Positions 1 through 64,000 of a stretch of DNA of 64,000 nucleotides are shown here, piece after piece (positions within the stretch are counted from its first letter, which is position 1; each line of letters opens with the position of its first letter). The translations under genes were made by a program, and so were the position numbers. This stretch comes from Candidatus Levyibacteriota bacterium (GTDB lineage Bacteria; Patescibacteriota; Microgenomatia; Levybacterales; UBA12049), in contig JAUSEW010000029.1 in the NCBI GenBank assembly GCA_030651475.1, positions 21,777-85,776 on the forward strand, given 5' to 3'. The notes beneath the pieces are model-generated. The model was not told where the DNA came from. It ran no database searches and was given only the letters and a program-made list of their open reading frames with translations.

Positions 1-8
1 AAATCCCG

Positions 9-224
9 ATGGAAGTATCAGGAGACAGAAGAATGGCTTTGGCTATGCGTTGGATAATCCAAGCCGCAAGATCAAGATCGAGTAAAGATTTTCATTTATT
101 TTCAGAAAAGCTGGCAATTGAATTTATGGATGCGGCCCAGAACCTCGGAGAGGCAATTAAGAAAAGAGACGCAGTTGAAAGAATGGCCCAAGCCAACAAG
201 GCGTTCGCCCATTTTAGGTGGTAA
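9..224 (+). CDS. hypothetical protein
   Basis: 71-aa ORF in six-frame track; no recognisable motif; may start upstream of window. Confidence 0.2.
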
Positions 225-225
225 A

Positions 226-597
226 TTATTTGACCAAAATATGGTCTTCTGGTCTCCATCCGGGTTTTGATAAACAACTTACCCAAGTTTCGTTTCCTTT
301 CGCAGAATGAATTTCGCCTGGCTTTATAATAAATTTATCTCCTTTTTTTAATTTATATTTTCTCTTACCTAGCGTAATAATTAAATCGCCTCGTAGGATT
401 TCATAGAATTCAGTAGCCTTTTTATGATAATGAGGTTTTGAATCGTCAATGATGGCAATAGCAATGCCATCTTCTTCGTTATTTTTCGCCGGTTCAATCT
501 CGCAGATAATTTCTGTGGGATTTTCGGGCGGATTTAGAACGATTGTTTTATTAGGATACTTCTTTTTTAATTCAGAAACAACTTTCCTAACATTCAT
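226..597 (-). CDS. cupin-domain protein
   Basis: 123 aa; cupin-like two-motif pattern (HYHKKATEFYEILRGD ... KPGEIHSAKG) recognised by eye. Confidence 0.45.
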   Translation of the reverse strand: MNVRKVVSELKKKYPNKTIVLNPPENPTEIICEIEPAKNNEEDGIAIAIIDDSKPHYHKKATEFYEILRGDLIITLGKRKYKLKKGDKFIIKPGEIHSAKGNETWVSCLSKPGWRPEDHILVK

Positions 598-721
598 AGG
601 GTATATTTTATCAAAATTAAGAAATCATTGTATGGTTATTCCCAAAATTTTATCTCCGGGTTATTTAATGATTTTTATTCAGCGCTAGTTTAGCTAAGTC
701 AATTTAATTCTGTTTGAAAGA

Positions 722-745
722 CTATAATGATACGTATCATTATAG
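722..745. repeat. 24-bp perfect palindrome CTATAATGATACGTATCATTATAG (18-bp core TAATGATACGTATCATTA), copy 1 of 3
   Basis: read directly from sequence; self-complementary; lies 7 bp beyond the stop of the TrpR-like gene. Confidence 0.95.
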
Positions 746-751
746 TGATGA

Positions 752-1195
752 TTAGAAGGCTTTTCTCTTTACTCTTTTTTGCTTCTCATGTTCTTGTTTT
801 TGATATACCCAATTGCTTCCTTTAGATTTTGGAATTTTTGTCAAAACATCTTCGACTTTTTGCCAGAAATTATCTTGATTCTCCATAGCCAGAATCCTTT
901 CTACGACTTTTTTATATCCTTTGCCTGAATATTTGAGCCGTAAACTTACAGAGGCAATGGTTGATGGTGTAACTCGTAAAATTTCTGCAATCGCAGGATA
1001 ATTATGTCCTTTCGCAAGAAGCACGGCTATAGCAAGTCTTTTACTCAACATTATTTTTTCAACCGGGGATAGAAAATCTTCTAAGAAATCTTCGATATCT
1101 TCATTATTTTTTAAACGAGATATCGTAGATTTGAAAATTTCAAACATTCTTTTCTCTACGTCTTTATGTATTGGATATTTAGAAACTTGTGTCAT
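752..1195 (-). CDS. TrpR-like YerC/YecD-family DNA-binding protein
   Basis: 147 aa; segment FLEDFLSPVEKIMLSKRLAIAVLLAKGHNYPAIAEILRVTPSTIASVSLRLKY resembles Bacillus YerC / Trp-repressor fold by eye. Confidence 0.6.
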   Translation of the reverse strand: MTQVSKYPIHKDVEKRMFEIFKSTISRLKNNEDIEDFLEDFLSPVEKIMLSKRLAIAVLLAKGHNYPAIAEILRVTPSTIASVSLRLKYSGKGYKKVVERILAMENQDNFWQKVEDVLTKIPKSKGSNWVYQKQEHEKQKRVKRKAF

Positions 1196-1221
1196 ACTCT
1201 AATGATACGTATCATTAGAGT
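1196..1221. repeat. 26-bp perfect palindrome ACTCTAATGATACGTATCATTAGAGT abutting the start codon of the TrpR-like gene, copy 2 of 3
   Basis: read directly; identical 18-bp core to copy 1; 25 of its bases identical to the copy at 30104-30128. Confidence 0.95.
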
Positions 1222-1297
1222 GCATGTCAAGAGTAGGATTTAGAGTTAAATTAAAAAATAAAATATTAATGCAGACTAGTCTATAGGAGGTTAAATA

Positions 1298-1903
1298 TTA
1301 TTCAATAGTAATTCCGAGGATTTTGGAGCCGATTTGGAGTTTGTTTACGACGTCCATGCCTTTGGTGATGATTCCAAAATTTGTATACTGACCGTTTAAG
1401 AATTGTGAGTCTTTTTTGGTAATGAAAAATTGAGCATCGTTTTGCACTTTTCCATCGCCTCTGCTGGCAATTCCAAGAGAGCCGACAACAAATGGTTTAT
1501 TATTAAACTCAACCGGCATATTGCCTCCGCCTGTTCCATTGCCAAGCGGATCGCCACCTTGTACTACCCAATCTTCAACCCGATGAAATGTAAGATTATT
1601 GTAGAAACCGCTTTTGGCTTTTTGCACAAAATTATTTACAGTATTCGGCGCATCTTTTGAAAAAAGAGAAAGCGTAATATCTCCTTTACTGGTTTTGATA
1701 ATTGCCGTAGAAGTTGCGGTTGGATTTTCTGCCATAGGTGTTATTATAACAGTTGGCGAAGGAGTTGGTGTGGGATTCTTAGAAGGAATAGCCAAGGTTT
1801 CTTTTTGTGCGGGAGAAGCCTGTTGAGAAGATTTGTTGTTTAAGACGAGAACTGCGAAAAATCCCAAGATAAGAATAAATATAACCAAAATAAATTTATT
1901 CAT
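1298..1903 (-). CDS. peptidyl-prolyl cis-trans isomerase, cyclophilin type, with N-terminal membrane anchor/signal
   Basis: 201 aa; cyclophilin signatures FHRV..WVVQGGDP..GTGGGN and hydrophobic N-terminus. Confidence 0.75.
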   Translation of the reverse strand: MNKFILVIFILILGFFAVLVLNNKSSQQASPAQKETLAIPSKNPTPTPSPTVIITPMAENPTATSTAIIKTSKGDITLSLFSKDAPNTVNNFVQKAKSGFYNNLTFHRVEDWVVQGGDPLGNGTGGGNMPVEFNNKPFVVGSLGIASRGDGKVQNDAQFFITKKDSQFLNGQYTNFGIITKGMDVVNKLQIGSKILGITIE

Positions 1904-1916
1904 GTTGGCTATTATA

Positions 1917-2558
1917 TCAAAAATACATCAAATGTAGCCAATCAAATTCTCCTTCCTTGAGAATTTTTTTAACAGCGCCGATGGTTGTTTTGATTCTTCT
2001 TGCCCGTTGGGGTTCTCCGTCAGAAAATTTAGCTGGTTCTTGAGTAATGGTTGGTTTTGGTAAATTGAGCTCATCCAAATTTTCAAGAAATGCATCCAAA
2101 AAAGCTCCATCTCCAGATAATATATCTGACTTACGACAATGATTCGCAATTCCCCTTGCGCATCCTTCACATAGAATATCCGGTATTCCTTCTACAATTT
2201 CCGCTGGATGATTATCAGGCAAGTTTAGAAATTGTTCATCCGTTTGTCTATTATATTTTTCTACCCTATCAGCATCTTCCGTAGAAAAACCAAATAGCTC
2301 ATGAAAATATTTCAAATTTCTAAATACGTCTAGTGGTTCGATATCAGGGCTATTTCCGATAGCAAGATAGAAATAATTCTCCACTCGGAATCTCGTATAT
2401 CTTGCGTGTTCTGCTGCATATTCAACTGGGTTTTCAGCTCTAATCAGAAATGCAAAATCTTTAAGGTGGTGGCCGCGGATTACGAATGGCTTTGATCCAT
2501 CAACCTCTCCATTCACTCTTCGTACAGGATTAAGTACGTGTGTTTCAAGTTCAGACAT
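1917..2558 (-). CDS. hypothetical protein with CEGCARGIANHC cysteine motif
   Basis: 213-aa ORF; no family recognised. Confidence 0.35.
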   Translation of the reverse strand: MSELETHVLNPVRRVNGEVDGSKPFVIRGHHLKDFAFLIRAENPVEYAAEHARYTRFRVENYFYLAIGNSPDIEPLDVFRNLKYFHELFGFSTEDADRVEKYNRQTDEQFLNLPDNHPAEIVEGIPDILCEGCARGIANHCRKSDILSGDGAFLDAFLENLDELNLPKPTITQEPAKFSDGEPQRARRIKTTIGAVKKILKEGEFDWLHLMYF

Positions 2559-2783
2559 AGTGGGAAAGATTATATCATCCTACTCCTCTAGAATGCAAAA
2601 AGAAAATATGGTATACTAATTTTGCAAATTCTAAACTCTAAGCGCTAAATTCTAAACCAGCCTTCGCCAAAGGCTACGGCCGGCATAGTAATATCAAAAT
2701 CAGAATTACAGGAATTCAAAAGAGTTTCGAGCTTATAATTTTAAAAATTTGAATTTATTTAGGTTTTAGGATTTTTTATTATT

Positions 2784-4895
2784 ATGGCTGAAGATAAAAG
2801 ATATGTTGAATTAGATCACATCAGAAACATTGGCATTATTGCCCATATTGACGCGGGTAAAACCACGACTACCGAGCGTATTTTGTACTATACAGGGAAA
2901 ACCTACAAAATCGGAGATATTGATGAGGGGACAACGGTCATGGATTGGATGGAAGAGGAAAAGAAAAGAGGGATCACGATTGTGTCTGCTGCAACTACTG
3001 CATATTGGGGGGGTTACAGATTTAATATTATTGACACTCCTGGACACGTTGATTTTACAGCCGAAGTAGAAAGGTCGCTTCGGGTTTTGGACGGTGGAAT
3101 CACAGTTCTGGATGCAGAAGAAGGAGTTCAATCTCAATCCGAAACTGTCTGGAGACAAGCAGATAAATACAAAGTTCCAAGACTTTGTTTTATTAACAAG
3201 ATGGATAAGGTTGGAGCTGATTTTTTGGCAACTGTCAAAAGCATTGAGGACAGACTCGGAGCAAATACGGCAATTATGGTTTTGCCAATCGGAGCCGAAG
3301 CAACCTTTAAGGGAGTTTATGATTTACTGACCAGAAAATCCGTTATCTGGACAGGAGAAGAATTAGGCGCAAAGTTTGAAATTACTTCGGAAATCCCGGA
3401 AGGAATGGGACAGGAGATTGAAAAATACAGAGCCAAGTTGGTTGAGAAAATTGCAGAAACAGATGATGTGCTGGTCGAAAAATATCTTGCAAATCAAGAG
3501 ATTGGGGTTGAGGAATTAAAGAAAGCCTTAAGGCGGGCAGTTATTGCTTATAAATTAGTTCCGATTTTCGCCGGATCATCCTTGAGGAACAAAGGAGTGC
3601 AGCTTCTTCTGGATGGAGTTGTTGATTATCTTCCATCTCCTGTTGATCTAGATCAAGTGAAAGGAATAAATCCAAAAACAGGGGAAGAAGAAATAAGAAA
3701 ATTAGTTCCCGAAGAGTCAATTGCGGGTTTGGCTTTCAAAATTCAGAATGATCCTCACGTTGGAAAACTTACCTATTTTAGGATTTATTCAGGTAAAGTT
3801 GCGGCCGGAACTTATATTTATAACAGCACTAAAAATATTCAAGAAAGGGTTGGGCGGCTGCTTCTGATGCACTCCAATGAAAGAACGGAAATAAAAGAAG
3901 CGTTTGCCGGAGAAATTATTGCAATCGTCGGACTTAAAGACACGACCACAGGAGATACGCTTTGTGATCCGGAAAAACCAATTATTTTAGAAAAAATTAC
4001 CTTCCCGGAGCCGGTTATATCCCTAGCAATTGAGCCAAAAACGAAATCAGATCAGGAGAAATTGGGATACGCTTTAAAACGTTTGATGGATGAAGATCCG
4101 ACATTTCAGGTTAAGACCAATCATGAAACAGGACAGACAATTATTTCAGGAGTTGGAGAGCTGCAGCTTGAGGTTAAAGTAAATACCATGAAGGCTGATT
4201 TCGGAGTTGAGGCCAATGTCGGAGACCCACAAGTGGCCTACAAAGAAACTATTAGCAGGGAAGCGGAAGGTGAAGGAAAATACATCAAGCAATCCGGAGG
4301 AAAAGGACAATACGGACATTGTCTGTTGAGAGTTACGCCTAAGCCTCGCGGAGAAGGTTTTGAATTTGTTAATGGTGTCAAGGGAGGAGCAATTCCGGCA
4401 ATATTTATATCCTCGATTGAAAAAGGAGTTAAGGAAACAATGGAAAACGGAATTTTGTTGGGTTACCCGATGGTAGATATGACGGTTACGGTTTATGACG
4501 GGTCCTATCATGAAGTTGATTCTTCAGATATTGCCTTTAAGATCGCAGCTTCCCAAGCCTTGCAGGCAGCAACCAAAAAAGCAGGCCTGACACTTTTGGA
4601 ACCAATCATGAAAGTTGAAGTAACAACCCCAAATGAATTTATGGGAGATGTGATTGGAGATTTGTCTTCCAAAAGAGCGCAGATTTCAGGGACAGAAGAG
4701 AGAAGCAGAGCAACGATTATTTTGGCAATGGTGCCTTTGTCAGGGCTTCCTGGTTATGCAACTGCGCTTCGCTCTATGTCTCAAGGCAGAGCGTCTTATT
4801 ATATGGAACCTTCACATTATGAGGAAGTGCCCAAAAATATTCAAGAAGAAATGTTGGCCAAATCTACATTTACAGGAAGGGTTAATGCACAGTAA
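2784..4895 (+). CDS. fusA: translation elongation factor G
   Basis: 703 aa; AHIDAGKTTTTERIL, DTPGHVDF, NKMD GTPase motifs and EF-G domain order. Confidence 0.97.
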   Translation: MAEDKRYVELDHIRNIGIIAHIDAGKTTTTERILYYTGKTYKIGDIDEGTTVMDWMEEEKKRGITIVSAATTAYWGGYRFNIIDTPGHVDFTAEVERSLRVLDGGITVLDAEEGVQSQSETVWRQADKYKVPRLCFINKMDKVGADFLATVKSIEDRLGANTAIMVLPIGAEATFKGVYDLLTRKSVIWTGEELGAKFEITSEIPEGMGQEIEKYRAKLVEKIAETDDVLVEKYLANQEIGVEELKKALRRAVIAYKLVPIFAGSSLRNKGVQLLLDGVVDYLPSPVDLDQVKGINPKTGEEEIRKLVPEESIAGLAFKIQNDPHVGKLTYFRIYSGKVAAGTYIYNSTKNIQERVGRLLLMHSNERTEIKEAFAGEIIAIVGLKDTTTGDTLCDPEKPIILEKITFPEPVISLAIEPKTKSDQEKLGYALKRLMDEDPTFQVKTNHETGQTIISGVGELQLEVKVNTMKADFGVEANVGDPQVAYKETISREAEGEGKYIKQSGGKGQYGHCLLRVTPKPRGEGFEFVNGVKGGAIPAIFISSIEKGVKETMENGILLGYPMVDMTVTVYDGSYHEVDSSDIAFKIAASQALQAATKKAGLTLLEPIMKVEVTTPNEFMGDVIGDLSSKRAQISGTEERSRATIILAMVPLSGLPGYATALRSMSQGRASYYMEPSHYEEVPKNIQEEMLAKSTFTGRVNAQ

Positions 4896-4910
4896 ATAGT
4901 AAATAGGGTA

Positions 4911-4939
4911 TTGACTAGAAGGAAAAAATATTGTATATT
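4911..4939 (+). promoter_or_regulatory. sigma70-like promoter for tuf (TTGACT-17 bp-TATATT)
   Basis: hexamers and 17-bp spacer read directly, about 44 bp upstream of tuf ATG. Confidence 0.5.
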
Positions 4940-4982
4940 TATCAGTGACCTTCCAAAAGGTTAATTTTTTTTGTAAAATTTT

Positions 4983-6170
4983 ATGGCAGAAGCAACTAAA
5001 TATCAAAGAACCAAACCGCATGTTAATATAGGAACCATTGGTCATGTTGACCACGGTAAGACCACTCTTACTGCGGCTATTGCAACAGTTTTGTCTAAAA
5101 AAGGAATGGCGCAGGCCAAAAAGTACGAAGACATAGATAATGCTCCGGAAGAAAAAGCAAGAGGCGTTACCATAAATCTTACTCATATTGAATATGAGAC
5201 AGAAAAACGTCATTATGCTCATATCGATGCTCCTGGACATGCAGATTACATAAAAAATATGATTACAGGCGCCGCTCAAATGGATGGCGCTATTTTGGTT
5301 GTTTCAGCACCGGACGGGCCAATGCCTCAAACAAGAGAGCATATTCTTTTGGCACGACAAGTCGGAGTTCCTGCAATTGTAGTATTTCTTAACAAAGTAG
5401 ATATGGTACAGGATCAGGAATTATTAGACTTGGTAGAAATGGAAGTCAGAGAACTTTTGACTAAGTACCAATATCCGGGAAAAGACACTCCTATTATAAG
5501 AGGTTCGGCTCTTAAAGCTTTGGAGGGAGATCCGGAAGCGGAAAAACAAATAATGGCCCTAATGGATGCAGTTGATACATTTATACCTACTCCAAAAAGA
5601 GATACGGATAAGCCATTCTTGATGCCGGTTGAGGATGTTTTCTCTATTAAAGGCAGAGGAACAGTTGTAACAGGCAGAATTGAAAGAGGAATTGTCAAAA
5701 TTAACGATGCGGTAGAGATAGTCGGACTTAAAGAAACAAAACCAACTATAGTAACAGGTGTTGAAATGTTCAAAAAGCAATTGGATGAGGGTCAGGCAGG
5801 AGATAATGTCGGAGTTTTGCTTCGAGGAATTGAAAAAACAGATGTGGAAAGAGGACAAGTTGTTGCCAAACCGGGAAGTATAACACCCCATAAAGAGTTT
5901 GAGGCGGAGGGATATATTCTTACCAAAGAAGAAGGCGGACGCCATACACCATTCTTTACAGGATACAGGCCTCAATTTTACATTAGAACAACCGATGTGA
6001 CTGCGGAAGTTACTCTTCCAAAAGGTGTAGAAATGGTAATGCCTGGAGACAATACCAAAATGACAGTTAAGCTTATTGCTCCGGTAGCTTTGGAAGAAGG
6101 GCTTAGATTTGCCATCCGCGAAGGCGGAAAAACAGTCGGAGCCGGCGTTATCTCCAAAATAATCGCTTAA
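4983..6170 (+). CDS. tuf: translation elongation factor Tu
   Basis: 395 aa; [25 protein letters not shown] motifs. Confidence 0.98.
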
Positions 6171-6215
6171 GTTTTTAGATTTTAATTTTTTAATCCTCTG
6201 CCCTACAAAAATTAT

Positions 6216-6476
6216 ATGGCTCCAGAAATAGAAATATCACGAGACCAGGAAATTAAGGTATGTCAGTGGATTAAAGCAAAAGGTACGGAAGAATGGCTTT
6301 ATACAGCTGAAAACGACGAAATTGCTATGGCTTCCATCGTAGACAAAGAACCATTAATAATATTTCCGCATTATGCAAATGAAGCAAAGCCCATGCTATA
6401 TTGTAGCGAAAAACTTGCATCCGAACTTGCAAAAGATGGAATCATAACCCTTCCAAAACCTCAACAGAAGAAATAG
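6216..6476 (+). CDS. hypothetical small protein inserted between tuf and rpsJ
   Basis: 86-aa ORF, no recognisable motif. Confidence 0.3.
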   Translation: MAPEIEISRDQEIKVCQWIKAKGTEEWLYTAENDEIAMASIVDKEPLIIFPHYANEAKPMLYCSEKLASELAKDGIITLPKPQQKK

Positions 6477-6539
6477 AAATGCCCCAAATTTTTATTTTTT
6501 ATTTTTGAGTTTTGATATTTGATTTAATGTAAGTGCTCC

Positions 6540-6568
6540 TTGAATAATATTTTCTTATATAGTAAAAT
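6540..6568 (+). promoter_or_regulatory. sigma70-like promoter for rpsJ (TTGAAT-17 bp-TAAAAT), -10 ends 6 nt before the ATG
   Basis: read directly; no room for a Shine-Dalgarno leader. Confidence 0.45.
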
Positions 6569-6574
6569 AGCTGA

Positions 6575-6883
6575 ATGCCTAAAGGAAGAATACGCGTTCG
6601 TTTAAAAAGTTACGATGCAAGAGTGATAGATCTTTGCTGCCAGCAAATCCTAGATACTGCAATTAGGACTGGAGCAAAGGTTGTAGGTCCTATTCCTCTA
6701 CCTACCAAGAGAACTGTTTACGCAGTTAACAAATCTCCATTTATAGATAAAGACGCACGAGACCATTTCGAAATGAGAGTGCATAAAAGATTAATAGATA
6801 TAGTTTCCCCGACAGATAAAACAATTGATAGTCTTACTCATCTCGAACTCCCCGCAGGCGTCAACGTGGAAATAAAAATGTAA
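6575..6883 (+). CDS. rpsJ: 30S ribosomal protein S10
   Basis: 102 aa; IRVRLKSYD..LD........GA.V.GP.PLPT consensus. Confidence 0.95.
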   Translation: MPKGRIRVRLKSYDARVIDLCCQQILDTAIRTGAKVVGPIPLPTKRTVYAVNKSPFIDKDARDHFEMRVHKRLIDIVSPTDKTIDSLTHLELPAGVNVEIKM

Positions 6884-7066
6884 GTTGTTTCTTCGCGCTC
6901 CACCTAAAAATACTCCGTTTGCTAATCGGGGGATGCGATTCCCCCTCCCATCATACGCTTTGTTTCAAATGCGAACAAACAGAATGAAAGAGGGAATTAG
7001 GTAATTCCGCAGGTGTAGCTACAAAAACACCCCAAGGGTGTAAGATGTTGGTTTGCCAAAAGTAGG

Positions 7067-7510
7067 TTAGGGTTTCGTTCCCGTGTCTTTCGAGCTAAAG
7101 CCTAAGTGGCTTTTTAGCGCATTAAGCATGATTTGTTTTGCTTGTTCAATTAGCCCATCTTTCGTTTTATCATCCAGGACTTTATTCTTAAAGCGGAAAA
7201 TCATGTAGGGTTGATCTCCGTAAGCTACAAAATAGTCGTTGATTACGTCTTCTGGTATTTCTAATCCAATAAGTTGTGCTAAAGTTGCTTTTCTTACTTC
7301 CAAATCTCTTTGGTAAAGAGGTCTGAACATTGGCAGGAGAAATTGTTCCTCATCGCAATTGAATCTCCTTTTCCTGAACTCTTTTATTAATTCTTCCGAA
7401 GACGAAACCGCTCTGAGTATAACAACGTTATCTGCAATGTTTTTTTCTGGAATTCCTAATGCCAAAAGCTTTTCTTCCGAGCTTTGTCCATTAATTCTAG
7501 CTTCAGCCAT
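7067..7510 (-). CDS. hypothetical protein on opposite strand between rpsJ and rplC
   Basis: 147-aa ORF; no family recognised. Confidence 0.4.
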   Translation of the reverse strand: MAEARINGQSSEEKLLALGIPEKNIADNVVILRAVSSSEELIKEFRKRRFNCDEEQFLLPMFRPLYQRDLEVRKATLAQLIGLEIPEDVINDYFVAYGDQPYMIFRFKNKVLDDKTKDGLIEQAKQIMLNALKSHLGFSSKDTGTKP

Positions 7511-7635
7511 ATCGACGAATTATAACTTCCTGTTATTGTAAAAGCAAATTTAAACTTATTCTAGCCTCGGGAGAATGGTAGCAGAATAATTTTAAAAATA
7601 TGCTGAAATAAATTCAGAATGACAATTGGAAGCTA

Positions 7636-7664
7636 TTGCATTTATCCCCGTCTTCTTATATAAT
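7636..7664 (+). promoter_or_regulatory. sigma70-like promoter for rplC (TTGCAT-17 bp-TATAAT)
   Basis: read directly. Confidence 0.5.
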
Positions 7665-7744
7665 TACCTTTGAAAGTCATGTTTAACCGACTGGAGGTAA
7701 ATAAGGCTGCATAAATAGAAAGTTTTTGGGATTTTTTCCCTGAA

Positions 7745-7768
7745 GCGACTGTGTGCAGTCGCTTTTTT
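7745..7768 (+). terminator. intrinsic-terminator-like hairpin (GCGACTG-tgtg-CAGTCGC + TTTTTT) in the rplC leader, candidate attenuator
   Basis: perfect 7-bp stem, 4-nt loop, 6-T tract, 14 nt before the rplC ATG. Confidence 0.5.
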
Positions 7769-7781
7769 GGTTTTTGAGATT

Positions 7782-8552
7782 ATGAATGCAATATACGGTA
7801 CGAAAATAAAACAAGCGCAAATGTTCCTGCAAAACGGAACGCGTATCCCTGTTACTCAAATAAAGGTGGACGGTAATGTCGTAGCTGGAATAAAAACAAA
7901 AGACAAAGACTTATACGATGCTTTGCAAATAGGTGTTGGAGTAAGAAAAAGAGCAAATAAATCATTCCTTGGATTTGCAAAAAAAGCAAGTTTAACATTT
8001 ATTCCTAAGTTTTTACGCGAGATAAAGGTTGCGGATGGAGAAAGTCTGCCAAAATTAGGAGATGTTATAAAACCACAAGATGTATTTAAGCCCGGAGATA
8101 TTGTGGATGCCATTGGTATATCCAAGGGTAAAGGTTTTGCCGGAGTTGTTAAAAGGCACCATTTTAAAGGCGGACCCAGAACTCACGGACAATCAGATAG
8201 AGAAAGAGCCCCAGGATCAATTGGACAAACCACAACACCGGGAAGAGTTTATAAAGGAAAAAGAATGGCAGGCCATATGGGCTCGGAAAAAGTTACCATA
8301 AAAAATCTAGAAATCGTCGCAGTAGACGATATTTTTTTGTACGTCAAAGGTTTGGTTCCCGGTAGCGTTAACAGTCTTTTGAAAATAGAAAAAGTTGGAG
8401 AAAGCAAAAAGTTTGTTCCTCTGTATAAAGAGTCCTCCTCCGCTGAAGCTTCGGCGGGCAAGGAAGAGAAGATAGAAGTCGTAAAAGAGCCAAAAGCTGA
8501 AGCTAAGAAGGAAGATAATCAAACTAAGGAGGTAAAAGAAAATGCCAGTTAA
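7782..8552 (+). CDS. rplC: 50S ribosomal protein L3 with Lys/Glu-rich C-terminal extension
   Basis: L3 consensus (GTKIGMTQ-like MNAIYGTKIKQAQMF, KGKGFAGVVKRHHF); ATG at 7782 preferred over TTG at 7767 in ORF track. Confidence 0.9.
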   Translation: MNAIYGTKIKQAQMFLQNGTRIPVTQIKVDGNVVAGIKTKDKDLYDALQIGVGVRKRANKSFLGFAKKASLTFIPKFLREIKVADGESLPKLGDVIKPQDVFKPGDIVDAIGISKGKGFAGVVKRHHFKGGPRTHGQSDRERAPGSIGQTTTPGRVYKGKRMAGHMGSEKVTIKNLEIVAVDDIFLYVKGLVPGSVNSLLKIEKVGESKKFVPLYKESSSAEASAGKEEKIEVVKEPKAEAKKEDNQTKEVKENAS

Positions 8553-9321
8553 AAAAAACGCAAAACGCACCCATTCGACAGGCTCAGGGCAAAACGCAAA
8601 AAAAGTAATTAAAAAGACTGCAGTTAAAAAGCCTGTTATTAAAAAGGTTGTTGCTAAAAAACCAAAGAGCACTTTATCTTTGGAAGTTTTTGATACGAAA
8701 GGAAAATTATCCGAAACCATTTCACTGCCAAAAGAGATATTCGGAGTAGAAGTTAACGATAAACTTCTTGCCCAAGCTGTCAGAGTTTATTTAGCCAATC
8801 AAAGAGAGGGATCTGCGAGGACAAAAACACGAAGTACTGTTCACGGCACAACTAAAAAGGTTTGGCAGCAAAAAGGCACGGGAAGAGCCAGGCATGGTTC
8901 CAGAAAGGCGCCTATTTTTGTTCATGGAGGAATTGCTTGGGGACCAAGACCAAGAGATTTTTCGCTTTCTCTTTCTAAGAAAATGAGGAAAGCGGCATTA
9001 TTTTCGGCTTTATCTCTAAAACAAAAATCCAATGAAATTAAAGGCATAAAAGGTTTAGAAAAACTGACACCAAAAACGAAATTAATAGTAGAGGTTTTGA
9101 ATAATTTGGGAGTAAATAAAGACAATAAAAAAATACTTTTGATAACGCCAAAGGGAAAAGAATTTGAAAACGTTTATCGAGCGGCAAGAAATATTCAAGG
9201 AGTGAGCCTTTTGCCGGCTGACATAATTAATGCATATCAAGTTATGGATAATAAACTGATTTTGCTTATGGATAAATCTCTGGATGTTATCACAAGCAAT
9301 TTTCTAAAGGAGAAAGCATAA
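8542..9321 (+). CDS. rplD: 50S ribosomal protein L4 with Lys-rich N-terminal extension
   Basis: 259 aa; L4 core (VHGTTKKVWQQKGTGRARHGS). Confidence 0.9.
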   Translation: MPVKKNAKRTHSTGSGQNAKKVIKKTAVKKPVIKKVVAKKPKSTLSLEVFDTKGKLSETISLPKEIFGVEVNDKLLAQAVRVYLANQREGSARTKTRSTVHGTTKKVWQQKGTGRARHGSRKAPIFVHGGIAWGPRPRDFSLSLSKKMRKAALFSALSLKQKSNEIKGIKGLEKLTPKTKLIVEVLNNLGVNKDNKKILLITPKGKEFENVYRAARNIQGVSLLPADIINAYQVMDNKLILLMDKSLDVITSNFLKEKA

Positions 9322-9322
9322 T

Positions 9323-9616
9323 ATGTTGAATCTAAATGTTATCATAGCGCCGGTTATAAGCGAAAAATCAACCAAAGGAATCCAGGAGGGTAAATTTACA
9401 TTTAAGGTTGCCAAGACCGCAACAAAGAGAGAAATCAAAAAAGCAATTGAGAATCAATTTAAAGTAAATGTTTTAAAAGTAAAAACCAGTATTGTTAAAG
9501 GAAGACAAAGTAGAGTTGGTGTAAGAAGAATGGAAGTATCACAAAGCAGTTTTAAAAAAGCAATAGTGTCCTTAAAAAAAGGTCAAAAAATCGACATTTT
9601 TGAAGTGGCAGGCTAA
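9323..9616 (+). CDS. rplW: 50S ribosomal protein L23
   Basis: 97 aa; position in operon and L23 pattern (VISEKST...[15 protein letters not shown]). Confidence 0.9.
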
Positions 9617-9620
9617 ATCT

Positions 9621-10361
9621 ATGAGTAAATTAAAATTTATCAAAAAGAAACATTCAGGTAGAGATGTAACAGGAAGTGTATCTGTTCGCCATCAGGGAGG
9701 AGAGCAGAAAAGATTCTTGCGTATTATAGATTTTAAACGGGACAATGTAGGGATTGCAGGAAAAGTAGTTTTGATAGAGTACGATCCAAATAGAAACTGC
9801 GATATAGCTTTGGTCCAATACGCTAATGGAGAGAAACGCTATATCCTAAGACCGGAAGGATTAAATGTAAAAGATATTGTTAAATCAGGTAAAGACGTTG
9901 ATATCAAAGTTGGTAATGCGCTTTCTTTGGAGTCAATACCTGTTGGGACAATTGTTCATAATGTAGAATTGATACCGGGTAAAGGCGGACAAATGGTAAG
10001 AGGAGCAGGGACAGGAGCAGCTGTACAGGTAAAAGAGGGAAAGTATATTCATCTAAAACTTCCATCAGGAGAAATAAGAAGCGTTCTTGGAAAATGTTTC
10101 GCAACGATAGGCACTTTAGGAAATATTATTTTTAAAGATAGGAATTTGGGCAAAGCAGGAGCAAGTATCCATATGGGAATAAGACCTACCGTTAGAGGAG
10201 TAGCTCAAAATCCAAGGTCTCATCCGCATGGGGGCGGAGGAGGCAGAAGCGGCATAGGTATGCCTACGCCAAAAACATACGCCGGAAGACCTGCAGTTGG
10301 TAAAACAAGAAAAAAGAAAAAATATTCAGATAAACATATAATACAAAGGAGGAAGAAATAA
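9621..10361 (+). CDS. rplB: 50S ribosomal protein L2
   Basis: L2 motifs (GRNxxGxITxRHxGGGHK-like, [11 protein letters not shown]); ATG 9621 preferred over TTG 9600. Confidence 0.93.
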
Positions 10362-10362
10362 A

Positions 10363-10647
10363 ATGTCAAGATCGTCTAAAAAAGGTCCATATGTGGATCC
10401 AAAATTACTTAAGAAAGTTATTAAGCAAAAACAATCCGGAGATAGAGGAGCTATTAAAACATGGGCAAGAGCCAGTCAGATCCCACCGGAATTTGTCGGA
10501 CATACATTTGCAGTTCACAATGGACGATTATTTATTAATATTTTCGTAACAGAATCTATGGTTGGACATAGGCTTGGGGAGCTTGCTCCAACCAGAACAT
10601 TTAGAAGTCATGGAAGAGTAGTCGCGAGGGAAATCTCTAAGACTTAA
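10363..10647 (+). CDS. rpsS: 30S ribosomal protein S19
   Basis: 94 aa; [27 protein letters not shown]. Confidence 0.95.
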
Positions 10648-10661
10648 AAAGATATAAAATT

Positions 10662-11009
10662 ATGGAAATTGTAGCAAAAAGTCAATCAGTAGGAATAGCG
10701 CCCAGAAAAATTAGATTAATTGTTGATGCAATACGCAAGATGTCTTTGGAGCAGGCGCTAAACACGCTTTCTACCGTTAATAAGCGCGGAACAAGAGTTA
10801 TTTATAAAACTCTTAAAAGCGCTCTGGCAAATGCTAAAAACTTGAAAAGGCAAAATCAAGAAAACCTTTTCATAAAAAGCATAGAGGTATCCGGAGGTTC
10901 ATTTCTCAAAAGAGCTAAACCGTCAACACGCGGAAGACAGCATCCTTATAAAAAAAGAACAAGTCATATAAAAATAGTATTGGAGGAAAAAAATGGGACA
11001 AAAAGTTAA
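10662..11009 (+). CDS. rplV: 50S ribosomal protein L22
   Basis: 115 aa; operon position and L22 pattern. Confidence 0.9.
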   Translation: MEIVAKSQSVGIAPRKIRLIVDAIRKMSLEQALNTLSTVNKRGTRVIYKTLKSALANAKNLKRQNQENLFIKSIEVSGGSFLKRAKPSTRGRQHPYKKRTSHIKIVLEEKNGTKS

Positions 11010-11640
11010 TCCAAAAATTTTAAGACTGGGATCTTTATATACCTGGAGCAGTCGGTGGTTCGCAGATAAAGGATATAAAGAAACCCTTCTTGAAGATATC
11101 AATCTTAGGAAAGCTATTCTGGAAAGGCTAAAAAATGCCGGTGTATCCGAAGTTCAAATTGAAAGATCGATAAATAGCATGAAATTAATTATTTATGTGG
11201 CCAGACCGGGTATGGTTATCGGCAGAGGAGGAAGCGGTCTTGAAGAAATAAAGGAATTTGTCCATAAGACTCTTAAAATAAGTAAGGATTCCAAAACTGC
11301 GCCAAAAGTAGACATAAGAATAGAGCCGGTTAAGGAACCAAATCTGGACGCTTTCCTAATAGCGAAAAACATCGCAGAACAACTGACCAAAAGAATTCCT
11401 CATAGGCGTGTAATGACTAAGACCCTTGAAAGAATTATGGAATCCGGAGCAAAAGGAGCGAGAATTGTGCTTTCCGGAAGAGTGGGCGGAGCAGAGATAG
11501 GCAGAGTTGAAAAATTGCAGCGCGGCACTCTTCCTTTATCAACAATCAGAGCAAATATTTCATTTTCCCATGTTCCGGCTCTGACGAAAAAAGGTTATGT
11601 CGGAGTAAAAGTTTGGATTAATAGATCGGAAATCAAATAA
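10993..11640 (+). CDS. rpsC: 30S ribosomal protein S3
   Basis: 215 aa; MGQKVNPKILRLG N-terminus, KH domain. Confidence 0.95.
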   Translation: MGQKVNPKILRLGSLYTWSSRWFADKGYKETLLEDINLRKAILERLKNAGVSEVQIERSINSMKLIIYVARPGMVIGRGGSGLEEIKEFVHKTLKISKDSKTAPKVDIRIEPVKEPNLDAFLIAKNIAEQLTKRIPHRRVMTKTLERIMESGAKGARIVLSGRVGGAEIGRVEKLQRGTLPLSTIRANISFSHVPALTKKGYVGVKVWINRSEIK

Positions 11641-11656
11641 TTTTAAATTAAAAAAT

Positions 11657-12076
11657 ATGTTAGCACCAAAAAGAGCAAAATACAGAAAACAACATAGGGG
11701 AATGCTTAGAGGAGTTGCTCATAAAGGTACGGAAATTGCCTTTGGAGAATACGGGCTTATGGCGGAAGAAAGAGGTCTCGTATCAAGCAGACAATTGGAA
11801 GCAGCACGAAGAGCAATTACTCATTATACTCAAAGAGGGGGAAGAATTTGGATAAGAGTTTTTCCTCATAAGCCTATTACGAAAAAACCGCCGGAAACAC
11901 GAATGGGCGGAGGAAAAGGCGATGTTTTTGAATTCGTTGCTGCAGCTAAACCCGGTACGATATTATTTGAAATGGGTGGAGTTTCAAGAGACATAGCGGT
12001 TATGGCATTAAGACTTGCATCGCACAAAATAGGCGTAGCAACGAAATTTATAGAGAAAAAAGCATTACAAGTATAG
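11657..12076 (+). CDS. rplP: 50S ribosomal protein L16
   Basis: 139 aa; MLAPKRAKYRKQHRG. Confidence 0.95.
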   Translation: MLAPKRAKYRKQHRGMLRGVAHKGTEIAFGEYGLMAEERGLVSSRQLEAARRAITHYTQRGGRIWIRVFPHKPITKKPPETRMGGGKGDVFEFVAAAKPGTILFEMGGVSRDIAVMALRLASHKIGVATKFIEKKALQV

Positions 12077-12078
12077 AC

Positions 12079-12282
12079 ATGAAAACAAAAGATAAACAAG
12101 CATTACATACGAAAACAATAGAAGAACTTAAAAAGCTTTTGCAGGATTTAAAGAGCGCTTTGTTCTCTTTATCTCTTGACAAAACACAAAATAAGCTTAA
12201 GAATACAAGGTCAATCTATTTGAAGAGAAAAGAAATTGCGCAAATAGCAACTGTTTTAAGAGAAAAGGAGCTTAAGCTATGA
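12079..12282 (+). CDS. rpmC: 50S ribosomal protein L29
   Basis: 67 aa; position and helical L29 pattern. Confidence 0.85.
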   Translation: MKTKDKQALHTKTIEELKKLLQDLKSALFSLSLDKTQNKLKNTRSIYLKRKEIAQIATVLREKELKL

Positions 12283-12325
12283 CCCGTTCGACAAATGCTC
12301 AGGGTCATAGTGAGGAATTCGAACT

Positions 12326-12562
12326 ATGAAAAAAATATTGGAAGGAATTGTTGTTTCGTTGAAAATGTCAAAGACAGCAGTAGTTAAAATAACAATCGTA
12401 AAGGAACATCCGATGTACAAAAAGCTTGTTAAAAAGCATAGGAAAATAAAAGCAGATACGTCAGATTTAAAATTGTCTTTGGGAGATAAGGTAAGAATGG
12501 AAGAAACAAGACCTATTTCTAGAGATAAACATTTTAAGATTTTGGAGGTTATAAAAAAATGA
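12326..12562 (+). CDS. rpsQ: 30S ribosomal protein S17
   Basis: 78 aa; G.VVS.KM.KT..V..... HP.Y.K pattern. Confidence 0.9.
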
Positions 12563-12933
12563 TTCAACAGAGAACAATTATGCGTCCGGCAGATAATTCG
12601 GGAGCCAAAGAGTTGATGGTTATTCATATTTTTGGCGGATCATCAAGGAAATTTGGATACATAGGAGATATAATAAATTGCGTTGTTAAGGAAGCTAATC
12701 CCATAGGGCAGGTAAAAGACGGACAGGTTGTGAAGGCAATTGTAGTTAGGACAAGAAAAGAATATCGGAGGCCTGACGGTTCGTATATTAGGTTTTCCGA
12801 TAATGCAGCGGTTATAATAGATAATCCGCAGGATAAAAATCCTATAGGTACAAGGGTTTTTGGTCCAATCGCTAGGGAAGTAAAAGAAAAAGGATTTGCA
12901 AAAATCGCCAGTATGGCTGTAGAGGTATTATAA
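12559..12933 (+). CDS. rplN: 50S ribosomal protein L14
   Basis: 124 aa; MIQQRT...ADNSGAK. Confidence 0.95.
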
Positions 12934-12936
12934 GCT

Positions 12937-13242
12937 ATGAAACTTAGAAAAAACGATCAGGTGAAAGTCGTAGTAGGAAAAGATGCCGGCAAGACAGGAA
13001 AAGTAGAAAAGGTTTTTTATAAAAAAGGTTTGGTTTTGATAACCGGTATTAATCAATATAAAAAACATATGAAGGCTAAATCTCAAAATCAACCATCAGA
13101 AATAGTTACTCTAACTAAACCATTGGCGGTTGGAAATGTAATGTTTGTCTGCCCAAATTGCCACAAGCTGGCGCGAATAGGCTTTAAGACTGACGGTAAA
13201 GTTAAAATTAGAATTTGCAAAAAATGTCAGGAGAAAATATAA
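12937..13242 (+). CDS. rplX: 50S ribosomal protein L24 with C-terminal CxxC...CxxC zinc-ribbon-like tail
   Basis: KOW motif KNDQVKVVVGKDAGKTGKV; C-terminus FVCPNC...RICKKC. Confidence 0.88.
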   Translation: MKLRKNDQVKVVVGKDAGKTGKVEKVFYKKGLVLITGINQYKKHMKAKSQNQPSEIVTLTKPLAVGNVMFVCPNCHKLARIGFKTDGKVKIRICKKCQEKI

Positions 13243-13245
13243 ACT

Positions 13246-13797
13246 ATGAATAACTTACAGGTTCAATTTATGAAAACGGGTTTGAAGGAATTGCAAAAAG
13301 AATTGGGAATTAAAAATCCAATGGCTGTTCCGGCTTTAGCAAAAATAGCAATTAATGTAGGAGTTAAGGACGCAATTTTGGATAAAAAGAATGTTGAAAA
13401 AGCAAGTTCTATTTTCGCTCAGATTACCGGTCAAAAGCCAAAAGTGACCAAAGCAAAGAAAGCCATTTCCGGATTTAAGCTAAGAGAAGGAGTAGAAATA
13501 GGTCTTATGACAACTCTAAGGGGTAAAAAGATGTATGATTTTTTTGAGAAATTAGTGTTTATTGTTTTGCCAAGATTACGGGATTTCCATGGAGTGAGTA
13601 CGAAAAGTTTTGACAATAGAGGAAATTACAGTTTGGGTTTTGAAGAGTCTTCCGTATTTCCGGAAGTTGATACGGGAAAAGTAGAAAAAGTTCAGGGTTT
13701 CGAAATGACTATAGTTACGACAGCCAAAAGCAAAAAAGAAGGATTTTTACTACTGCAAAAATTAGGTATGCCTTTTCAAAAGGACGGTAAGATATAA
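13246..13797 (+). CDS. rplE: 50S ribosomal protein L5
   Basis: 183 aa; L5 pattern and operon position. Confidence 0.92.
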   Translation: MNNLQVQFMKTGLKELQKELGIKNPMAVPALAKIAINVGVKDAILDKKNVEKASSIFAQITGQKPKVTKAKKAISGFKLREGVEIGLMTTLRGKKMYDFFEKLVFIVLPRLRDFHGVSTKSFDNRGNYSLGFEESSVFPEVDTGKVEKVQGFEMTIVTTAKSKKEGFLLLQKLGMPFQKDGKI

Positions 13798-13816
13798 AAT
13801 CGTAGTTTAAGAATTT

Positions 13817-14002
13817 ATGGCTAAAGTATCTAGTATTTTAAAATTTAAAAAAAAGCAGAAATTTGAAGGTAGACAAAGAAACCGATGTAATCTTTGTGGA
13901 AGAGCTAGAAGCTATATGAGGCGTTTCGGATTATGCAGATTATGTTTTAGGGAATTAGCGATGAAAGGAGAATTACCAGGGGTTCTTAAATCTACTTGGT
14001 AG
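13817..14002 (+). CDS. rpsZ: 30S ribosomal protein S14 type Z (zinc-binding)
   Basis: 61 aa; CNLCGR...CRLCFRE. Confidence 0.93.
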
Positions 14003-14011
14003 TTTTATTTT

Positions 14012-14404
14012 ATGAATCATAAAGTCTCAGATTTTGTTATCAGAATAAAAAATGCGGTTTTAGCCAGAAGGAAAAAATTTTCCGTTCCTTCATCTAATCT
14101 TATTAAAATAATAGCTGAAACTTTAGTTAAGGCTGGTTTTTTAGACAGCGTAAAAGAAAATAATGTTGACGATAAGAAAGTTTTGGAAATAACCTTAAAA
14201 TATTACAAAAGAATACCTTCCTTAACTGATGTAAAGATTATTTCTAAGCCATCGTTAAGGATTTATGTAGCAGCCAAGTCTCTTCCGGAAGTTTACAGAA
14301 GAGGCAAATACACGCTTATACTTTCAACCAGCAATGGAGTGATGACGGGAAAAGAAGCATATAAGAAAAAGATTGGAGGAGAATTACTTTTTAAGATTTG
14401 GTAA
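14012..14404 (+). CDS. rpsH: 30S ribosomal protein S8
   Basis: 130 aa; D.I.RIKNA pattern. Confidence 0.92.
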   Translation: MNHKVSDFVIRIKNAVLARRKKFSVPSSNLIKIIAETLVKAGFLDSVKENNVDDKKVLEITLKYYKRIPSLTDVKIISKPSLRIYVAAKSLPEVYRRGKYTLILSTSNGVMTGKEAYKKKIGGELLFKIW

Positions 14405-14411
14405 ATAATAT

Positions 14412-14966
14412 ATGTCAAAACTTGCTAAAATTCCGGTTATTTTAACAGAAGGGGTATCGTTTACCTTGGATAACGGTATTGCTAAAATAAGCGGTCCTAA
14501 AGGAAATCTTTCCTTTGCTATTCCGGAAGGTATAGATGCTAAGTCTTTCGAAGGTCGGCTTTTATTTACTCTAAAAAATAAAGATGCTGAAAATAAAAAG
14601 CCGTTGCTGGGACTTACAAGAGCGACTCTTGCAAATATGGTAACCGGTGTTTCCAAAGGTTTTGAGAAGAAACTTGAACTTTCAGGAGTAGGTTATAGAG
14701 CTGCCGTTTCCGGCAACGAACTTAGTCTTTCGATAGGATTTTCGCATCCTGTAAAAGTGTTGGCTCCGCAAGGAATTGCTTTTTCGGTTGCGGAAAGCAC
14801 CATTGTTGTCTCCGGGATAGATAGGTATTTAGTAGGCAATACAGCGGCAAGAATTAGAGCTGTTCGTCCCCCAGAACCATATAAGGGAAAAGGAATTAAA
14901 TATCTCGGAGAAAAGATAAGAAGGAAAGCAGGAAAAGTAGCTAAAGCATTGGGAGCAACGAAATAA
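14412..14966 (+). CDS. rplF: 50S ribosomal protein L6
   Basis: 184 aa; two-domain L6 pattern, operon position. Confidence 0.92.
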   Translation: MSKLAKIPVILTEGVSFTLDNGIAKISGPKGNLSFAIPEGIDAKSFEGRLLFTLKNKDAENKKPLLGLTRATLANMVTGVSKGFEKKLELSGVGYRAAVSGNELSLSIGFSHPVKVLAPQGIAFSVAESTIVVSGIDRYLVGNTAARIRAVRPPEPYKGKGIKYLGEKIRRKAGKVAKALGATK

Positions 14967-14969
14967 AGT

Positions 14970-15314
14970 ATGATAAATACAGTACGAAAATATAAAAAGA
15001 AACTTAGAACCAGGTCAAAGATAAAAGGAAGTCAAAGACCAAGACTGTCTATCTTTAGATCTAACCGTTTTGCGTACGCTCAAATTATTGACGCTGAAGG
15101 AAAAAGCACAATTGTTAGCGCAACAGAAAAAGAATTGGGGAAAGTAGAAATAAAGGGAAAAGTGGAAAAAGCAAAAGCATTGGGATTGCTTTTGGCTAAA
15201 AAAGCGTTAGCGAAAAAAATTAAAGAAGTAGTTTTTGATCGGGGAAACTATGCGTATCATGGAAGAGTAAGCGCTATAGCAGCAGGCGCCAGAGAAGGAG
15301 GATTAAAATTCTAA
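14970..15314 (+). CDS. rplR: 50S ribosomal protein L18
   Basis: 114 aa; RPRLSIFRSNRF..AQIID, DRGNYAYHGRV. Confidence 0.92.
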   Translation: MINTVRKYKKKLRTRSKIKGSQRPRLSIFRSNRFAYAQIIDAEGKSTIVSATEKELGKVEIKGKVEKAKALGLLLAKKALAKKIKEVVFDRGNYAYHGRVSAIAAGAREGGLKF

Positions 15315-15811
15315 TGATGAATACGGGATTTTTACAAAAAAAACCACAAAGCGAATTTGAGGAAAAAATAATCCAAGTAAATAGGGTTTCTAAGAAAACA
15401 AAGGGAGGAAACAAAATTGGATTTTCGGTATTAATGGTGATTGGAAATAAAAAAGGAAAAGTAGGAGTAGGTTTGGGTAAAGCGTTAGACGTATCTTCGG
15501 CAATTAGAAAAGGCGTTGCTCTTGCTAAGAAGCATATGATAGATGTTCCTATTGTGAACGGAACTATTCCATTTGAGCTTTTGGTAAAATTAGGTGCGGC
15601 TAAAATTTTACTAAAACCTGCTCCTAAAGGTAGCGGAGTAATTGCCGGGGGTGCGGTAAGAAGTGTTGTTTCCGCTGCGGGAATTGAAAATATTTCATCT
15701 AAAGTTCTAGGGACGAAAAATAAAGCAAGTAACGTATACACCGCAATGGAAGCTTTGAAAAGATTGGGGCAAAGATATAGAAATATTAAGGAGGCATCCG
15801 CAAATAAATGA
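15314..15811 (+). CDS. rpsE: 30S ribosomal protein S5
   Basis: 165 aa; VNRVSKKTKGGNKIGFSVLMVIGN, GSGVIAGGAVR. Confidence 0.95.
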   Translation: MMNTGFLQKKPQSEFEEKIIQVNRVSKKTKGGNKIGFSVLMVIGNKKGKVGVGLGKALDVSSAIRKGVALAKKHMIDVPIVNGTIPFELLVKLGAAKILLKPAPKGSGVIAGGAVRSVVSAAGIENISSKVLGTKNKASNVYTAMEALKRLGQRYRNIKEASANK

Positions 15812-16248
15812 ATTTAAATAATCTTATAACGATAATAAGGAGAAAAAAAAGGCGTCTTGGTCAGGGTTATGGTTCAGGACGAGGCAAGACAGCAGGTAGA
15901 GGAACAAAAGGACAGAAAGCGCGAGGAATGGTCTCAATTTCATTTGAGGGAGGAGGAGTGTCTCTTATCAAAAGACTCCCCTTTATGCGTGGTAAGGGAA
16001 GATTCAAGCCAGTTAGCGAAAAGCCAATTATTCTAAATCTTGATGCGCTCAATAGTCTGAAAAAGAACAGTAAGGTAGATATAAAAACCTTGATAGAGAA
16101 TAAGTTGGTTGATAAAGACCGCGCAAAAGCAAACGGTGTAAAAATTTTAGGGCGCGGAAAAATAAATATTCCTTTAGATGTAAATTTACCTGTTTCTAAA
16201 TCTGCCGCTTTGAAGATTGAGAAGGCAGGCGGAAAAATACTAAAATGA
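15808..16248 (+). CDS. rplO: 50S ribosomal protein L15 (directly follows rpsE; no L30 gene)
   Basis: 146 aa; [25 protein letters not shown]. Confidence 0.93.
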
Positions 16249-17531
16249 ATAACATTTTGGGGATTTTCAAGAACAGCATTAATACTCCTGAAGTAAGGAA
16301 AAAACTTATTTTTACAGCTTTAATATTCATAGTATTTAGAATATTTGCCCACATACCTGTGTCAGGAGTAGATCTCGTTGCTCTTAAAACCCTTTTTTCT
16401 CAAAATCAATTTTTAGGACTTTTGGATGTTTTTTCAGGGGGAACGCTTGCTAATTTTTCCATTATGGCATTGGGTTTAAATCCCTATATTAATGCTTCAA
16501 TAATTTTGCAACTTTTAACCATGGTATTTCCCAAACTTGAAGAGTTATCGAAAGAAGGAGAAGCGGGTAGGCAAAAAATAAATCAATATACGAGAATGCT
16601 AACGGTGCCTTTGGCGCTTGTACAGGGTGTTGGTATGTACGCACTTTTAAAAAGTCAAAATATTATTTCATTTCTTCCGCCGATAAATTTAATTTCTTTT
16701 CTTCTTACGATGGTAGCAGGGACAATGCTTATGGTTTGGTTTGGAGAACTTATTTCGGAAAAAGGTGTTGGTAATGGAATATCACTTCTTATTTTTGCCG
16801 GAATAGTTGGAAGAATCCCGGTTATTTTTGCTCAAACAGCCGCTACGACAACAGCGACCAACATACTAAATATTATTGTTTTTCTCGTAATGGGGCTTTT
16901 AGTAATTGCTTCAATAGTCATTATAAACGAAGCAACAAGGCAGATAACTGTGTATTATGCCAAGAGAGTTAGGGGAAATAAAATGTATGGCGGTCAGTCA
17001 ACCCACCTTCCCCTTAGAGTTAATCAAGCTGGAGTAATCCCTATAATTTTCGCAGTGTCTTTAGTTCTTTTGCCCTCTTTAATTGCTAATTATTTAACGG
17101 CGTCCAGCAATCCTTCCTTAAGAAGCGTTGCGACAACGATCTCTTTGTGGTTTAATCCAGAAGGGATATTCTATAATGCTTTGTATTTTTTCTTGGTAGT
17201 AGGATTTACGTATTTTTATACGGCAGTGATTTTTAATCCAAAGAAAATTTCCGAAGAGATCCAAAAATACGGAGGTTTTATTCCAGGTATTAGGCCTGGC
17301 AGCCCTACGGCTTCGTATCTAAATTATATTCTAACAAGGATAACTTTGGCCGGAGCAATTTTCCTAGGTATTATAGCCATATTTCCTACAATCGCCAAAC
17401 TTTTTTCAAACGTTCAGACTCTTATTCTGGGAGGCACAGGGATATTGATTGTCGTATCGGTTGTCCTGGAAACAATAAAAGCGATAGAAGCGCAGCTTGT
17501 TATGAGAAATTACGAAGGATACAATAAATAG
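16245..17531 (+). CDS. secY: preprotein translocase subunit SecY
   Basis: 428 aa; 10-TM pattern and SecY signatures; spc operon position. Confidence 0.95.
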
Positions 17532-17548
17532 TGAGCGGAGTCGAATCT

Positions 17549-18085
17549 ATGAAGATAATTTTAATAGGAATTCAGGGAGCAGGAAAATCAACTCAGGGGA
17601 ATTTACTTTCGGAAAAATTAAAAATTCCTTATCTCTCAACAGGGCATATTTTTAGATTTCTGGCAAAAGAGAAAACTAAACTTGGCCGCTATATAAAAGA
17701 GATAATGAATGCCGGATATCTTATTCCGGATAAAAAAACAGTTTCTATTGTCAGCAATTATCTTAAACGTCCGGAATATGCTAATGGCTATATCTTGGAT
17801 GGTTTTCCGAGAACCCTTGATCAGGTAAAAGAATTTAAAAACGGAGTTGATAAAGTAGTTTATTTAAAAGTTTCAGATAAAGAGGCTCTCTGGAGACTTT
17901 CCTATAGAAATGGAGACAACAGAGAAGACGAGACCCTAGCTGCTCTTAGGAAAAGAATTGAGCTTTTTCATAAGCTCACAGAACCTGTTTTGGATTATTA
18001 TAAGAACAAAGGGAATTTAGTTGAGGTAGACGGAGAAAAAGCAGTTGAGGAAGTGCATAAAGAAATTTTGGAAAAGATAAAATAA
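17549..18085 (+). CDS. adk: adenylate kinase (short type, no zinc lid)
   Basis: P-loop GIQGAGKSTQ, GFPRTLDQ motif; ATG 17549 preferred over GTG 17531. Confidence 0.85.
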   Translation: MKIILIGIQGAGKSTQGNLLSEKLKIPYLSTGHIFRFLAKEKTKLGRYIKEIMNAGYLIPDKKTVSIVSNYLKRPEYANGYILDGFPRTLDQVKEFKNGVDKVVYLKVSDKEALWRLSYRNGDNREDETLAALRKRIELFHKLTEPVLDYYKNKGNLVEVDGEKAVEEVHKEILEKIK

Positions 18086-18107
18086 TATATCCTCTTAATT
18101 TTAAAAA

Positions 18108-18662
18108 ATGATCATTGTTTTTATCGGGCCACCATATGCCGGCAAAGATACTCAAGGAAGACTTTTAAGTCAGGAGTTTGGAAATATGCCCATTTTTAGT
18201 ATGGGTCATTTAATTCGTGAAGCACGAGAGTCTGGCAACGAAACGTTTATAAAAGCTTACGATGCATATGCTTTGAAAGGATTCCATCTTCCAACAGCGA
18301 TAAAATTTCCTTTACTTAAGGAAAAAATGGATCAAGCAAGAGACGGATTTATATTGGATAATTTTCCGGCAACAAAAGATGATCTTGTGATGCTTAATAA
18401 CTATTTATTGCAGGCAAATAAAAAAATTAATAAAGTAATATATATAGATATATCAGAGGAAGAGATGAGAAAGCGTTTTAAAAACGCATTCCGTGGCAGA
18501 AAAGACGATGATCCAGATATCGTAGCCACAAGGAGGGAAATTCAAAATCAGGATAGAGTTCCTGTCCTTGAATTTTATAAAAGTCAAAATCTTCTCTCGG
18601 AAATAAATGGCGAAGAAGATATAGATAAAATTCATAAAGAAATTTTGGAAAAGTTACAATAA
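18108..18662 (+). CDS. adenylate-kinase-like paralog with degenerate P-loop (GPPYAGKDTQ)
   Basis: 184 aa; same length and shared C-terminus HKEILEK with adk; DNFPATKDD in place of GFPRT. Confidence 0.65.
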   Translation: MIIVFIGPPYAGKDTQGRLLSQEFGNMPIFSMGHLIREARESGNETFIKAYDAYALKGFHLPTAIKFPLLKEKMDQARDGFILDNFPATKDDLVMLNNYLLQANKKINKVIYIDISEEEMRKRFKNAFRGRKDDDPDIVATRREIQNQDRVPVLEFYKSQNLLSEINGEEDIDKIHKEILEKLQ

Positions 18663-18674
18663 AGAACAATTAAT

Positions 18675-19478
18675 ATGATTAATATTAAAACGAATGAAGA
18701 GATTGAAATAATGCAACTGGGGGGGGAAATTTTAGCTGATGTTTTGTTTAAGGTTTTAGAGCATGCGAAAGTTGGGGTTTCGGAACTTGAATTAGATAAA
18801 TTGGCAGAAGAGTTGATTCTGAAAGCAGGAGGAGAACCTGGATTTAAAAAAGTTGCAAATTATAATCATACAATATGCGTATCCACGAACAATGTTGTGG
18901 TACACGGAATACCGACTAATTATAAATTTAAAAAAGGGGATGTTGTCGGAATAGACTGCGGAGTGTATTTTAAAGGATTTCATACGGATGCCGCACATAC
19001 GGTGCGAGTTAAAAGTTTCCCGCCTCAGCGGGATCCCTCAAGCGATGGGACAAAGTTTAAAGTTCAAAGTTCGGATGGGGTAGATAGGTTTTTAGAAACT
19101 GGAAAAAAAGCGTTGGAAAAAGGAATAGAGCAGGCGAAAATTGGCAATAGAGTGGGGCATATTTCTAAAGCAATACAGGATACGGTTGAAGGAAAAGGTT
19201 ACTCCATAGTTAGAAGTTTGGTTGGGCATGGGGTAGGCAGAAAACTTCATGAGGATCCTGAAGTTCCCGGATTTTTAAATGTTCCCATTCAGAGAACACC
19301 GCTTCTTAAAGAGGGAATGACTATAGCAATTGAAGTCATTTACAATATGGGCAAAAGAGATGTTGTATATGCTAATAATGATGGATGGACGATTAAAACT
19401 AAAGATGGAAGTATTTCCGGCCTTTTCGAAAGAACAGTTGCCATAACCAAAGAGAGTCCTAGGATACTAACCGTATAG
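18675..19478 (+). CDS. map: methionine aminopeptidase type I
   Basis: 267 aa; pita-bread motifs (GIDCGV, GHGVG, EPEV), operon position. Confidence 0.9.
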   Translation: MINIKTNEEIEIMQLGGEILADVLFKVLEHAKVGVSELELDKLAEELILKAGGEPGFKKVANYNHTICVSTNNVVVHGIPTNYKFKKGDVVGIDCGVYFKGFHTDAAHTVRVKSFPPQRDPSSDGTKFKVQSSDGVDRFLETGKKALEKGIEQAKIGNRVGHISKAIQDTVEGKGYSIVRSLVGHGVGRKLHEDPEVPGFLNVPIQRTPLLKEGMTIAIEVIYNMGKRDVVYANNDGWTIKTKDGSISGLFERTVAITKESPRILTV

Positions 19479-19549
19479 CATTGCTCTTTCTAGGCCAATT
19501 TGATATAATTTAAGATTACAAGCCAAAAGTTTGGTTTGATAATTTTTTT

Positions 19550-19768
19550 ATGGCTCATCAGGGGTCTTTTGAAGTAGAAGGAGTAGTAAAGGAATCATTG
19601 CCCAACACTCTTTTTAGAGTAGAATTATCTAATAAGAGTATTATTCTTTGTCATTTATCAGGCAAGATGAGGGTGCATTTTATAAAGATTTTGCCCGGAG
19701 ATAAAGTTCGGATAGAAATGACACCGTATGATAAGGCAAAAGGAAGAATAGTATATCGTTATAAGTAA
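19550..19768 (+). CDS. infA: translation initiation factor IF-1
   Basis: 72 aa; S1-like IF-1 consensus (G.V.E.LPN..F.V.L.N......SGKMR...I.ILPGDKV..E.TPYD..KGRI..R). Confidence 0.95.
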
Positions 19769-19847
19769 ACGGTTAGTTAATTAGCGTCTAGCGGTTAGTT
19801 TGAAACGAACTAAACGCTGAATGCTAGCAAACTAAACGCTATATGAT

Positions 19848-19961
19848 ATGAAAGTTCAAGCCAGTATAAAAGCAAGATGTGCTAAATGTAAAATTCTTAA
19901 AAGAAAAGGTGTTCTAAGAGTGGTGTGTGAGAACCCTAAGCACAAACAAAGACAAGGATAA
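19848..19961 (+). CDS. rpmJ: 50S ribosomal protein L36 (not in ORF track, below length cut-off)
   Basis: translated by hand: [37 protein letters not shown]; Cx2C...Cx4H zinc ribbon. Confidence 0.9.
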
Positions 19962-19962
19962 T

Positions 19963-20388
19963 ATGAGAATTGCCGGATTTAATATACCTGACGAAAAAAG
20001 AGTAGACATAGCGCTTACTTATCTTTATGGTATAGGAAGAAATAATGTGGTTAGCGTTCTTGCCAAGGCTCAAGTTGATCCTACAGTAAGAGTTAAGGAT
20101 CTTTCTGAAGATGAGCAGAAGAAAATCCAGCAGGCACTAGATAAATACAAAATAGAGGGGGATTTGAGAGCGGAAGTTACATCGAACATTAAAACCCTAA
20201 AAGAAATTGGTTCCTACAGGGGACAAAGACATGCCAAAAATCTACCTGTAAGAGGACAAAGAACCAGATCTAATGCGCGAACAAAAAGAGGTAAGAGGTT
20301 AACGATTGGTGCTATCAAAAAAGAAACGGCTGTGAAGATGGGTATTGTTGATAAAGAAGCTGATTCTAAGGAGCCGGTTAAAAAATAA
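19963..20388 (+). CDS. rpsM: 30S ribosomal protein S13
   Basis: [14 protein letters not shown] start (ATG 19963 preferred over 19927); S13 consensus. Confidence 0.93.
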
Positions 20389-20393
20389 TTTTT

Positions 20394-20795
20394 ATGGACG
20401 AACTTAAAAAAATTAAAAAAGAGGAAAAAAAGAAGAAAAATGTTTCCGTATCGAGTAGAGGCAGAATATACATAACTTCTACATTTAATAATACGTTAGT
20501 TACAATTACCAACGATAAAGGAGATACTATTGCTTGGAGTTCGGCCGGCGCTGCAGGATTTAAGGGTACCAGAAAATCAACGCCATATGCCGCAAGTTCA
20601 GCTGGAGAAGCGGTCTCCAGGAAAGCAGCAGAAAAGGGTTTAAAAACGGTTGATGTGTACGTAAAAGGTCCAGGTTCAGGCAGAGATTCTGCTCTTAGAG
20701 CGATTAAAGCAGGCGGATTATCAATATCGTCAATTTCCGATATAACGCCCATTCCCCACAACGGACCTAGGGCAAAAAAGAAAAGGAGAATATAA
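20394..20795 (+). CDS. rpsK: 30S ribosomal protein S11
   Basis: 133 aa; S11 pattern (NNT.VT.TD..G......SAG..GFKG.RKSTP.AA). Confidence 0.95.
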
Positions 20796-21400
20796 TGGCT
20801 AGATATATAGGACCAAAACATAAATTAGCAAGAAGAGAAGGAGTAAATATTTTAGATAAGCAATCTCCGAGTCTTTTGAGGCGTTTAAATACGCCGCCCG
20901 GAATGCATGTGGTAAGGGGAAAAAAGCGAATGTCTGAATATGGAGAACAGCTTAGAGAAAAACAAAAAGCAAAAGCAGTATACGGACTTTTGGAGAAACA
21001 ATTCAAGAGTTTAGTAAGAACCGTAGAAAAGAAAAAAGGAGAAACAGGAGAGATGCTTATTCAGCTTTTGGAAACAAGATTGGATAATATCGTATACAGA
21101 TTGGGTTTTGCGAAAACAAGAGCACAGGCTCGTCAATTTGTTTCCCACAAACACATACTCGTTAACGGTAAAAAAATTAATATTCCCTCTTTCCCGATAA
21201 AAATAGATGACGTTATTTCACTTGTCCCAGCCATACAGAATAATCCGCAAGTTGTAGCTCTGACTAAGGAAAAAAATGAGAATCTTTTACCTTTCTTAAA
21301 AAGAGAAGCCTTAGTTGGGAAACTTATAAGAATGCCAAAGAGAGAAGATCTAGTATTTCCGTTCGATTTGCAACAGATTATTGAATATTATTCAAGATAG
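20795..21400 (+). CDS. rpsD: 30S ribosomal protein S4
   Basis: 201 aa; [16 protein letters not shown]. Confidence 0.95.
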   Translation: MARYIGPKHKLARREGVNILDKQSPSLLRRLNTPPGMHVVRGKKRMSEYGEQLREKQKAKAVYGLLEKQFKSLVRTVEKKKGETGEMLIQLLETRLDNIVYRLGFAKTRAQARQFVSHKHILVNGKKINIPSFPIKIDDVISLVPAIQNNPQVVALTKEKNENLLPFLKREALVGKLIRMPKREDLVFPFDLQQIIEYYSR

Positions 21401-22337
21401 TGGTACAATACACTTTATGTTAAATCCTAAGTTTACAGTGAAAGAAGAAAAGGCCAGCGCAGAGTATACAGAGTTTATTATTGAGCCTTTAGATCCTGGT
21501 TATGGGCAAACATTGGGAAATGCGTTGAGACGCGTACTTCTTACTTCTATCCCTGGAGCAGCGGTTACATCCGTTAGGATTTCCGGAGTAAAGCATAGAT
21601 TTTCTACAGTTCCGGGCCTCAAAGAAAATATAGTTGATCTTTTGCTTAACATTAAAGGTCTCAATATCCGTTTGCTCAATTCGAAAACATCCAGCACGAT
21701 CAAGCTTTCAGTTAAAGGGCAAAAAAAGATATTGGCGCAAGATCTGGATCTTTCGGAGGACGTTGAAGTTGTAGATAAAAATCACTATATAGGATCTCTA
21801 AGCGACAAAAAGGCAAAATTGGAGATAGAGCTAACAGTTGAAAGAGGTATGGGTTATTCATTGGCTACTGAAAGAAAAATTGCGACTGTTGGCGTAATCC
21901 CAACAGATGCCGTCTTTAGTCCTGTTAAAAGAGTCAGTTATGAAATTCAAGCGACCAGGGTTGGCAGACAAACAGATTTAGATAAGTTAATTCTTAAAGT
22001 TTGGACCAATGGCGTAATTACTCCTCGTGAAGCATTAGATGAAGCCGCAAGAATCGCATCATCTTACTTTCTGCAAATTTATGAACCAAAAACTTTCGTA
22101 AGTTCAGAAAGCTCTTCCTCCAGTGCAGTTTCCGATAGTCTTTTAAAACTTACGGTAGATGAACTTGATTTGCCAACTAGAATCTACAATAGTCTTAGAA
22201 ACGGAGAAATAGAAACAATAGGGCAACTATTAGAGAAATCAAAAAAAGACTTAATGTCAATGAGAAATATGGGAATAAAATCTATAGCAGCAATAGAAGC
22301 AAAACTTAAAGAAAAAGGCGTATCGTTAACGGTTTAA
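21381..22337 (+). CDS. rpoA: DNA-directed RNA polymerase subunit alpha
   Basis: 318 aa; N-terminal dimerisation domain and C-terminal domain pattern (VDELDLPTRIYNSL). Confidence 0.93.
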   Translation: MNIIQDSGTIHFMLNPKFTVKEEKASAEYTEFIIEPLDPGYGQTLGNALRRVLLTSIPGAAVTSVRISGVKHRFSTVPGLKENIVDLLLNIKGLNIRLLNSKTSSTIKLSVKGQKKILAQDLDLSEDVEVVDKNHYIGSLSDKKAKLEIELTVERGMGYSLATERKIATVGVIPTDAVFSPVKRVSYEIQATRVGRQTDLDKLILKVWTNGVITPREALDEAARIASSYFLQIYEPKTFVSSESSSSSAVSDSLLKLTVDELDLPTRIYNSLRNGEIETIGQLLEKSKKDLMSMRNMGIKSIAAIEAKLKEKGVSLTV

Positions 22338-22452
22338 GACGCTCGGGGGTCCTGTCAGAAGTTTCCCTCCCGCCAGTGCTCCTGAAGCTTCGCTCAGATG
22401 CGCGCTGTCGGGAACCTTTCCACTTCTGCCACCCCTTTAGTTTTTAATTCAT
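22338..22452 (+). other. GC-rich, highly self-complementary intergenic element between rpoA and rplQ
   Basis: about 105 nt of markedly higher GC than surroundings; long imperfect pairing GGGGTCCTGTCAGAAG.../...CTTCTGCCACCCC with nested inner stems. Confidence 0.5.
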
Positions 22453-22950
22453 ATGAAAAAAAATGTTTTCGGAAGACAATTTAAAAGAGACAAAAATCAA
22501 AGAACTGCTTTGTTTAAAGGCTTAATGTCAGCGTTAATTATAAATGGCAGAATAAAAACAACGCAAGAAAAAGCAAAAGCGATTAAGGGAGATATAGAAA
22601 AATTAGTAACCAAATCCAAAAAAGGCGAGGCTTCGAGAAGGCTCTTGCAAAAAGTTTTGGCCCCAAATTTAGTAGACAAGTTGATAAAAGAAATAGGGCC
22701 AAGATTTTCTAAAAGACCGGGAGGATACACGAGGATTATAAGAATCGGACGAAGAGTATCTGATAATGCGTCAACGGTTTTCATAGAATGGGTGGAAGGG
22801 GAAACAGTAAGAATAGAAAAGCCCGTGCTCCAAATAAGTGAGCCAAAAAAGAAGGAAGTCACAAGGGAAGTTGAAAGTAAAAAATCCCAGCCAAAGGCTG
22901 GTCGTCCAAAGGATGGAAAAACAATAGTTAAAAAGGAGTCTAAAAAATAA
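22453..22950 (+). CDS. rplQ: 50S ribosomal protein L17 with Lys-rich C-terminal extension
   Basis: 165 aa; L17 core and operon position. Confidence 0.9.
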   Translation: MKKNVFGRQFKRDKNQRTALFKGLMSALIINGRIKTTQEKAKAIKGDIEKLVTKSKKGEASRRLLQKVLAPNLVDKLIKEIGPRFSKRPGGYTRIIRIGRRVSDNASTVFIEWVEGETVRIEKPVLQISEPKKKEVTREVESKKSQPKAGRPKDGKTIVKKESKK

Positions 22951-23393
22951 TGAGAAAAGATACCCAAGCAACAAAAGCAACGGATATAAAAAGAGTGTGG
23001 CATTTAATCGATCTTAAAGGACAAACCTTGGGAAGAATTTGCAGTAAGATCGCCAATCTTTTAATGGGTAAATCAAAGCCATACTTCATAAGAAATTTGG
23101 ATTGCGGAGATTACGTAGTGGCAATAAATGCGAAAGAAGTAAAAGCTACGGGTAACAAAGAGCTATTAAAAAAATATTATTATTATTCCGGTTATCCTGG
23201 CGGTTTGAGAACAGAAACCCTTGAGAATTTAAGAGATAAAAACCCTAAGGAAATTATCCGCCATGCGGTATCGGGAATGTTGCCGCAGAATAGATTAAGA
23301 GATAGAATGTTTACCAGATTGTTTATTTTTCCAGATGCCAACCATTCATACAAAGACAAATTTTCGGCCAAAGGCCGATCAGCCTCTGGCTGA
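22950..23393 (+). CDS. rplM: 50S ribosomal protein L13
   Basis: 147 aa; WHLIDLKGQTLGR. Confidence 0.93.
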   Translation: MRKDTQATKATDIKRVWHLIDLKGQTLGRICSKIANLLMGKSKPYFIRNLDCGDYVVAINAKEVKATGNKELLKKYYYYSGYPGGLRTETLENLRDKNPKEIIRHAVSGMLPQNRLRDRMFTRLFIFPDANHSYKDKFSAKGRSASG

Positions 23394-23399
23394 AATAAT

Positions 23400-23861
23400 A
23401 TGGAGGATAAAAAAATAATAGAACCAAAAGTTGATAAAAAGGATTATATCTTCGCAGTTGGCAGACGTAAGGAGGCCATAGCCGGAGTGCGTTTTCATAA
23501 AAAAGATAAAGTTTCGTGGGGGGATATAACGGTAAACAAAGGAGAAATATTTGTTAATAAAATGCCGGCAGAAAAATATTTCGGAAGCCAAGCTGTAAAT
23601 GTATATAGCGAGCCATTGCGTCTTGCTAATATGGAGAATAAGTTTGCCATAACGGTTATTGTCAGAGGCGGAGGAAAATTTGGACAATTGGATGCTATGG
23701 TTTTGGGTATAGCAAGAGCGTTAAATCAATTAGACAGAGATAAATTTCGTCCGGCTCTTAAAAAACAGGGATTTCTTACTCGGGATTCCAGAACTAGGGA
23801 ACGTAGGAAAGTGGGAATGGGCGGTAAAGCAAGAAGAAGAAAACAAAGTCCTAAGAGGTAA
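23400..23861 (+). CDS. rpsI: 30S ribosomal protein S9
   Basis: 153 aa; C-terminal GGKARRRKQSPKR. Confidence 0.93.
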   Translation: MEDKKIIEPKVDKKDYIFAVGRRKEAIAGVRFHKKDKVSWGDITVNKGEIFVNKMPAEKYFGSQAVNVYSEPLRLANMENKFAITVIVRGGGKFGQLDAMVLGIARALNQLDRDKFRPALKKQGFLTRDSRTRERRKVGMGGKARRRKQSPKR

Positions 23862-24456
23862 ACTTTTTATAAAGTTTTATAAATTCTTCATTTTTTGACA
23901 AGAGTTTAGTTTCTTGCTCGCACCAGACAGAATAAGTACCGGGTTTTTGTTCGATTTCCCTTAAGAACTCCTGCCATTTTATCCATCTTACCCTCTCTAC
24001 CTCGCCGCGATTTAATAAAGGTTTTTTATCGCTAAACGCAATAAGGACAGGACAGATCTCATTTTCAACAATACCATTCATTTCTGCTTTGTAAGAAAAG
24101 TCGGGTAAAATTTCAAATAACTTATCTATCTTAATCCCCAATTCAAAATTTAATCTTCTCTTAGCAGCATCTATATTTGATTCATTAAGCATTGGGTGTC
24201 CGCAGACGGAATTTGACCAAACCAGAGGCCACGTCTTTTTCTTACCGCTTCGTTGCTGAAGAAGTAATTGTCCCTTAGAATTGAAAAGAAAAACGGAAAA
24301 TGCCCTATGTAAAGGAGTATTACTGTTATGTGTTGCTAATTTCGGAGCAATCCCCAATACGTTATTATTTTTATCAACTAAAACTACATAATCTTCTACT
24401 TTTTCCATAATGCAAACAAAAAACTTATCAGTAAGTAGATTAACAAAATCTGCCAA
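23851..24456 (-). CDS. idi: isopentenyl-diphosphate delta-isomerase type 1 (Nudix)
   Basis: HRAFSVFLFNSKGQLLLQQRSGKKKTWPLVWSNSVCGHP matches IDI-1 signature; true start possibly internal Met (MEKVEDYVV). Confidence 0.85.
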   Translation of the reverse strand: MADFVNLLTDKFFVCIMEKVEDYVVLVDKNNNVLGIAPKLATHNSNTPLHRAFSVFLFNSKGQLLLQQRSGKKKTWPLVWSNSVCGHPMLNESNIDAAKRRLNFELGIKIDKLFEILPDFSYKAEMNGIVENEICPVLIAFSDKKPLLNRGEVERVRWIKWQEFLREIEQKPGTYSVWCEQETKLLSKNEEFIKLYKKFTS

Positions 24457-24728
24457 AGCATAACTGAAATGAAAACAGTGCTAAGAAATAGAGAGATAGC
24501 TTCTCTTTTTAATCCATACGTATTTATCAGAACAGACCCAATTCTCCCAAACATAAATAAAATAATAAGCCCAACGAAGGGAGAGAAAATTACAGGTAAA
24601 AGGACAGGACGTCTTGTAACTTGCCTTATGGTTATAAATGGGTGAAATATAAGACCAATAAGAGTTTTTGTAAAAATGTACGCGCTAAAAATTAAAAATG
24701 TACTTTTTTTCATAGTCCTTCGATACAT
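24396..24728 (-). CDS. small integral membrane protein
   Basis: 110 aa, three hydrophobic segments. Confidence 0.35.
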   Translation of the reverse strand: MYRRTMKKSTFLIFSAYIFTKTLIGLIFHPFITIRQVTRRPVLLPVIFSPFVGLIILFMFGRIGSVLINTYGLKREAISLFLSTVFISVMLWQILLIYLLISFLFALWKK

Positions 24729-24781
24729 TCGATAAACTCAGTATCGCACTGAGCGAAGTCGAATGTGCGACAAGCTCAGGA

Positions 24782-25009
24782 TTATAACTTTCCAAAAATT
24801 TTCAAAATAAATTCACTGTAATTTTTCCCCAAAATGAAATGCAGGATTAAAGTAAAAATAATAGAAAGGGGAATTAAGATTCGCCAAGGATGATTTCCTA
24901 GCCAAGAACTTACGGAAAGAAATACTTTAGGCAGAAACATGCTCCTTAAAATTTTCTCCTGCTCTTGCGCCCTTTCTTCCAAAGTCTTAAGGAATTCGTG
25001 TTCGTTCAT
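24782..25009 (-). CDS. small membrane protein immediately downstream of ECF sigma factor (candidate anti-sigma factor)
   Basis: 75 aa, one TM segment; 4-bp overlap with sigma gene. Confidence 0.35.
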   Translation of the reverse strand: MNEHEFLKTLEERAQEQEKILRSMFLPKVFLSVSSWLGNHPWRILIPLSIIFTLILHFILGKNYSEFILKIFGKL

Positions 25010-25575
25010 GGTTCGACTTCGCTCACCATCTTCGATACTTCTGCACGGTCATAGGCGAGCTTAAAGCTTTGCCGAGCTCTAAAAAGAAGAGATTCGGCAG
25101 CTTTAAATGATAACTTTAATTTTACGGCAAGTTCTTTTACCGGAACTTGATCTTCGTAGTGTAGCTTGAGAACTTTTTGGTAGCTAATTGATAGACTCTG
25201 AAGAGATAATTCAATTCTGTCACGGATTTTATTTTTTTCAAACTGGAACTCCGGTTGATTTATTTCAGCTGCGGCAATTTGCAGAAAAGGCATTTGAGAT
25301 AAAAGTATGGATTTAATTTTCTGTTTGCGATAAAAATCAACGGTTTTATTATGGGCGATTCCATAAAGCCAAGCCAAAACGCTTTCATGCCTTCTTAGCA
25401 AAGATAACGAATCAATTGCTTCCAAGAAAACATCATTTGTTAATTCTTGAGCATCTTCGTGTCTCGCAAGCCTTTTTAAAAAATAGGATAAAATTTTTGG
25501 AGAATAAGATTTATAAAACTCAATTACTGCCTTACTATCTCCAGAAAGAATACGTTTTATGAAAGAAAAAGACAT
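25006..25575 (-). CDS. RNA polymerase sigma-70 family, ECF-type sigma factor
   Basis: 189 aa; region 2 (DAQELTNDVFLEA, VLAWLYGIAHNKTVDFYRK) and region 4 HTH. Confidence 0.75.
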   Translation of the reverse strand: MSFSFIKRILSGDSKAVIEFYKSYSPKILSYFLKRLARHEDAQELTNDVFLEAIDSLSLLRRHESVLAWLYGIAHNKTVDFYRKQKIKSILLSQMPFLQIAAAEINQPEFQFEKNKIRDRIELSLQSLSISYQKVLKLHYEDQVPVKELAVKLKLSFKAAESLLFRARQSFKLAYDRAEVSKMVSEVEP

Positions 25576-25653
25576 AGGGAGATTATATCAGATTTTTGCT
25601 GCGAATGATTTTGGGAAATTTTACGACTAGATAGAAGGAGGTATTGACGTACT

Positions 25654-26808
25654 ATGGATTTTCGTGCTTATGTAAGTGTTGATAAGAGACGTAAGGCAGT
25701 AGAAGATAATTTAAAAGTTAACCTTTCTAATATTGGCAATTATTCCTTTGATTCAAAGCTGGCATCTTCAAGAAATTGCGAGAATATGATTGGAGCAGTT
25801 CAAATTCCATTAGGGATTGCTGGGCCTTTAAAAATAAAAAGCGATTTCTCTGAAGATGAAGTTTTTTTACCGTTAGCTACAACAGAAGGGGCTTTAGTTG
25901 CATCTGTAAATAGGGGATGTAAGGTAATTACTCTAAGCGGAGGAGTAACTGTTAATAGCCAAAGGATAGGAATAACAAGAGCTCCGGTTTTTGTGGTGAA
26001 TAATCAAAAAGAAGGTAAAAAGTTCGTAGAGTGGGTAAATTCTAGCTTTAAACTTCTTAAGCAAGTTACGGAATCCACTTCATCTCATCTGACCCTTTTA
26101 GATATAAAATCTACCTTCATGGGAAGAAATGTTTATTTAAGATTTAGATTTGATTCACAAGATGCAATGGGCATGAATATGGCAACAATTGCGTGTACCA
26201 AAGCGGCATCTTTTATAGAAAAAGAAACAAAAGCGCGATTAGTGGCGATTTCCGGGAATATGTGTGTTGATAAAAAGCCTAGTTTATTAAATTTTATTGA
26301 AGGAAGAGGGTATTCCGTTTCAGCTGACATATTAATCCCACGAAAAATTGTAGAATCTACGTTAAAGTCTAAAACAGAAAGTATCGTCGAAGTCGCGCAG
26401 CGCAAGCTAATGTACGGGTCTTTACTTTCGGGCAGTGTTGGGGCAAATGCTCACTATGCAAATATTTTATCAGCTATGTTTATAGCGACTGGACAAGACG
26501 CAGCGCATGTGGCAGAATGTTCTGTAGGTATAACAACAGCGGAAGAAATAAAGGGTGATCTCTATGTCTCAATATATCTACCCGATCTCGTGGTAGGAAC
26601 AGTTGGCGGAGGAACATCTCTTGAAACCCAAAAAGAAGCATTATCAATTATGGGAATTAGTGGTGGCAATAATGGAAAAAATGCAAGAAAATTAGCAGAA
26701 ATTATTGGAGGAGCTGTGCTCGCAGGAGAGATTTCCTTATTAGCATCTTTAGCGGATAATTCTTTAGCATCAGCTCATCGGAAATTAGGGAGGGGAGAAA
26801 AAATATAA
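25654..26808 (+). CDS. hmgA: 3-hydroxy-3-methylglutaryl-CoA reductase (class-I-like catalytic domain)
   Basis: 384 aa; ENMIG, DAMGMNM, GTVGGGT signatures. Confidence 0.9.
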   Translation: MDFRAYVSVDKRRKAVEDNLKVNLSNIGNYSFDSKLASSRNCENMIGAVQIPLGIAGPLKIKSDFSEDEVFLPLATTEGALVASVNRGCKVITLSGGVTVNSQRIGITRAPVFVVNNQKEGKKFVEWVNSSFKLLKQVTESTSSHLTLLDIKSTFMGRNVYLRFRFDSQDAMGMNMATIACTKAASFIEKETKARLVAISGNMCVDKKPSLLNFIEGRGYSVSADILIPRKIVESTLKSKTESIVEVAQRKLMYGSLLSGSVGANAHYANILSAMFIATGQDAAHVAECSVGITTAEEIKGDLYVSIYLPDLVVGTVGGGTSLETQKEALSIMGISGGNNGKNARKLAEIIGGAVLAGEISLLASLADNSLASAHRKLGRGEKI

Positions 26809-26812
26809 AATT

Positions 26813-27850
26813 ATGACAGGAATTGTTGGATACGGAACCTATATTCCGAAATATCGTCTTAGACTTTCTGAAATTGCCAAGGTGTGGGGAAAGGATACGG
26901 CCGAAATAGAAAATGGACTGCGTATTTCTGAAAAAGCTGTTCCTGGTTTTGATGAAGATGCCGTAACTATGGGAGTGGAAGCATCAAAAAAAGCCATTGC
27001 TATGGCAGGTATTAATCCTTCTTCTCTGCAAAGCGTATATTTTGGTTCAGAAAGTCATCCTTACGCTGTTAATCCTTCTTCAACAACACTTGGAGAATAT
27101 TTGGGTATAGGAAATAATTATTTTGCGGCAGATTTGGAGTTTGCCTGCAAAGCCGCTACAGCCGGCATGCAGATAACAGTGGGATTAATAGATAGCAAAA
27201 ATATAAAATATGGTTTGGTTGTGGGAAGTGACACTGCTCAAGGTAAACCTCACGATGCGTTAGAATATACAGCAGCGAGTGCCGCATGCGCGTACATTTT
27301 GGGGAATAAGGAAACAGAAATTATTGCAAAAATTCTGGAAATGTCATCCTTCTCATCCGACACTCCTGATTTCTGGAGAAGGGATGGAGCCAAATATCCA
27401 TCCCATTTTGGAAGATTTACTGGCGAACCGGCGTATTTTACTCACATAATTCAAGAGGGGAAAAATTTACTTGCAAAAAGCAAACTTAAGCCTGAAGATT
27501 TTGACTACTGTGTTTTTCATATGCCTAACGGTAAATTTCCAAGAGTTGTTGCTAAAAAACTTGGATTTACCTCCGGGCAACTAGCACAATCTCTTATAGT
27601 TGATAAAATTGGCAATCCGTATTCAGCATCTGCATTGATGGGATTAGCAAGCGTCCTAGATATTGCAAAACCAAAACAAAAAATATTCTTTGTTTCTTAC
27701 GGATCGGGTGCAGGATCAGATGGTTTCATATTTGAAACTACGAGTAGAATTTTACAAAAACAAAAAAAGATAATTACAGTCTCAAAGCAAATGGAAGATA
27801 AGATTTATATTTCCTATCCAACTTATTTAAGACAAACACACGTCATATGA
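26813..27850 (+). CDS. hydroxymethylglutaryl-CoA synthase (archaeal / short type)
   Basis: 345 aa; thiolase-fold HMGCS pattern, N-terminal GIVGYGTYIPKYRL. Confidence 0.85.
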   Translation: MTGIVGYGTYIPKYRLRLSEIAKVWGKDTAEIENGLRISEKAVPGFDEDAVTMGVEASKKAIAMAGINPSSLQSVYFGSESHPYAVNPSSTTLGEYLGIGNNYFAADLEFACKAATAGMQITVGLIDSKNIKYGLVVGSDTAQGKPHDALEYTAASAACAYILGNKETEIIAKILEMSSFSSDTPDFWRRDGAKYPSHFGRFTGEPAYFTHIIQEGKNLLAKSKLKPEDFDYCVFHMPNGKFPRVVAKKLGFTSGQLAQSLIVDKIGNPYSASALMGLASVLDIAKPKQKIFFVSYGSGAGSDGFIFETTSRILQKQKKIITVSKQMEDKIYISYPTYLRQTHVI

Positions 27851-28995
27851 AAATAAATATATTGGGAACTCATGCAACGAAATTTGGAGAGTTATGGAAT
27901 ATATCTCCGCGTGCATTAGCAAGGGAGGCAATGGAAAATGCATTAAATGCATCCGGCTTGAAAGCATCTGATATAGACGCTTTATATGTAGGGAATATGT
28001 TGTCCGGAATTTTGGGTAATCAAGCGAATTTAGGATCCTTGCTCGTTGAAGAGCTGGGTGTTCAAGTTCCCGCTTTTAGAATAGAAGGCGCTTGCGCTTC
28101 AGGAGGTTTAGCTTTGCATAACGCGATTAACAGTCTTAAAGCGGGGCAATATAAAACAGTTTTGGTTTTAGGTATAGAAAAAATGACAGATCATAGTCAA
28201 GATGAGATTACAAATGCTTTAATGTCTGCGGGATCGGACGAAGAGCGTTTGGCTGGTGCAACATTTCCCGGAGTATATGCGCTAATGGCCCAAGCCTATA
28301 TGCAGCAATATAAAGTAAGCGAAGAAGATTTGGCTTGCGTTTCCGTAAAAAACCATTATCATGGAACGCTAAATCCCAAAGCTCAATTCCAATTTCCCAT
28401 AACCATAGCCGATGTTATGAGAAGCGCAAAGATTGCTGATCCGCTCAAACTTCTAGATTGTTCTCCGATTTCAGATGGGGCTGCGGCAGTTGTTATTACC
28501 AGCGAAAATATTCTTAAAAAAAATAAGAAACCCATACAGATTATTGCAAGCGAAGTAGCCACAGACACGCTTAGTCTTCATGACAGAAAATCTTTTACCA
28601 GTTTGAGTGCCGTTGTTGAAGCATCTACGAAAGCGTATGGAAAAGCAGGATTAAAACCTTCGGATATTGATGTTGCTGAAATTCATGATTGTTTTTCAAT
28701 TTCAGAGGCGATTGCAACAGAAGATTTAGGTTTTTCTAAAAAGGGCGAAGGTGCAAGGGATATTGCCAAAGGCAAGAGAACGCTTTTTAAAGGGGATATT
28801 ATTTGTAATCCATCGGGAGGACTAAAAGCCTGCGGTCATCCTGTTGGAGCAACAGGCATAAAGCAGATAGTCGAGCTTACGGAACAGCTTAGAGGAGAAG
28901 CTGGGAAACGTCAGGTTGAAAAAGCAAGGATTGGTTTGGCTCACAATGTCGGGGGAAGCGGTACGATAGCGGCAATTCATATTTTACAAAAATAG
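27847..28995 (+). CDS. acetyl-CoA C-acetyltransferase (archaeal-type thiolase)
   Basis: 382 aa; thiolase pattern with active-site Cys (EGACASGG), HDCFSI, NPSGG. Confidence 0.85.
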   Translation: MKINILGTHATKFGELWNISPRALAREAMENALNASGLKASDIDALYVGNMLSGILGNQANLGSLLVEELGVQVPAFRIEGACASGGLALHNAINSLKAGQYKTVLVLGIEKMTDHSQDEITNALMSAGSDEERLAGATFPGVYALMAQAYMQQYKVSEEDLACVSVKNHYHGTLNPKAQFQFPITIADVMRSAKIADPLKLLDCSPISDGAAAVVITSENILKKNKKPIQIIASEVATDTLSLHDRKSFTSLSAVVEASTKAYGKAGLKPSDIDVAEIHDCFSISEAIATEDLGFSKKGEGARDIAKGKRTLFKGDIICNPSGGLKACGHPVGATGIKQIVELTEQLRGEAGKRQVEKARIGLAHNVGGSGTIAAIHILQK

Positions 28996-29000
28996 ATATT

Positions 29001-29303
29001 ATGATAACATCACCGGTAAAACTTTGGAGAAGGCAAAAAAATACATCAGCTCTTATAGGGAAAAAAGGGAAAATTTTGCAGTGGACAATTATTCGGGTTC
29101 CGGCTAAATCTTTTATTGATCAAGCGCCGTACCCTGTTGTAATTGTGAAAATGCAAAATGGAGAAAATATGATTGGGCAATTAGTTGACTGGCAGGAAAA
29201 AGATTTGATAGTAGGGAAAGACGTTATTGCTGTTTTGCGAAGATTGAGAACGGAAGGGAAAGAAGACGTTATCTACTACAACATTAAATTCAAGCCTCTA
29301 TGA
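29001..29303 (+). CDS. DUF35-family OB-fold protein (thiolase/HMGCS partner), lacking zinc-ribbon
   Basis: 100 aa; OB-fold pattern; no cysteines; position right after thiolase as in archaea. Confidence 0.6.
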   Translation: MITSPVKLWRRQKNTSALIGKKGKILQWTIIRVPAKSFIDQAPYPVVIVKMQNGENMIGQLVDWQEKDLIVGKDVIAVLRRLRTEGKEDVIYYNIKFKPL

Positions 29304-30367
29304 AAAAAATTCAAGTTTCTGCCCCGGGTAAGTTACATTTATTGGGCGAACACGTGGTAGTACACGGAAAACCAGCTATTATTGCAACGGTAAATAAACG
29401 CTGTTTTGTAGAAATTACTCCCCGAAAAGATAGGAAAATAGAAATTATTTCTGAAAATTTGAAAGCAAGTAAGATAGTTACGGAAAAAGAAATTATTGCA
29501 AAAACTAAAGAAGCGCAAACAAAATGGGAAACTTATATAAAAACTAATGAGATATCTCTTCTTAAGTCTATAGCTTCAGATCCCTTAGACTTTCCGATTA
29601 TTGTTATTGGTGAGACTTTAAAATATCTTAACAAAACTTTACCATTTGGTTTTACTCTATCAATAAAATCAGATATTCCAATTGGTTCCGGGATGGGATC
29701 TTCTGCGGCACTTAGTGTTTCTATAGCTGGTGCCATGTATTTATTGTTTAATAAAAATTTAGATAAAGAAGTTATAAATGAAATTGCCTATCTTGCAGAA
29801 CAAAAGAAACACGGCCTTCCGTCCGGAGGAGACAATGTTGCTAGTTGTTTTGGAGGAATGGTTTGGTATCGTAAAGAAACACCAGACTTAAAAATTATCA
29901 AACCAATTCCTTTTTCCTTCCCCCGAAAATTGGCAAAGAATTTTGTCGCCATTCATACAGGTATTCCAATTGAATCAACAGGCGAAATGGTAAGTATCGT
30001 ACGGGGACTATATCAAACAAAAAAAGATTTTGTTGAAAATATTTTATCAAGCCAGGAAAAACTAACACGAGAGCTTCTATCTGCAATAAAGGATGGCGAC
30101 GACACTCTAATGATACGTATCATTAGAGCGGGAGAGAAAAACCTTGAAGCGTTAGGGGTTGTAGGAAAAAAGGCACAAGCTATAATTAGGGAAATAGAAA
30201 AGTTAGGAGGAGCGGCAAAAATATCTGGAGCAGGAGGTATTAAGAATGGGTCGGGAATGCTTCTTGCTTACCATAAAACACCAGTAGCTCTTGATGAAGC
30301 TTGTTTGCAATTTAAACTTACGAATAGTAAAATAGCGCTTGGAGACGAGGGCTTAAGACAGGAGTAA
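29300..30367 (+). CDS. mvk: GHMP kinase, mevalonate kinase-like
   Basis: 355 aa; APGKLHLLGEHVVV N-terminus, PIGSGMGSSAA motif 2; contains 24-bp palindrome copy 3. Confidence 0.75.
   Translation: MKKIQVSAPGKLHLLGEHVVVHGKPAIIATVNKRCFVEITPRKDRKIEIISENLKASKIVTEKEIIAKTKEAQTKWETYIKTNEISLLKSIASDPLDFPIIVIGETLKYLNKTLPFGFTLSIKSDIPIGSGMGSSAALSVSIAGAMYLLFNKNLDKEVINEIAYLAEQKKHGLPSGGDNVASCFGGMVWYRKETPDLKIIKPIPFSFPRKLAKNFVAIHTGIPIESTGEMVSIVRGLYQTKKDFVENILSSQEKLTRELLSAIKDGDDTLMIRIIRAGEKNLEALGVVGKKAQAIIREIEKLGGAAKISGAGGIKNGSGMLLAYHKTPVALDEACLQFKLTNSKIALGDEGLRQE
30105..30128. repeat. 24-bp perfect palindrome CTCTAATGATACGTATCATTAGAG inside mvk coding sequence, copy 3 of 3
   Basis: read directly; 25 nt (30104-30128) identical to 1196-1220. 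Confidence 0.95.
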
Positions 30368-30371
30368 AATT

Positions 30372-31226
30372 ATGGTACCCATAAACTATGGAGGAAGAAT
30401 TGAAAGTAGAGGTCCTGAAACCTATAGGAGTCAGTCCTTATTAGACACTATTTTTCAAGCAACTGGTTTAGAAAATTTTCAAGGAAGTGCAGTTGTTATC
30501 GATTTAATGTCGGGTCCTGGAGGAATAGCGCTTAATCTTCAGAAAAAAGCCTCCAGACATTCTTATGCTGTTCTAGATTATGATCAGGAACAATTAGCCA
30601 AAATAGGGGAGCACGAGCCCGTAAATAAGATATTGGCTGATGTAAGGAATGTATCTTCTGTTGTTAAAGGAGAATCTGTAGATATCGCAACTGCTCGTTA
30701 TGGGATTAAGGATATACCTCAAGGGCAACAGCTTCAAGCGCTCAAAGGTATTAATGAGATATTGAGACCAGGAGGAGTTTTTGTGCTTACAGATATGATT
30801 TCCTTGGAAGGTGAAGGATTGCAGAGGTGGCTTAACATACAACATAGTCAAAAGCAGCAGCTTAGCGGAAGAGAAATTGAAAAAGAGGGAGAGTGTTATA
30901 TCCCGACAGAAAAAGAGTGGCTAGCGATGTTAAAAGAAGTGGGTTTTGAAGCGGAAGTTTTTGGTTATTATACAAGTCCTATTTCTACTGGGGATTGGCT
31001 TACGGGAAATCAATTTGGTAATCCAAAATCACCGGAAGCGGCCAGGAAAAAAGCTATTATGGACGAGATAATAATGAACGCTCCAGAAGGTGTGAAAAAA
31101 GCGTTTAATGTGCGACAAGGAGTGAATGGTATGGAAATTGATTATCCAGTTGTTATAATAAGAGCAGTTAAGAAAGTAGCAGAGTCTGGTTTGCCTACTG
31201 CTGGTGATTTATATGCCGCAAGCTAA
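30372..31226 (+). CDS. class I SAM-dependent methyltransferase
   Basis: 284 aa; motif I VIDLMSGPGGIA, motif post-I ILRPGGVFVL. Confidence 0.7.
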   Translation: MVPINYGGRIESRGPETYRSQSLLDTIFQATGLENFQGSAVVIDLMSGPGGIALNLQKKASRHSYAVLDYDQEQLAKIGEHEPVNKILADVRNVSSVVKGESVDIATARYGIKDIPQGQQLQALKGINEILRPGGVFVLTDMISLEGEGLQRWLNIQHSQKQQLSGREIEKEGECYIPTEKEWLAMLKEVGFEAEVFGYYTSPISTGDWLTGNQFGNPKSPEAARKKAIMDEIIMNAPEGVKKAFNVRQGVNGMEIDYPVVIIRAVKKVAESGLPTAGDLYAAS

Positions 31227-32190
31227 AAAGATTACTGTTTCGGCGCCGGGGAAATTAATGCTTTTAGGTGAGCATGCTGTTGTCTATGATCATCCCTGTT
31301 TGGTAACTGCTGTTGACCAAAGAATGCGGGCAACTGTTGAAACTTTAGATTCTTTAGAATTCCAATTGGAAGCAGAAGACGTAAAGGTTACCGGTTATAA
31401 AAAGCCTTTAAGCGAAGTTGGTATTGGAGATATCCCAAAGGGCGCAAAATTTGTAGAAATTGCTCTAAAAAATATTAATGAAAAATATCCTCTTAAAACA
31501 GGATTAAAAATAACAACTACATCGGAATTCTCTTCCCAATTCGGATTTGGATCTTCTTCCGCATCAACAGTCTGTACGATAAAAGCGGTTTCTGAAATTC
31601 TGGGTTTGAATTTATCTGAAAAAGCAATTTTTGATCTTGCGTTTAAAACTGTTTTGGATATTCAGGGAAAAGGATCGGGTTTTGATGTGGCAGCTGCGGT
31701 TTATGGCGGAACTCTGTATTTCGTAACCGGCGGAAAAGTAATTGAGCCTTTAGATATTAAATCATTGCCGTTAATTGTTGGATATAGCGGAGTAAAAGGA
31801 GACACAGTAACGTTGATGAACAAAGTAAAAGAGACTTTTGCCGATAAACAAGGTCGTCTTAATCAAATTTATAATAGTATTGAAGCCTTGGTTGATCAAG
31901 CAAAAATGGTACTTCTTAAAAGCGATTGGAAAACATTTGGAGACCTAATGAATCAGAATCAGAAATATTTAAGCGAATTAGGAATTAGTATTGAAAAACT
32001 TGATAATATGATTAAAGGCGCACTTGATGCAGGCGCTTATGGCGCAAAGCTTTCCGGCGCAGGAGGAGGGGATTGTATGATTGCTATTGCGACAGAAGAA
32101 AAAAAACAAGCAGTTGAGCAAGGCATCAATGCAGTTGGCGGAGAAGTTATCAATGTTGGCACCAACGCAGAAGGCGCAAGAGTGGAATAA
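31204..32190 (+). CDS. GHMP kinase (mevalonate / phosphomevalonate kinase; assignment ambiguous)
   Basis: 328 aa; APGKLMLLGEHAVVY, GFGSSSAS, KLSGAGGGDCMIA motifs; 23-nt overlap with upstream methyltransferase gene. Confidence 0.7.
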   Translation: MIYMPQAKKITVSAPGKLMLLGEHAVVYDHPCLVTAVDQRMRATVETLDSLEFQLEAEDVKVTGYKKPLSEVGIGDIPKGAKFVEIALKNINEKYPLKTGLKITTTSEFSSQFGFGSSSASTVCTIKAVSEILGLNLSEKAIFDLAFKTVLDIQGKGSGFDVAAAVYGGTLYFVTGGKVIEPLDIKSLPLIVGYSGVKGDTVTLMNKVKETFADKQGRLNQIYNSIEALVDQAKMVLLKSDWKTFGDLMNQNQKYLSELGISIEKLDNMIKGALDAGAYGAKLSGAGGGDCMIAIATEEKKQAVEQGINAVGGEVINVGTNAEGARVE

Positions 32191-32194
32191 AATT

Positions 32195-32971
32195 ATGGGA
32201 CATGAAGCATCATTAGTGCCAGATATTTTGCCTCCAGGTAGAAGAATTGCTCTGATAGATATAGATGGTACATTGACTGAGGGTCTTACCATCTCTTCGT
32301 TTGCTGAATACTTAGACAATAACGATTCTTTTAATTCATCTTCGTGGGATCATATGCAGGAAGATTTTTCTCGTTATAGCGCCAGCGATCATGGACATGC
32401 TGCTTATGAGCAATTTGCCGTAGATTTAGTATTGCATTATGCTGATGGATTAAGAGACTACAGAGTAAGCGATGTCGAAGCTATGGCTGGCAAGTTTTTT
32501 GTTTCTGTGCAAAGAAATGAGGTTCCTGAATACAGAGTGTATCCATTTTCTCCTCAGCTAGTTCATCTTATGAATAAAATAGGAACAACAATAGCAGTTT
32601 CCGGTTCTCCAGCTGAGTCACTTGCTCCGTTAAAACGCATTCTTAATTTAGGAGATTTAAGAGCTACTGCTATTGGACAAAAGAATGGAATCTATACAGG
32701 AAGAGTAGATATTAATTTGGCATTAGACTCTGAAAAGAAAAAGGTAGTTGGGGAATATATAGCTGAAGATACAGATAGCGCACGCTCTTTTGCTTTTGGA
32801 GATACGATGCATGATTTGCCCATGCTGGAAGCTGTGGGAAATCCTTTTGTGGTTGGAGATAATTCGCATTTACTAGCTGTTGCAAGAAGAAGGGGATGGT
32901 CTATAATTAATTCTGACAATGCTATTGATCAAGTAGCGCAGAGAATAAACACTTTATTTAAGAATACTTAA
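32195..32971 (+). CDS. HAD-superfamily hydrolase, subfamily IB-like
   Basis: motif I IALIDIDGTLTE, motif IV GDTMHDLPML; ATG 32195 chosen because ORF-track start 32081 overlaps upstream gene. Confidence 0.65.
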   Translation: MGHEASLVPDILPPGRRIALIDIDGTLTEGLTISSFAEYLDNNDSFNSSSWDHMQEDFSRYSASDHGHAAYEQFAVDLVLHYADGLRDYRVSDVEAMAGKFFVSVQRNEVPEYRVYPFSPQLVHLMNKIGTTIAVSGSPAESLAPLKRILNLGDLRATAIGQKNGIYTGRVDINLALDSEKKKVVGEYIAEDTDSARSFAFGDTMHDLPMLEAVGNPFVVGDNSHLLAVARRRGWSIINSDNAIDQVAQRINTLFKNT

Positions 32972-33948
32972 TGAAAGCAACTGCAGTAGCCCCGTCAAAT
33001 ATAGCATTCGTCAAATATTGGGGTAAAAAAGACGAAAAGCTTCGACTTCCTGAAAACGGCAGTATCTCCATGAATTTAAATAATCTTCAGACTACAACAA
33101 CTGTTGAGTTTAATAAAGATTTTAGAGAAGACTTAATTATCATTAACGATCAGAAAGAGGAAAATGAAGGAAGCAGAGCTATAAAGCATTTAGATAGAAT
33201 TAGAATTCTTGCAAAAATAAATTACAAAGCAAAAGTAGTAACTAAAAATAATTTTCCTACAGGTACCGGACTTTCTTCATCTGCATCAGGTTTTGCAGCG
33301 TTAACTTTAGCCGGCGCAAAAGCAGCTGGATTAAATCTGTCGGAAAAAGAATTGTCAATTCTTGCAAGACAAGGATCTGGTTCTGCTTGCCGTTCTATTC
33401 CAGGTGGATTCGTAGAATGGTTAGATGGGGATACAAGCGATACATCTTATGGCGTGTCGTTATATCCTAAAAATTATTGGGACATTGTTGATGTGGTTGC
33501 TGTTGTTAGTAAAAACAAAAAAGAAGTTAGCACGACTGAAGGACAAAAATTGGCAAAATCAAGTCCGTTTTTTCCGATTCGTTTAGCAAGAATAAAAGAA
33601 AAAATTAGATTAATAAAACAATATTTGAAGGAAAAAGATTTTAAAAATTTCGGAGAATTGTTGGAAGCGGAAGCATTGGAACTTCATGCAATTATGTTAA
33701 CCTCAACACCTTCGCTTATATATTGGTTGCCGGGAACTTTGAAAGTTATGCATGCTGTTAAAAGATGGAGAGCTGAAGGATTACAAGTTTATTTTACTGT
33801 TAATACAGGGCAGGATATTCATCTGATTTGTCAAAAAAAAGACGTTGAAAAAGTTGTTAAAAAAGCAGAAGAGATATTAGATGTTCAAAAAACAATTGTC
33901 AATTATCCTAGCAAAGGAGCGCATTTAATTTCAGCACATCTTTTTTAA
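32971..33948 (+). CDS. mvaD: diphosphomevalonate decarboxylase
   Basis: 325 aa; SNIAFVKYWGKKDE, GLSSSASGFAAL. Confidence 0.88.
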   Translation: MKATAVAPSNIAFVKYWGKKDEKLRLPENGSISMNLNNLQTTTTVEFNKDFREDLIIINDQKEENEGSRAIKHLDRIRILAKINYKAKVVTKNNFPTGTGLSSSASGFAALTLAGAKAAGLNLSEKELSILARQGSGSACRSIPGGFVEWLDGDTSDTSYGVSLYPKNYWDIVDVVAVVSKNKKEVSTTEGQKLAKSSPFFPIRLARIKEKIRLIKQYLKEKDFKNFGELLEAEALELHAIMLTSTPSLIYWLPGTLKVMHAVKRWRAEGLQVYFTVNTGQDIHLICQKKDVEKVVKKAEEILDVQKTIVNYPSKGAHLISAHLF

Positions 33949-34838
33949 AAAGTTCTTTTTTCTATAATTTCAACTAAATCTAAAAATTTCTTTTTATATT
34001 TTATTTCCATTTCCATATTTGCAATAATTATTTTAGCGCTCTTTATATTATCTTTAACTATCTCTTTTTGAGATGCTAAGTCTTTATGTTTTCGGTTGGT
34101 ATCAAATATATCGTCTTGAGATTGAAAAGCTATGCCCAATCCCAATCCTAATTCTTTGCAAAACCTTTCTGCGTGCGAAGTTAATTCTCCTGCCAAGGAC
34201 GCACCAATCAATAAGGGATAAATAAAAGAGTATCTTGCTGTTTTTAGATAGTTTATCTTAGAATTTAAAGTCGGTATTATTTTTTGGCGTGATTGAGAAT
34301 CAATATCGAGCATTTGACCCACTATTGTTCCATCAACCATATCGAAAAAAAACTTTCTTACTCTTTGAATTGCAGATTGATCAAAGTCCAAATTTAAATT
34401 TATAATTTCCGTAGCCCAATTGAAGAAAAGATCTCCTAAAAGAATTGCCTGTGAGTTACCGAAATGTTCATAATTTTTATTTCCCCTTTCTTTTTTTAAT
34501 TTCTCACCAATATATATATGAGAGGCATATATTCCATGACGCATGTTTCCTTTATCCATAATATCATCATGGATAAGTGCAAATATATGAAAGATCTCGA
34601 GTGCAATTAATAATTTCAGAACTTTTTCTGTTTCCTTTCCTCCAAAAGCCTGATATGTTAGAAATGCGATAAATGGGCGTATGCGTTTTCCGCCTGATAA
34701 AGTAATTTTTTTAGCATAGTTAATATAGTCAATAATTGAAGAATCTTTGGTATAATTAATAATGCTCTTCATTTTTTTATCAAGGTAGTCCTGGAGATAG
34801 GGGTCAAATTTTTGTTTAAATACTTCTAAGTCGTTCAT
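33945..34838 (-). CDS. short-chain trans-polyprenyl diphosphate synthase (FPP/GGPP synthase family)
   Basis: 297 aa; first DDxxD (LIHDDIMD) and second (FQSQDDIFD) Asp-rich motifs. Confidence 0.85.
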   Translation of the reverse strand: MNDLEVFKQKFDPYLQDYLDKKMKSIINYTKDSSIIDYINYAKKITLSGGKRIRPFIAFLTYQAFGGKETEKVLKLLIALEIFHIFALIHDDIMDKGNMRHGIYASHIYIGEKLKKERGNKNYEHFGNSQAILLGDLFFNWATEIINLNLDFDQSAIQRVRKFFFDMVDGTIVGQMLDIDSQSRQKIIPTLNSKINYLKTARYSFIYPLLIGASLAGELTSHAERFCKELGLGLGIAFQSQDDIFDTNRKHKDLASQKEIVKDNIKSAKIIIANMEMEIKYKKKFLDLVEIIEKRTF

Positions 34839-34842
34839 TGTT

Positions 34843-35625
34843 TTATTTTAATCTTGCTCCAAATCTTCTTTCTCTTTTAGAATAATCAATTAAAGCTCTT
34901 ACGAAGTCCTTCATATCGGCGTCCGGTAAAAGCTTTGAGATAGAGTAAAATTCTGAATTCTGGTTAAGCCAGCCAATGTCGGAAGTTCTTTGTTCGCCGC
35001 TAGTTCTTATTATTAGATCTGCAGGATGAATTTCTCCTTGACCATCTCTTAACCTTTTTAACATATCATGAGTAATTTTGGTATTTTTTGGAAGTTTTTG
35101 TATTTCCTGCATGATTCTTAATTCCTGATCTTCTCCTCCAAAATCAATTGCGATGCAAAGAATTTTTCCTTTGTTGTTTTTTGTCATATCTTCAACTTTT
35201 CGCATAGTATCTTTTAAGTTCAAGGGGATTCTATCTTTTCTGCCAATATGGATAAAGCGGCTTTTATTTTTTAAAAGGTCTGGCGTAATTTCTTTTATTG
35301 CTCCTTCAAAAAGTTTCATTAAATCCTCAACTTCTTTTTTTGACCTTTTCCAGTTATCGGCAGCAAATCCCCAAATAGTAATAGTATTTATAGGTAATTC
35401 CTGTAAATTACTTAAGACATTTTTTAGAACCCTATATCCTTGTTGATGTCCAATAATAGGAATGCTGTTTAGCCTTCTTGCCCATCGTCCATTACCATCA
35501 GGAATAATTAATAGATGATTAGGAAATTTTCCTTCAGGGATACTCTTTAAATCCGGAAATCTTTCGAAAATACTCTTTTTCATAAAGCAGATTGTAATTG
35601 TATCCTGAAAAATAGCAAAATGCAA
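34843..35625 (-). CDS. uppS: undecaprenyl-diphosphate synthase (cis-prenyltransferase)
   Basis: 260 aa; HLLIIPDGNGRWA, TIWGFAADNWKRS. Confidence 0.88.
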   Translation of the reverse strand: MHFAIFQDTITICFMKKSIFERFPDLKSIPEGKFPNHLLIIPDGNGRWARRLNSIPIIGHQQGYRVLKNVLSNLQELPINTITIWGFAADNWKRSKKEVEDLMKLFEGAIKEITPDLLKNKSRFIHIGRKDRIPLNLKDTMRKVEDMTKNNKGKILCIAIDFGGEDQELRIMQEIQKLPKNTKITHDMLKRLRDGQGEIHPADLIIRTSGEQRTSDIGWLNQNSEFYSISKLLPDADMKDFVRALIDYSKRERRFGARLK

Positions 35626-35654
35626 TTTATTATAGTTTCTGATATAATGCTTTA

Positions 35655-36299
35655 ATGGTTAAGAAAGCAAAAGCCGTAGCGAAAATTAAAGAAGATAAAA
35701 AATCATTTATTCTTGAAAAGCTTAAGACCCCAAGGGTTTTTATAACTCTTATCGTCATTCTTGTTGCAGGATTATTATTCTACTTCAGGGGACTTTTCGT
35801 AGCAGCTGTAGTTAACGGAGAACCCATTACAAGGCTTTCGTTAATTTCGCAGATGGAGAAAAAAGACGGTAAGCAAATGCTTTCTACTCTTGTAACCCAA
35901 ACTCTTATTTCCCAGGAGGCAAAGAAAAGTAAAATAGACGTTAGTCAGCAGGAAATAGATGCAGATATCAAAAAGATTGAAGCAGGCCTTACGAGCCAAG
36001 GTCAGACTCTTGACCAGGCGATGCTTGCTCAAGGGATAACCAGAGAAGATTTATCAAAAGACATTAGAATTCAAAAATTGGTAGAGAAAATGTTCGCCAA
36101 AGATGTGAAAGTTGCAGATAGTGAAGTCACAGATTATATAGATAAAAACCAAAGCTCAATTCCTACAAATTTAACTTCAGATGATGTTAAGAAACAGGTA
36201 AGACAGCAATTGGAACAACAGAAATTGTCAACAGTTTTCCAAGCTTGGTTGGATAGTGCCCAGAAGAACGCCAAAATAAACTACTTCGTAAACTATTAA
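35655..36299 (+). CDS. membrane-anchored SurA N-terminal-domain-like chaperone protein
   Basis: 214 aa; N-terminal TM then helical SurA-N-like region; no PPIase domain. Confidence 0.45.
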   Translation: MVKKAKAVAKIKEDKKSFILEKLKTPRVFITLIVILVAGLLFYFRGLFVAAVVNGEPITRLSLISQMEKKDGKQMLSTLVTQTLISQEAKKSKIDVSQQEIDADIKKIEAGLTSQGQTLDQAMLAQGITREDLSKDIRIQKLVEKMFAKDVKVADSEVTDYIDKNQSSIPTNLTSDDVKKQVRQQLEQQKLSTVFQAWLDSAQKNAKINYFVNY

Positions 36300-36305
36300 G
36301 AATAA

Positions 36306-36572
36306 ATGGTAAAATTTAAAATAGACCAGAAAATTGTAGAAAAGATCGGTTGGGCGGCTTCAATAATAGCTATTCTGATGTGGTTTTCATTTTTTGACCA
36401 AATTCGTTTAAATCTTGCCGGACAAAAAGGCTCATTAATAATTCCAATAGTAGTTACGGTAAACTGTATTTTATGGACATTGTTTGGACTAGGAAAGAAG
36501 AATTGGCAAATAGTTGCTTCTAATGTGCCGGGGATATTCATTGGGATTATTACAGCAATAACCGCGTTATAA
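36306..36572 (+). CDS. small 3-TM membrane protein, SemiSWEET / PQ-loop-like
   Basis: 88 aa; resembles SemiSWEET layout (TM1 ... FFDQIRL ... ) by eye. Confidence 0.35.
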   Translation: MVKFKIDQKIVEKIGWAASIIAILMWFSFFDQIRLNLAGQKGSLIIPIVVTVNCILWTLFGLGKKNWQIVASNVPGIFIGIITAITAL

Positions 36573-36598
36573 GATAAAATCCAATACCTCGTAAGCTG

Positions 36599-36856
36599 TT
36601 AATCTAAGATAGGTTTACCAAATTTTATTAAATTATCTTTCTTTTTCCTGCGCCATCCTTTAATTTGTTTTTCGCGTCTTCTAGCTTGTAATAGTGTTAA
36701 AAACTTTTCTGAATAGACTAATTTAAAATTTTTATTTCTTTTTGTGAATTCCGCACCATCCCCTTTATTATGTCTTTGAAGTCTCGCTTGAAGATTATCG
36801 GTAACACCAACATATAGATGATTTTTGGAGTTTTTTAGGATATATAAAGAGTACAT
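36599..36856 (-). CDS. GIY-YIG nuclease family protein (stand-alone)
   Basis: 85 aa; YSLYILKNSKNHLYVGVTDNLQARLQRHN ... LVYSEKF ... IKGW. Confidence 0.75.
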   Translation of the reverse strand: MYSLYILKNSKNHLYVGVTDNLQARLQRHNKGDGAEFTKRNKNFKLVYSEKFLTLLQARRREKQIKGWRRKKKDNLIKFGKPILD

Positions 36857-36929
36857 TCTGATTTGCCCTTCGGTAAACTCAGGGCTCTTCGCCTACGCTC
36901 ATAGTCGAAGACTCTGAGCTTGTCGAAGA

Positions 36930-37000
36930 GTCGGGGCGCTGAGAATCGAACTCAGACCACATGACCCCCAGCCACGCATTCTACCACTAAACTACGCCCC
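36930..37000 (-). tRNA. tRNA-Pro (anticodon GGG)
   Basis: folded by hand: 7-bp acceptor stem starting C1-G72, T-arm CTGAG-TTCGATT-CTCAG, anticodon loop CTGGGGG with U33 and G37; no encoded CCA. Confidence 0.8.
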
Positions 37001-37068
37001 GTTTTGCAAAGCAGAATCGAATTTGATCTATTGCATTATAACAAAATATTGCTACAATAAACATAATT

Positions 37069-38145
37069 ATGGGCAGGACACCTAATTCTCAAAAATCTAC
37101 AGCTTCAATTAGTAATTCAGAATCTTCACATAAATTAGATGCAGTTAAGCTCGCCATGGAGCAAATAGAAAAACAGTACGGAAGGGGCTCTATAATGCGG
37201 TTTGGCGAAGCTGGCCAGAAGCTGGATATCTCTGTCATCTCAACAGGGTGTCTTCCCGTAGACTTGGCGCTTGGAGTAGGCGGAGTGCCAAGAGGAAGAA
37301 TTATAGAAGTCTTTGGTCCCGAAGCCTCGGGAAAAACCACGATTTGTTTATCAATCATCGCCCAAGCCCAGAAGCATGGAGGAATTGCAGCCTTTATAGA
37401 TGCGGAGCACGCTTTGGATCCTCTGTGGGCAAGAACCATTGGGGTTAAGCTGGATGAACTTCTTATTTCCCAGCCGGATACAGGAGAACAAGCTTTGGAG
37501 ATCGCAGAAAGTTTGATTCGAAGCGGAGGAGTAGACGTTCTGGTTATAGATTCTGTGGCAGCGTTAGTTCCTCGAGCGGAAATAGAAGGAGAAATGGGAG
37601 ATTCCATGATGGGGCTTCACGCAAGACTTATGTCGCAAGCTTTGAGAAAACTTACAGGGGCTATTTCTAAATCCAAGACAATAGCAATTTTTACCAACCA
37701 GCTAAGGCAAAAAATAGGAGTTATGTTCGGAAACCCTGAAACCACAACCGGAGGTTTGGCGCTTAAGTTTTACTCTTCCGTTAGGATGGATGTTCGCAAA
37801 ATAGAAACGATAAAAGATGGAGATAGGGCTATCGGCTCAAGACATAGAGTAAAAATAGTTAAGAATAAGGTGGCTACGCCTTTTAGGATTGCAGAATTTG
37901 ACGTGATGGCTGATACGGGAATTTCCAGAGAGGGAGGAATAGTAGATGTAGGTGTTGAGATGGGAATTATTCAAAAGTCAGGAGCATTTTTCAGATTTGG
38001 GGAATTAATGCTTGGCCAAGGTAAGGAAGCAGCGAAAATATTTCTTAAGGAAAAGCCTGATATTGCTAAAAAGATTGTGGATGAGATTTTGAAAAAAAGC
38101 AAAACCTCCGGCACCCCTGTTGAAGTAGGAATTGAAGAGAAATAG
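37069..38145 (+). CDS. recA: recombinase RecA
   Basis: 358 aa; GPEASGKTT Walker [18 protein letters not shown]. Confidence 0.95.
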
Positions 38146-38151
38146 ATAATC

Positions 38152-38622
38152 ATGGAGGAGTTTGAGAAGTTTTACAATAAGGCGCTGAAGTTCTTATCCT
38201 ATCGTCCTCGATCGGAAAAAGAAATCCGCGATAAATTATTTCAAAAAAAGACGCCTCAAGATTTAATTGAAAAAATTGTTTCAAAGCTTAAAGAACAGAA
38301 GTTTATTAATGATGAAGAATTTGCGAAATTGTGGATTGAAAGCAGAAATAGATCTAAGCCACGCAGTTTACGTTTGATTAAATTAGAATTAAAGCGAAAA
38401 GGAATCGAAGGAGACATTATTGACAAAATGACTAATGATGAAGGATTAATGATTAAAGATTTGGAATCGGCTAAAAAGCTTGTTGCAAAGAGAATGGCAA
38501 GATTGAAGGGTTTGGATAGGCAAAAGATTTATGAAAAACTGGGGAGGTTTTTGGCTTCAAAGGGATTTGGTTGGGATACGATAAAACAGGTGATTGACGA
38601 AGTATTAAGCGAAGGAGTATAA
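38152..38622 (+). CDS. recX: regulatory protein RecX
   Basis: 156 aa; helical repeat pattern typical of RecX; directly downstream of recA. Confidence 0.75.
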   Translation: MEEFEKFYNKALKFLSYRPRSEKEIRDKLFQKKTPQDLIEKIVSKLKEQKFINDEEFAKLWIESRNRSKPRSLRLIKLELKRKGIEGDIIDKMTNDEGLMIKDLESAKKLVAKRMARLKGLDRQKIYEKLGRFLASKGFGWDTIKQVIDEVLSEGV

Positions 38623-38792
38623 TATTTCTAAGGATAAAGACAATAGATTTGTCAGCCCCACTTCGTCCCGATTAGATCGGGACTTCGAGGGGCAAGAGGT
38701 AATTTTAGGAAGTTATGGCTATAAATCCTAAATCGACAAATATTCAAAAAGGGCATTAGTTTGCTCTTTTCTTCTATTGTCTCCATAAAATT

Positions 38793-40064
38793 ATGAATTC
38801 GCCGCAAAATGATTTATTAACTCTTGAGAGGAAACTTCTTGAAAAAGAGGAGAAGCTTGAGCGTGCAAAAGAGGAAATAGAAAAAGAAAAACAAAACCTT
38901 GCAAAGAAAAAAGAAGAATATATAGAAAAACTGCATAAAGCTTCAGGAATGACAGGAGAGGAAGCCAAGCAGCAGCTTATCAAAGAGACGGAAGAAAAAG
39001 AAGCTCAAGTAACAGCAAGAATTATTAAGCAAAGGGAAGAAGAGGCAAGGTTAACAGCCGATAAGAAAGCGCAGGAAATCCTCATCGACAGCATGCAGCA
39101 TGGGGCCTTAAATTACATCGCCGAATATACCGTGTCTACGGTCAAAATCACAGATGAAGATATTAAGGGAAGAATTATCGGTAAAGAAGGCCGCAATATT
39201 AAGGCATTTGAACAGGCAACAGGGGTAGATGTTGATTTGGATGAGGAAGGCATTATTAGGCTTTCCTGTTTTAACCAGGTAAGAAGAGAAATAGCCAGGC
39301 GGGCGTTGGAAAAACTTATTAAAGATACAAGAATACAGCCTTTTAGAATAGAAGAGATTGTAAATCAAACAAAACAAGAGCTGGAAAAAATTATGTCCGA
39401 AGAAGGAGAAAAACTTGCGCATGAAGTTGGAGTTTTCAATCTGGCGCCGGAACTTTTAGCGATGTTGGGTAAATTTAAATTCAGAACCTCATATGGGCAA
39501 AATTTAATTGTCCATACGCTTGAAGAAACCAAAATTGGTATTCATATTGCTCAAGAGGTTGGAGCAGATGTCAATATTGTGAGACTGGGATGTTTATTTC
39601 ATGATATCGGTAAAGTTGTTGATGGAGAAGGAAGTCATGTAAAACTCGGAGTAGAATTTCTAAAAAGATTTAATCTGCCGGAAAAAATTGTTAACTGCGT
39701 TGCCGAACATCATGAAGACAAGCCTTTTTCTGCGATGGAATCGGTGATAGTTTATATAGCGGATGCGATTTCCGGAGCTCGCCCCGGCGCAAGATACGAA
39801 GACGTTGAAGAATATGCAAAAAGATTGAAAGATATGGAGGATATAGCCAAAAGTTATGAAGGCGTTGAAGATGCGTATGCTTTCGAAGCAGGCAGAGAAT
39901 TAAGAGTTATTATAAATCCGGGTGAACTTGATGATAGCCAAACAGTTATAGTGGCAGGAAAAATTAGAGAAGAAGTAGCGAAAAAATTAGCAGTTCCCGG
40001 AGAAGTTAAGGTTACGGCAATTAGAGAATTTCGCGCAATATCTTCTGAAACCCCGAACTTTTAG
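38793..40064 (+). CDS. rny: ribonuclease Y (KH + HD domains; no N-terminal TM segment in this ORF)
   Basis: 423 aa; KH motif IIGKEGRNIK, HD motif LFHDIGK; downstream of recA-recX as in Firmicutes. Confidence 0.85.
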   Translation: MNSPQNDLLTLERKLLEKEEKLERAKEEIEKEKQNLAKKKEEYIEKLHKASGMTGEEAKQQLIKETEEKEAQVTARIIKQREEEARLTADKKAQEILIDSMQHGALNYIAEYTVSTVKITDEDIKGRIIGKEGRNIKAFEQATGVDVDLDEEGIIRLSCFNQVRREIARRALEKLIKDTRIQPFRIEEIVNQTKQELEKIMSEEGEKLAHEVGVFNLAPELLAMLGKFKFRTSYGQNLIVHTLEETKIGIHIAQEVGADVNIVRLGCLFHDIGKVVDGEGSHVKLGVEFLKRFNLPEKIVNCVAEHHEDKPFSAMESVIVYIADAISGARPGARYEDVEEYAKRLKDMEDIAKSYEGVEDAYAFEAGRELRVIINPGELDDSQTVIVAGKIREEVAKKLAVPGEVKVTAIREFRAISSETPNF

Positions 40065-40145
40065 TAATTTGATATATTGACAACTCGCAATTTACATTGT
40101 ATTGTTAAGCTAATTATTCTGTCCAAGAATAGGAGGTGAAACAAT

Positions 40146-40418
40146 TTGACAAAAAGAGAATTAACAGAGGTTGTTGCTAAAAAAGCTAATTTAACCATTA
40201 AAGCTGCAAGAGATTCTGTGCAAGCAGTCATAAACTCCATTAGGGATTCATTAAAAAGAGGAGAGAAGGTTGTGATCACAGGATTCGGAACATTTTCAGT
40301 TAGACAAAGAGTCGAAAGAGTCGGAAGAAATCCAAAAACAGGTGAAAAAATAACCATAACGGCGAGAAAGGCTCCCGGATTTACTCCCGGAAAGACTCTT
40401 AAAAAAGCAGTAAGATAG
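40146..40418 (+). CDS. hup: DNA-binding protein HU
   Basis: 90 aa; GFGTF..R....RNP.TGE signature. Confidence 0.9.
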   Translation: MTKRELTEVVAKKANLTIKAARDSVQAVINSIRDSLKRGEKVVITGFGTFSVRQRVERVGRNPKTGEKITITARKAPGFTPGKTLKKAVR

Positions 40419-40433
40419 AATTAGGTAATTTGT

Positions 40434-41468
40434 ATGACCATCAGACTTAGGACAGCTTTTTATCTAGGGCTGACCATTCTTGCGTTATGGTTTATTTACA
40501 TAGGAAGAGAAATACTCATTCCTTTTATTTTGGCAGGTATTTTTGCTTACATATTTAATCCTGTTGTTAATTTCTTTTCGAATAGGATAAAACTTTCTAG
40601 GTCACTCTCGATAATTATCATTTATCTTATCATTGTTTCTATTTTTGTAGTTTCAAGTTTATTTTTGGTAAGACAGATAATTGACGAATCATCGGAACTT
40701 AAAAATCTTACAAATAATCTACTAAAAACTACAAAATCCCAAATCGAAACTCTTCCGTATTGGCTTAAACCAACCGCTCAAGAAACAATTTCTTCTTTAG
40801 AAAAATCAAGAATATTTTTGCCGTTGGATATATTCAGTTTTTTCCCCGGCGCAATATCCAGAATAGTAAGTTTTTTCATTTTCCTTTTTTCAGGATTCTA
40901 TTTTCTGAAAGAGGGAAAAAGTATGATTGATAAACTTTTAAATTTTGTACCCAAAAATCATAGGATAGATGTTGAAATATTGCTTTTTAAAATAAATAGT
41001 GTATTGGGGGCTTACCTTCGTGGCCAAATCCTGATAGTAGCCATAGTATCCCTTATGCTTTTTGTAGCTCTTTCCATACTTGGAGTTAGATTTTCTTTAA
41101 TTTTGGCGATTTTCTCCGGCTTCGCAGAGATAGTTCCGATTATAGGACCGATTGTGGCAGGAGGCGTGGCGGCTTTGGTGGTTCTAGTAACGGGAACCGT
41201 TAATTTTTCGTTAACCCCCATTTATGGAGCTCTAGTTGTAGCAGTTGTTTATTTTGTAATTAGGCAATTTCAAGATTATTTTATAAACCCCTATGTTATG
41301 GGCAAGATAACTAAACTTCATCCCTTAATTATCCTTTTTGCGGTATTGGCAGGAGGACACGTATGGAGTCTTTTGGGAGTTATATTGGCGGTTCCTATAG
41401 CCGCAATTATTAAAATTCTCTTAGAGTTTTCCGTAAATAAGATAAACGAACAAACGAACAAAAAGTAA
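40434..41468 (+). CDS. AI-2E family transporter / UPF0118 membrane protein
   Basis: 344 aa; about 8 TM segments with architecture typical of PerM/AI-2E family. Confidence 0.45.
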   Translation: MTIRLRTAFYLGLTILALWFIYIGREILIPFILAGIFAYIFNPVVNFFSNRIKLSRSLSIIIIYLIIVSIFVVSSLFLVRQIIDESSELKNLTNNLLKTTKSQIETLPYWLKPTAQETISSLEKSRIFLPLDIFSFFPGAISRIVSFFIFLFSGFYFLKEGKSMIDKLLNFVPKNHRIDVEILLFKINSVLGAYLRGQILIVAIVSLMLFVALSILGVRFSLILAIFSGFAEIVPIIGPIVAGGVAALVVLVTGTVNFSLTPIYGALVVAVVYFVIRQFQDYFINPYVMGKITKLHPLIILFAVLAGGHVWSLLGVILAVPIAAIIKILLEFSVNKINEQTNKK

Positions 41469-41477
41469 GCCTTTCAT

Positions 41478-41506
41478 TTGCCTTTAGTTCTTCAATGTAC
41501 TACAAT
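41478..41506 (+). promoter_or_regulatory. sigma70-like promoter for rnpB (TTGCCT-17 bp-TACAAT)
   Basis: read directly, about 10 nt upstream of predicted RNase P RNA 5' end. Confidence 0.5.
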
Positions 41507-41516
41507 ACGTTCTGCT

Positions 41517-41916
41517 CTAGGAAGAAGATCCGTTACTCCGCCAATCGGCGGAGAGGAAAGTCCAGACAGGCGTAAACCCTTGCACCAGTAATGGTGCAGG
41601 GTAAAGACGGGGATGGAGCGTAAGCTCCGACTAGCAATAGCTGGTATTCTAATCCTTTACTCACATGCGGGATTAGAAGCAGGTTCTGAATTAACAGGAC
41701 TTGAGAGCAACAGAGACGAGTGAGAGTGAAACGGGTAATCCCACCTGCTGCAACTTTCGAACGATGCGTTTGACCATCTTTACGGGAGCATCAAAGAAAG
41801 GCATCACTTAAAAAGTGGCGTATGTGACTAATTATCACAAACGAGATAGATTACGGACTATAGTCCTGAGAGAAATCGAAGGATTAAAAACAGAATCTGG
41901 CTTATTCTCTTCCTAG
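41517..41916 (+). ncRNA. rnpB: RNase P RNA (bacterial type A-like)
   Basis: universally conserved P4 strands GAGAGGAAAGTCCAGAC and ACAGAATCTGGCTTA; P1 pairing CTAGGAAGA/TCTTCCTAG; P3 hairpin CTCCGCC-aatc-GGCGGAG. Confidence 0.85.
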
Positions 41917-41944
41917 AGCACTTTATTTGTTATTCTCCTAGTTT

Positions 41945-42634
41945 ATGGCTGAAAAACAAACTGCTTTAAGTAATGAAAACAGGGATTCTTTTGAAGCAAG
42001 ACTGTTCGGATGCTTCTCGCCTCTTGATACGAAAAATATAATGTATGCATATGATGTTGCAAAAATTGCTCATGGTCAAAAATTACAAAAAAGAGATAGC
42101 GGTGAACGATATTTTGAACATCCCAGAGCTGTTGCCTTGATTTTGCTTGATGAGTGTGAGATAAAAGACGCAGCAATTATAAAAGGCGCTCTAATACATG
42201 ACGTATTAGAAGACACGGGATTTTTTGGAAATGCTCATTACTTAACTTACCAGCAATTAATCGAGGAAGCAGAGTATAGAATTAGTTTGTTATTTGGAGA
42301 GGAGACAGCGGGAATTGTAATAGATGTATCGAAACCAAATGGTACAGACATGGTGGGAAAAACAGCAGGTGAAATAGACGACATGTATCATAGAAATCTT
42401 GAAAACGCTCCGGCAAAGAGTTTGTTGGTAAAGATGGCAGATGTTCTACATAATAATCGTACACTTCTATCTACAACACTTAAGAAACAACACCATCGGG
42501 TGGAGGAGACAGAAGGAGTCTATTTAGACATGTTTAAAAGAAAAGTTCTTCCAGAATATCCAAATGAAGGAGGCTATCTTTTGGATCAAATAAAGTTAGC
42601 CGTAAATAGAACTCGTTTAAGTTGGCGAAAATAG
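41945..42634 (+). CDS. HD-domain (p)ppGpp hydrolase, small alarmone hydrolase-like
   Basis: 229 aa; RelA/SpoT HD signature EHPRAVA...ALIHDVLEDT. Confidence 0.65.
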   Translation: MAEKQTALSNENRDSFEARLFGCFSPLDTKNIMYAYDVAKIAHGQKLQKRDSGERYFEHPRAVALILLDECEIKDAAIIKGALIHDVLEDTGFFGNAHYLTYQQLIEEAEYRISLLFGEETAGIVIDVSKPNGTDMVGKTAGEIDDMYHRNLENAPAKSLLVKMADVLHNNRTLLSTTLKKQHHRVEETEGVYLDMFKRKVLPEYPNEGGYLLDQIKLAVNRTRLSWRK

Positions 42635-42640
42635 CTTTAG

Positions 42641-45508
42641 TTAATTTGTACTGCAAAGCATTTTGTATTCGCAAGTTACGCAGAGCATATTTTTACTGCA
42701 TTTGAAATCACTTTTTTCAATTTCTGCAATTTTTTGAATTAGTTCGTTTTCTAATTTATCCAAATCTTCCTGCTTGAAGTTCATAGATTTTTTGGTATTT
42801 CCCTCAAGGAAATGAAGCGTTAGGGCTATATCTTTGGGATTTCGATTAAGTACGCTATCTTTAATCCGTGTTGCTGCCAGGGCATACATGGCAAGCTGAA
42901 GTTCGTGAGCCTCATGTGCTTTGGGATTATCTTGCCCTGTTTTATAATCAATAATTTCGATACCGTTACCTTTTTTGTCTATTCTATCGATTTTACCAAA
43001 AACTTTGACGCCATTCTTAAGCATAAAATTAAATGGCATTTCAAGTCCAAGAATTTTGGTTTTTGGGTTATACTCTTTTTTATAAAATTCTTCCAGTATT
43101 GCAATCGCTTGGGTGAATCTTTCTTCTTCATGTTTTTTATTTGTGTATCCTTCACTAATCCATTCGGTTTTAAGTATATTCAGTAAATCTTTTAGTGATT
43201 GGGTTTTCCCATCTTGAATATTTTTGTAAAAATTGTACAAAGTGCTGTGAATAGAAATACCAAAACTCTGGACACCGGCAATGGGAGTTGGGATGTTGAA
43301 AATAACCTTTGCTTTATAGTGAAGGGGGCAGATATCAAAACTCTGAAGATTTGAATATGTAATGTAGGAGACTTTATATGATTGTTTTGTCTCTTTGACT
43401 TCTTCTTTCTCCTCATAGTCGGATAGTATTTCCGTAAGGGATAGCTGTTGGGTTTGATTTTTTATTTCCTCTTGTTCCTGCAATTTTGGAAGCGCTTCGT
43501 AAATAAAAGGGGAAAGTTTTTTTGTCCGTTTAGCAGTTGCATAAAAATTAGCTGCTGTAAAATATAATCTTTCTTTTGCCCGCGTCATGCCAACATAAAA
43601 AAGTCTTCTTTCTTCTTCCAGATGAAAATCACTATTAGGATCTATTTTTTCCTTAATAATTCCCAGAGGCAGTGGGATTTTTTCATTTCTTTCACGCGAC
43701 GGGAAACGGTCGGATACAAGATTTACCAAGAATACAACCTTAAATTCAAGTCCTTTTGAAGAATGAACGGTCAAAATATTAACTGCATTTCTGTCTTTCC
43801 TGTCAATGTCCGCTGCTTGAGGACTGTCTCCCATTTGAAGCATGAGATTTAACCATTCGACGATGGTAAATATGTTAGCGTCATGACGTTCTGTCTCAAA
43901 ACTTTTTATTCTGTCAAAAAACTTTGCAATATTCTGGACTCTTCGTTCTTCTTTGACTGAATCTGTAGAATTAAGAGTCTCAAATAATCTTGAATCAAGC
44001 AGGAAATAATAGAGAATTTGTCCGGCTGTTTCTTTTTTGCTTTTCTCCAGATGTCTTTCTGCCATTTTTCTAAAATTTGTTAATTTTTCTTGCGTTTCAG
44101 GTTTTAGGAAAGATTGTTCGACATTGAAAAGTGCTTCAAAAAGAGTAAGATTTCTTTTTTTGGCAAAATTAAGTAAATAATTCAGTTCAATGTAGGGGAT
44201 GCTAAATATATCCATCGAAAGAACTCTGAAAAGAGATACTGAATCTGAAAGATTTGTCAGGAACATAAGATAAGCAATTAAGTCTTTTATTTCTTCCTGC
44301 TGGAAAAGATATCCGGGGCCTAAAAATTGAAAGGGGATTCTGTGTCTTTGTAAAGAAGCTGTAATTATACTTGCATGATTATTGGCTCTTACCAAAATCG
44401 CGACATCTTTATATTCATATTTGCTTTGAGTTAGCTCTTGGATTTTCTTGGCAATGGTATCTGCTTCGTCTTCCGATCGATTTTCATGAATGAATTCGAC
44501 TTCTTGTTTGTGTGCCTTGGAATTACTTTTGAGTTTTTTATCAATACCCTCAACAACTTCTAGTCGGTTGGGATTATTGTGTTGGATAAGTCGATACGCT
44601 GCATCCAAAATAGTCTGGATAGATCTATAATTATTATTCAAAGTGACAGTTTTGGCAGTTGGGAAATTTTTTTTAAATTGCAAAACATTGGAAACCGCAG
44701 CGCCTCTAAATCTGTATATTGATTGATCGTCATCAGCAACTACGGCAATATTTTTATCTTTTCCGGCGAGGGCAATTGCCAACTCATTTTGCGCATAATT
44801 GGTATCCTGAAATTCATCAACCAGAATAGATTTGAATTGATTTTGATATTTTTTCAGAATATTCTTTCTTGTCCGGAATAGCAGTAGGGTATTTGAAATA
44901 AGATCTGAAAAATCCATAACTGATTCTTTTATTTTCAATTCTTCATATTTTTTATAAGCATTTGCCAATTCCAAATATTGATCTTTTTCCTCTATCGATT
45001 TTTGAGTTTTCGCCCAATTAAGATATTCACCGGGTGATACATCTTCATCCTTAAGTCTTGAGAAATGCGAAAGCAGAGCATCCAGAAATTTTGTAGGATT
45101 TCCAAGAGGTCTAAAAAGTTTAAGATCCATATTGAAAATGTTTTTTCGGAGCAAAAGCATGGATTCTGCTTCCGAAATCAATTTATATCCTGGATCCAGT
45201 CCTATGGTATGCGCGTCGTCTCGAAGAATTCTGTCACAAAAACCATGAAAGGTCATAATCCACATTTGGGTATAACCATACGGCATTGCGATATCTACGC
45301 GTTCTTCCATTTCGCGGGCTGCCTTATCCGTAAAAGTTAGGGCTAGAATTTGGGAGGGAGGAATATTTTTTTCCAAAACTAAGTATTTTATTCTTTCTGT
45401 TATGACAGTTGTTTTGCCTGTTCCTGCGCCTGCAATAATGAGAAGCGGTCCGTTTCCATGGCGTACTGCTTCAAGCTGTTCCTTATTGAGGATTTTTTTG
45501 TCTTCCAT
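42641..45508 (-). CDS. UvrD/PcrA-family helicase fused to C-terminal PD-(D/E)xK nuclease with Cas4/AddB-like cysteines
   Basis: 955 aa; Walker A AGAGTGKT, helicase motifs; C-terminal EIIDYKTG and C...CxxCx5C cluster. Confidence 0.8.
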   Translation of the reverse strand: MEDKKILNKEQLEAVRHGNGPLLIIAGAGTGKTTVITERIKYLVLEKNIPPSQILALTFTDKAAREMEERVDIAMPYGYTQMWIMTFHGFCDRILRDDAHTIGLDPGYKLISEAESMLLLRKNIFNMDLKLFRPLGNPTKFLDALLSHFSRLKDEDVSPGEYLNWAKTQKSIEEKDQYLELANAYKKYEELKIKESVMDFSDLISNTLLLFRTRKNILKKYQNQFKSILVDEFQDTNYAQNELAIALAGKDKNIAVVADDDQSIYRFRGAAVSNVLQFKKNFPTAKTVTLNNNYRSIQTILDAAYRLIQHNNPNRLEVVEGIDKKLKSNSKAHKQEVEFIHENRSEDEADTIAKKIQELTQSKYEYKDVAILVRANNHASIITASLQRHRIPFQFLGPGYLFQQEEIKDLIAYLMFLTNLSDSVSLFRVLSMDIFSIPYIELNYLLNFAKKRNLTLFEALFNVEQSFLKPETQEKLTNFRKMAERHLEKSKKETAGQILYYFLLDSRLFETLNSTDSVKEERRVQNIAKFFDRIKSFETERHDANIFTIVEWLNLMLQMGDSPQAADIDRKDRNAVNILTVHSSKGLEFKVVFLVNLVSDRFPSRERNEKIPLPLGIIKEKIDPNSDFHLEEERRLFYVGMTRAKERLYFTAANFYATAKRTKKLSPFIYEALPKLQEQEEIKNQTQQLSLTEILSDYEEKEEVKETKQSYKVSYITYSNLQSFDICPLHYKAKVIFNIPTPIAGVQSFGISIHSTLYNFYKNIQDGKTQSLKDLLNILKTEWISEGYTNKKHEEERFTQAIAILEEFYKKEYNPKTKILGLEMPFNFMLKNGVKVFGKIDRIDKKGNGIEIIDYKTGQDNPKAHEAHELQLAMYALAATRIKDSVLNRNPKDIALTLHFLEGNTKKSMNFKQEDLDKLENELIQKIAEIEKSDFKCSKNMLCVTCEYKMLCSTN

Positions 45509-45581
45509 GGAGATATTTTACCACACCCAAAACACCTTAATTAAAGGAAACTTACTGTCATTTTCGTAGCTTACTACATTC

Positions 45582-46001
45582 CTACTCAACAACTATTGTT
45601 CCCGTCTGACTTGGATTTAGATGGTCATGATAGCTGTATGTTCCAGGTTTATCAAACCCAAGCTGCACGGATGATCCGTCACCAAACTCCCCTAAATTAA
45701 GAGGAGGATAGGCAAGATGAGTTGGATGTACTGCTGAATTCACAGTAACTGTCGTTCCACTTTTATTCATCCAAACAACTTTTGTCCCGGCCTTAATTGT
45801 TAAAGTTTGAGGTACGAATCCGGAAGTCGTTACAGTAACGATAGCCTCGCTTTGCTTCTGTTCTTGAGCAGGAGAAGTTGTTACTTGTTGACTTTGAGAT
45901 CCTTGTTGAACTGGAGCTTGGTTCGAGCTCTTTTTAGCTCCAAATATAAATACTCCGGCAATTATAGCAATAGCGATTATGACAATTAAAAATTTACCCA
46001 T
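45582..46001 (-). CDS. membrane-anchored cupredoxin-like protein (Cys ligand replaced by Asp)
   Basis: 139 aa; C-terminal PGTYSYHDHLNP..GTIVVE resembles plastocyanin/pseudoazurin copper site but without Cys. Confidence 0.4.
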   Translation of the reverse strand: MGKFLIVIIAIAIIAGVFIFGAKKSSNQAPVQQGSQSQQVTTSPAQEQKQSEAIVTVTTSGFVPQTLTIKAGTKVVWMNKSGTTVTVNSAVHPTHLAYPPLNLGEFGDGSSVQLGFDKPGTYSYHDHLNPSQTGTIVVE

Positions 46002-46042
46002 TTCGTTTTATTCACCTCCCTTATTCCATAAGTGACTTTTTC

Positions 46043-47032
46043 TTAATCTTCTATTTCTTTTACGGCGACTTCCTCAAGGCTTTTAGTTGAATTAAGTTTT
46101 TGGCCAAGCTGTCCGAACACATTGCTGACATTGGAAAACTGTCCCGAAGCATTATTGATATGTCTGCCCAAGATTTCCATATTCCCCGAAACTTTTTCGT
46201 AGTCACCCTGCATAGCTCTTAACATTTTGAAAACCTCACGGGAACGTCCTTCAATTTTCTTCCCTTCAAATGAAAGAAGTATTGTTTGAAGATGGGCATA
46301 AAGAGTACTTGGGGATACAACGTAGACTCTGGATCTTTTCGCAAAATCCATAACCTCGGTTATATTGACTAGCTCATAGTATACGGACTCGCTTGGTACG
46401 TACATTAACGCAAAATCCATTGTACCTTCTTCAGGAAGAATATATTTCCTAGCGATATCTGTTATATGTTTTTTTACATCCCTAATAAATTCTTTTTGGA
46501 TATCATTTTTTTCTTTTTCACTTTCTGCTTTGGTCATTTTCTGGAAATTCTCCATGGGGAATTTTGAGTCTATGGGCAAAATGCCCGCATCGGTTTTTAT
46601 CGCCGCATCAACTCTTTGTCCTGATTTAAATTGATATTGCAAATTGAAACTATTTTTAGGAAACATCTGCGATATAAGGTCTTTAAGAACCTGTTCTCCG
46701 ATATTTCCTCGTAGTTTCGGACTTTTAAGAAAATCCTGAAGTTCCCGCATGCCTCTTCCGATTTCACTCATCTCCCCAACTTCTTTGCCAACATCTCTAA
46801 TAACAGCAGCTGCCTTGTCAAGCCGTTCATTTAATTGTTTTGAATTTTCCTGAAGGGTTTTTACCATGTTAGTTGAAGATGAGTTAATAGAGCCCTGCAT
46901 GCTTTTTAGCCATTCAAGCAGGGTATCGTCAGGTTTATTGCTGGAAGATGATAGCTTTTTGTTGATGATAAAAATAATAATACCAAAGCCTACAAATACG
47001 AGAACTAGAATAAGGATAATTTGGATATTCAT
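46043..47032 (-). CDS. rmuC: DNA recombination protein RmuC
   Basis: 329 aa; N-terminal TM, coiled-coil, C-terminal DFALMYVPSESVYYE region typical of RmuC. Confidence 0.65.
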   Translation of the reverse strand: MNIQIILILVLVFVGFGIIIFIINKKLSSSSNKPDDTLLEWLKSMQGSINSSSTNMVKTLQENSKQLNERLDKAAAVIRDVGKEVGEMSEIGRGMRELQDFLKSPKLRGNIGEQVLKDLISQMFPKNSFNLQYQFKSGQRVDAAIKTDAGILPIDSKFPMENFQKMTKAESEKEKNDIQKEFIRDVKKHITDIARKYILPEEGTMDFALMYVPSESVYYELVNITEVMDFAKRSRVYVVSPSTLYAHLQTILLSFEGKKIEGRSREVFKMLRAMQGDYEKVSGNMEILGRHINNASGQFSNVSNVFGQLGQKLNSTKSLEEVAVKEIED

Positions 47033-47106
47033 TATATTAATAACTATTTCTACTATACACCATTGACAAAGTTTTTTTAATAGTTTAGGATATTTATTGT
47101 TCTTTT

Positions 47107-47397
47107 ATGTCAAATTTTTCTACGTCCAGAACTATAATCTTTGCAGTATTTGCAATTGCGTTACTAATTGTTGCCTTTGTATTAGTTTTTAATAAAAAAG
47201 GAATACAAGTTACGAGCCAATTGCTATCGCCTATAAGCCAAGTTTCTCCAACAGTAGTGAATGTGACTTCCCAAAATGCGGATAAGGTGGTGGAAGATAC
47301 AGACAAAGCAATACAAGAATCTACTAGTCAATTAGACAGTGATCTTAATTCTTTGGATAACATAGATCAAACACAGGATAGTACAGCCGGATTATGA
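47107..47397 (+). CDS. small membrane-anchored hypothetical protein
   Basis: 96 aa; N-terminal TM. Confidence 0.3.
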   Translation: MSNFSTSRTIIFAVFAIALLIVAFVLVFNKKGIQVTSQLLSPISQVSPTVVNVTSQNADKVVEDTDKAIQESTSQLDSDLNSLDNIDQTQDSTAGL

Positions 47398-48224
47398 AAA
47401 AATATATTATTAGCGCTTCATTATTACTATTAGTACTTTTGGCAGCTCAATCTGCTTTAGCAAAATCTGCTGATGGGGAAGGTAATGTCGTGAAGGATGC
47501 AAATAACTTGCTTAGGCAAGCGCAGAATACGATAAATAATTCAAGTAAAGCCGCTGTTAGAGAGCAGGAGCAGATTATCAGATTAAAACAGCAGGGAGAC
47601 AAAATGGTTACGCAAAGGATAGCATCTCTAAATATCCTTATTGCTCGTATAAACAACGATAAACGTCTTACAAGCGATGAAAAGACAGCATTATCGTCAG
47701 ATGTGCAGAATGCTATAAGCGGTTTAACTGCTCTTAAGACAAAAATTGACGCGGATACAACAGTTGGAGATTTAAAGGCAGACATAAAACAAATTGCTAC
47801 AAACTATAAAGTTTATGAAGTGCTTGAGCCCAAGATGAGGATTTTAGTTGTTATAGATAATCTTCAGGATATTTCTAATAGACTTAGTCGGCTTTCACCA
47901 AAGCTGCAAGTCTTTATTGATGATCTTAAAGGTCAAAATAAAAATGTTTCAGATCTCCCGATTTTACTTAACGATATTAATTCCAACCTTTCGGCAATCA
48001 ATACCAAATTGTCTGCGGATAAAATTGCAATTATGAATATTAGCGTAAATACAGTTAATGCTAAGGATGCTTTCGTTTCAGTACGAAAAGACTTGGCGCA
48101 AGTTCGGGCTGATTTCGCCAAAATACGCCACGATATAGCGTTGATGAGAGAAAACCTTAAGGGAGTTCTTAAAAATACAACTGCCGGTCCCTCATTAGCT
48201 CCAAGCGCAGTACCCCTCAACTAA
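47394..48224 (+). CDS. secreted helical/coiled-coil hypothetical protein
   Basis: 276 aa; signal peptide MKKYIISASLLLLVLLAAQSALA. Confidence 0.4.
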   Translation: MKKYIISASLLLLVLLAAQSALAKSADGEGNVVKDANNLLRQAQNTINNSSKAAVREQEQIIRLKQQGDKMVTQRIASLNILIARINNDKRLTSDEKTALSSDVQNAISGLTALKTKIDADTTVGDLKADIKQIATNYKVYEVLEPKMRILVVIDNLQDISNRLSRLSPKLQVFIDDLKGQNKNVSDLPILLNDINSNLSAINTKLSADKIAIMNISVNTVNAKDAFVSVRKDLAQVRADFAKIRHDIALMRENLKGVLKNTTAGPSLAPSAVPLN

Positions 48225-48368
48225 ATAATTCAGTTTTCGTAAAGTCTTTAATCAAAATATAATTCAGGATTAGCTTTTATTTTTTGCCCCACCTTATCTT
48301 ACCGTTCGCCTTTTCAATCCTATTCGAATACGGCTCTCGGAGCGATTGATCGGTGGGCAAGCATGATT

Positions 48369-49463
48369 CTACTCAAAGTAAAGTTCAGGATTTGCTATAA
48401 TATTTCTCCAATCCTCCTGTTTGCCATTGAAAAAGGCTGCCGAAGCGATCATTGCAGCGTTGTCAGTACATAACCTTTTTTCTGGACAGAAAAAAGGAAT
48501 TTTCAATTTTAAATTTTCAATTTTCAATTGGAACTCGTCACGGAGTTTTTGATTTGCTGCGACTCCGCCTCCAAGGAGAATTGATCTAACTTTATATTGT
48601 TGCGCGGCTTTAATTGTTTTGGAAACTAAGACATCAATAATTGCCTGCTGCGAAGAAGCAGAGATATCTTGAATGTATCTTTGGCTAAACTTTTCATTTT
48701 TATTTTTCAATGTTTCTCTTAAAACTGCGGTTTTAAGACCGGAAAACGAAAAGTCATAATCTTTTGAACCAATCATTGGTCTTGGAAAAGAAAATGCTTT
48801 TGGATTACCGTTTTTTGCAAATTTTTCAATTTCTGCGCCTGCAGGATAGGGAATTCCCAAAAGTCGTCCTATCTTATCAAAAGCTTCTCCCGCCGCATCA
48901 TCGCGTGTACCGCCAAGCCAGTGAATGCTGCCATGTTTTTCCATAAGGACTAAATCTGTATGTCCTCCAGATACAACGAGAGTAATTAATGGGAATTCTA
49001 TATTAGCGTTTAGCGTATAGCGTTTAGCGTTTAGTTTAGGATTTAGGATTTCGGATTTAGGATTTGCGCGAATGAAATTCGCGTAGATGTGTCCGATAAG
49101 ATGGTTAACCGGAACTATTGGTTTTTTTAAAACATAAGCAAGAGTTCTTGCGGTTTCTACTCCTACCAATAGAGATCCGATTAGTCCCGGACCAACAGTA
49201 ACGGCGATTACGTCGATCGAACCCGCGGGGTTTTGTACGTCAACCCCGCGGGTTGAACTCAATGCTTCTTTTATGACCGGAATCATATATTTCACTTGTT
49301 CACGGGCAGCAATATTGGGTATAATTCCTCCTGTTTTAGAATGAAGCGCCAACGAAGAAGCAACTACATTGGATAAAATTTTCAACTCTTTAGTTTTAAT
49401 ATTGGCATCTATAATTGCGACTCCTGTTTCATCGCAGCTTGTTTCTATACCTAAAATTTTCAT
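48369..49463 (-). CDS. tsaD: tRNA N6-adenosine threonylcarbamoyltransferase TsaD
   Basis: 364 aa; MKILGIETSCDETGVAIID, HxxGH metal site; contains repeat-encoded insertion. Confidence 0.9.
   Translation of the reverse strand: MKILGIETSCDETGVAIIDANIKTKELKILSNVVASSLALHSKTGGIIPNIAAREQVKYMIPVIKEALSSTRGVDVQNPAGSIDVIAVTVGPGLIGSLLVGVETARTLAYVLKKPIVPVNHLIGHIYANFIRANPKSEILNPKLNAKRYTLNANIEFPLITLVVSGGHTDLVLMEKHGSIHWLGGTRDDAAGEAFDKIGRLLGIPYPAGAEIEKFAKNGNPKAFSFPRPMIGSKDYDFSFSGLKTAVLRETLKNKNEKFSQRYIQDISASSQQAIIDVLVSKTIKAAQQYKVRSILLGGGVAANQKLRDEFQLKIENLKLKIPFFCPEKRLCTDNAAMIASAAFFNGKQEDWRNIIANPELYFE
49003..49065. repeat. nine tandem heptamers (TTAGCGT x4-like then AGGATTT x4-like) inside tsaD
   Basis: read directly: ttagcgt ttagcgt atagcgt ttagcgt ttagttt aggattt aggattt cggattt aggattt; 63 nt, in-frame. 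Confidence 0.9.
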
Positions 49464-49467
49464 AAGA

Positions 49468-49902
49468 TTAAGGGTTCTCTATCTTTACGAAATCTCCCTT
49501 TTTAAAGTTATACTTCTCGGATAATCCCGCATTTATTTCCAGAACCGTATCGGATAGTTTTTCAGGACGATAAATAGCAGGATTTTGGTCTTTTTGCGGA
49601 GGCTGTAAGTTTTGATAAATTGCAACGATTCTATTATTGCCAATAAAAATAATATCAATTGGAAATTTCATATCTTTCATCCAAAAAGAATAATAAGAGG
49701 CAGTACCGAATGGAAAAAGCATACCTTGGTTTTGGGGAAGATTTGAGTATTTAGCCAAACCTATTTCTTTATCCCTAGAGCTTTTGGCAATGTAAAGATT
49801 AAAGCTGTGATTATTTATTGTAATTTTTGGCGTTTTTGCCAAAGTTGAAACACCAATTAAAAAAAAGGAAAGCGCCAAAAGGAAAAAAAACCTCTTTCTC
49901 AT
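49468..49902 (-). CDS. DUF192-family protein with signal peptide
   Basis: 144 aa; MLFPF...SFWMKDMKFPIDIIF pattern typical of DUF192. Confidence 0.6.
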   Translation of the reverse strand: MRKRFFFLLALSFFLIGVSTLAKTPKITINNHSFNLYIAKSSRDKEIGLAKYSNLPQNQGMLFPFGTASYYSFWMKDMKFPIDIIFIGNNRIVAIYQNLQPPQKDQNPAIYRPEKLSDTVLEINAGLSEKYNFKKGDFVKIENP

Positions 49903-50384
49903 AAATCTTTAGAAATTAATTCTGCGAGCCGGGTTGTAGATTGATCTTTTATTATTTCCGTAACTATAACAACAATTCCATTCACTTTTTTTGCCTGTCG
50001 TTCTTTATGATGTATTGAGGAATCACCTTTCGTTATTGCAATTATAGAGGGTTTGATTCGCGTTATTATCTCATCGTATTGATCATTGGTAATTAAATCC
50101 GGCAAAAGAACTACGTAGGTCACAATTTCAAGAGCTTCCAGAAGAGATGCTCTATCTTCTTGGGTATTTATGGGGCGATTTTTTCCTTTAAGTTTTTTGA
50201 TATTAGCGTCACTTTCCAAGAGAACAAATAAAGTATCTCCCTGTTTTTTCGCGTTTTCCAGGAAAGTTAAATGTCCGATATGCAAAATATCAAAGCATCC
50301 CCCAACCAGAATAATGCTTTCGTTATTTTTCCGGATTTCTTCTGCAATGATGGCAGCTTCTTCCACTGTTAAAATCTTTTTCAT
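49899..50384 (-). CDS. cytidylyl/adenylyltransferase-fold protein (RfaE domain II / TagD / RibL-like)
   Basis: 161 aa; (H/T)xGH motif GGCFDILHIGH. Confidence 0.6.
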   Translation of the reverse strand: MKKILTVEEAAIIAEEIRKNNESIILVGGCFDILHIGHLTFLENAKKQGDTLFVLLESDANIKKLKGKNRPINTQEDRASLLEALEIVTYVVLLPDLITNDQYDEIITRIKPSIIAITKGDSSIHHKERQAKKVNGIVVIVTEIIKDQSTTRLAELISKDL

Positions 50385-50385
50385 A

Positions 50386-51801
50386 TTACTCTTTGGTTCC
50401 CCGAAGATAAATAGCCCGCCAAGCTTGAAAATTAGAAGTAAATTTATCGGATAAATATTCTTTATTATCTTTCATTACTGTTCTTGCAAAAGAAACATTT
50501 GCGCCCCAAGCGGAAAAGTCAATCTGTTTAATGGTTCCTTTAGGCAGAGTTGGATCATCTTGATAAACATCCGGCGGGGGAGGAACTTCATTTGTAACAA
50601 TAGGCTTGGTCAAAGTTACACTTCTTCCGTCAGTTGTCCCATAAAGAGAAAATGTCAGCTGTTCAATATCCGGATTGATTGAAGTTTGGATAAGAATATA
50701 TTTATCGGTATCATTTTTGAACTTAAAATCTACGTTGGGAGAGTATACTGTCGCATCAATTCCCGGAGGGCTATCTTGCTCGTAATAACCAACTCTATAT
50801 GCATGAGCATGCCTTTCTATTATCGGAAGTCCTGCATTGAGAACTGCTCTAAAAAGCGTTGTGGAAACCTGACATACTCCTCCTCCGTCTCCAAGCACTG
50901 TTCTTCCGTTTTCTATAACATACGCCTGCTGATATCCTGTAAATGCGGATACGTCTCCCAAAGCTTTATTGAAAGAAAATACCTCGTTTGGCGCTACCAA
51001 AATTCCATTCAGTCTGGTTGCCGCCAAAGTTACGTTATAAACTCTATTTACTATAGAATGCTGGAAAAGAGAATTTCCTTCCCCAATGAGCTCTTTAATT
51101 CCAAGGTTATTAATCTTATCTATTGTGATTTTTGGTTTTAGTATTTTAACAGGAATAGAAATAATTAAGCTTTTAATTTTCCCTGTTGCTACGAGCTGGA
51201 TGTTGGAATTAAGTTCACTTTTTATAGCGTCAATATCTATTTCCTGGCCATCGGAGGAAGGAGTAAAAACAGACACTTTGCCATTTTGCAGATTAAATAC
51301 TGCGTCAACAGGCGCTACATACATTTTATTGGCAATTGGCGTTAATAAGCTTTGCAGTCTTTCTTCCGAGTAATGATAAGAAGTCTTAAGATTTATCTCG
51401 TTAAGGTAAGCACTTAGAATTAGATTTATGTTTGAGAGTATTCCTTCGGAGCGCCCTAAACTAATTGCCTGTTTTGCGATAAGATTTTCGTCAAATCCGT
51501 AATTAATATCTTTAGCATAAATTGTGATAGTCTCGTCATTGCTTAAGAAAACAAATTTCGTATTGCCAAATGCGTCATTTTTTTTAGAAAAATAATCTTT
51601 TATTTGCTGTTCGGTTTTTCCGCCCAAAGTTATCTTGTCGGCTGTGATACCGGGATAAACTACGTTGGCATTTATTTTCTCAAAAATAATAAGAGCAAAA
51701 CTCGCCAATAAAAAAATGCCCAAAGACGCGCCAATGATAACCCATAGAGTTTCTTTGGCAATTTTAGCCAATTTATGTTTCTTAGTATGCAAGATTTTCA
51801 T
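50386..51801 (-). CDS. VanW-family protein with N-terminal TM anchor
   Basis: 471 aa; VanW core LGDGGGVCQVSTTLFRA. Confidence 0.7.
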   Translation of the reverse strand: MKILHTKKHKLAKIAKETLWVIIGASLGIFLLASFALIIFEKINANVVYPGITADKITLGGKTEQQIKDYFSKKNDAFGNTKFVFLSNDETITIYAKDINYGFDENLIAKQAISLGRSEGILSNINLILSAYLNEINLKTSYHYSEERLQSLLTPIANKMYVAPVDAVFNLQNGKVSVFTPSSDGQEIDIDAIKSELNSNIQLVATGKIKSLIISIPVKILKPKITIDKINNLGIKELIGEGNSLFQHSIVNRVYNVTLAATRLNGILVAPNEVFSFNKALGDVSAFTGYQQAYVIENGRTVLGDGGGVCQVSTTLFRAVLNAGLPIIERHAHAYRVGYYEQDSPPGIDATVYSPNVDFKFKNDTDKYILIQTSINPDIEQLTFSLYGTTDGRSVTLTKPIVTNEVPPPPDVYQDDPTLPKGTIKQIDFSAWGANVSFARTVMKDNKEYLSDKFTSNFQAWRAIYLRGTKE

Positions 51802-51841
51802 TTGATATGGGGCATATGTGGTATTATACTAAATATAGCAT

Positions 51842-53242
51842 ATGGATGAGAATACGATTTTTCAAAACCCTAAGGTATTTGTGCCCTCCCAGCAAGAAGT
51901 TCCTTCTCCCTTGCCTGAATCGGAATTACCTCAAGATATGCAAGCGCAAAGCCCCAATAGGAATATTTTAAAATTTATTATAGCGTTAATTACTGTTGCT
52001 GTCTTAGTTTTTCTTTTTGTTAAGATGGTGATTCCCGGTTTGCAGAAACCAAAAGAAACTCAAGTTACGCTGTCGTACTGGGGTTTATGGGAAAGTCCTT
52101 CGGTAATGCAGTCGGTAATAACAAAGTTTGAAAAAGAGAACCCAAATATTAAAATTAGCTACGCAGTCCAGGATGTAAAACAGTATAGAGAAAGACTTGG
52201 TACCAGAATTAAAAACGGTACGGGACCTGATATTTTCAGTTTTCATAATACATGGCTACCAATGTTGTCTTCGGATCTTTTGCCTTTGCCAAAAGAAACA
52301 CTTACCAAAGAGGACTTTACGAAGTGGTTTTATCCTGTCGCAGGAAACGATTTAATTAAAAATGGGGCAATATATGGAATTCCGGTTGGAATAGATACTC
52401 TTTCTCTTTATGTCAACACGACACTTTTCGAGGGAGCTAATCTTCAGCCGCCGACCACCTGGGTTGATTTTGCCAATTATGCAAAAAGACTTACGATTAA
52501 AGATGCCGGTAATAAAATAACAACTTCAGGAGCCGCTTTGGGAACGTTCAATAACATTACTCATGCTCCGGATATAGTTTCTTTGCTTTTCGCTCAGAAC
52601 GGAGTAAATTTGTATGATATTCCTAAAACCTCTCAAGCCGCAAGCGAAGCGTTAATTTTCTATACAGCATTTGCAATGGGGAATAGTAATATTTGGGATA
52701 GCACTTTGGATCAATCAATGTTAGCTTTTGCGAAAGGAAATCTGGCTATGTATTTTGGTTACTCTTGGGACTTTTTTGCGATAAAAGCCATAAATCCCAA
52801 TCTTGCGTTTGCTATCTATCCTGTGCCTCATCTTGGCAGTCAAAATATGACAATCGCAAGTTATTGGGCAAATGGCGTTTCCGTAAAGAGCAGTCACCAG
52901 AAAGAAGCGCTTTTATTTATTAAATTTTTAGCCAAAAAAGAAACTGAAGAAAAACTTTTTACGGAAGAATCAAAAACCAGATTTTTTGGACAACCTTACG
53001 CGAGAACGGATTTAGCGGATTCTTTGAAAACTAATACTTTTGTATATCCTTTTATCTTACAGGCAAAAGATGCGGTTTCTTCGTTTTTCGTAGACAGCAC
53101 GTATGATAATGGTTTAAATTCCAAAATGAATGCTTATCTTGGCAAGGCAGTAGAGTCTGTTTTGGGAAATACGTCTCCTCAAACTGCGGTAGATGCTCTT
53201 TCGCAAGGAGTAACGCAAGTTCTCAAACAGTACGGCCAGTGA
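51842..53242 (+). CDS. extracellular solute-binding protein (sugar-type ABC transporter substrate-binding family) with N-terminal TM anchor
   Basis: 466 aa; size, TM anchor and SBP family-1-like pattern. Confidence 0.5.
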   Translation: MDENTIFQNPKVFVPSQQEVPSPLPESELPQDMQAQSPNRNILKFIIALITVAVLVFLFVKMVIPGLQKPKETQVTLSYWGLWESPSVMQSVITKFEKENPNIKISYAVQDVKQYRERLGTRIKNGTGPDIFSFHNTWLPMLSSDLLPLPKETLTKEDFTKWFYPVAGNDLIKNGAIYGIPVGIDTLSLYVNTTLFEGANLQPPTTWVDFANYAKRLTIKDAGNKITTSGAALGTFNNITHAPDIVSLLFAQNGVNLYDIPKTSQAASEALIFYTAFAMGNSNIWDSTLDQSMLAFAKGNLAMYFGYSWDFFAIKAINPNLAFAIYPVPHLGSQNMTIASYWANGVSVKSSHQKEALLFIKFLAKKETEEKLFTEESKTRFFGQPYARTDLADSLKTNTFVYPFILQAKDAVSSFFVDSTYDNGLNSKMNAYLGKAVESVLGNTSPQTAVDALSQGVTQVLKQYGQ

Positions 53243-53273
53243 AACGCCTCACCAATAATAGTATAATGCCCTC

Positions 53274-54155
53274 ATGCAAAAAAGTATAAAAAAGGCAGTT
53301 TTACGGACTCTTATTTATAGTGATATTTTCGACTATCCTCTTTCAAAAGAAGAGATTTGGAGATTTTTGATTGGGCAAAAAATTGGCAGGGAATCTTTTA
53401 AAAAAGAGTTAAAGAGTTTGGCTAAATCTGAATCTACGCCCTTGGGGTGTAGCTATAAAAATAATTTCCATTATCTTTTGGGTCGGGAAAAAATTGTAGA
53501 AAAAAGAATCGAAAGAGAAAAAATAAGCAGAAGAAAACTTAAAATTGCGAGAAAAGCAGCGAGATGGCTTTCGTATATTCCCACCACGCTTTTTGTAGGA
53601 GTAAGCGGAGCATTGGCGTTAAAAAATTCCCATAAAGATGATGACATAGATTTATTTATTGTCACTTCCAAAAACACCCTTTGGTTTACGAGATTATTGA
53701 TGGTTATCTTGCTTATGTTGATCGGACAGTACAGGAAGCGCAATGCAAAAGATGTTTGTGATAAAATTTGTTTGAATATGTTAATTGACGAAACGTCCTT
53801 GCAATTGCCGTTGAAACAGCAGGATTTATACGGCGCGCATGAAGTTATTCAACTAATGCCAATTTCTGTCAAAAACAATATGCATCACAGATTTTTGCAA
53901 GCAAATAAATGGACGGAAAAGTTTCTGCCAAACGCAATAGAAAGAACCAAAAGCGGGCAAAAAAAATCATTATTCTTAATTCATAATTCATTATTCATTT
54001 TAGAGTGGTTAGCAAAACAACTTCAACTTTGGTTTATTAATAAACATAAAACAATAGAAGTGGTTTCCGATAATTTTCTTGCTTTTCACCCCTTAAATTA
54101 CAGGAGAAAGATCCTTAATTTATATAATCAAAAAATAAAAAAATATGGAATTTAA
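53274..54155 (+). CDS. hypothetical protein with nucleotidyltransferase-fold motif
   Basis: 293 aa; GVSGALALKNSHKDDDIDLFIV fits GS-x9-13-DxD of Pol-beta-type nucleotidyltransferases. Confidence 0.4.
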   Translation: MQKSIKKAVLRTLIYSDIFDYPLSKEEIWRFLIGQKIGRESFKKELKSLAKSESTPLGCSYKNNFHYLLGREKIVEKRIEREKISRRKLKIARKAARWLSYIPTTLFVGVSGALALKNSHKDDDIDLFIVTSKNTLWFTRLLMVILLMLIGQYRKRNAKDVCDKICLNMLIDETSLQLPLKQQDLYGAHEVIQLMPISVKNNMHHRFLQANKWTEKFLPNAIERTKSGQKKSLFLIHNSLFILEWLAKQLQLWFINKHKTIEVVSDNFLAFHPLNYRRKILNLYNQKIKKYGI

Positions 54156-55155
54156 TTTAGTAGCTTGCGGGGGAACGTTTGACCATTTTCATAAAGGACA
54201 TAGGGAATTATTGAAGTTAGCTTTTTCTTTAGGTAAAAAAGTGATTGTTGGAGTAACAAGCGATAATTATCTCAAGGGTTCAAAATTCAAAATTCAACAT
54301 TCAAAGTTTGTAGAATCTTACGAAAAAAGAAAAGAGGAGGTTTTAGGTTTTATAAAAGAGGAGAAGGTCTTAGATAGGGTAGGGATAGTGGAAATAAATG
54401 ATTTGTTTGGACCTACGTTGTCCTATGATTTAGCAATAGACGCGATTGTCGTATCGGAGAGTACCAAAGAGGGTGCAAGAACTATAAATAAATATCGTAC
54501 GGATAAAGGATTACCCCGGCTAGAAATGTTCATCTTGCCAATGGTTTTGGCGAAAGACGGAGGGGAAATATCTTCTTTTAGGATAAGAAACGGAGAAATA
54601 GATAGGGAAGGGAGACCCTACATTAATCCTTTATGGCTTAAGCATAAGTTACTTTTAACGGAAGCAATAAAAAGAAGATTGGAAAAACCATTTGGCGTTA
54701 TCATAAAAGACCTTAAAGAATTACCTAGCCAAAATATTCAGTTTGTCATAACGGTCGGAGATGTTACTACGAAGAAGTTCAACGATTTGTATTTAAAACA
54801 GAATATCGCGGTTGTAGATTTTAAGGTGGGCAGAAAAATTATGTTTTCCAGAATCGAAGAGTTGGGATTTTCAGGGATAGAAATAGTAGTTAAAATTAAT
54901 AATCTGGCAGGCTGTCTTACTCCGGACATTTTTAAAGGAGTGCGGAATGCATTGAAGCAGGGATTGGAAAATAGGATAATTATTAAGATAGAAGGAGAGG
55001 AAGATTTGTCAGTATTGCCTTTGGTTTTAGCTTCGCCTCTTAACTGCGTTGTTTTCTATGGACAGCCGAATGAAGGAATAGTGCGCGTAGTGGTTTCGGA
55101 GGAAATTAAGAAAATTGCTTATGGGTTAGTTGATGGGTTTGAGATGCTGAAATAA
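54145..55155 (+). CDS. archaeal-type phosphopantetheine adenylyltransferase fused to putative DUF359 (GTP-dependent dephospho-CoA kinase-like) domain
   Basis: N-terminal domain GGTFDHFHKGH ... SSFRIRNGEID matches archaeal PPAT; C-terminal half has VGDVTT, VDFKVGR and GEEDL motifs. Confidence 0.55.
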   Translation: MEFNLVACGGTFDHFHKGHRELLKLAFSLGKKVIVGVTSDNYLKGSKFKIQHSKFVESYEKRKEEVLGFIKEEKVLDRVGIVEINDLFGPTLSYDLAIDAIVVSESTKEGARTINKYRTDKGLPRLEMFILPMVLAKDGGEISSFRIRNGEIDREGRPYINPLWLKHKLLLTEAIKRRLEKPFGVIIKDLKELPSQNIQFVITVGDVTTKKFNDLYLKQNIAVVDFKVGRKIMFSRIEELGFSGIEIVVKINNLAGCLTPDIFKGVRNALKQGLENRIIIKIEGEEDLSVLPLVLASPLNCVVFYGQPNEGIVRVVVSEEIKKIAYGLVDGFEMLK

Positions 55156-55195
55156 ATTCAGCATGATATTGAGAAAGAGCTAGTACTAGAGGTTA

Positions 55196-55224
55196 TTGAC
55201 AAGCAGTCTGTTTTAGGATATATT
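55196..55224 (+). promoter_or_regulatory. sigma70-like promoter for greA (TTGACA-17 bp-TATATT)
   Basis: read directly. Confidence 0.5.
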
Positions 55225-55235
55225 TGCGTTGTAAT

Positions 55236-55270
55236 ATCCCTCAAAATTAAACGCGGAGGGATTTTGTTTT
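55236..55270 (+). terminator. intrinsic-terminator-like hairpin (ATCCCTC...GAGGGAT + TTTGTTTT) in greA leader
   Basis: 7-bp perfect stem, 13-nt loop, U-tract, 12 nt before greA ATG. Confidence 0.45.
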
Positions 55271-55282
55271 AATAAGGAATAT

Positions 55283-55753
55283 ATGGATAGTAAGAAAACA
55301 TATTTAACAAAAGAAGGATTAGGCGAACTTAAAAAAGAGTGCGAGGATCTTATTAACGTAAAAAGACCGGATGTTCTTTCCAGAGTTTCTCAAGCAAGAA
55401 ATATGGGAGACTTGTCTGAAAACGCAGAGTATACGGCAGCAAGAGAAGAACTGACGTTGATAGACACCAGAATTGACGAACTGGAAGAGCTTTTGAAACA
55501 AGTAATTTTGATAAACGAACGGGGCCAAAATGGCCATAGTATCGTTAAATTGGGTTCAAAGGTAACGGTTGAGGTAAAAGGCAAAAAAGAGGAATTTGCC
55601 GTAGTTGGAGAAATGGAAGCAAACCCTGAAGAAAAGAAAATTTCCCATAAATCTCCTATAGGCAGCGCGCTTCTTGGTAAAAAGGTTGGAGAAAAAGTCG
55701 AAGTAGAAGCCCCGGCAGGGAAAATAACCTACGCCATAGTATCGATTAATTAA
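55283..55753 (+). CDS. greA: transcription elongation factor GreA
   Basis: 156 aa; coiled-coil N-domain and FKBP-like C-domain pattern. Confidence 0.9.
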   Translation: MDSKKTYLTKEGLGELKKECEDLINVKRPDVLSRVSQARNMGDLSENAEYTAAREELTLIDTRIDELEELLKQVILINERGQNGHSIVKLGSKVTVEVKGKKEEFAVVGEMEANPEEKKISHKSPIGSALLGKKVGEKVEVEAPAGKITYAIVSIN

Positions 55754-55768
55754 GGCTATTTAAGATAA

Positions 55769-56446
55769 TTGTCAATGGATGATCCTACGGTTGAAAAAGA
55801 AATGTTGAATCAAGTAATCGTTGAATCAGTAACAAAGATTCCCTTAGGTGGAAAAGAAGAATTTCTAACCGAAGTAATAGATGTTGAAAAAAGTGCTTGG
55901 CGTCCCGAGCTTCAGGCTTCAAAGAAAAAATTCGTTTCTAGATTAGAGATATTTCCTCAAGGTTTTATAGTTGCAAAAGTAGAAGGTAGAATAAAGGGAG
56001 TTACTACTTCCCAAATTACCACATATGATCCGTTAGAGAAAAAAACATGGAATGAGATTACAGATAACGGTATGATCAAAAGAACTCATAATCCCGCTGG
56101 AAATGCATTATACGTTGTGTCAGTTGCGGTAGCAGCGGACGCTCAAGGAATGGGTGTAGGAAGTAAATTAGTAGAAGAGCAAAAAAAAATAGCTAGGCAA
56201 TTAGGACTTAAGTTAGTCTTTCTAGGGGCTAGAATTCCAGGATACAATAAGTATTGCGAACAAAACGGAGAAATTTCCGTAGAAGAATATTTAGCGCTCA
56301 AGAATCAGAACGGCGAGTCAGTTGATCCCGAAATTAGATTTTATGAAAGACAAGGATTACGTGCCTCTAAAATTATTCCGGAATTTGAGCCAGATATCGA
56401 TAGCAGAAACTACGGAGTCGTGGTAGCTTGGGAGAATACGGATTAG
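55769..56446 (+). CDS. GNAT-family N-acyltransferase (paralog 1)
   Basis: 225 aa; motif A AQGMGVGSKL, motif B-like EIRFYERQG. Confidence 0.5.
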   Translation: MSMDDPTVEKEMLNQVIVESVTKIPLGGKEEFLTEVIDVEKSAWRPELQASKKKFVSRLEIFPQGFIVAKVEGRIKGVTTSQITTYDPLEKKTWNEITDNGMIKRTHNPAGNALYVVSVAVAADAQGMGVGSKLVEEQKKIARQLGLKLVFLGARIPGYNKYCEQNGEISVEEYLALKNQNGESVDPEIRFYERQGLRASKIIPEFEPDIDSRNYGVVVAWENTD

Positions 56447-56473
56447 GCTAAAAACCCGCACACAATATACAGG

Positions 56474-57127
56474 CTAAACCGTGAAGAGAGATTTTAAGAT
56501 AGAGAAAGCTTTATTGATATCTTCATCTTGAAAAACTAATGTTAATTCGCGACTCGTCGAAACAATTTCTATTATATTGACGTTTTCCCAGACTAGCGAC
56601 TTTAGAAATGAGTAGATTACGCCTGGTGATCTTGCAGCCTCCTCAGGTAAGTAAATAGTAATAGAAGACAAATTGTCAATGTCGGAAATAATAGTTTCTT
56701 TTTGAAGATAGAGAAGTATTTCTTTTTTTAAACTATCACTTATAATCATCGTCGTTTCAGAAAGCCCTTCGGTTAATGTAAGAAAATGTCGTTTTTTTAT
56801 AGGGTGCACTTGAAAGAAGGTAGAGCAGGATTCATAAAGAGTGTCAGAATTAACCAGAGTTACAAGGGATAGGCGAGAACGGATAGCGATTTCAGGTTGG
56901 GTTTTAAATATATTTTTATAATTGATATTGGGCTTAATCCTATTTTTCAATCTATTGATAGCCATGATTATAGAACTCTGACTCGTTTTTTTTATCAACA
57001 TTTTTTCAATTTCTGGTTTTATATATTTTGCAAGAGCAGAGCTATTTATAATTCCCTTAGCAAAGGCTTCAGTTAAGTAACGAGACCTTTTTATTATTGT
57101 TTCTGTTACCTGAGGTACAGTAACCAT
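56474..57127 (-). CDS. hypothetical protein, possible ACT-like regulatory domains
   Basis: 217 aa; C-terminal beta-alpha-beta-beta-alpha pattern; weak. Confidence 0.25.
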   Translation of the reverse strand: MVTVPQVTETIIKRSRYLTEAFAKGIINSSALAKYIKPEIEKMLIKKTSQSSIIMAINRLKNRIKPNINYKNIFKTQPEIAIRSRLSLVTLVNSDTLYESCSTFFQVHPIKKRHFLTLTEGLSETTMIISDSLKKEILLYLQKETIISDIDNLSSITIYLPEEAARSPGVIYSFLKSLVWENVNIIEIVSTSRELTLVFQDEDINKAFSILKSLFTV

Positions 57128-57243
57128 ATGTTAAAATTTTAACATAATGTATGGGATTTGTCAATAATTTATCAAAATTTGACATCGTTACTAATAAATA
57201 ATATAGTGTTTTTTATGTTCCCCAAGAACAGTTAATTAAAATT

Positions 57244-58077
57244 ATGACAAATTTAAGAGAAAATGGCGTATTAATGGGTGTTGCTGTAGGCGTAAGGCAA
57301 GAATCGTTACTCGGTAAATACGAAGTTAGACCTTATAAGCCTGAAGATGCAATTACAATATATAACGAGCTGGAGGTACCAAATTGGGCACCTTGGCTAA
57401 GGGCATCAGCCGAAACTTTGGCAAAAAGAGCAGAGGTTTTCCCAGATGGGCAGCTTGCTGTATGGGAAGGAAAACGTCCAATAGTTAATATATCTCTATC
57501 TAGGTTTAATTACGATGGAAACCCAGACAACCTTTCCACATGGGATGAACTAATGGGAGTTCCCGCTACGGGCAAAGATACATTTGATCTAAATGGAAAT
57601 GCTTTAGGAATGATGTCAATTAATGTCCATCCAGATTATCAAGGTAAAGGTTTGACAAAAGTTGTAATTGATGCTGTTAAAGATAGAGCAGTTAAATTAG
57701 GCGTAACTCATATAATGGGTTCATTTAGACCGAGTCAGTTTGGCGAATATAGTACCCAGAATCCAAATGCTAGTATTAAAGAATATATTGATAAAAAAAG
57801 AAAAGAAGATAATATGCCTCATGATGCATGGTTAAGAGCATTGACAAAAAATGGCATGAGAATGTTGCGTATAGATGATGCAGCAATGGTAATACCAGAT
57901 GTAACAAGAAGTGAATTTGAAGATTATAAAAAATCATATAAGCCAGAAAAATGGAAACAAATAGCTCCTAGTGTATGGAGATGTGGGGAAACGGGAGTAT
58001 GGTTAGCTGGAGAGAGATCAGCCGTTTATGTCGAAAGTAATGTTTGGGGAATTTTGGACAAAAACGGAACCTCTTAA
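57244..58077 (+). CDS. GNAT-family N-acyltransferase (paralog 2)
   Basis: 277 aa; motif A YQGKGLTKVV; alignable by eye with 55769..56446. Confidence 0.5.
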   Translation: MTNLRENGVLMGVAVGVRQESLLGKYEVRPYKPEDAITIYNELEVPNWAPWLRASAETLAKRAEVFPDGQLAVWEGKRPIVNISLSRFNYDGNPDNLSTWDELMGVPATGKDTFDLNGNALGMMSINVHPDYQGKGLTKVVIDAVKDRAVKLGVTHIMGSFRPSQFGEYSTQNPNASIKEYIDKKRKEDNMPHDAWLRALTKNGMRMLRIDDAAMVIPDVTRSEFEDYKKSYKPEKWKQIAPSVWRCGETGVWLAGERSAVYVESNVWGILDKNGTS

Positions 58078-58122
58078 TTGAAAAAATAAATTAAAACTTT
58101 CAAGATGATATAATACCTCTTA

Positions 58123-59082
58123 ATGACTGTTTTTGAAAATTTTCCACTTTCAGATATTATTTATTACGGAATTGGCGGGAAAGCTAGGTTTGTTTTGAGA
58201 GTTCAAAATAAAAAAGATCTTCTCGAGGCTTTGGAGTTTATCAGAACAAAGAAGATTAAAAAAGTATTGACTGTTGGATTTGGATCGAATCTCTTAGTGT
58301 CAGATAGTTTTTTTAATGGCGCAGTTTTGTGGTTCTGCAGGGCAGAATTTCCGCAAATAAAGTTTTTAGAAAATGGTTTAGTAAAAGTTTTCGCAGGAGA
58401 AAATCTTGACGACGTTATTCAATTCTCATTTCAGCATAATTTGATTGGTTTGGAATGGGCAGGAGGACTTCCCGGAACAATCGGAGGGGGAATTCGGGGA
58501 AATGTCGGTGCATTTGGCGGAGAAATAAAAAATTCAATTGAAAAAGTAGAAGTTTTCGATATTATCACTAACGAAATAAAAGTTTTAGACAATAAAGATT
58601 TAAAATTTTCGTATAGAAATAGTTACGTAAAAGAGAATAAAAACTTAATCGTTGTAAACGCATTTTTTAAGCTCTCAAAAGCAAATGAAAAAGAACTAGC
58701 GCAGGCAAAAAAGATTTATTTTTCCCATATAGATTACAGGAAGAAAAATCATCCTCTGGATTATCCATCCTGCGGATCTGTTTTTAAAAATATCACCGAC
58801 AAAGAGAATGTTGAGAGAATATTAAATGTTTGGCCGGATATAAAAGAGCAAACTGAAGACAAATGGCATGGGAAAGTGGCAATGGGCTATGTAATAAATA
58901 GATTGGGATTTTCAGGAAAAACATACGGAGGGGCGCAGGTTGCCGAAAAACACGCAAATTATATTCTCAATAAAAACAATGCTACATTTAATGATGTTGA
59001 AACTTTGATCCAGGAGATAAAAGATAAGTTTAATAAAACATTTGGTTTTTACCCCGAAGTTGAGGTGGAAATTATATCTTGA
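58123..59082 (+). CDS. murB: UDP-N-acetylenolpyruvoylglucosamine reductase
   Basis: 319 aa; FAD-binding GIGGKA, GFGSNLL, C-terminal MurB domain. Confidence 0.85.
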   Translation: MTVFENFPLSDIIYYGIGGKARFVLRVQNKKDLLEALEFIRTKKIKKVLTVGFGSNLLVSDSFFNGAVLWFCRAEFPQIKFLENGLVKVFAGENLDDVIQFSFQHNLIGLEWAGGLPGTIGGGIRGNVGAFGGEIKNSIEKVEVFDIITNEIKVLDNKDLKFSYRNSYVKENKNLIVVNAFFKLSKANEKELAQAKKIYFSHIDYRKKNHPLDYPSCGSVFKNITDKENVERILNVWPDIKEQTEDKWHGKVAMGYVINRLGFSGKTYGGAQVAEKHANYILNKNNATFNDVETLIQEIKDKFNKTFGFYPEVEVEIIS

Positions 59083-59150
59083 CAACGATAATAGTCTGTG
59101 GTAAATTGGCTTAAGCTTAATGAATATTAATTTTGTTTTTTCAAAAAAAA

Positions 59151-59184
59151 CCAAGAAAAACCCTCTATAGGGGTTTTGTCTTGG
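59151..59184. terminator. long imperfect hairpin CCAAGAAAAACCCTCTATAGGGGTTTTGTCTTGG flanked by A8 / T-rich tracts (bidirectional terminator candidate)
   Basis: read directly; downstream of murB. Confidence 0.4.
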
Positions 59185-59213
59185 TTAAGTTTTAAATTTC
59201 AGAACCAATACGA

Positions 59214-59236
59214 ACCCCTCAAAAGAGGGGTTTTTA
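59214..59236 (+). terminator. intrinsic terminator ACCCCTC-aaaa-GAGGGGT + TTTTT
   Basis: perfect 7-bp GC-rich stem plus T5; lies inside the ORF-track N-terminus of 59176..60315, arguing for the later start. Confidence 0.6.
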
Positions 59237-59250
59237 TTTGGAAAAAAGAT

Positions 59251-60315
59251 ATGGGAAACATAGAGGAAAGTGAAAAATTTATACATCAAGACGTTCCGAA
59301 GATTGAGCCAGGACTAGAGAGTTCTGTGGGGCCATTGTGGCCACCAGCGAAAGCTTCCTCCGAGCGATTAAAAGGTATTTATACTTTGGGAGTAGTTCGA
59401 GATGTACATGATTTAAATAATATTTTTGGGCATCTTCAGAATAGTGACCCAAACATAAGCCGTGTAAGTCTAAGAGCTGTTGTTGACAATTCCTTTATTA
59501 AGGATATAGCGAGTAATGGGGATGGAGAATTCATTGAGGCGATAATTCCATTGGAAGGTACGCAAGAAGCATTTGCGCCAACAAGTATCGTATACTTTGG
59601 GCACAATAATTCGAATAGGACTCCTGTCACAGAAGAGATAGAACAGTATAGGAGGAATCTTTTTGATGCGCTTCGTATAATACCTCGGTCTGCTGATGAG
59701 GTGCTTGAGCGACCAAAAGCAGATGGCTACAAAATTTCTATCTGTAAACTTCCTGAAAATAGTTCTCTGCGTGAGGCAATTCTAGATCAAGTAACAGAGC
59801 TATATGCACGATTTGGATGGGGAAGAGTTGAAGTATCGAAGATACTTTTTAAATCAAGTAATATAATTGGTATTGCTACAAAAGATGAGCGTATCGTTTC
59901 AGCAGGTATTGCGGAAACAGCGGTAATTCCTATAGGTAGCAACACATTACGTATGGTTGAAATTACAGAAGCTGCGACCCGAGATGGTCATGACCGCCGA
60001 GGTGTATATACTGCGGTTTCAACGCAATTGCTTTTAGAAATTGCGCAACGATCAAAAGCACGCAATATCTTTGACGGAGAGGTAGATGTGGTATTTGGAG
60101 AATGCAATGGAAATGCTAAAGGTGTTCTTCATACTGCACGAATTCAAGGCAGAACTTTTGCAACAGAAGTAGGCGCGCAATTTGGTCTTTCTAATAGTGG
60201 AATTTTACCTCAACACGTGCCAATATCTGGCGCGCCAAGAACGACTAGATATAATGATTTATTCCCTGCATATATTGCGAGAAACAAGTTGTATGAAATG
60301 TATGGAAAACAATAA
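59251..60315 (+). CDS. hypothetical protein (possibly GNAT-fold)
   Basis: ATG 59251 chosen downstream of terminator; no confident family. Confidence 0.35.
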   Translation: MGNIEESEKFIHQDVPKIEPGLESSVGPLWPPAKASSERLKGIYTLGVVRDVHDLNNIFGHLQNSDPNISRVSLRAVVDNSFIKDIASNGDGEFIEAIIPLEGTQEAFAPTSIVYFGHNNSNRTPVTEEIEQYRRNLFDALRIIPRSADEVLERPKADGYKISICKLPENSSLREAILDQVTELYARFGWGRVEVSKILFKSSNIIGIATKDERIVSAGIAETAVIPIGSNTLRMVEITEAATRDGHDRRGVYTAVSTQLLLEIAQRSKARNIFDGEVDVVFGECNGNAKGVLHTARIQGRTFATEVGAQFGLSNSGILPQHVPISGAPRTTRYNDLFPAYIARNKLYEMYGKQ

Positions 60316-61387
60316 TAGCCCTATAGATTTGCTAGAAAAGTTAGTAAGTATTTTTTCGGTAACTGGGAGTGAGAATGCTATTCACTTGCTGATCGAAAAG
60401 CTTCTTTTGAAAAATAATTTTAATGTTCAAAAACAGAGGATAGCTAAAGATAGATGGAATCTGTTTGCCCAAAGAGGAAATGGAAAATCGGCAATTTTAT
60501 TTTTAGGACACATGGATACTATACCTGCCGGTAATGGTTGGAAAACAAATCCCCACGTGTTAGTTAAAAATAATGGCAGACTTTATGGCTTAGGGGCGAG
60601 CGACATGAAAGGAGGAATTGCAGCATTTCTTTCTGCAGCTACGAAAACGAATGCGTACGTTAAGATCTTGCTGACAGTTGATGAAGAAAATATTTCCGAA
60701 GGCGCATGGAAAGCAATCAAAATAAAAAGTTTTTTCAAAGACGTAAAGCTGATTATTTCAGCAGAGTCAAATTTCACTCTTAAGGAAAATGATATTACAG
60801 TTGGTCGAACAGGGCGTTGCGTATACGAGGTACTTTTTAAGGGAAAAGAAGAGCATATCATACGATATAAAGAAGGAACAGATGCAATAGAGCTTCTTGG
60901 AAAATTTGTTAATAAGCTTTATGAAAGACGATCGGTTTTATTTCAATCGTCACAAACAATAGCGCAAGTTAGAAAAATTGAAGGTGAGTCTGTAGGTATG
61001 AGTGTATGCGGAATGGCAAAACTTGAAGTAGAAGTGTTATTGGGATCAGGGGATTCTATAGGCAGTGTCTGTCGTGTTCTTAAGCAGCTTGGTGCTTCAA
61101 AAGTAAATATTAAAAAAAGAAAAACACCATATCTAGAGTCTTATTATTTTGATAGTTTTCCGTATGGCGATTTGATCGGAAAAATAGTAAAAAAACATAT
61201 TGGTAATTCTATGAAATTGACCACAAGGATCTCTGTTGCCGACGATAACGTGCTGGCAACGCTAGGGATACCAGTTATTACGTGGGGAGCAATAGGCGGA
61301 AATGAGCACACAGCAAATGAGTTCGTGAACGAAGATAGTTTGCTGAAATTACATAATGTATATTTGGAATTTCTTAATTCGATATAA
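60302..61387 (+). CDS. M20-family metallopeptidase / deacylase (ArgE/DapE-like)
   Basis: motifs LGHMDTIPAG, GASDMKGG, EE pair; ATG 60302 preferred over upstream in-frame start. Confidence 0.7.
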   Translation: MENNNSPIDLLEKLVSIFSVTGSENAIHLLIEKLLLKNNFNVQKQRIAKDRWNLFAQRGNGKSAILFLGHMDTIPAGNGWKTNPHVLVKNNGRLYGLGASDMKGGIAAFLSAATKTNAYVKILLTVDEENISEGAWKAIKIKSFFKDVKLIISAESNFTLKENDITVGRTGRCVYEVLFKGKEEHIIRYKEGTDAIELLGKFVNKLYERRSVLFQSSQTIAQVRKIEGESVGMSVCGMAKLEVEVLLGSGDSIGSVCRVLKQLGASKVNIKKRKTPYLESYYFDSFPYGDLIGKIVKKHIGNSMKLTTRISVADDNVLATLGIPVITWGAIGGNEHTANEFVNEDSLLKLHNVYLEFLNSI

Positions 61388-61453
61388 TTTAGTACAATAC
61401 AATTATGTTTTGGGTGGATGGAGTAAATTTCAGATTTAAAGTATACTAATAAA

Positions 61454-62896
61454 ATGCAAGATACAGATTTTAGGAAAGTTCGTTTGGAAAAACTTGAAAA
61501 AATAAAAGCTTTGGGGTGGAATCCATATCCAGCCTCTTTTGATAAGAAGCAAACAATTGCTGATGCTTTAGGAAGCGAGGGGAAAGTTGTCAAAACCGCA
61601 GGAAAGATCTTCTCTTATAGAGAGCATGGAAATATCGCATTTGCGGATCTGAAAGATGAAACAGGAAAAATACAGATTTTCTTTCAGAAAAAATTGCTTG
61701 GAGAAGATTACAAAAATCTCAAGCTTTTGGATATAGGAGATTATATAGGCGTTGAGGGAAAAGTTATCAAAACAGTCGCAGGTGAAATTTCTATAGCTCC
61801 AACTTCTTATACCTTACTTACGAAATCACTTAGTCCTCTTCCTAGTGAATTTTTTGGCTTAAAAGATACGGAACTTCGTTATCGTCAACGCTACCTGGAT
61901 CTTTTAATTAATCCAGAGATACGAATGCATTTTAATAATAGAACGAAATTAATTAGTGGCGTTCGAGAATATCTTGATAATTTAGGTTTTTGGGAAGTGG
62001 AGACGCCTACTCTCCAGCCTCTGTATGGTGGAGCAAATGCAAAGCCTTTTAAAACTCATGTAAACGCATTGGATACTGATATGTATTTAAGAATTGCTGA
62101 TGAGCTATATCTAAAAAGACTTGTTATTGGTGGGTACGAAAAAGTTTATGAGATCTGCAAAGATTTTCGTAACGAAGGAATAGACCACACTCATTTTCCG
62201 GAATTTACAATGATTGAGTGGTACGAAGCATACGCAGATTATCAAAGAGTTATGGATGTTGCAGAAGGTTTGTTTAAACATCTAGGAAAAAAATTGTATG
62301 GACACACAACGCTTGAAGTAGAAGATAAGAAAATAGATATTGGTAAAAAATGGCCAAGAATAGAAATGTCAGTTATTATGAAAGAAAAGTTGGGATTGGA
62401 TGTTGAAAAAGAAACTACGGAAAATTTAAATGCTTATGCGAAAAAGAATTGTTCAGGAATGCAATTATTGGGCGGAGAAACAAAAGGACAGGTTATTTTT
62501 GCGATTTTTGAACATAAAATTCCGCAACTTCTTAATGAACCGACTTGGATTGTTGATTACCCGGAAGATGTAAGTCCATTATCAAAACCCCATAGAAGTA
62601 AGCTGGGATGGGTTGAAAGATTTGAGGGATATATTGGCGGAAAAGAGATTTGTGATGGGTGGAGTGAGTTAACAGATCCACAAGTGCAAAGACAAAGGTT
62701 TACTCAAGACGTTAAGGCTGCAAGAAAAGATAAAGAAGAGGCGCAGCAAGTTGATGAAGATTTTCTAACGGCAATGGAATATGGAATGCCACCACTTGGC
62801 GGAATTGGAATTGGCATAGATAGGCTAGTTATGTTTTTTACAAATAAATGGGCGATAAAAGAAATAGTTCTTTTTCCAACTCTTCGCTCAAAATAA
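61454..62896 (+). CDS. lysS: lysine--tRNA ligase (class II)
   Basis: 480 aa; N-terminal OB anticodon-binding domain, class II motifs (FRNEG, GGIGIGIDRL). Confidence 0.93.
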   Translation: MQDTDFRKVRLEKLEKIKALGWNPYPASFDKKQTIADALGSEGKVVKTAGKIFSYREHGNIAFADLKDETGKIQIFFQKKLLGEDYKNLKLLDIGDYIGVEGKVIKTVAGEISIAPTSYTLLTKSLSPLPSEFFGLKDTELRYRQRYLDLLINPEIRMHFNNRTKLISGVREYLDNLGFWEVETPTLQPLYGGANAKPFKTHVNALDTDMYLRIADELYLKRLVIGGYEKVYEICKDFRNEGIDHTHFPEFTMIEWYEAYADYQRVMDVAEGLFKHLGKKLYGHTTLEVEDKKIDIGKKWPRIEMSVIMKEKLGLDVEKETTENLNAYAKKNCSGMQLLGGETKGQVIFAIFEHKIPQLLNEPTWIVDYPEDVSPLSKPHRSKLGWVERFEGYIGGKEICDGWSELTDPQVQRQRFTQDVKAARKDKEEAQQVDEDFLTAMEYGMPPLGGIGIGIDRLVMFFTNKWAIKEIVLFPTLRSK

Positions 62897-62897
62897 A

Positions 62898-63515
62898 ATG
62901 CAGAAAATCCTCATTGCAACTAGGAACGAAGGAAAACTTAAGGAATTCAAACATTTTCTTTCCGGCCTTAAAGCGAATATTGTTTCTCTTGCGGATTTAG
63001 GTATTAAAGATAAAGTTGAGGAGGTTGGAGAAACTTACAAAGAAAATTCGCAAGCTAAGGCATTAGCTTATTCTAAGAAGAGCGGATTACCCGCAATAGC
63101 GGATGATGGAGGAATAGAAATAGAAGCTTATGGTGGTGCACCGGGAATAAAAAGCAAAAGATGGTTAGGAGAAGAATCAACAGAAGGAGATATTATAAAT
63201 TACATGAGAAAAGTTGCAAAAGAATTGCCTAATAACAATAGAAGAGCATTTTTTAAAACTGTTGTGTCATTAGCGATGCCGAACGGAAAAGTTTGGAGCG
63301 TTAATGGTGAGATTGAGGGAATTATCGCAGAAAAACCTTATTTAAAACCTTTAAAAGGATATCCGTACCGTTCATTTTTCTATTTGCCAAAAATTAAAAA
63401 ATATTATCATGAAGATCAATTGACCGACAGAGAACAAAAGCTCTATAATCATAGATATAAGGCGGTTCAGAAATTAAAACCAATAATCAAGAAAGTATTA
63501 ATGATAAATGATTAA
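62898..63515 (+). CDS. rdgB: non-canonical purine NTP pyrophosphatase (RdgB/HAM1 family)
   Basis: 205 aa; ATRNEGKLKEF N-terminus. Confidence 0.8.
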   Translation: MQKILIATRNEGKLKEFKHFLSGLKANIVSLADLGIKDKVEEVGETYKENSQAKALAYSKKSGLPAIADDGGIEIEAYGGAPGIKSKRWLGEESTEGDIINYMRKVAKELPNNNRRAFFKTVVSLAMPNGKVWSVNGEIEGIIAEKPYLKPLKGYPYRSFFYLPKIKKYYHEDQLTDREQKLYNHRYKAVQKLKPIIKKVLMIND

Positions 63516-63524
63516 GGATTAATT

Positions 63525-64000
63525 ATGATTGATTTAAAGTTTTTACGGGAGAATCCGAAAATTGTTCAAAAAGCAGCAAAAGATAAAAATATTGATATTA
63601 ATATTAATCATATCTTAGAGATTGATGCAAAATATAAAGAGCTGCAATTAAAAGTACAAAAAATAAGAGAGGAAAGAAACGTATTGGTTGGCGAAATAAA
63701 AGGAAGGCCTACTTCAGATCAAATAGAAAAAGGAAAAAATATAAAAGTAAAACTGGAAAAAGAAGAAAACTCATTGAATGCGGTAGGAGATGAATTAAAA
63801 ACATGGCTTTTAAAAATTCCTAATCTTCCAAAGTCTGATGTGAAAGTTGGCAAAGATGAAAGCGAAAATGAAATTATTAAAAAAGTTGGAGATCCAAAGC
63901 AATTTTCATTTACCCCGAAAGACCATCTGGAATTAGGAGAAGCGTTGGACATTATTGATGTAAAACGAGCAACAAAAGTTTCTGGTTCGAGATTTGGATA
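63525..64000 (+). CDS. serS: serine--tRNA ligase, N-terminal part (3' end beyond window)
   Basis: MIDLKFLRENP... coiled-coil N-domain typical of SerS; not in ORF track because no stop in window. Confidence 0.8.
   Translation, partial: MIDLKFLRENPKIVQKAAKDKNIDININHILEIDAKYKELQLKVQKIREERNVLVGEIKGRPTSDQIEKGKNIKVKLEKEENSLNAVGDELKTWLLKIPNLPKSDVKVGKDESENEIIKKVGDPKQFSFTPKDHLELGEALDIIDVKRATKVSGSRFG

Follow-up and report, generated by a model that had tools for sequence, protein, structure and literature searches.

An archaeal-type phosphopantetheine adenylyltransferase fused to a putative DUF359 dephospho-CoA kinase in a Candidatus Levybacteria bacterium

A gene from a bacterium of the candidate phyla radiation (CPR), Candidatus Levybacteria, very probably encodes a bifunctional coenzyme A (CoA) synthase of archaeal type, in which a phosphopantetheine adenylyltransferase (PPAT) and a dephospho-CoA kinase (DPCK) are joined in one polypeptide. 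The gene was found at positions 54145..55155 (+ strand, stop codon included) of the window, i.e., the 64,000-nucleotide (64-kb) stretch of a 90-kb source contig on which the analysis was carried out. It is complete and runs from ATG to TAA as a single uninterrupted open reading frame (ORF) of 336 amino acids, exactly as delimited in an earlier note on this DNA, and it contains all the motifs which that note had quoted: GGTFDHFHKGH at residue 9, ISSFRIRNGE at 142, VGDVTT at 204, VDFKVGR at 224, and GEEDL at 284. A Pfam scan, the profile check proposed at that time, matched CTP_transf_like over residues 8-149 (1.8e-13) and DUF359 over residues 208-332 (3.3e-24), and the sequence similarity of both halves is far above chance. 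The product was 100% identical to an NCBI Candidatus Levybacteria bacterium entry carrying PF01467 and PF04019, the name of which is “pantetheine-phosphate adenylyltransferase” only. The proposal that the last two steps of CoA synthesis reside in one bacterial protein is supported by hidden Markov model matches, sequence matches to solved structures, the predicted fold, residue conservation, and the bacterial nature of the contig, each of which is described below.

The N-terminal domain (residues 3-158; 54151..54618, + strand) was identified as an archaeal PPAT and not a bacterial CoaD, in agreement with the earlier reading. It scored 154.5 bits against NCBIfam model NF001985/PRK00777 (COG1019), for which the curated cutoff is 104, and was aligned to profile positions 4-152 of 157, whereas the bacterial CoaD model TIGR01510 gave 19.3 bits (cutoff, 103.3). 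In a PDB sequence search, the archaeal PPAT 3do8 was matched with an E value of 4.1e-17, and bacterial PPAT structures were matched poorly, with E values of at least 0.17. Foldseek comparison of the predicted model with 3do8_A and 3do8_B gave E values of 2.7e-08 to 5.2e-08 and target TM scores of 0.79-0.84. Two signatures could be read from the sequence: the HxGH nucleotidyltransferase motif, H16-K17-G18-H19 (54190..54201, + strand, cataaaggacat), and the ISSxRIR motif, I142-R148 (54568..54588, + strand), which is the second nucleotide-binding signature of the superfamily. Both are kept in fused homologs, with H16 and G18 each found in 338 of 339 sequences, H19 in 337, S144 in 330, and R148 in 333, and the ISSFRIR of the fusion aligns with the ISSTRIK of 3do8. 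Through HxGH (H16-H19) and ISSxRIR (142-148), the domain would convert 4'-phosphopantetheine and ATP to dephospho-CoA. The known archaeal PPATs of COG1019, including those of A. fulgidus (3do8) and P. abyssi and TK2128, share the fold and both motifs but are standalone proteins of ~150-160 amino acids, whereas the Levybacteria PPAT is fused; it is 45-50% identical to the standalone PPATs of Methanobacterium and Odinarchaeota.

The cytidylyltransferase-like superfamily is functionally diverse, and weak matches of the N-terminal domain to the g3p_cytidyltrns, rfaE_dom_II, and RibF_rel models could be taken to mean that it acts on another substrate, such as FMN (as archaeal RibL does), NMN, or glycerol-3-phosphate, and that the domain pair belongs to a different cofactor pathway. 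We regard this as highly improbable, since the PPAT model alone scored above its curated cutoff, the competing models remained far under theirs (27 versus 165-181 and 17 versus 200), the top PDB match was an archaeal PPAT, and the partner domain is a homolog of dephospho-CoA kinase.

This partner, the C-terminal domain (residues 168-332; 54646..55140, + strand), belongs to the DUF359/arCOG04076 family. It matched PF04019 (DUF359; UPF0218) with 85.3 bits against a gathering cutoff of 25, over profile positions 1-125 of 126, and residues 171-332 matched the sequence of PDB entry 8jvc, the GTP-dependent DPCK TK1697 of Thermococcus kodakarensis, with an E value of 2e-16. Foldseek aligned the predicted model with 8jvc, 8jvg_A/B, and 8jvf with E values of 1e-15 to 1e-10 and target TM scores of 0.79-0.87. 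The DUF359-like character that had been proposed for this half from its motifs was thus borne out, and CoaE (PF01121) gave no match to the fusion protein at an E value of ≤1 in the Pfam scan. Alignment to 8jvc placed the codons (each gat, + strand) of D206 (54760..54762), D225 (54817..54819), and D287, which lies within GEEDL (55003..55005), opposite Asp48, Asp67, and Asp125 of TK1697, respectively. Each of the three aspartates was present in 339 of 339 fused homologs, and R230, G284-E285, and Y305-G306 were likewise invariant. In TK1697, D48, D67, and D125 are functionally important by mutagenesis, with the D48A mutant severely defective; the GTP-dependent DPCK activity of that protein has been demonstrated, and its knockout is a CoA auxotroph (PMC6650551). 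By analogy, the domain, with a thiamine-pyrophosphokinase-like fold and not that of a P-loop kinase, is predicted to use the acidic triad D206/D225/D287 to form CoA by phosphorylation of the dephospho-CoA 3'-OH, and the phosphate donor is probably GTP, as it is for TK1697.

TK1697 (PDB 8jvc/8jvf/8jvg) is homologous along the entire C-terminal half and shares the GEEDL and YGQP motifs, but it is a standalone protein of 177 amino acids from a hyperthermophilic archaeon and has ~29% identity to the DPCK half of the fusion. The Thermococcales DPCK equivalog model NF041125 gave 80.8 bits against a cutoff of 300, and the Thermococcales PPAT equivalog gave 89.4 against 290; because these scores are far under the equivalog cutoffs, orthology to the Thermococcales enzymes can be claimed at the family level only. 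As NF041125 is lineage specific, falling short of it rules out the narrow equivalog and not membership in the family. Nevertheless, the low DPCK equivalog score, the NCBI name covering PPAT alone, and the fact that just one member of the DUF359 family has been characterized would all fit a protein in which only the PPAT half is catalytic, with the DUF359 half being a regulatory or ligand-binding module (sensing CoA or dephospho-CoA, for example) or a kinase for some other substrate. Such a division is improbable in light of the strict invariance of the aspartates needed by TK1697 and of the five accompanying residues, the fold match to 8jvc/8jvg, and the repeated joining, in two domains of life, of this domain to the enzyme one step earlier in the pathway.

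Standalone archaeal PPATs terminate right after a GEIDRDGK motif, at the point where the junction of the fusion protein begins (residues 159-167; 54619..54645, + strand), and in the sequence match to 8jvc, residue 171 marks the onset of homology to TK1697. The AlphaFold model of the 336-amino-acid protein had a pLDDT of 90.9 and a pTM of 0.87, and the junction was confidently modeled, with mean pLDDT values of 93-97 in 10-residue blocks over residues 151-180. The tight junction of ~10 residues and the rigid two-domain model suggest that the two putative activities are held at a fixed 1:1 stoichiometry, and dephospho-CoA may possibly be handed over between the two sites.

The fusion is widespread. 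Homologs of the protein numbered 4664 at an E value of ≤0.001 and 730 at ≤1e-30; PF01467 and PF04019 occurred together in all of the best 120, and among the clusters listed at 50% identity, 150 of 150 belonged to the PPAT-DUF359 fusion family, nearly all being full length. The fusion was found across several CPR classes, in lineages including Levybacteria, Roizmanbacteria, other Microgenomates, Paceibacteria, and Yanofskybacteria, and some relatives additionally contained an archaeal-type NMNAT domain. This breadth, together with the conservation of motifs and aspartates in the 339 fused homologs, points to purifying selection on both halves.

In 2019, Shimosaka et al. (mBio, PMC6650551) identified DUF359 as a DPCK, the clue being a PPAT-arCOG04076 fusion in uncultured marine group II/III archaea; they presented the family as an archaeal one and retrieved homologs from archaea alone. 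The fusions of the marine group II/III Euryarchaeota (Poseidoniales; e.g., AIF21550.1) have the same order, archaeal PPAT and then DUF359 DPCK, and a similar length (~330-365 amino acids), are collinear with the Levybacteria protein over residues 9-322, and have identical catalytic motifs. However, they are only 31-35% identical to it, their hosts are archaea and not bacteria, and their PPAT halves are more distant from that of the Levybacteria protein than standalone archaeal PPATs are. Rough, poorly resolved neighbor-joining domain trees did not decide between a single fusion with transfer and independent fusions and gave no support to a common fused ancestor: with 200 bootstraps and very thin archaeal sampling, all fusions formed one clan in 41/200 replicates (PPAT); under the same thin sampling, CPR monophyly was recovered in 2/200 replicates for PPAT and 17/200 for DPCK. 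Since the fusion was on record from marine archaea and occurs commonly in CPR bacteria, the Levybacteria gene extends a known kind: it is a bacterial member of an already known fusion, with no novel enzyme, fold, or architecture. A limited literature search retrieved no report of DUF359 or DPCK in CPR/Patescibacteria, which is not proof that the occurrence is unpublished.

In typical bacteria, the same two reactions are carried out by CoaD and CoaE, which are encoded by separate genes. Eukaryotic COASY is a bifunctional PPAT/DPCK with the same activities in the same order, and it has a PPAT domain of the eukaryotic/archaeal rather than the CoaD type. Its kinase, in contrast, is a P-loop, CoaE-type, ATP-dependent DPCK with a fold unrelated to that of DUF359, and because the kinase folds are unrelated, the COASY and PPAT-DUF359 architectures are convergent. 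The COASY fusion is mentioned in PMC6650551.

The archaeal type of both domains, and the degree of identity of the PPAT half to the Methanobacterium and Odinarchaeota enzymes, might suggest that the gene lies on an archaeal or chimeric contig, misassembled or misbinned. The gene context leads us to reject archaeal contamination, the probability of which is negligible. GreA adjoins the fusion gene immediately downstream, and the contig also carries the bacterial genes for RecA/RecX, RNase Y, MurB, sigma-70, RpoA with a bacterial C-terminal domain, L17, EF-Tu/EF-G, TsaD, and VanW. Moreover, the order SBP, a 293-amino-acid ORF (hyp293), fusion gene, and GreA was found in ~27 independent Levybacteria-like assemblies, one of which is a closed 762-kb Levyibacteriota chromosome.

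The fusion protein might be bifunctional but redundant, an accessory, horizontally acquired salvage enzyme alongside canonical CoaD and CoaE encoded elsewhere in the genome. The 64 kb inspected is a part of the contig, and related genomes are ~0.6-0.8 Mb, which leaves room for such genes. The earlier note had set its proposal against canonical coaD and coaE genes elsewhere, and within the 64-kb window none were found; the scanned ORFs contained no CoaD, CoaE, CoaBC, or PanK domains. In addition, the syntenic occurrence of the fusion in the ~27 Levybacteria-like genomes and its presence in several CPR classes fit a core gene, and redundancy is uncommon in CPR genomes of <1 Mb. We therefore consider a redundant role unlikely, although less so than a noncatalytic DUF359 half. 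A cytidylyltransferase-like ORF at 49899..50384 (− strand) was rejected as CoaD, with 116.5 bits against rfaE_dom_II and 19.2 bits against TIGR01510 (cutoff, 103.3), and two P-loop kinases of ~200 amino acids at 17531-18662, which belong to the adenylate-kinase family, were rejected as CoA genes.

The mevalonate (MVA) cluster which had been mentioned beside the fusion is real and is located at 25654..34838; it includes, at 25654-28995, the CoA-consuming thiolase, HMG-CoA synthase-like, and HMG-CoA reductase genes. The physiological role of the predicted CoA synthase would be to supply CoA for these three enzymes. Because upstream CoA genes were not seen in the window, the substrate, in so reduced a genome, is probably salvaged 4'-phosphopantetheine or pantetheine.

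More broadly, and only tentatively, with the chances slightly against it, we propose that large parts of the CPR/Patescibacteria make CoA solely by the fused archaeal PPAT and non-P-loop DPCK, without CoaD and CoaE, some lineages having an NMNAT-PPAT-DPCK “cofactor nucleotide synthase.” If so, the DUF359 DPCK would be a trait shared by archaea and CPR, through ancient interdomain transfer or independent fusion, and episymbiotic bacteria would make CoA by a minimal salvage route, starting from 4'-phosphopantetheine supplied by the host. The findings thus bear on how ultrasmall, host-dependent bacteria acquire CoA, with salvage of 4'-phosphopantetheine being probable, and, alongside the archaeal-style mevalonate cluster of the contig, on gene sharing between archaea and CPR. 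A DPCK family called archaeal in 2019 is widespread in one bacterial superphylum, where it is always fused to an archaeal-type PPAT. An underannotation is also corrected, in that the PPAT-only name hides a probable dephospho-CoA kinase; as a consequence of such naming, automated CPR reconstructions may score the final step of CoA synthesis as missing.

The fusion gene was also considered as part of a conserved CoA operon, and this was rejected. The neighborhood reflects only lineage synteny (SBP, hyp293, and GreA) in Levybacteria, and the neighbors in other CPR differ (LeuRS and NadE-like), so that no CoA-pathway neighbor is recognized. The upstream ORF hyp293 (53274..54155, + strand) was rejected as a CoA-pathway partner, as it had no PDB sequence match and showed only a weak Pol-beta nucleotidyltransferase signature, with 16 of 21 homologs matching PF18765 weakly (best E value, 7.5e-05). 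It is nevertheless a probable operon partner of the fusion gene: its stop overlaps the start of the fusion gene by 11 nucleotides, and it was located directly upstream in 22 Levybacteria-like loci, being absent from others.

The ORF at 54145..55155 (+), which runs from ATG to TAA, encodes a protein of 336 amino acids (aa) belonging to both the archaeal-type phosphopantetheine adenylyltransferase (PPAT) family and the DUF359 dephospho-CoA kinase (DPCK) family. All of the motifs quoted in the earlier note were found, namely, GGTFDHFHKGH (residue 9), ISSFRIRNGE (142), VGDVTT (204), VDFKVGR (224), and GEEDL (284), and the Pfam HMM search that it had suggested matched both CTP_transf_like (residues 8 to 149, E 1.8e-13) and DUF359 (residues 208 to 332, E 3.3e-24, 85.3 bits against a gathering score of 25). 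The N-terminal half had been read as archaeal PPAT rather than bacterial CoaD; accordingly, it scored 154.5 bits over residues 3 to 158 with the archaeal-type NCBIfam model PRK00777 (curated cutoff, 104) and 19.3 bits with the CoaD model TIGR01510 (cutoff, 103.3). The best sequence matches in the PDB were 3do8, the Archaeoglobus fulgidus PPAT (E 4.1e-17, residues 6 to 156), and, for the C-terminal half, 8jvc, the GTP-dependent DPCK TK1697 of Thermococcus kodakarensis (E 2e-16, residues 171 to 332), while bacterial PPAT structures had E values of at least 0.17. The NCBIfam model for the Thermococcales GTP-dependent DPCK, a narrow equivalog, gave 80.8 bits over residues 171 to 328, far under its cutoff of 300, and membership was therefore assigned at the family level only. 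These results supported the earlier interpretation of the fusion.

An AlphaFold2 model built from a 44-sequence alignment was confident (mean pLDDT, 90.9; pTM, 0.87). Foldseek searches of the PDB with this model returned first the T. kodakarensis DPCK structures 8jvc, 8jvg, and 8jvf (target TM, 0.79 to 0.87) and second 3do8 (0.79 to 0.84), with bacterial CoaD structures lower, at about 0.6. Standalone archaeal PPATs end just past the GEIDRDGK motif and homology to TK1697 starts at residue 171, which leaves a junction of only about 10 residues. Such a tight junction, taken with the high pTM, points to two domains joined as a fixed unit at 1:1 stoichiometry, in which dephospho-CoA could possibly be handed over between the PPAT and DPCK domains.

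TK1697 shows GTP-dependent DPCK activity, CoA auxotrophy results from its deletion, and its function is impaired by D48A and D67A and less so by D125A (Shimosaka et al. 2019, PMC6650551). The equivalents of these residues in a phmmer alignment are D206, D225, and D287, all invariant in 339/339 fused homologs, as are R230, G284, E285, Y305, and G306. On the PPAT side, H16, G18, and H19 of the HxGH motif were each present in at least 337 of the 339 homologs, S144 in 330, and R148 in 333. An inactive or regulatory DUF359 half is less likely given this conservation, and both halves appear to have been selected as active enzymes. The N-terminal domain would convert 4'-phosphopantetheine and ATP to dephospho-CoA and PPi, and the C-terminal domain would phosphorylate the dephospho-CoA 3'-OH to give CoA with an NTP, by analogy with TK1697 probably GTP; action of the domains on a different substrate pair is the less likely reading.

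The organism needs CoA, as indicated by the CoA-dependent enzymes of its mevalonate cluster (25654-34838), whose presence, claimed previously, was confirmed by gene identification. The cluster contains HMG-CoA reductase, an HMG-CoA-synthase-like condensing enzyme, a thiolase, and a small DUF35-type OB-fold protein (29001-29303), followed by two GHMP kinases, a methyltransferase, a HAD hydrolase, diphosphomevalonate decarboxylase, and a polyprenyl synthase; a UPP synthase gene (34843-35625) comes next. The thiolase/HMG-CoA-synthase-like/DUF35-type trio resembles the archaeal thiolase/HMGCS/DUF35 arrangement. No CoaD, CoaE, CoaBC, or PanK domains were found in the scanned ORFs of the 64-kb window, and redundancy of the fusion with CoaD/CoaE is considered the less likely reading; its role would probably be in salvage that starts with host-derived 4'-phosphopantetheine. 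The only other cytidylyltransferase in the window, a standalone 161-aa protein (49899..50384, -), was rejected as CoaD (TIGR01510, 19.2 versus 103.3); its best match was RfaE domain II, heptose-1-phosphate adenylyltransferase (116.5 bits, under the 181.5 cutoff), and 27 loci have this gene at a conserved place about 3 to 4 kb upstream of the fusion. Two P-loop kinases considered as CoA genes (17531-18085 and 18108-18662, +; 184 aa each) proved to be tandem adenylate-kinase-family members (ADK, 120.4 and 79.9 bits) within the ribosomal-protein/SecY operon region, which in bacteria typically contains a single such gene.

The window is clearly bacterial by gene content, including RecA/RecX, RNase Y, MurB, LysS, TsaD, VanW, a sigma-70 factor, RpoA with a bacterial C-terminal domain, L17, EF-G/EF-Tu, and the S10 operon. 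NCBI lists a protein with 100% identity to the fusion, encoded on a 90,247-bp contig, under the name PPAT only, a product name that omits the DPCK half. The order SBP (a neighbor gene)-293-aa ORF-fusion-GreA, with GreA directly downstream, was found again in about 27 independent assemblies of Levybacteria-like genomes, one of them a closed 762-kb chromosome; archaeal contamination as the source of the fusion is thereby excluded. In more distant loci of CPR bacteria (the Patescibacteria superphylum), the neighbors differ, e.g., LeuRS and a NadE-like gene, so the arrangement reflects synteny within the lineage rather than a CoA operon.

The PPAT-DPCK fusion is common. The best 120 matches in a set of 5.8 billion proteins all had both Pfam domains and about 330 to 350 aa. 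A 50%-identity representative set yielded 4664 matches at E <= 0.001 and 730 at E <= 1e-30; the 150 matches listed were all of the fusion family and nearly all full length. Named genomes included Levybacteria, Roizmanbacteria, other Microgenomates, Paceibacterota, and Yanofskybacteria. The CPR fusion was also present in many metagenome-assembled genomes from TPA records entitled "uncultured Gammaproteobacteria bacterium" or "Pseudomonadales" (L001, L007, L009, L020, L022, L025, and others); Levybacteria-like cases had syntenic, very similar neighbors (identities in L001: fusion, 66%; GreA, 91%; SBP, 88%), and these titles are apparently wrong labels or taxonomic placeholders.

Marine group II (MGII) archaea share the PPAT-DPCK architecture, as published and as seen in loci L064, L071, and L075, where it adjoins an Orc1/Cdc6-like gene. 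The L071 protein as the query retrieved a large Poseidoniaceae/Thalassarchaeaceae family, some members of which JGI names "UPF0218 family/phosphopantetheine adenylyltransferase." The archaeal PPAT-arCOG04076 fusion was the very clue from which arCOG04076 function was guessed by Shimosaka et al., whose PSI-BLAST search found no homologs beyond archaeal arCOG04076 members (PMC6650551; for the fusion, also PMC6393860). The papers found in our literature search did not mention the DUF359/arCOG04076 family in CPR bacteria, and its bacterial occurrence therefore appears under-described. The fused enzyme kind is known and already in databases; its under-annotated CPR member is modestly new. The PPAT half shared 45 to 50% identity with standalone PPATs from Methanobacterium and Odinarchaeota and only 31 to 35% with MGII fusions; the DPCK half was about 30 to 32% identical to MGII fusions and about 29% to TK1697. 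With thin archaeal sampling, neighbor-joining bootstraps placed all fusions in one clan in 41/200 replicates and recovered CPR monophyly in 2/200 (PPAT) and 17/200 (DPCK). The fusion may have arisen once and then passed between domains of life, or it may have arisen independently. It corresponds functionally, on the archaeal side, to eukaryotic COASY, which joins these two steps in an identical order, but its kinase is of the non-P-loop DUF359 type, and the likeness is therefore convergent.

In some CPR lineages, the fusion is extended by an NMN adenylyltransferase (NMNAT) domain. Proteins of about 485 to 519 aa with archaeal-type NMNAT, PPAT, and DUF359 DPCK in that order were encoded in 14 of 80 related loci, the majority from Roizmanbacteria and Microgenomates, and not in the window (L028, L033, L034, L044, L045, L046, L050, L051, L052, L053, L059, L062, L065, and L067; e.g., L062:7473-9032, +, 519 aa). 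Their NMNAT parts scored 119 to 122 bits with PRK01153 (cutoff, 127) and 111 to 115 with TIGR01527 (cutoff, 181). The closest non-MGII matches to the archaeal L071 query were also proteins of about 490 to 513 aa. Such proteins would place NAD and CoA nucleotide-cofactor steps on one polypeptide. We tentatively propose, with slightly less than even confidence, that CPR bacteria carry out the last two steps of CoA synthesis solely through the archaeal-type fusion, NMNAT-extended in some lineages.

The 293-aa ORF (53274-54155, +) overlaps the fusion start codon by 11 nt, follows a promoter-like site (53239-53267), and is probably cotranscribed with the fusion, directly upstream of which it is kept in 22 Levybacteria-like loci. 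By itself it had no Pfam, NCBIfam, or PDB sequence match; 16 of 21 homologs weakly matched the Pol-beta nucleotidyltransferase family, with G112, D124, and D126 invariant. Between the fusion gene and greA lies the best sigma-70-like promoter match of the region (TTGACA-17-TATATT, 11/12, 55196-55224), and a 6-bp hairpin read by eye (55237-55242/55256-55261, 13-nt loop), not called by the terminator scan, precedes a T-run just 5' of the greA start codon; this element (55196-55272, +) may be leader or attenuator-like. Just downstream of greA, a GNAT acetyltransferase gene (55769-56446, +) encodes an acetyl-CoA user. A 277-aa ORF (57244-58077, +) had no family match of its own; its weak tblastn matches (27 to 29%) in three loci were nearly co-positioned with the GNAT matches there, and it may therefore be a distant GNAT paralog.
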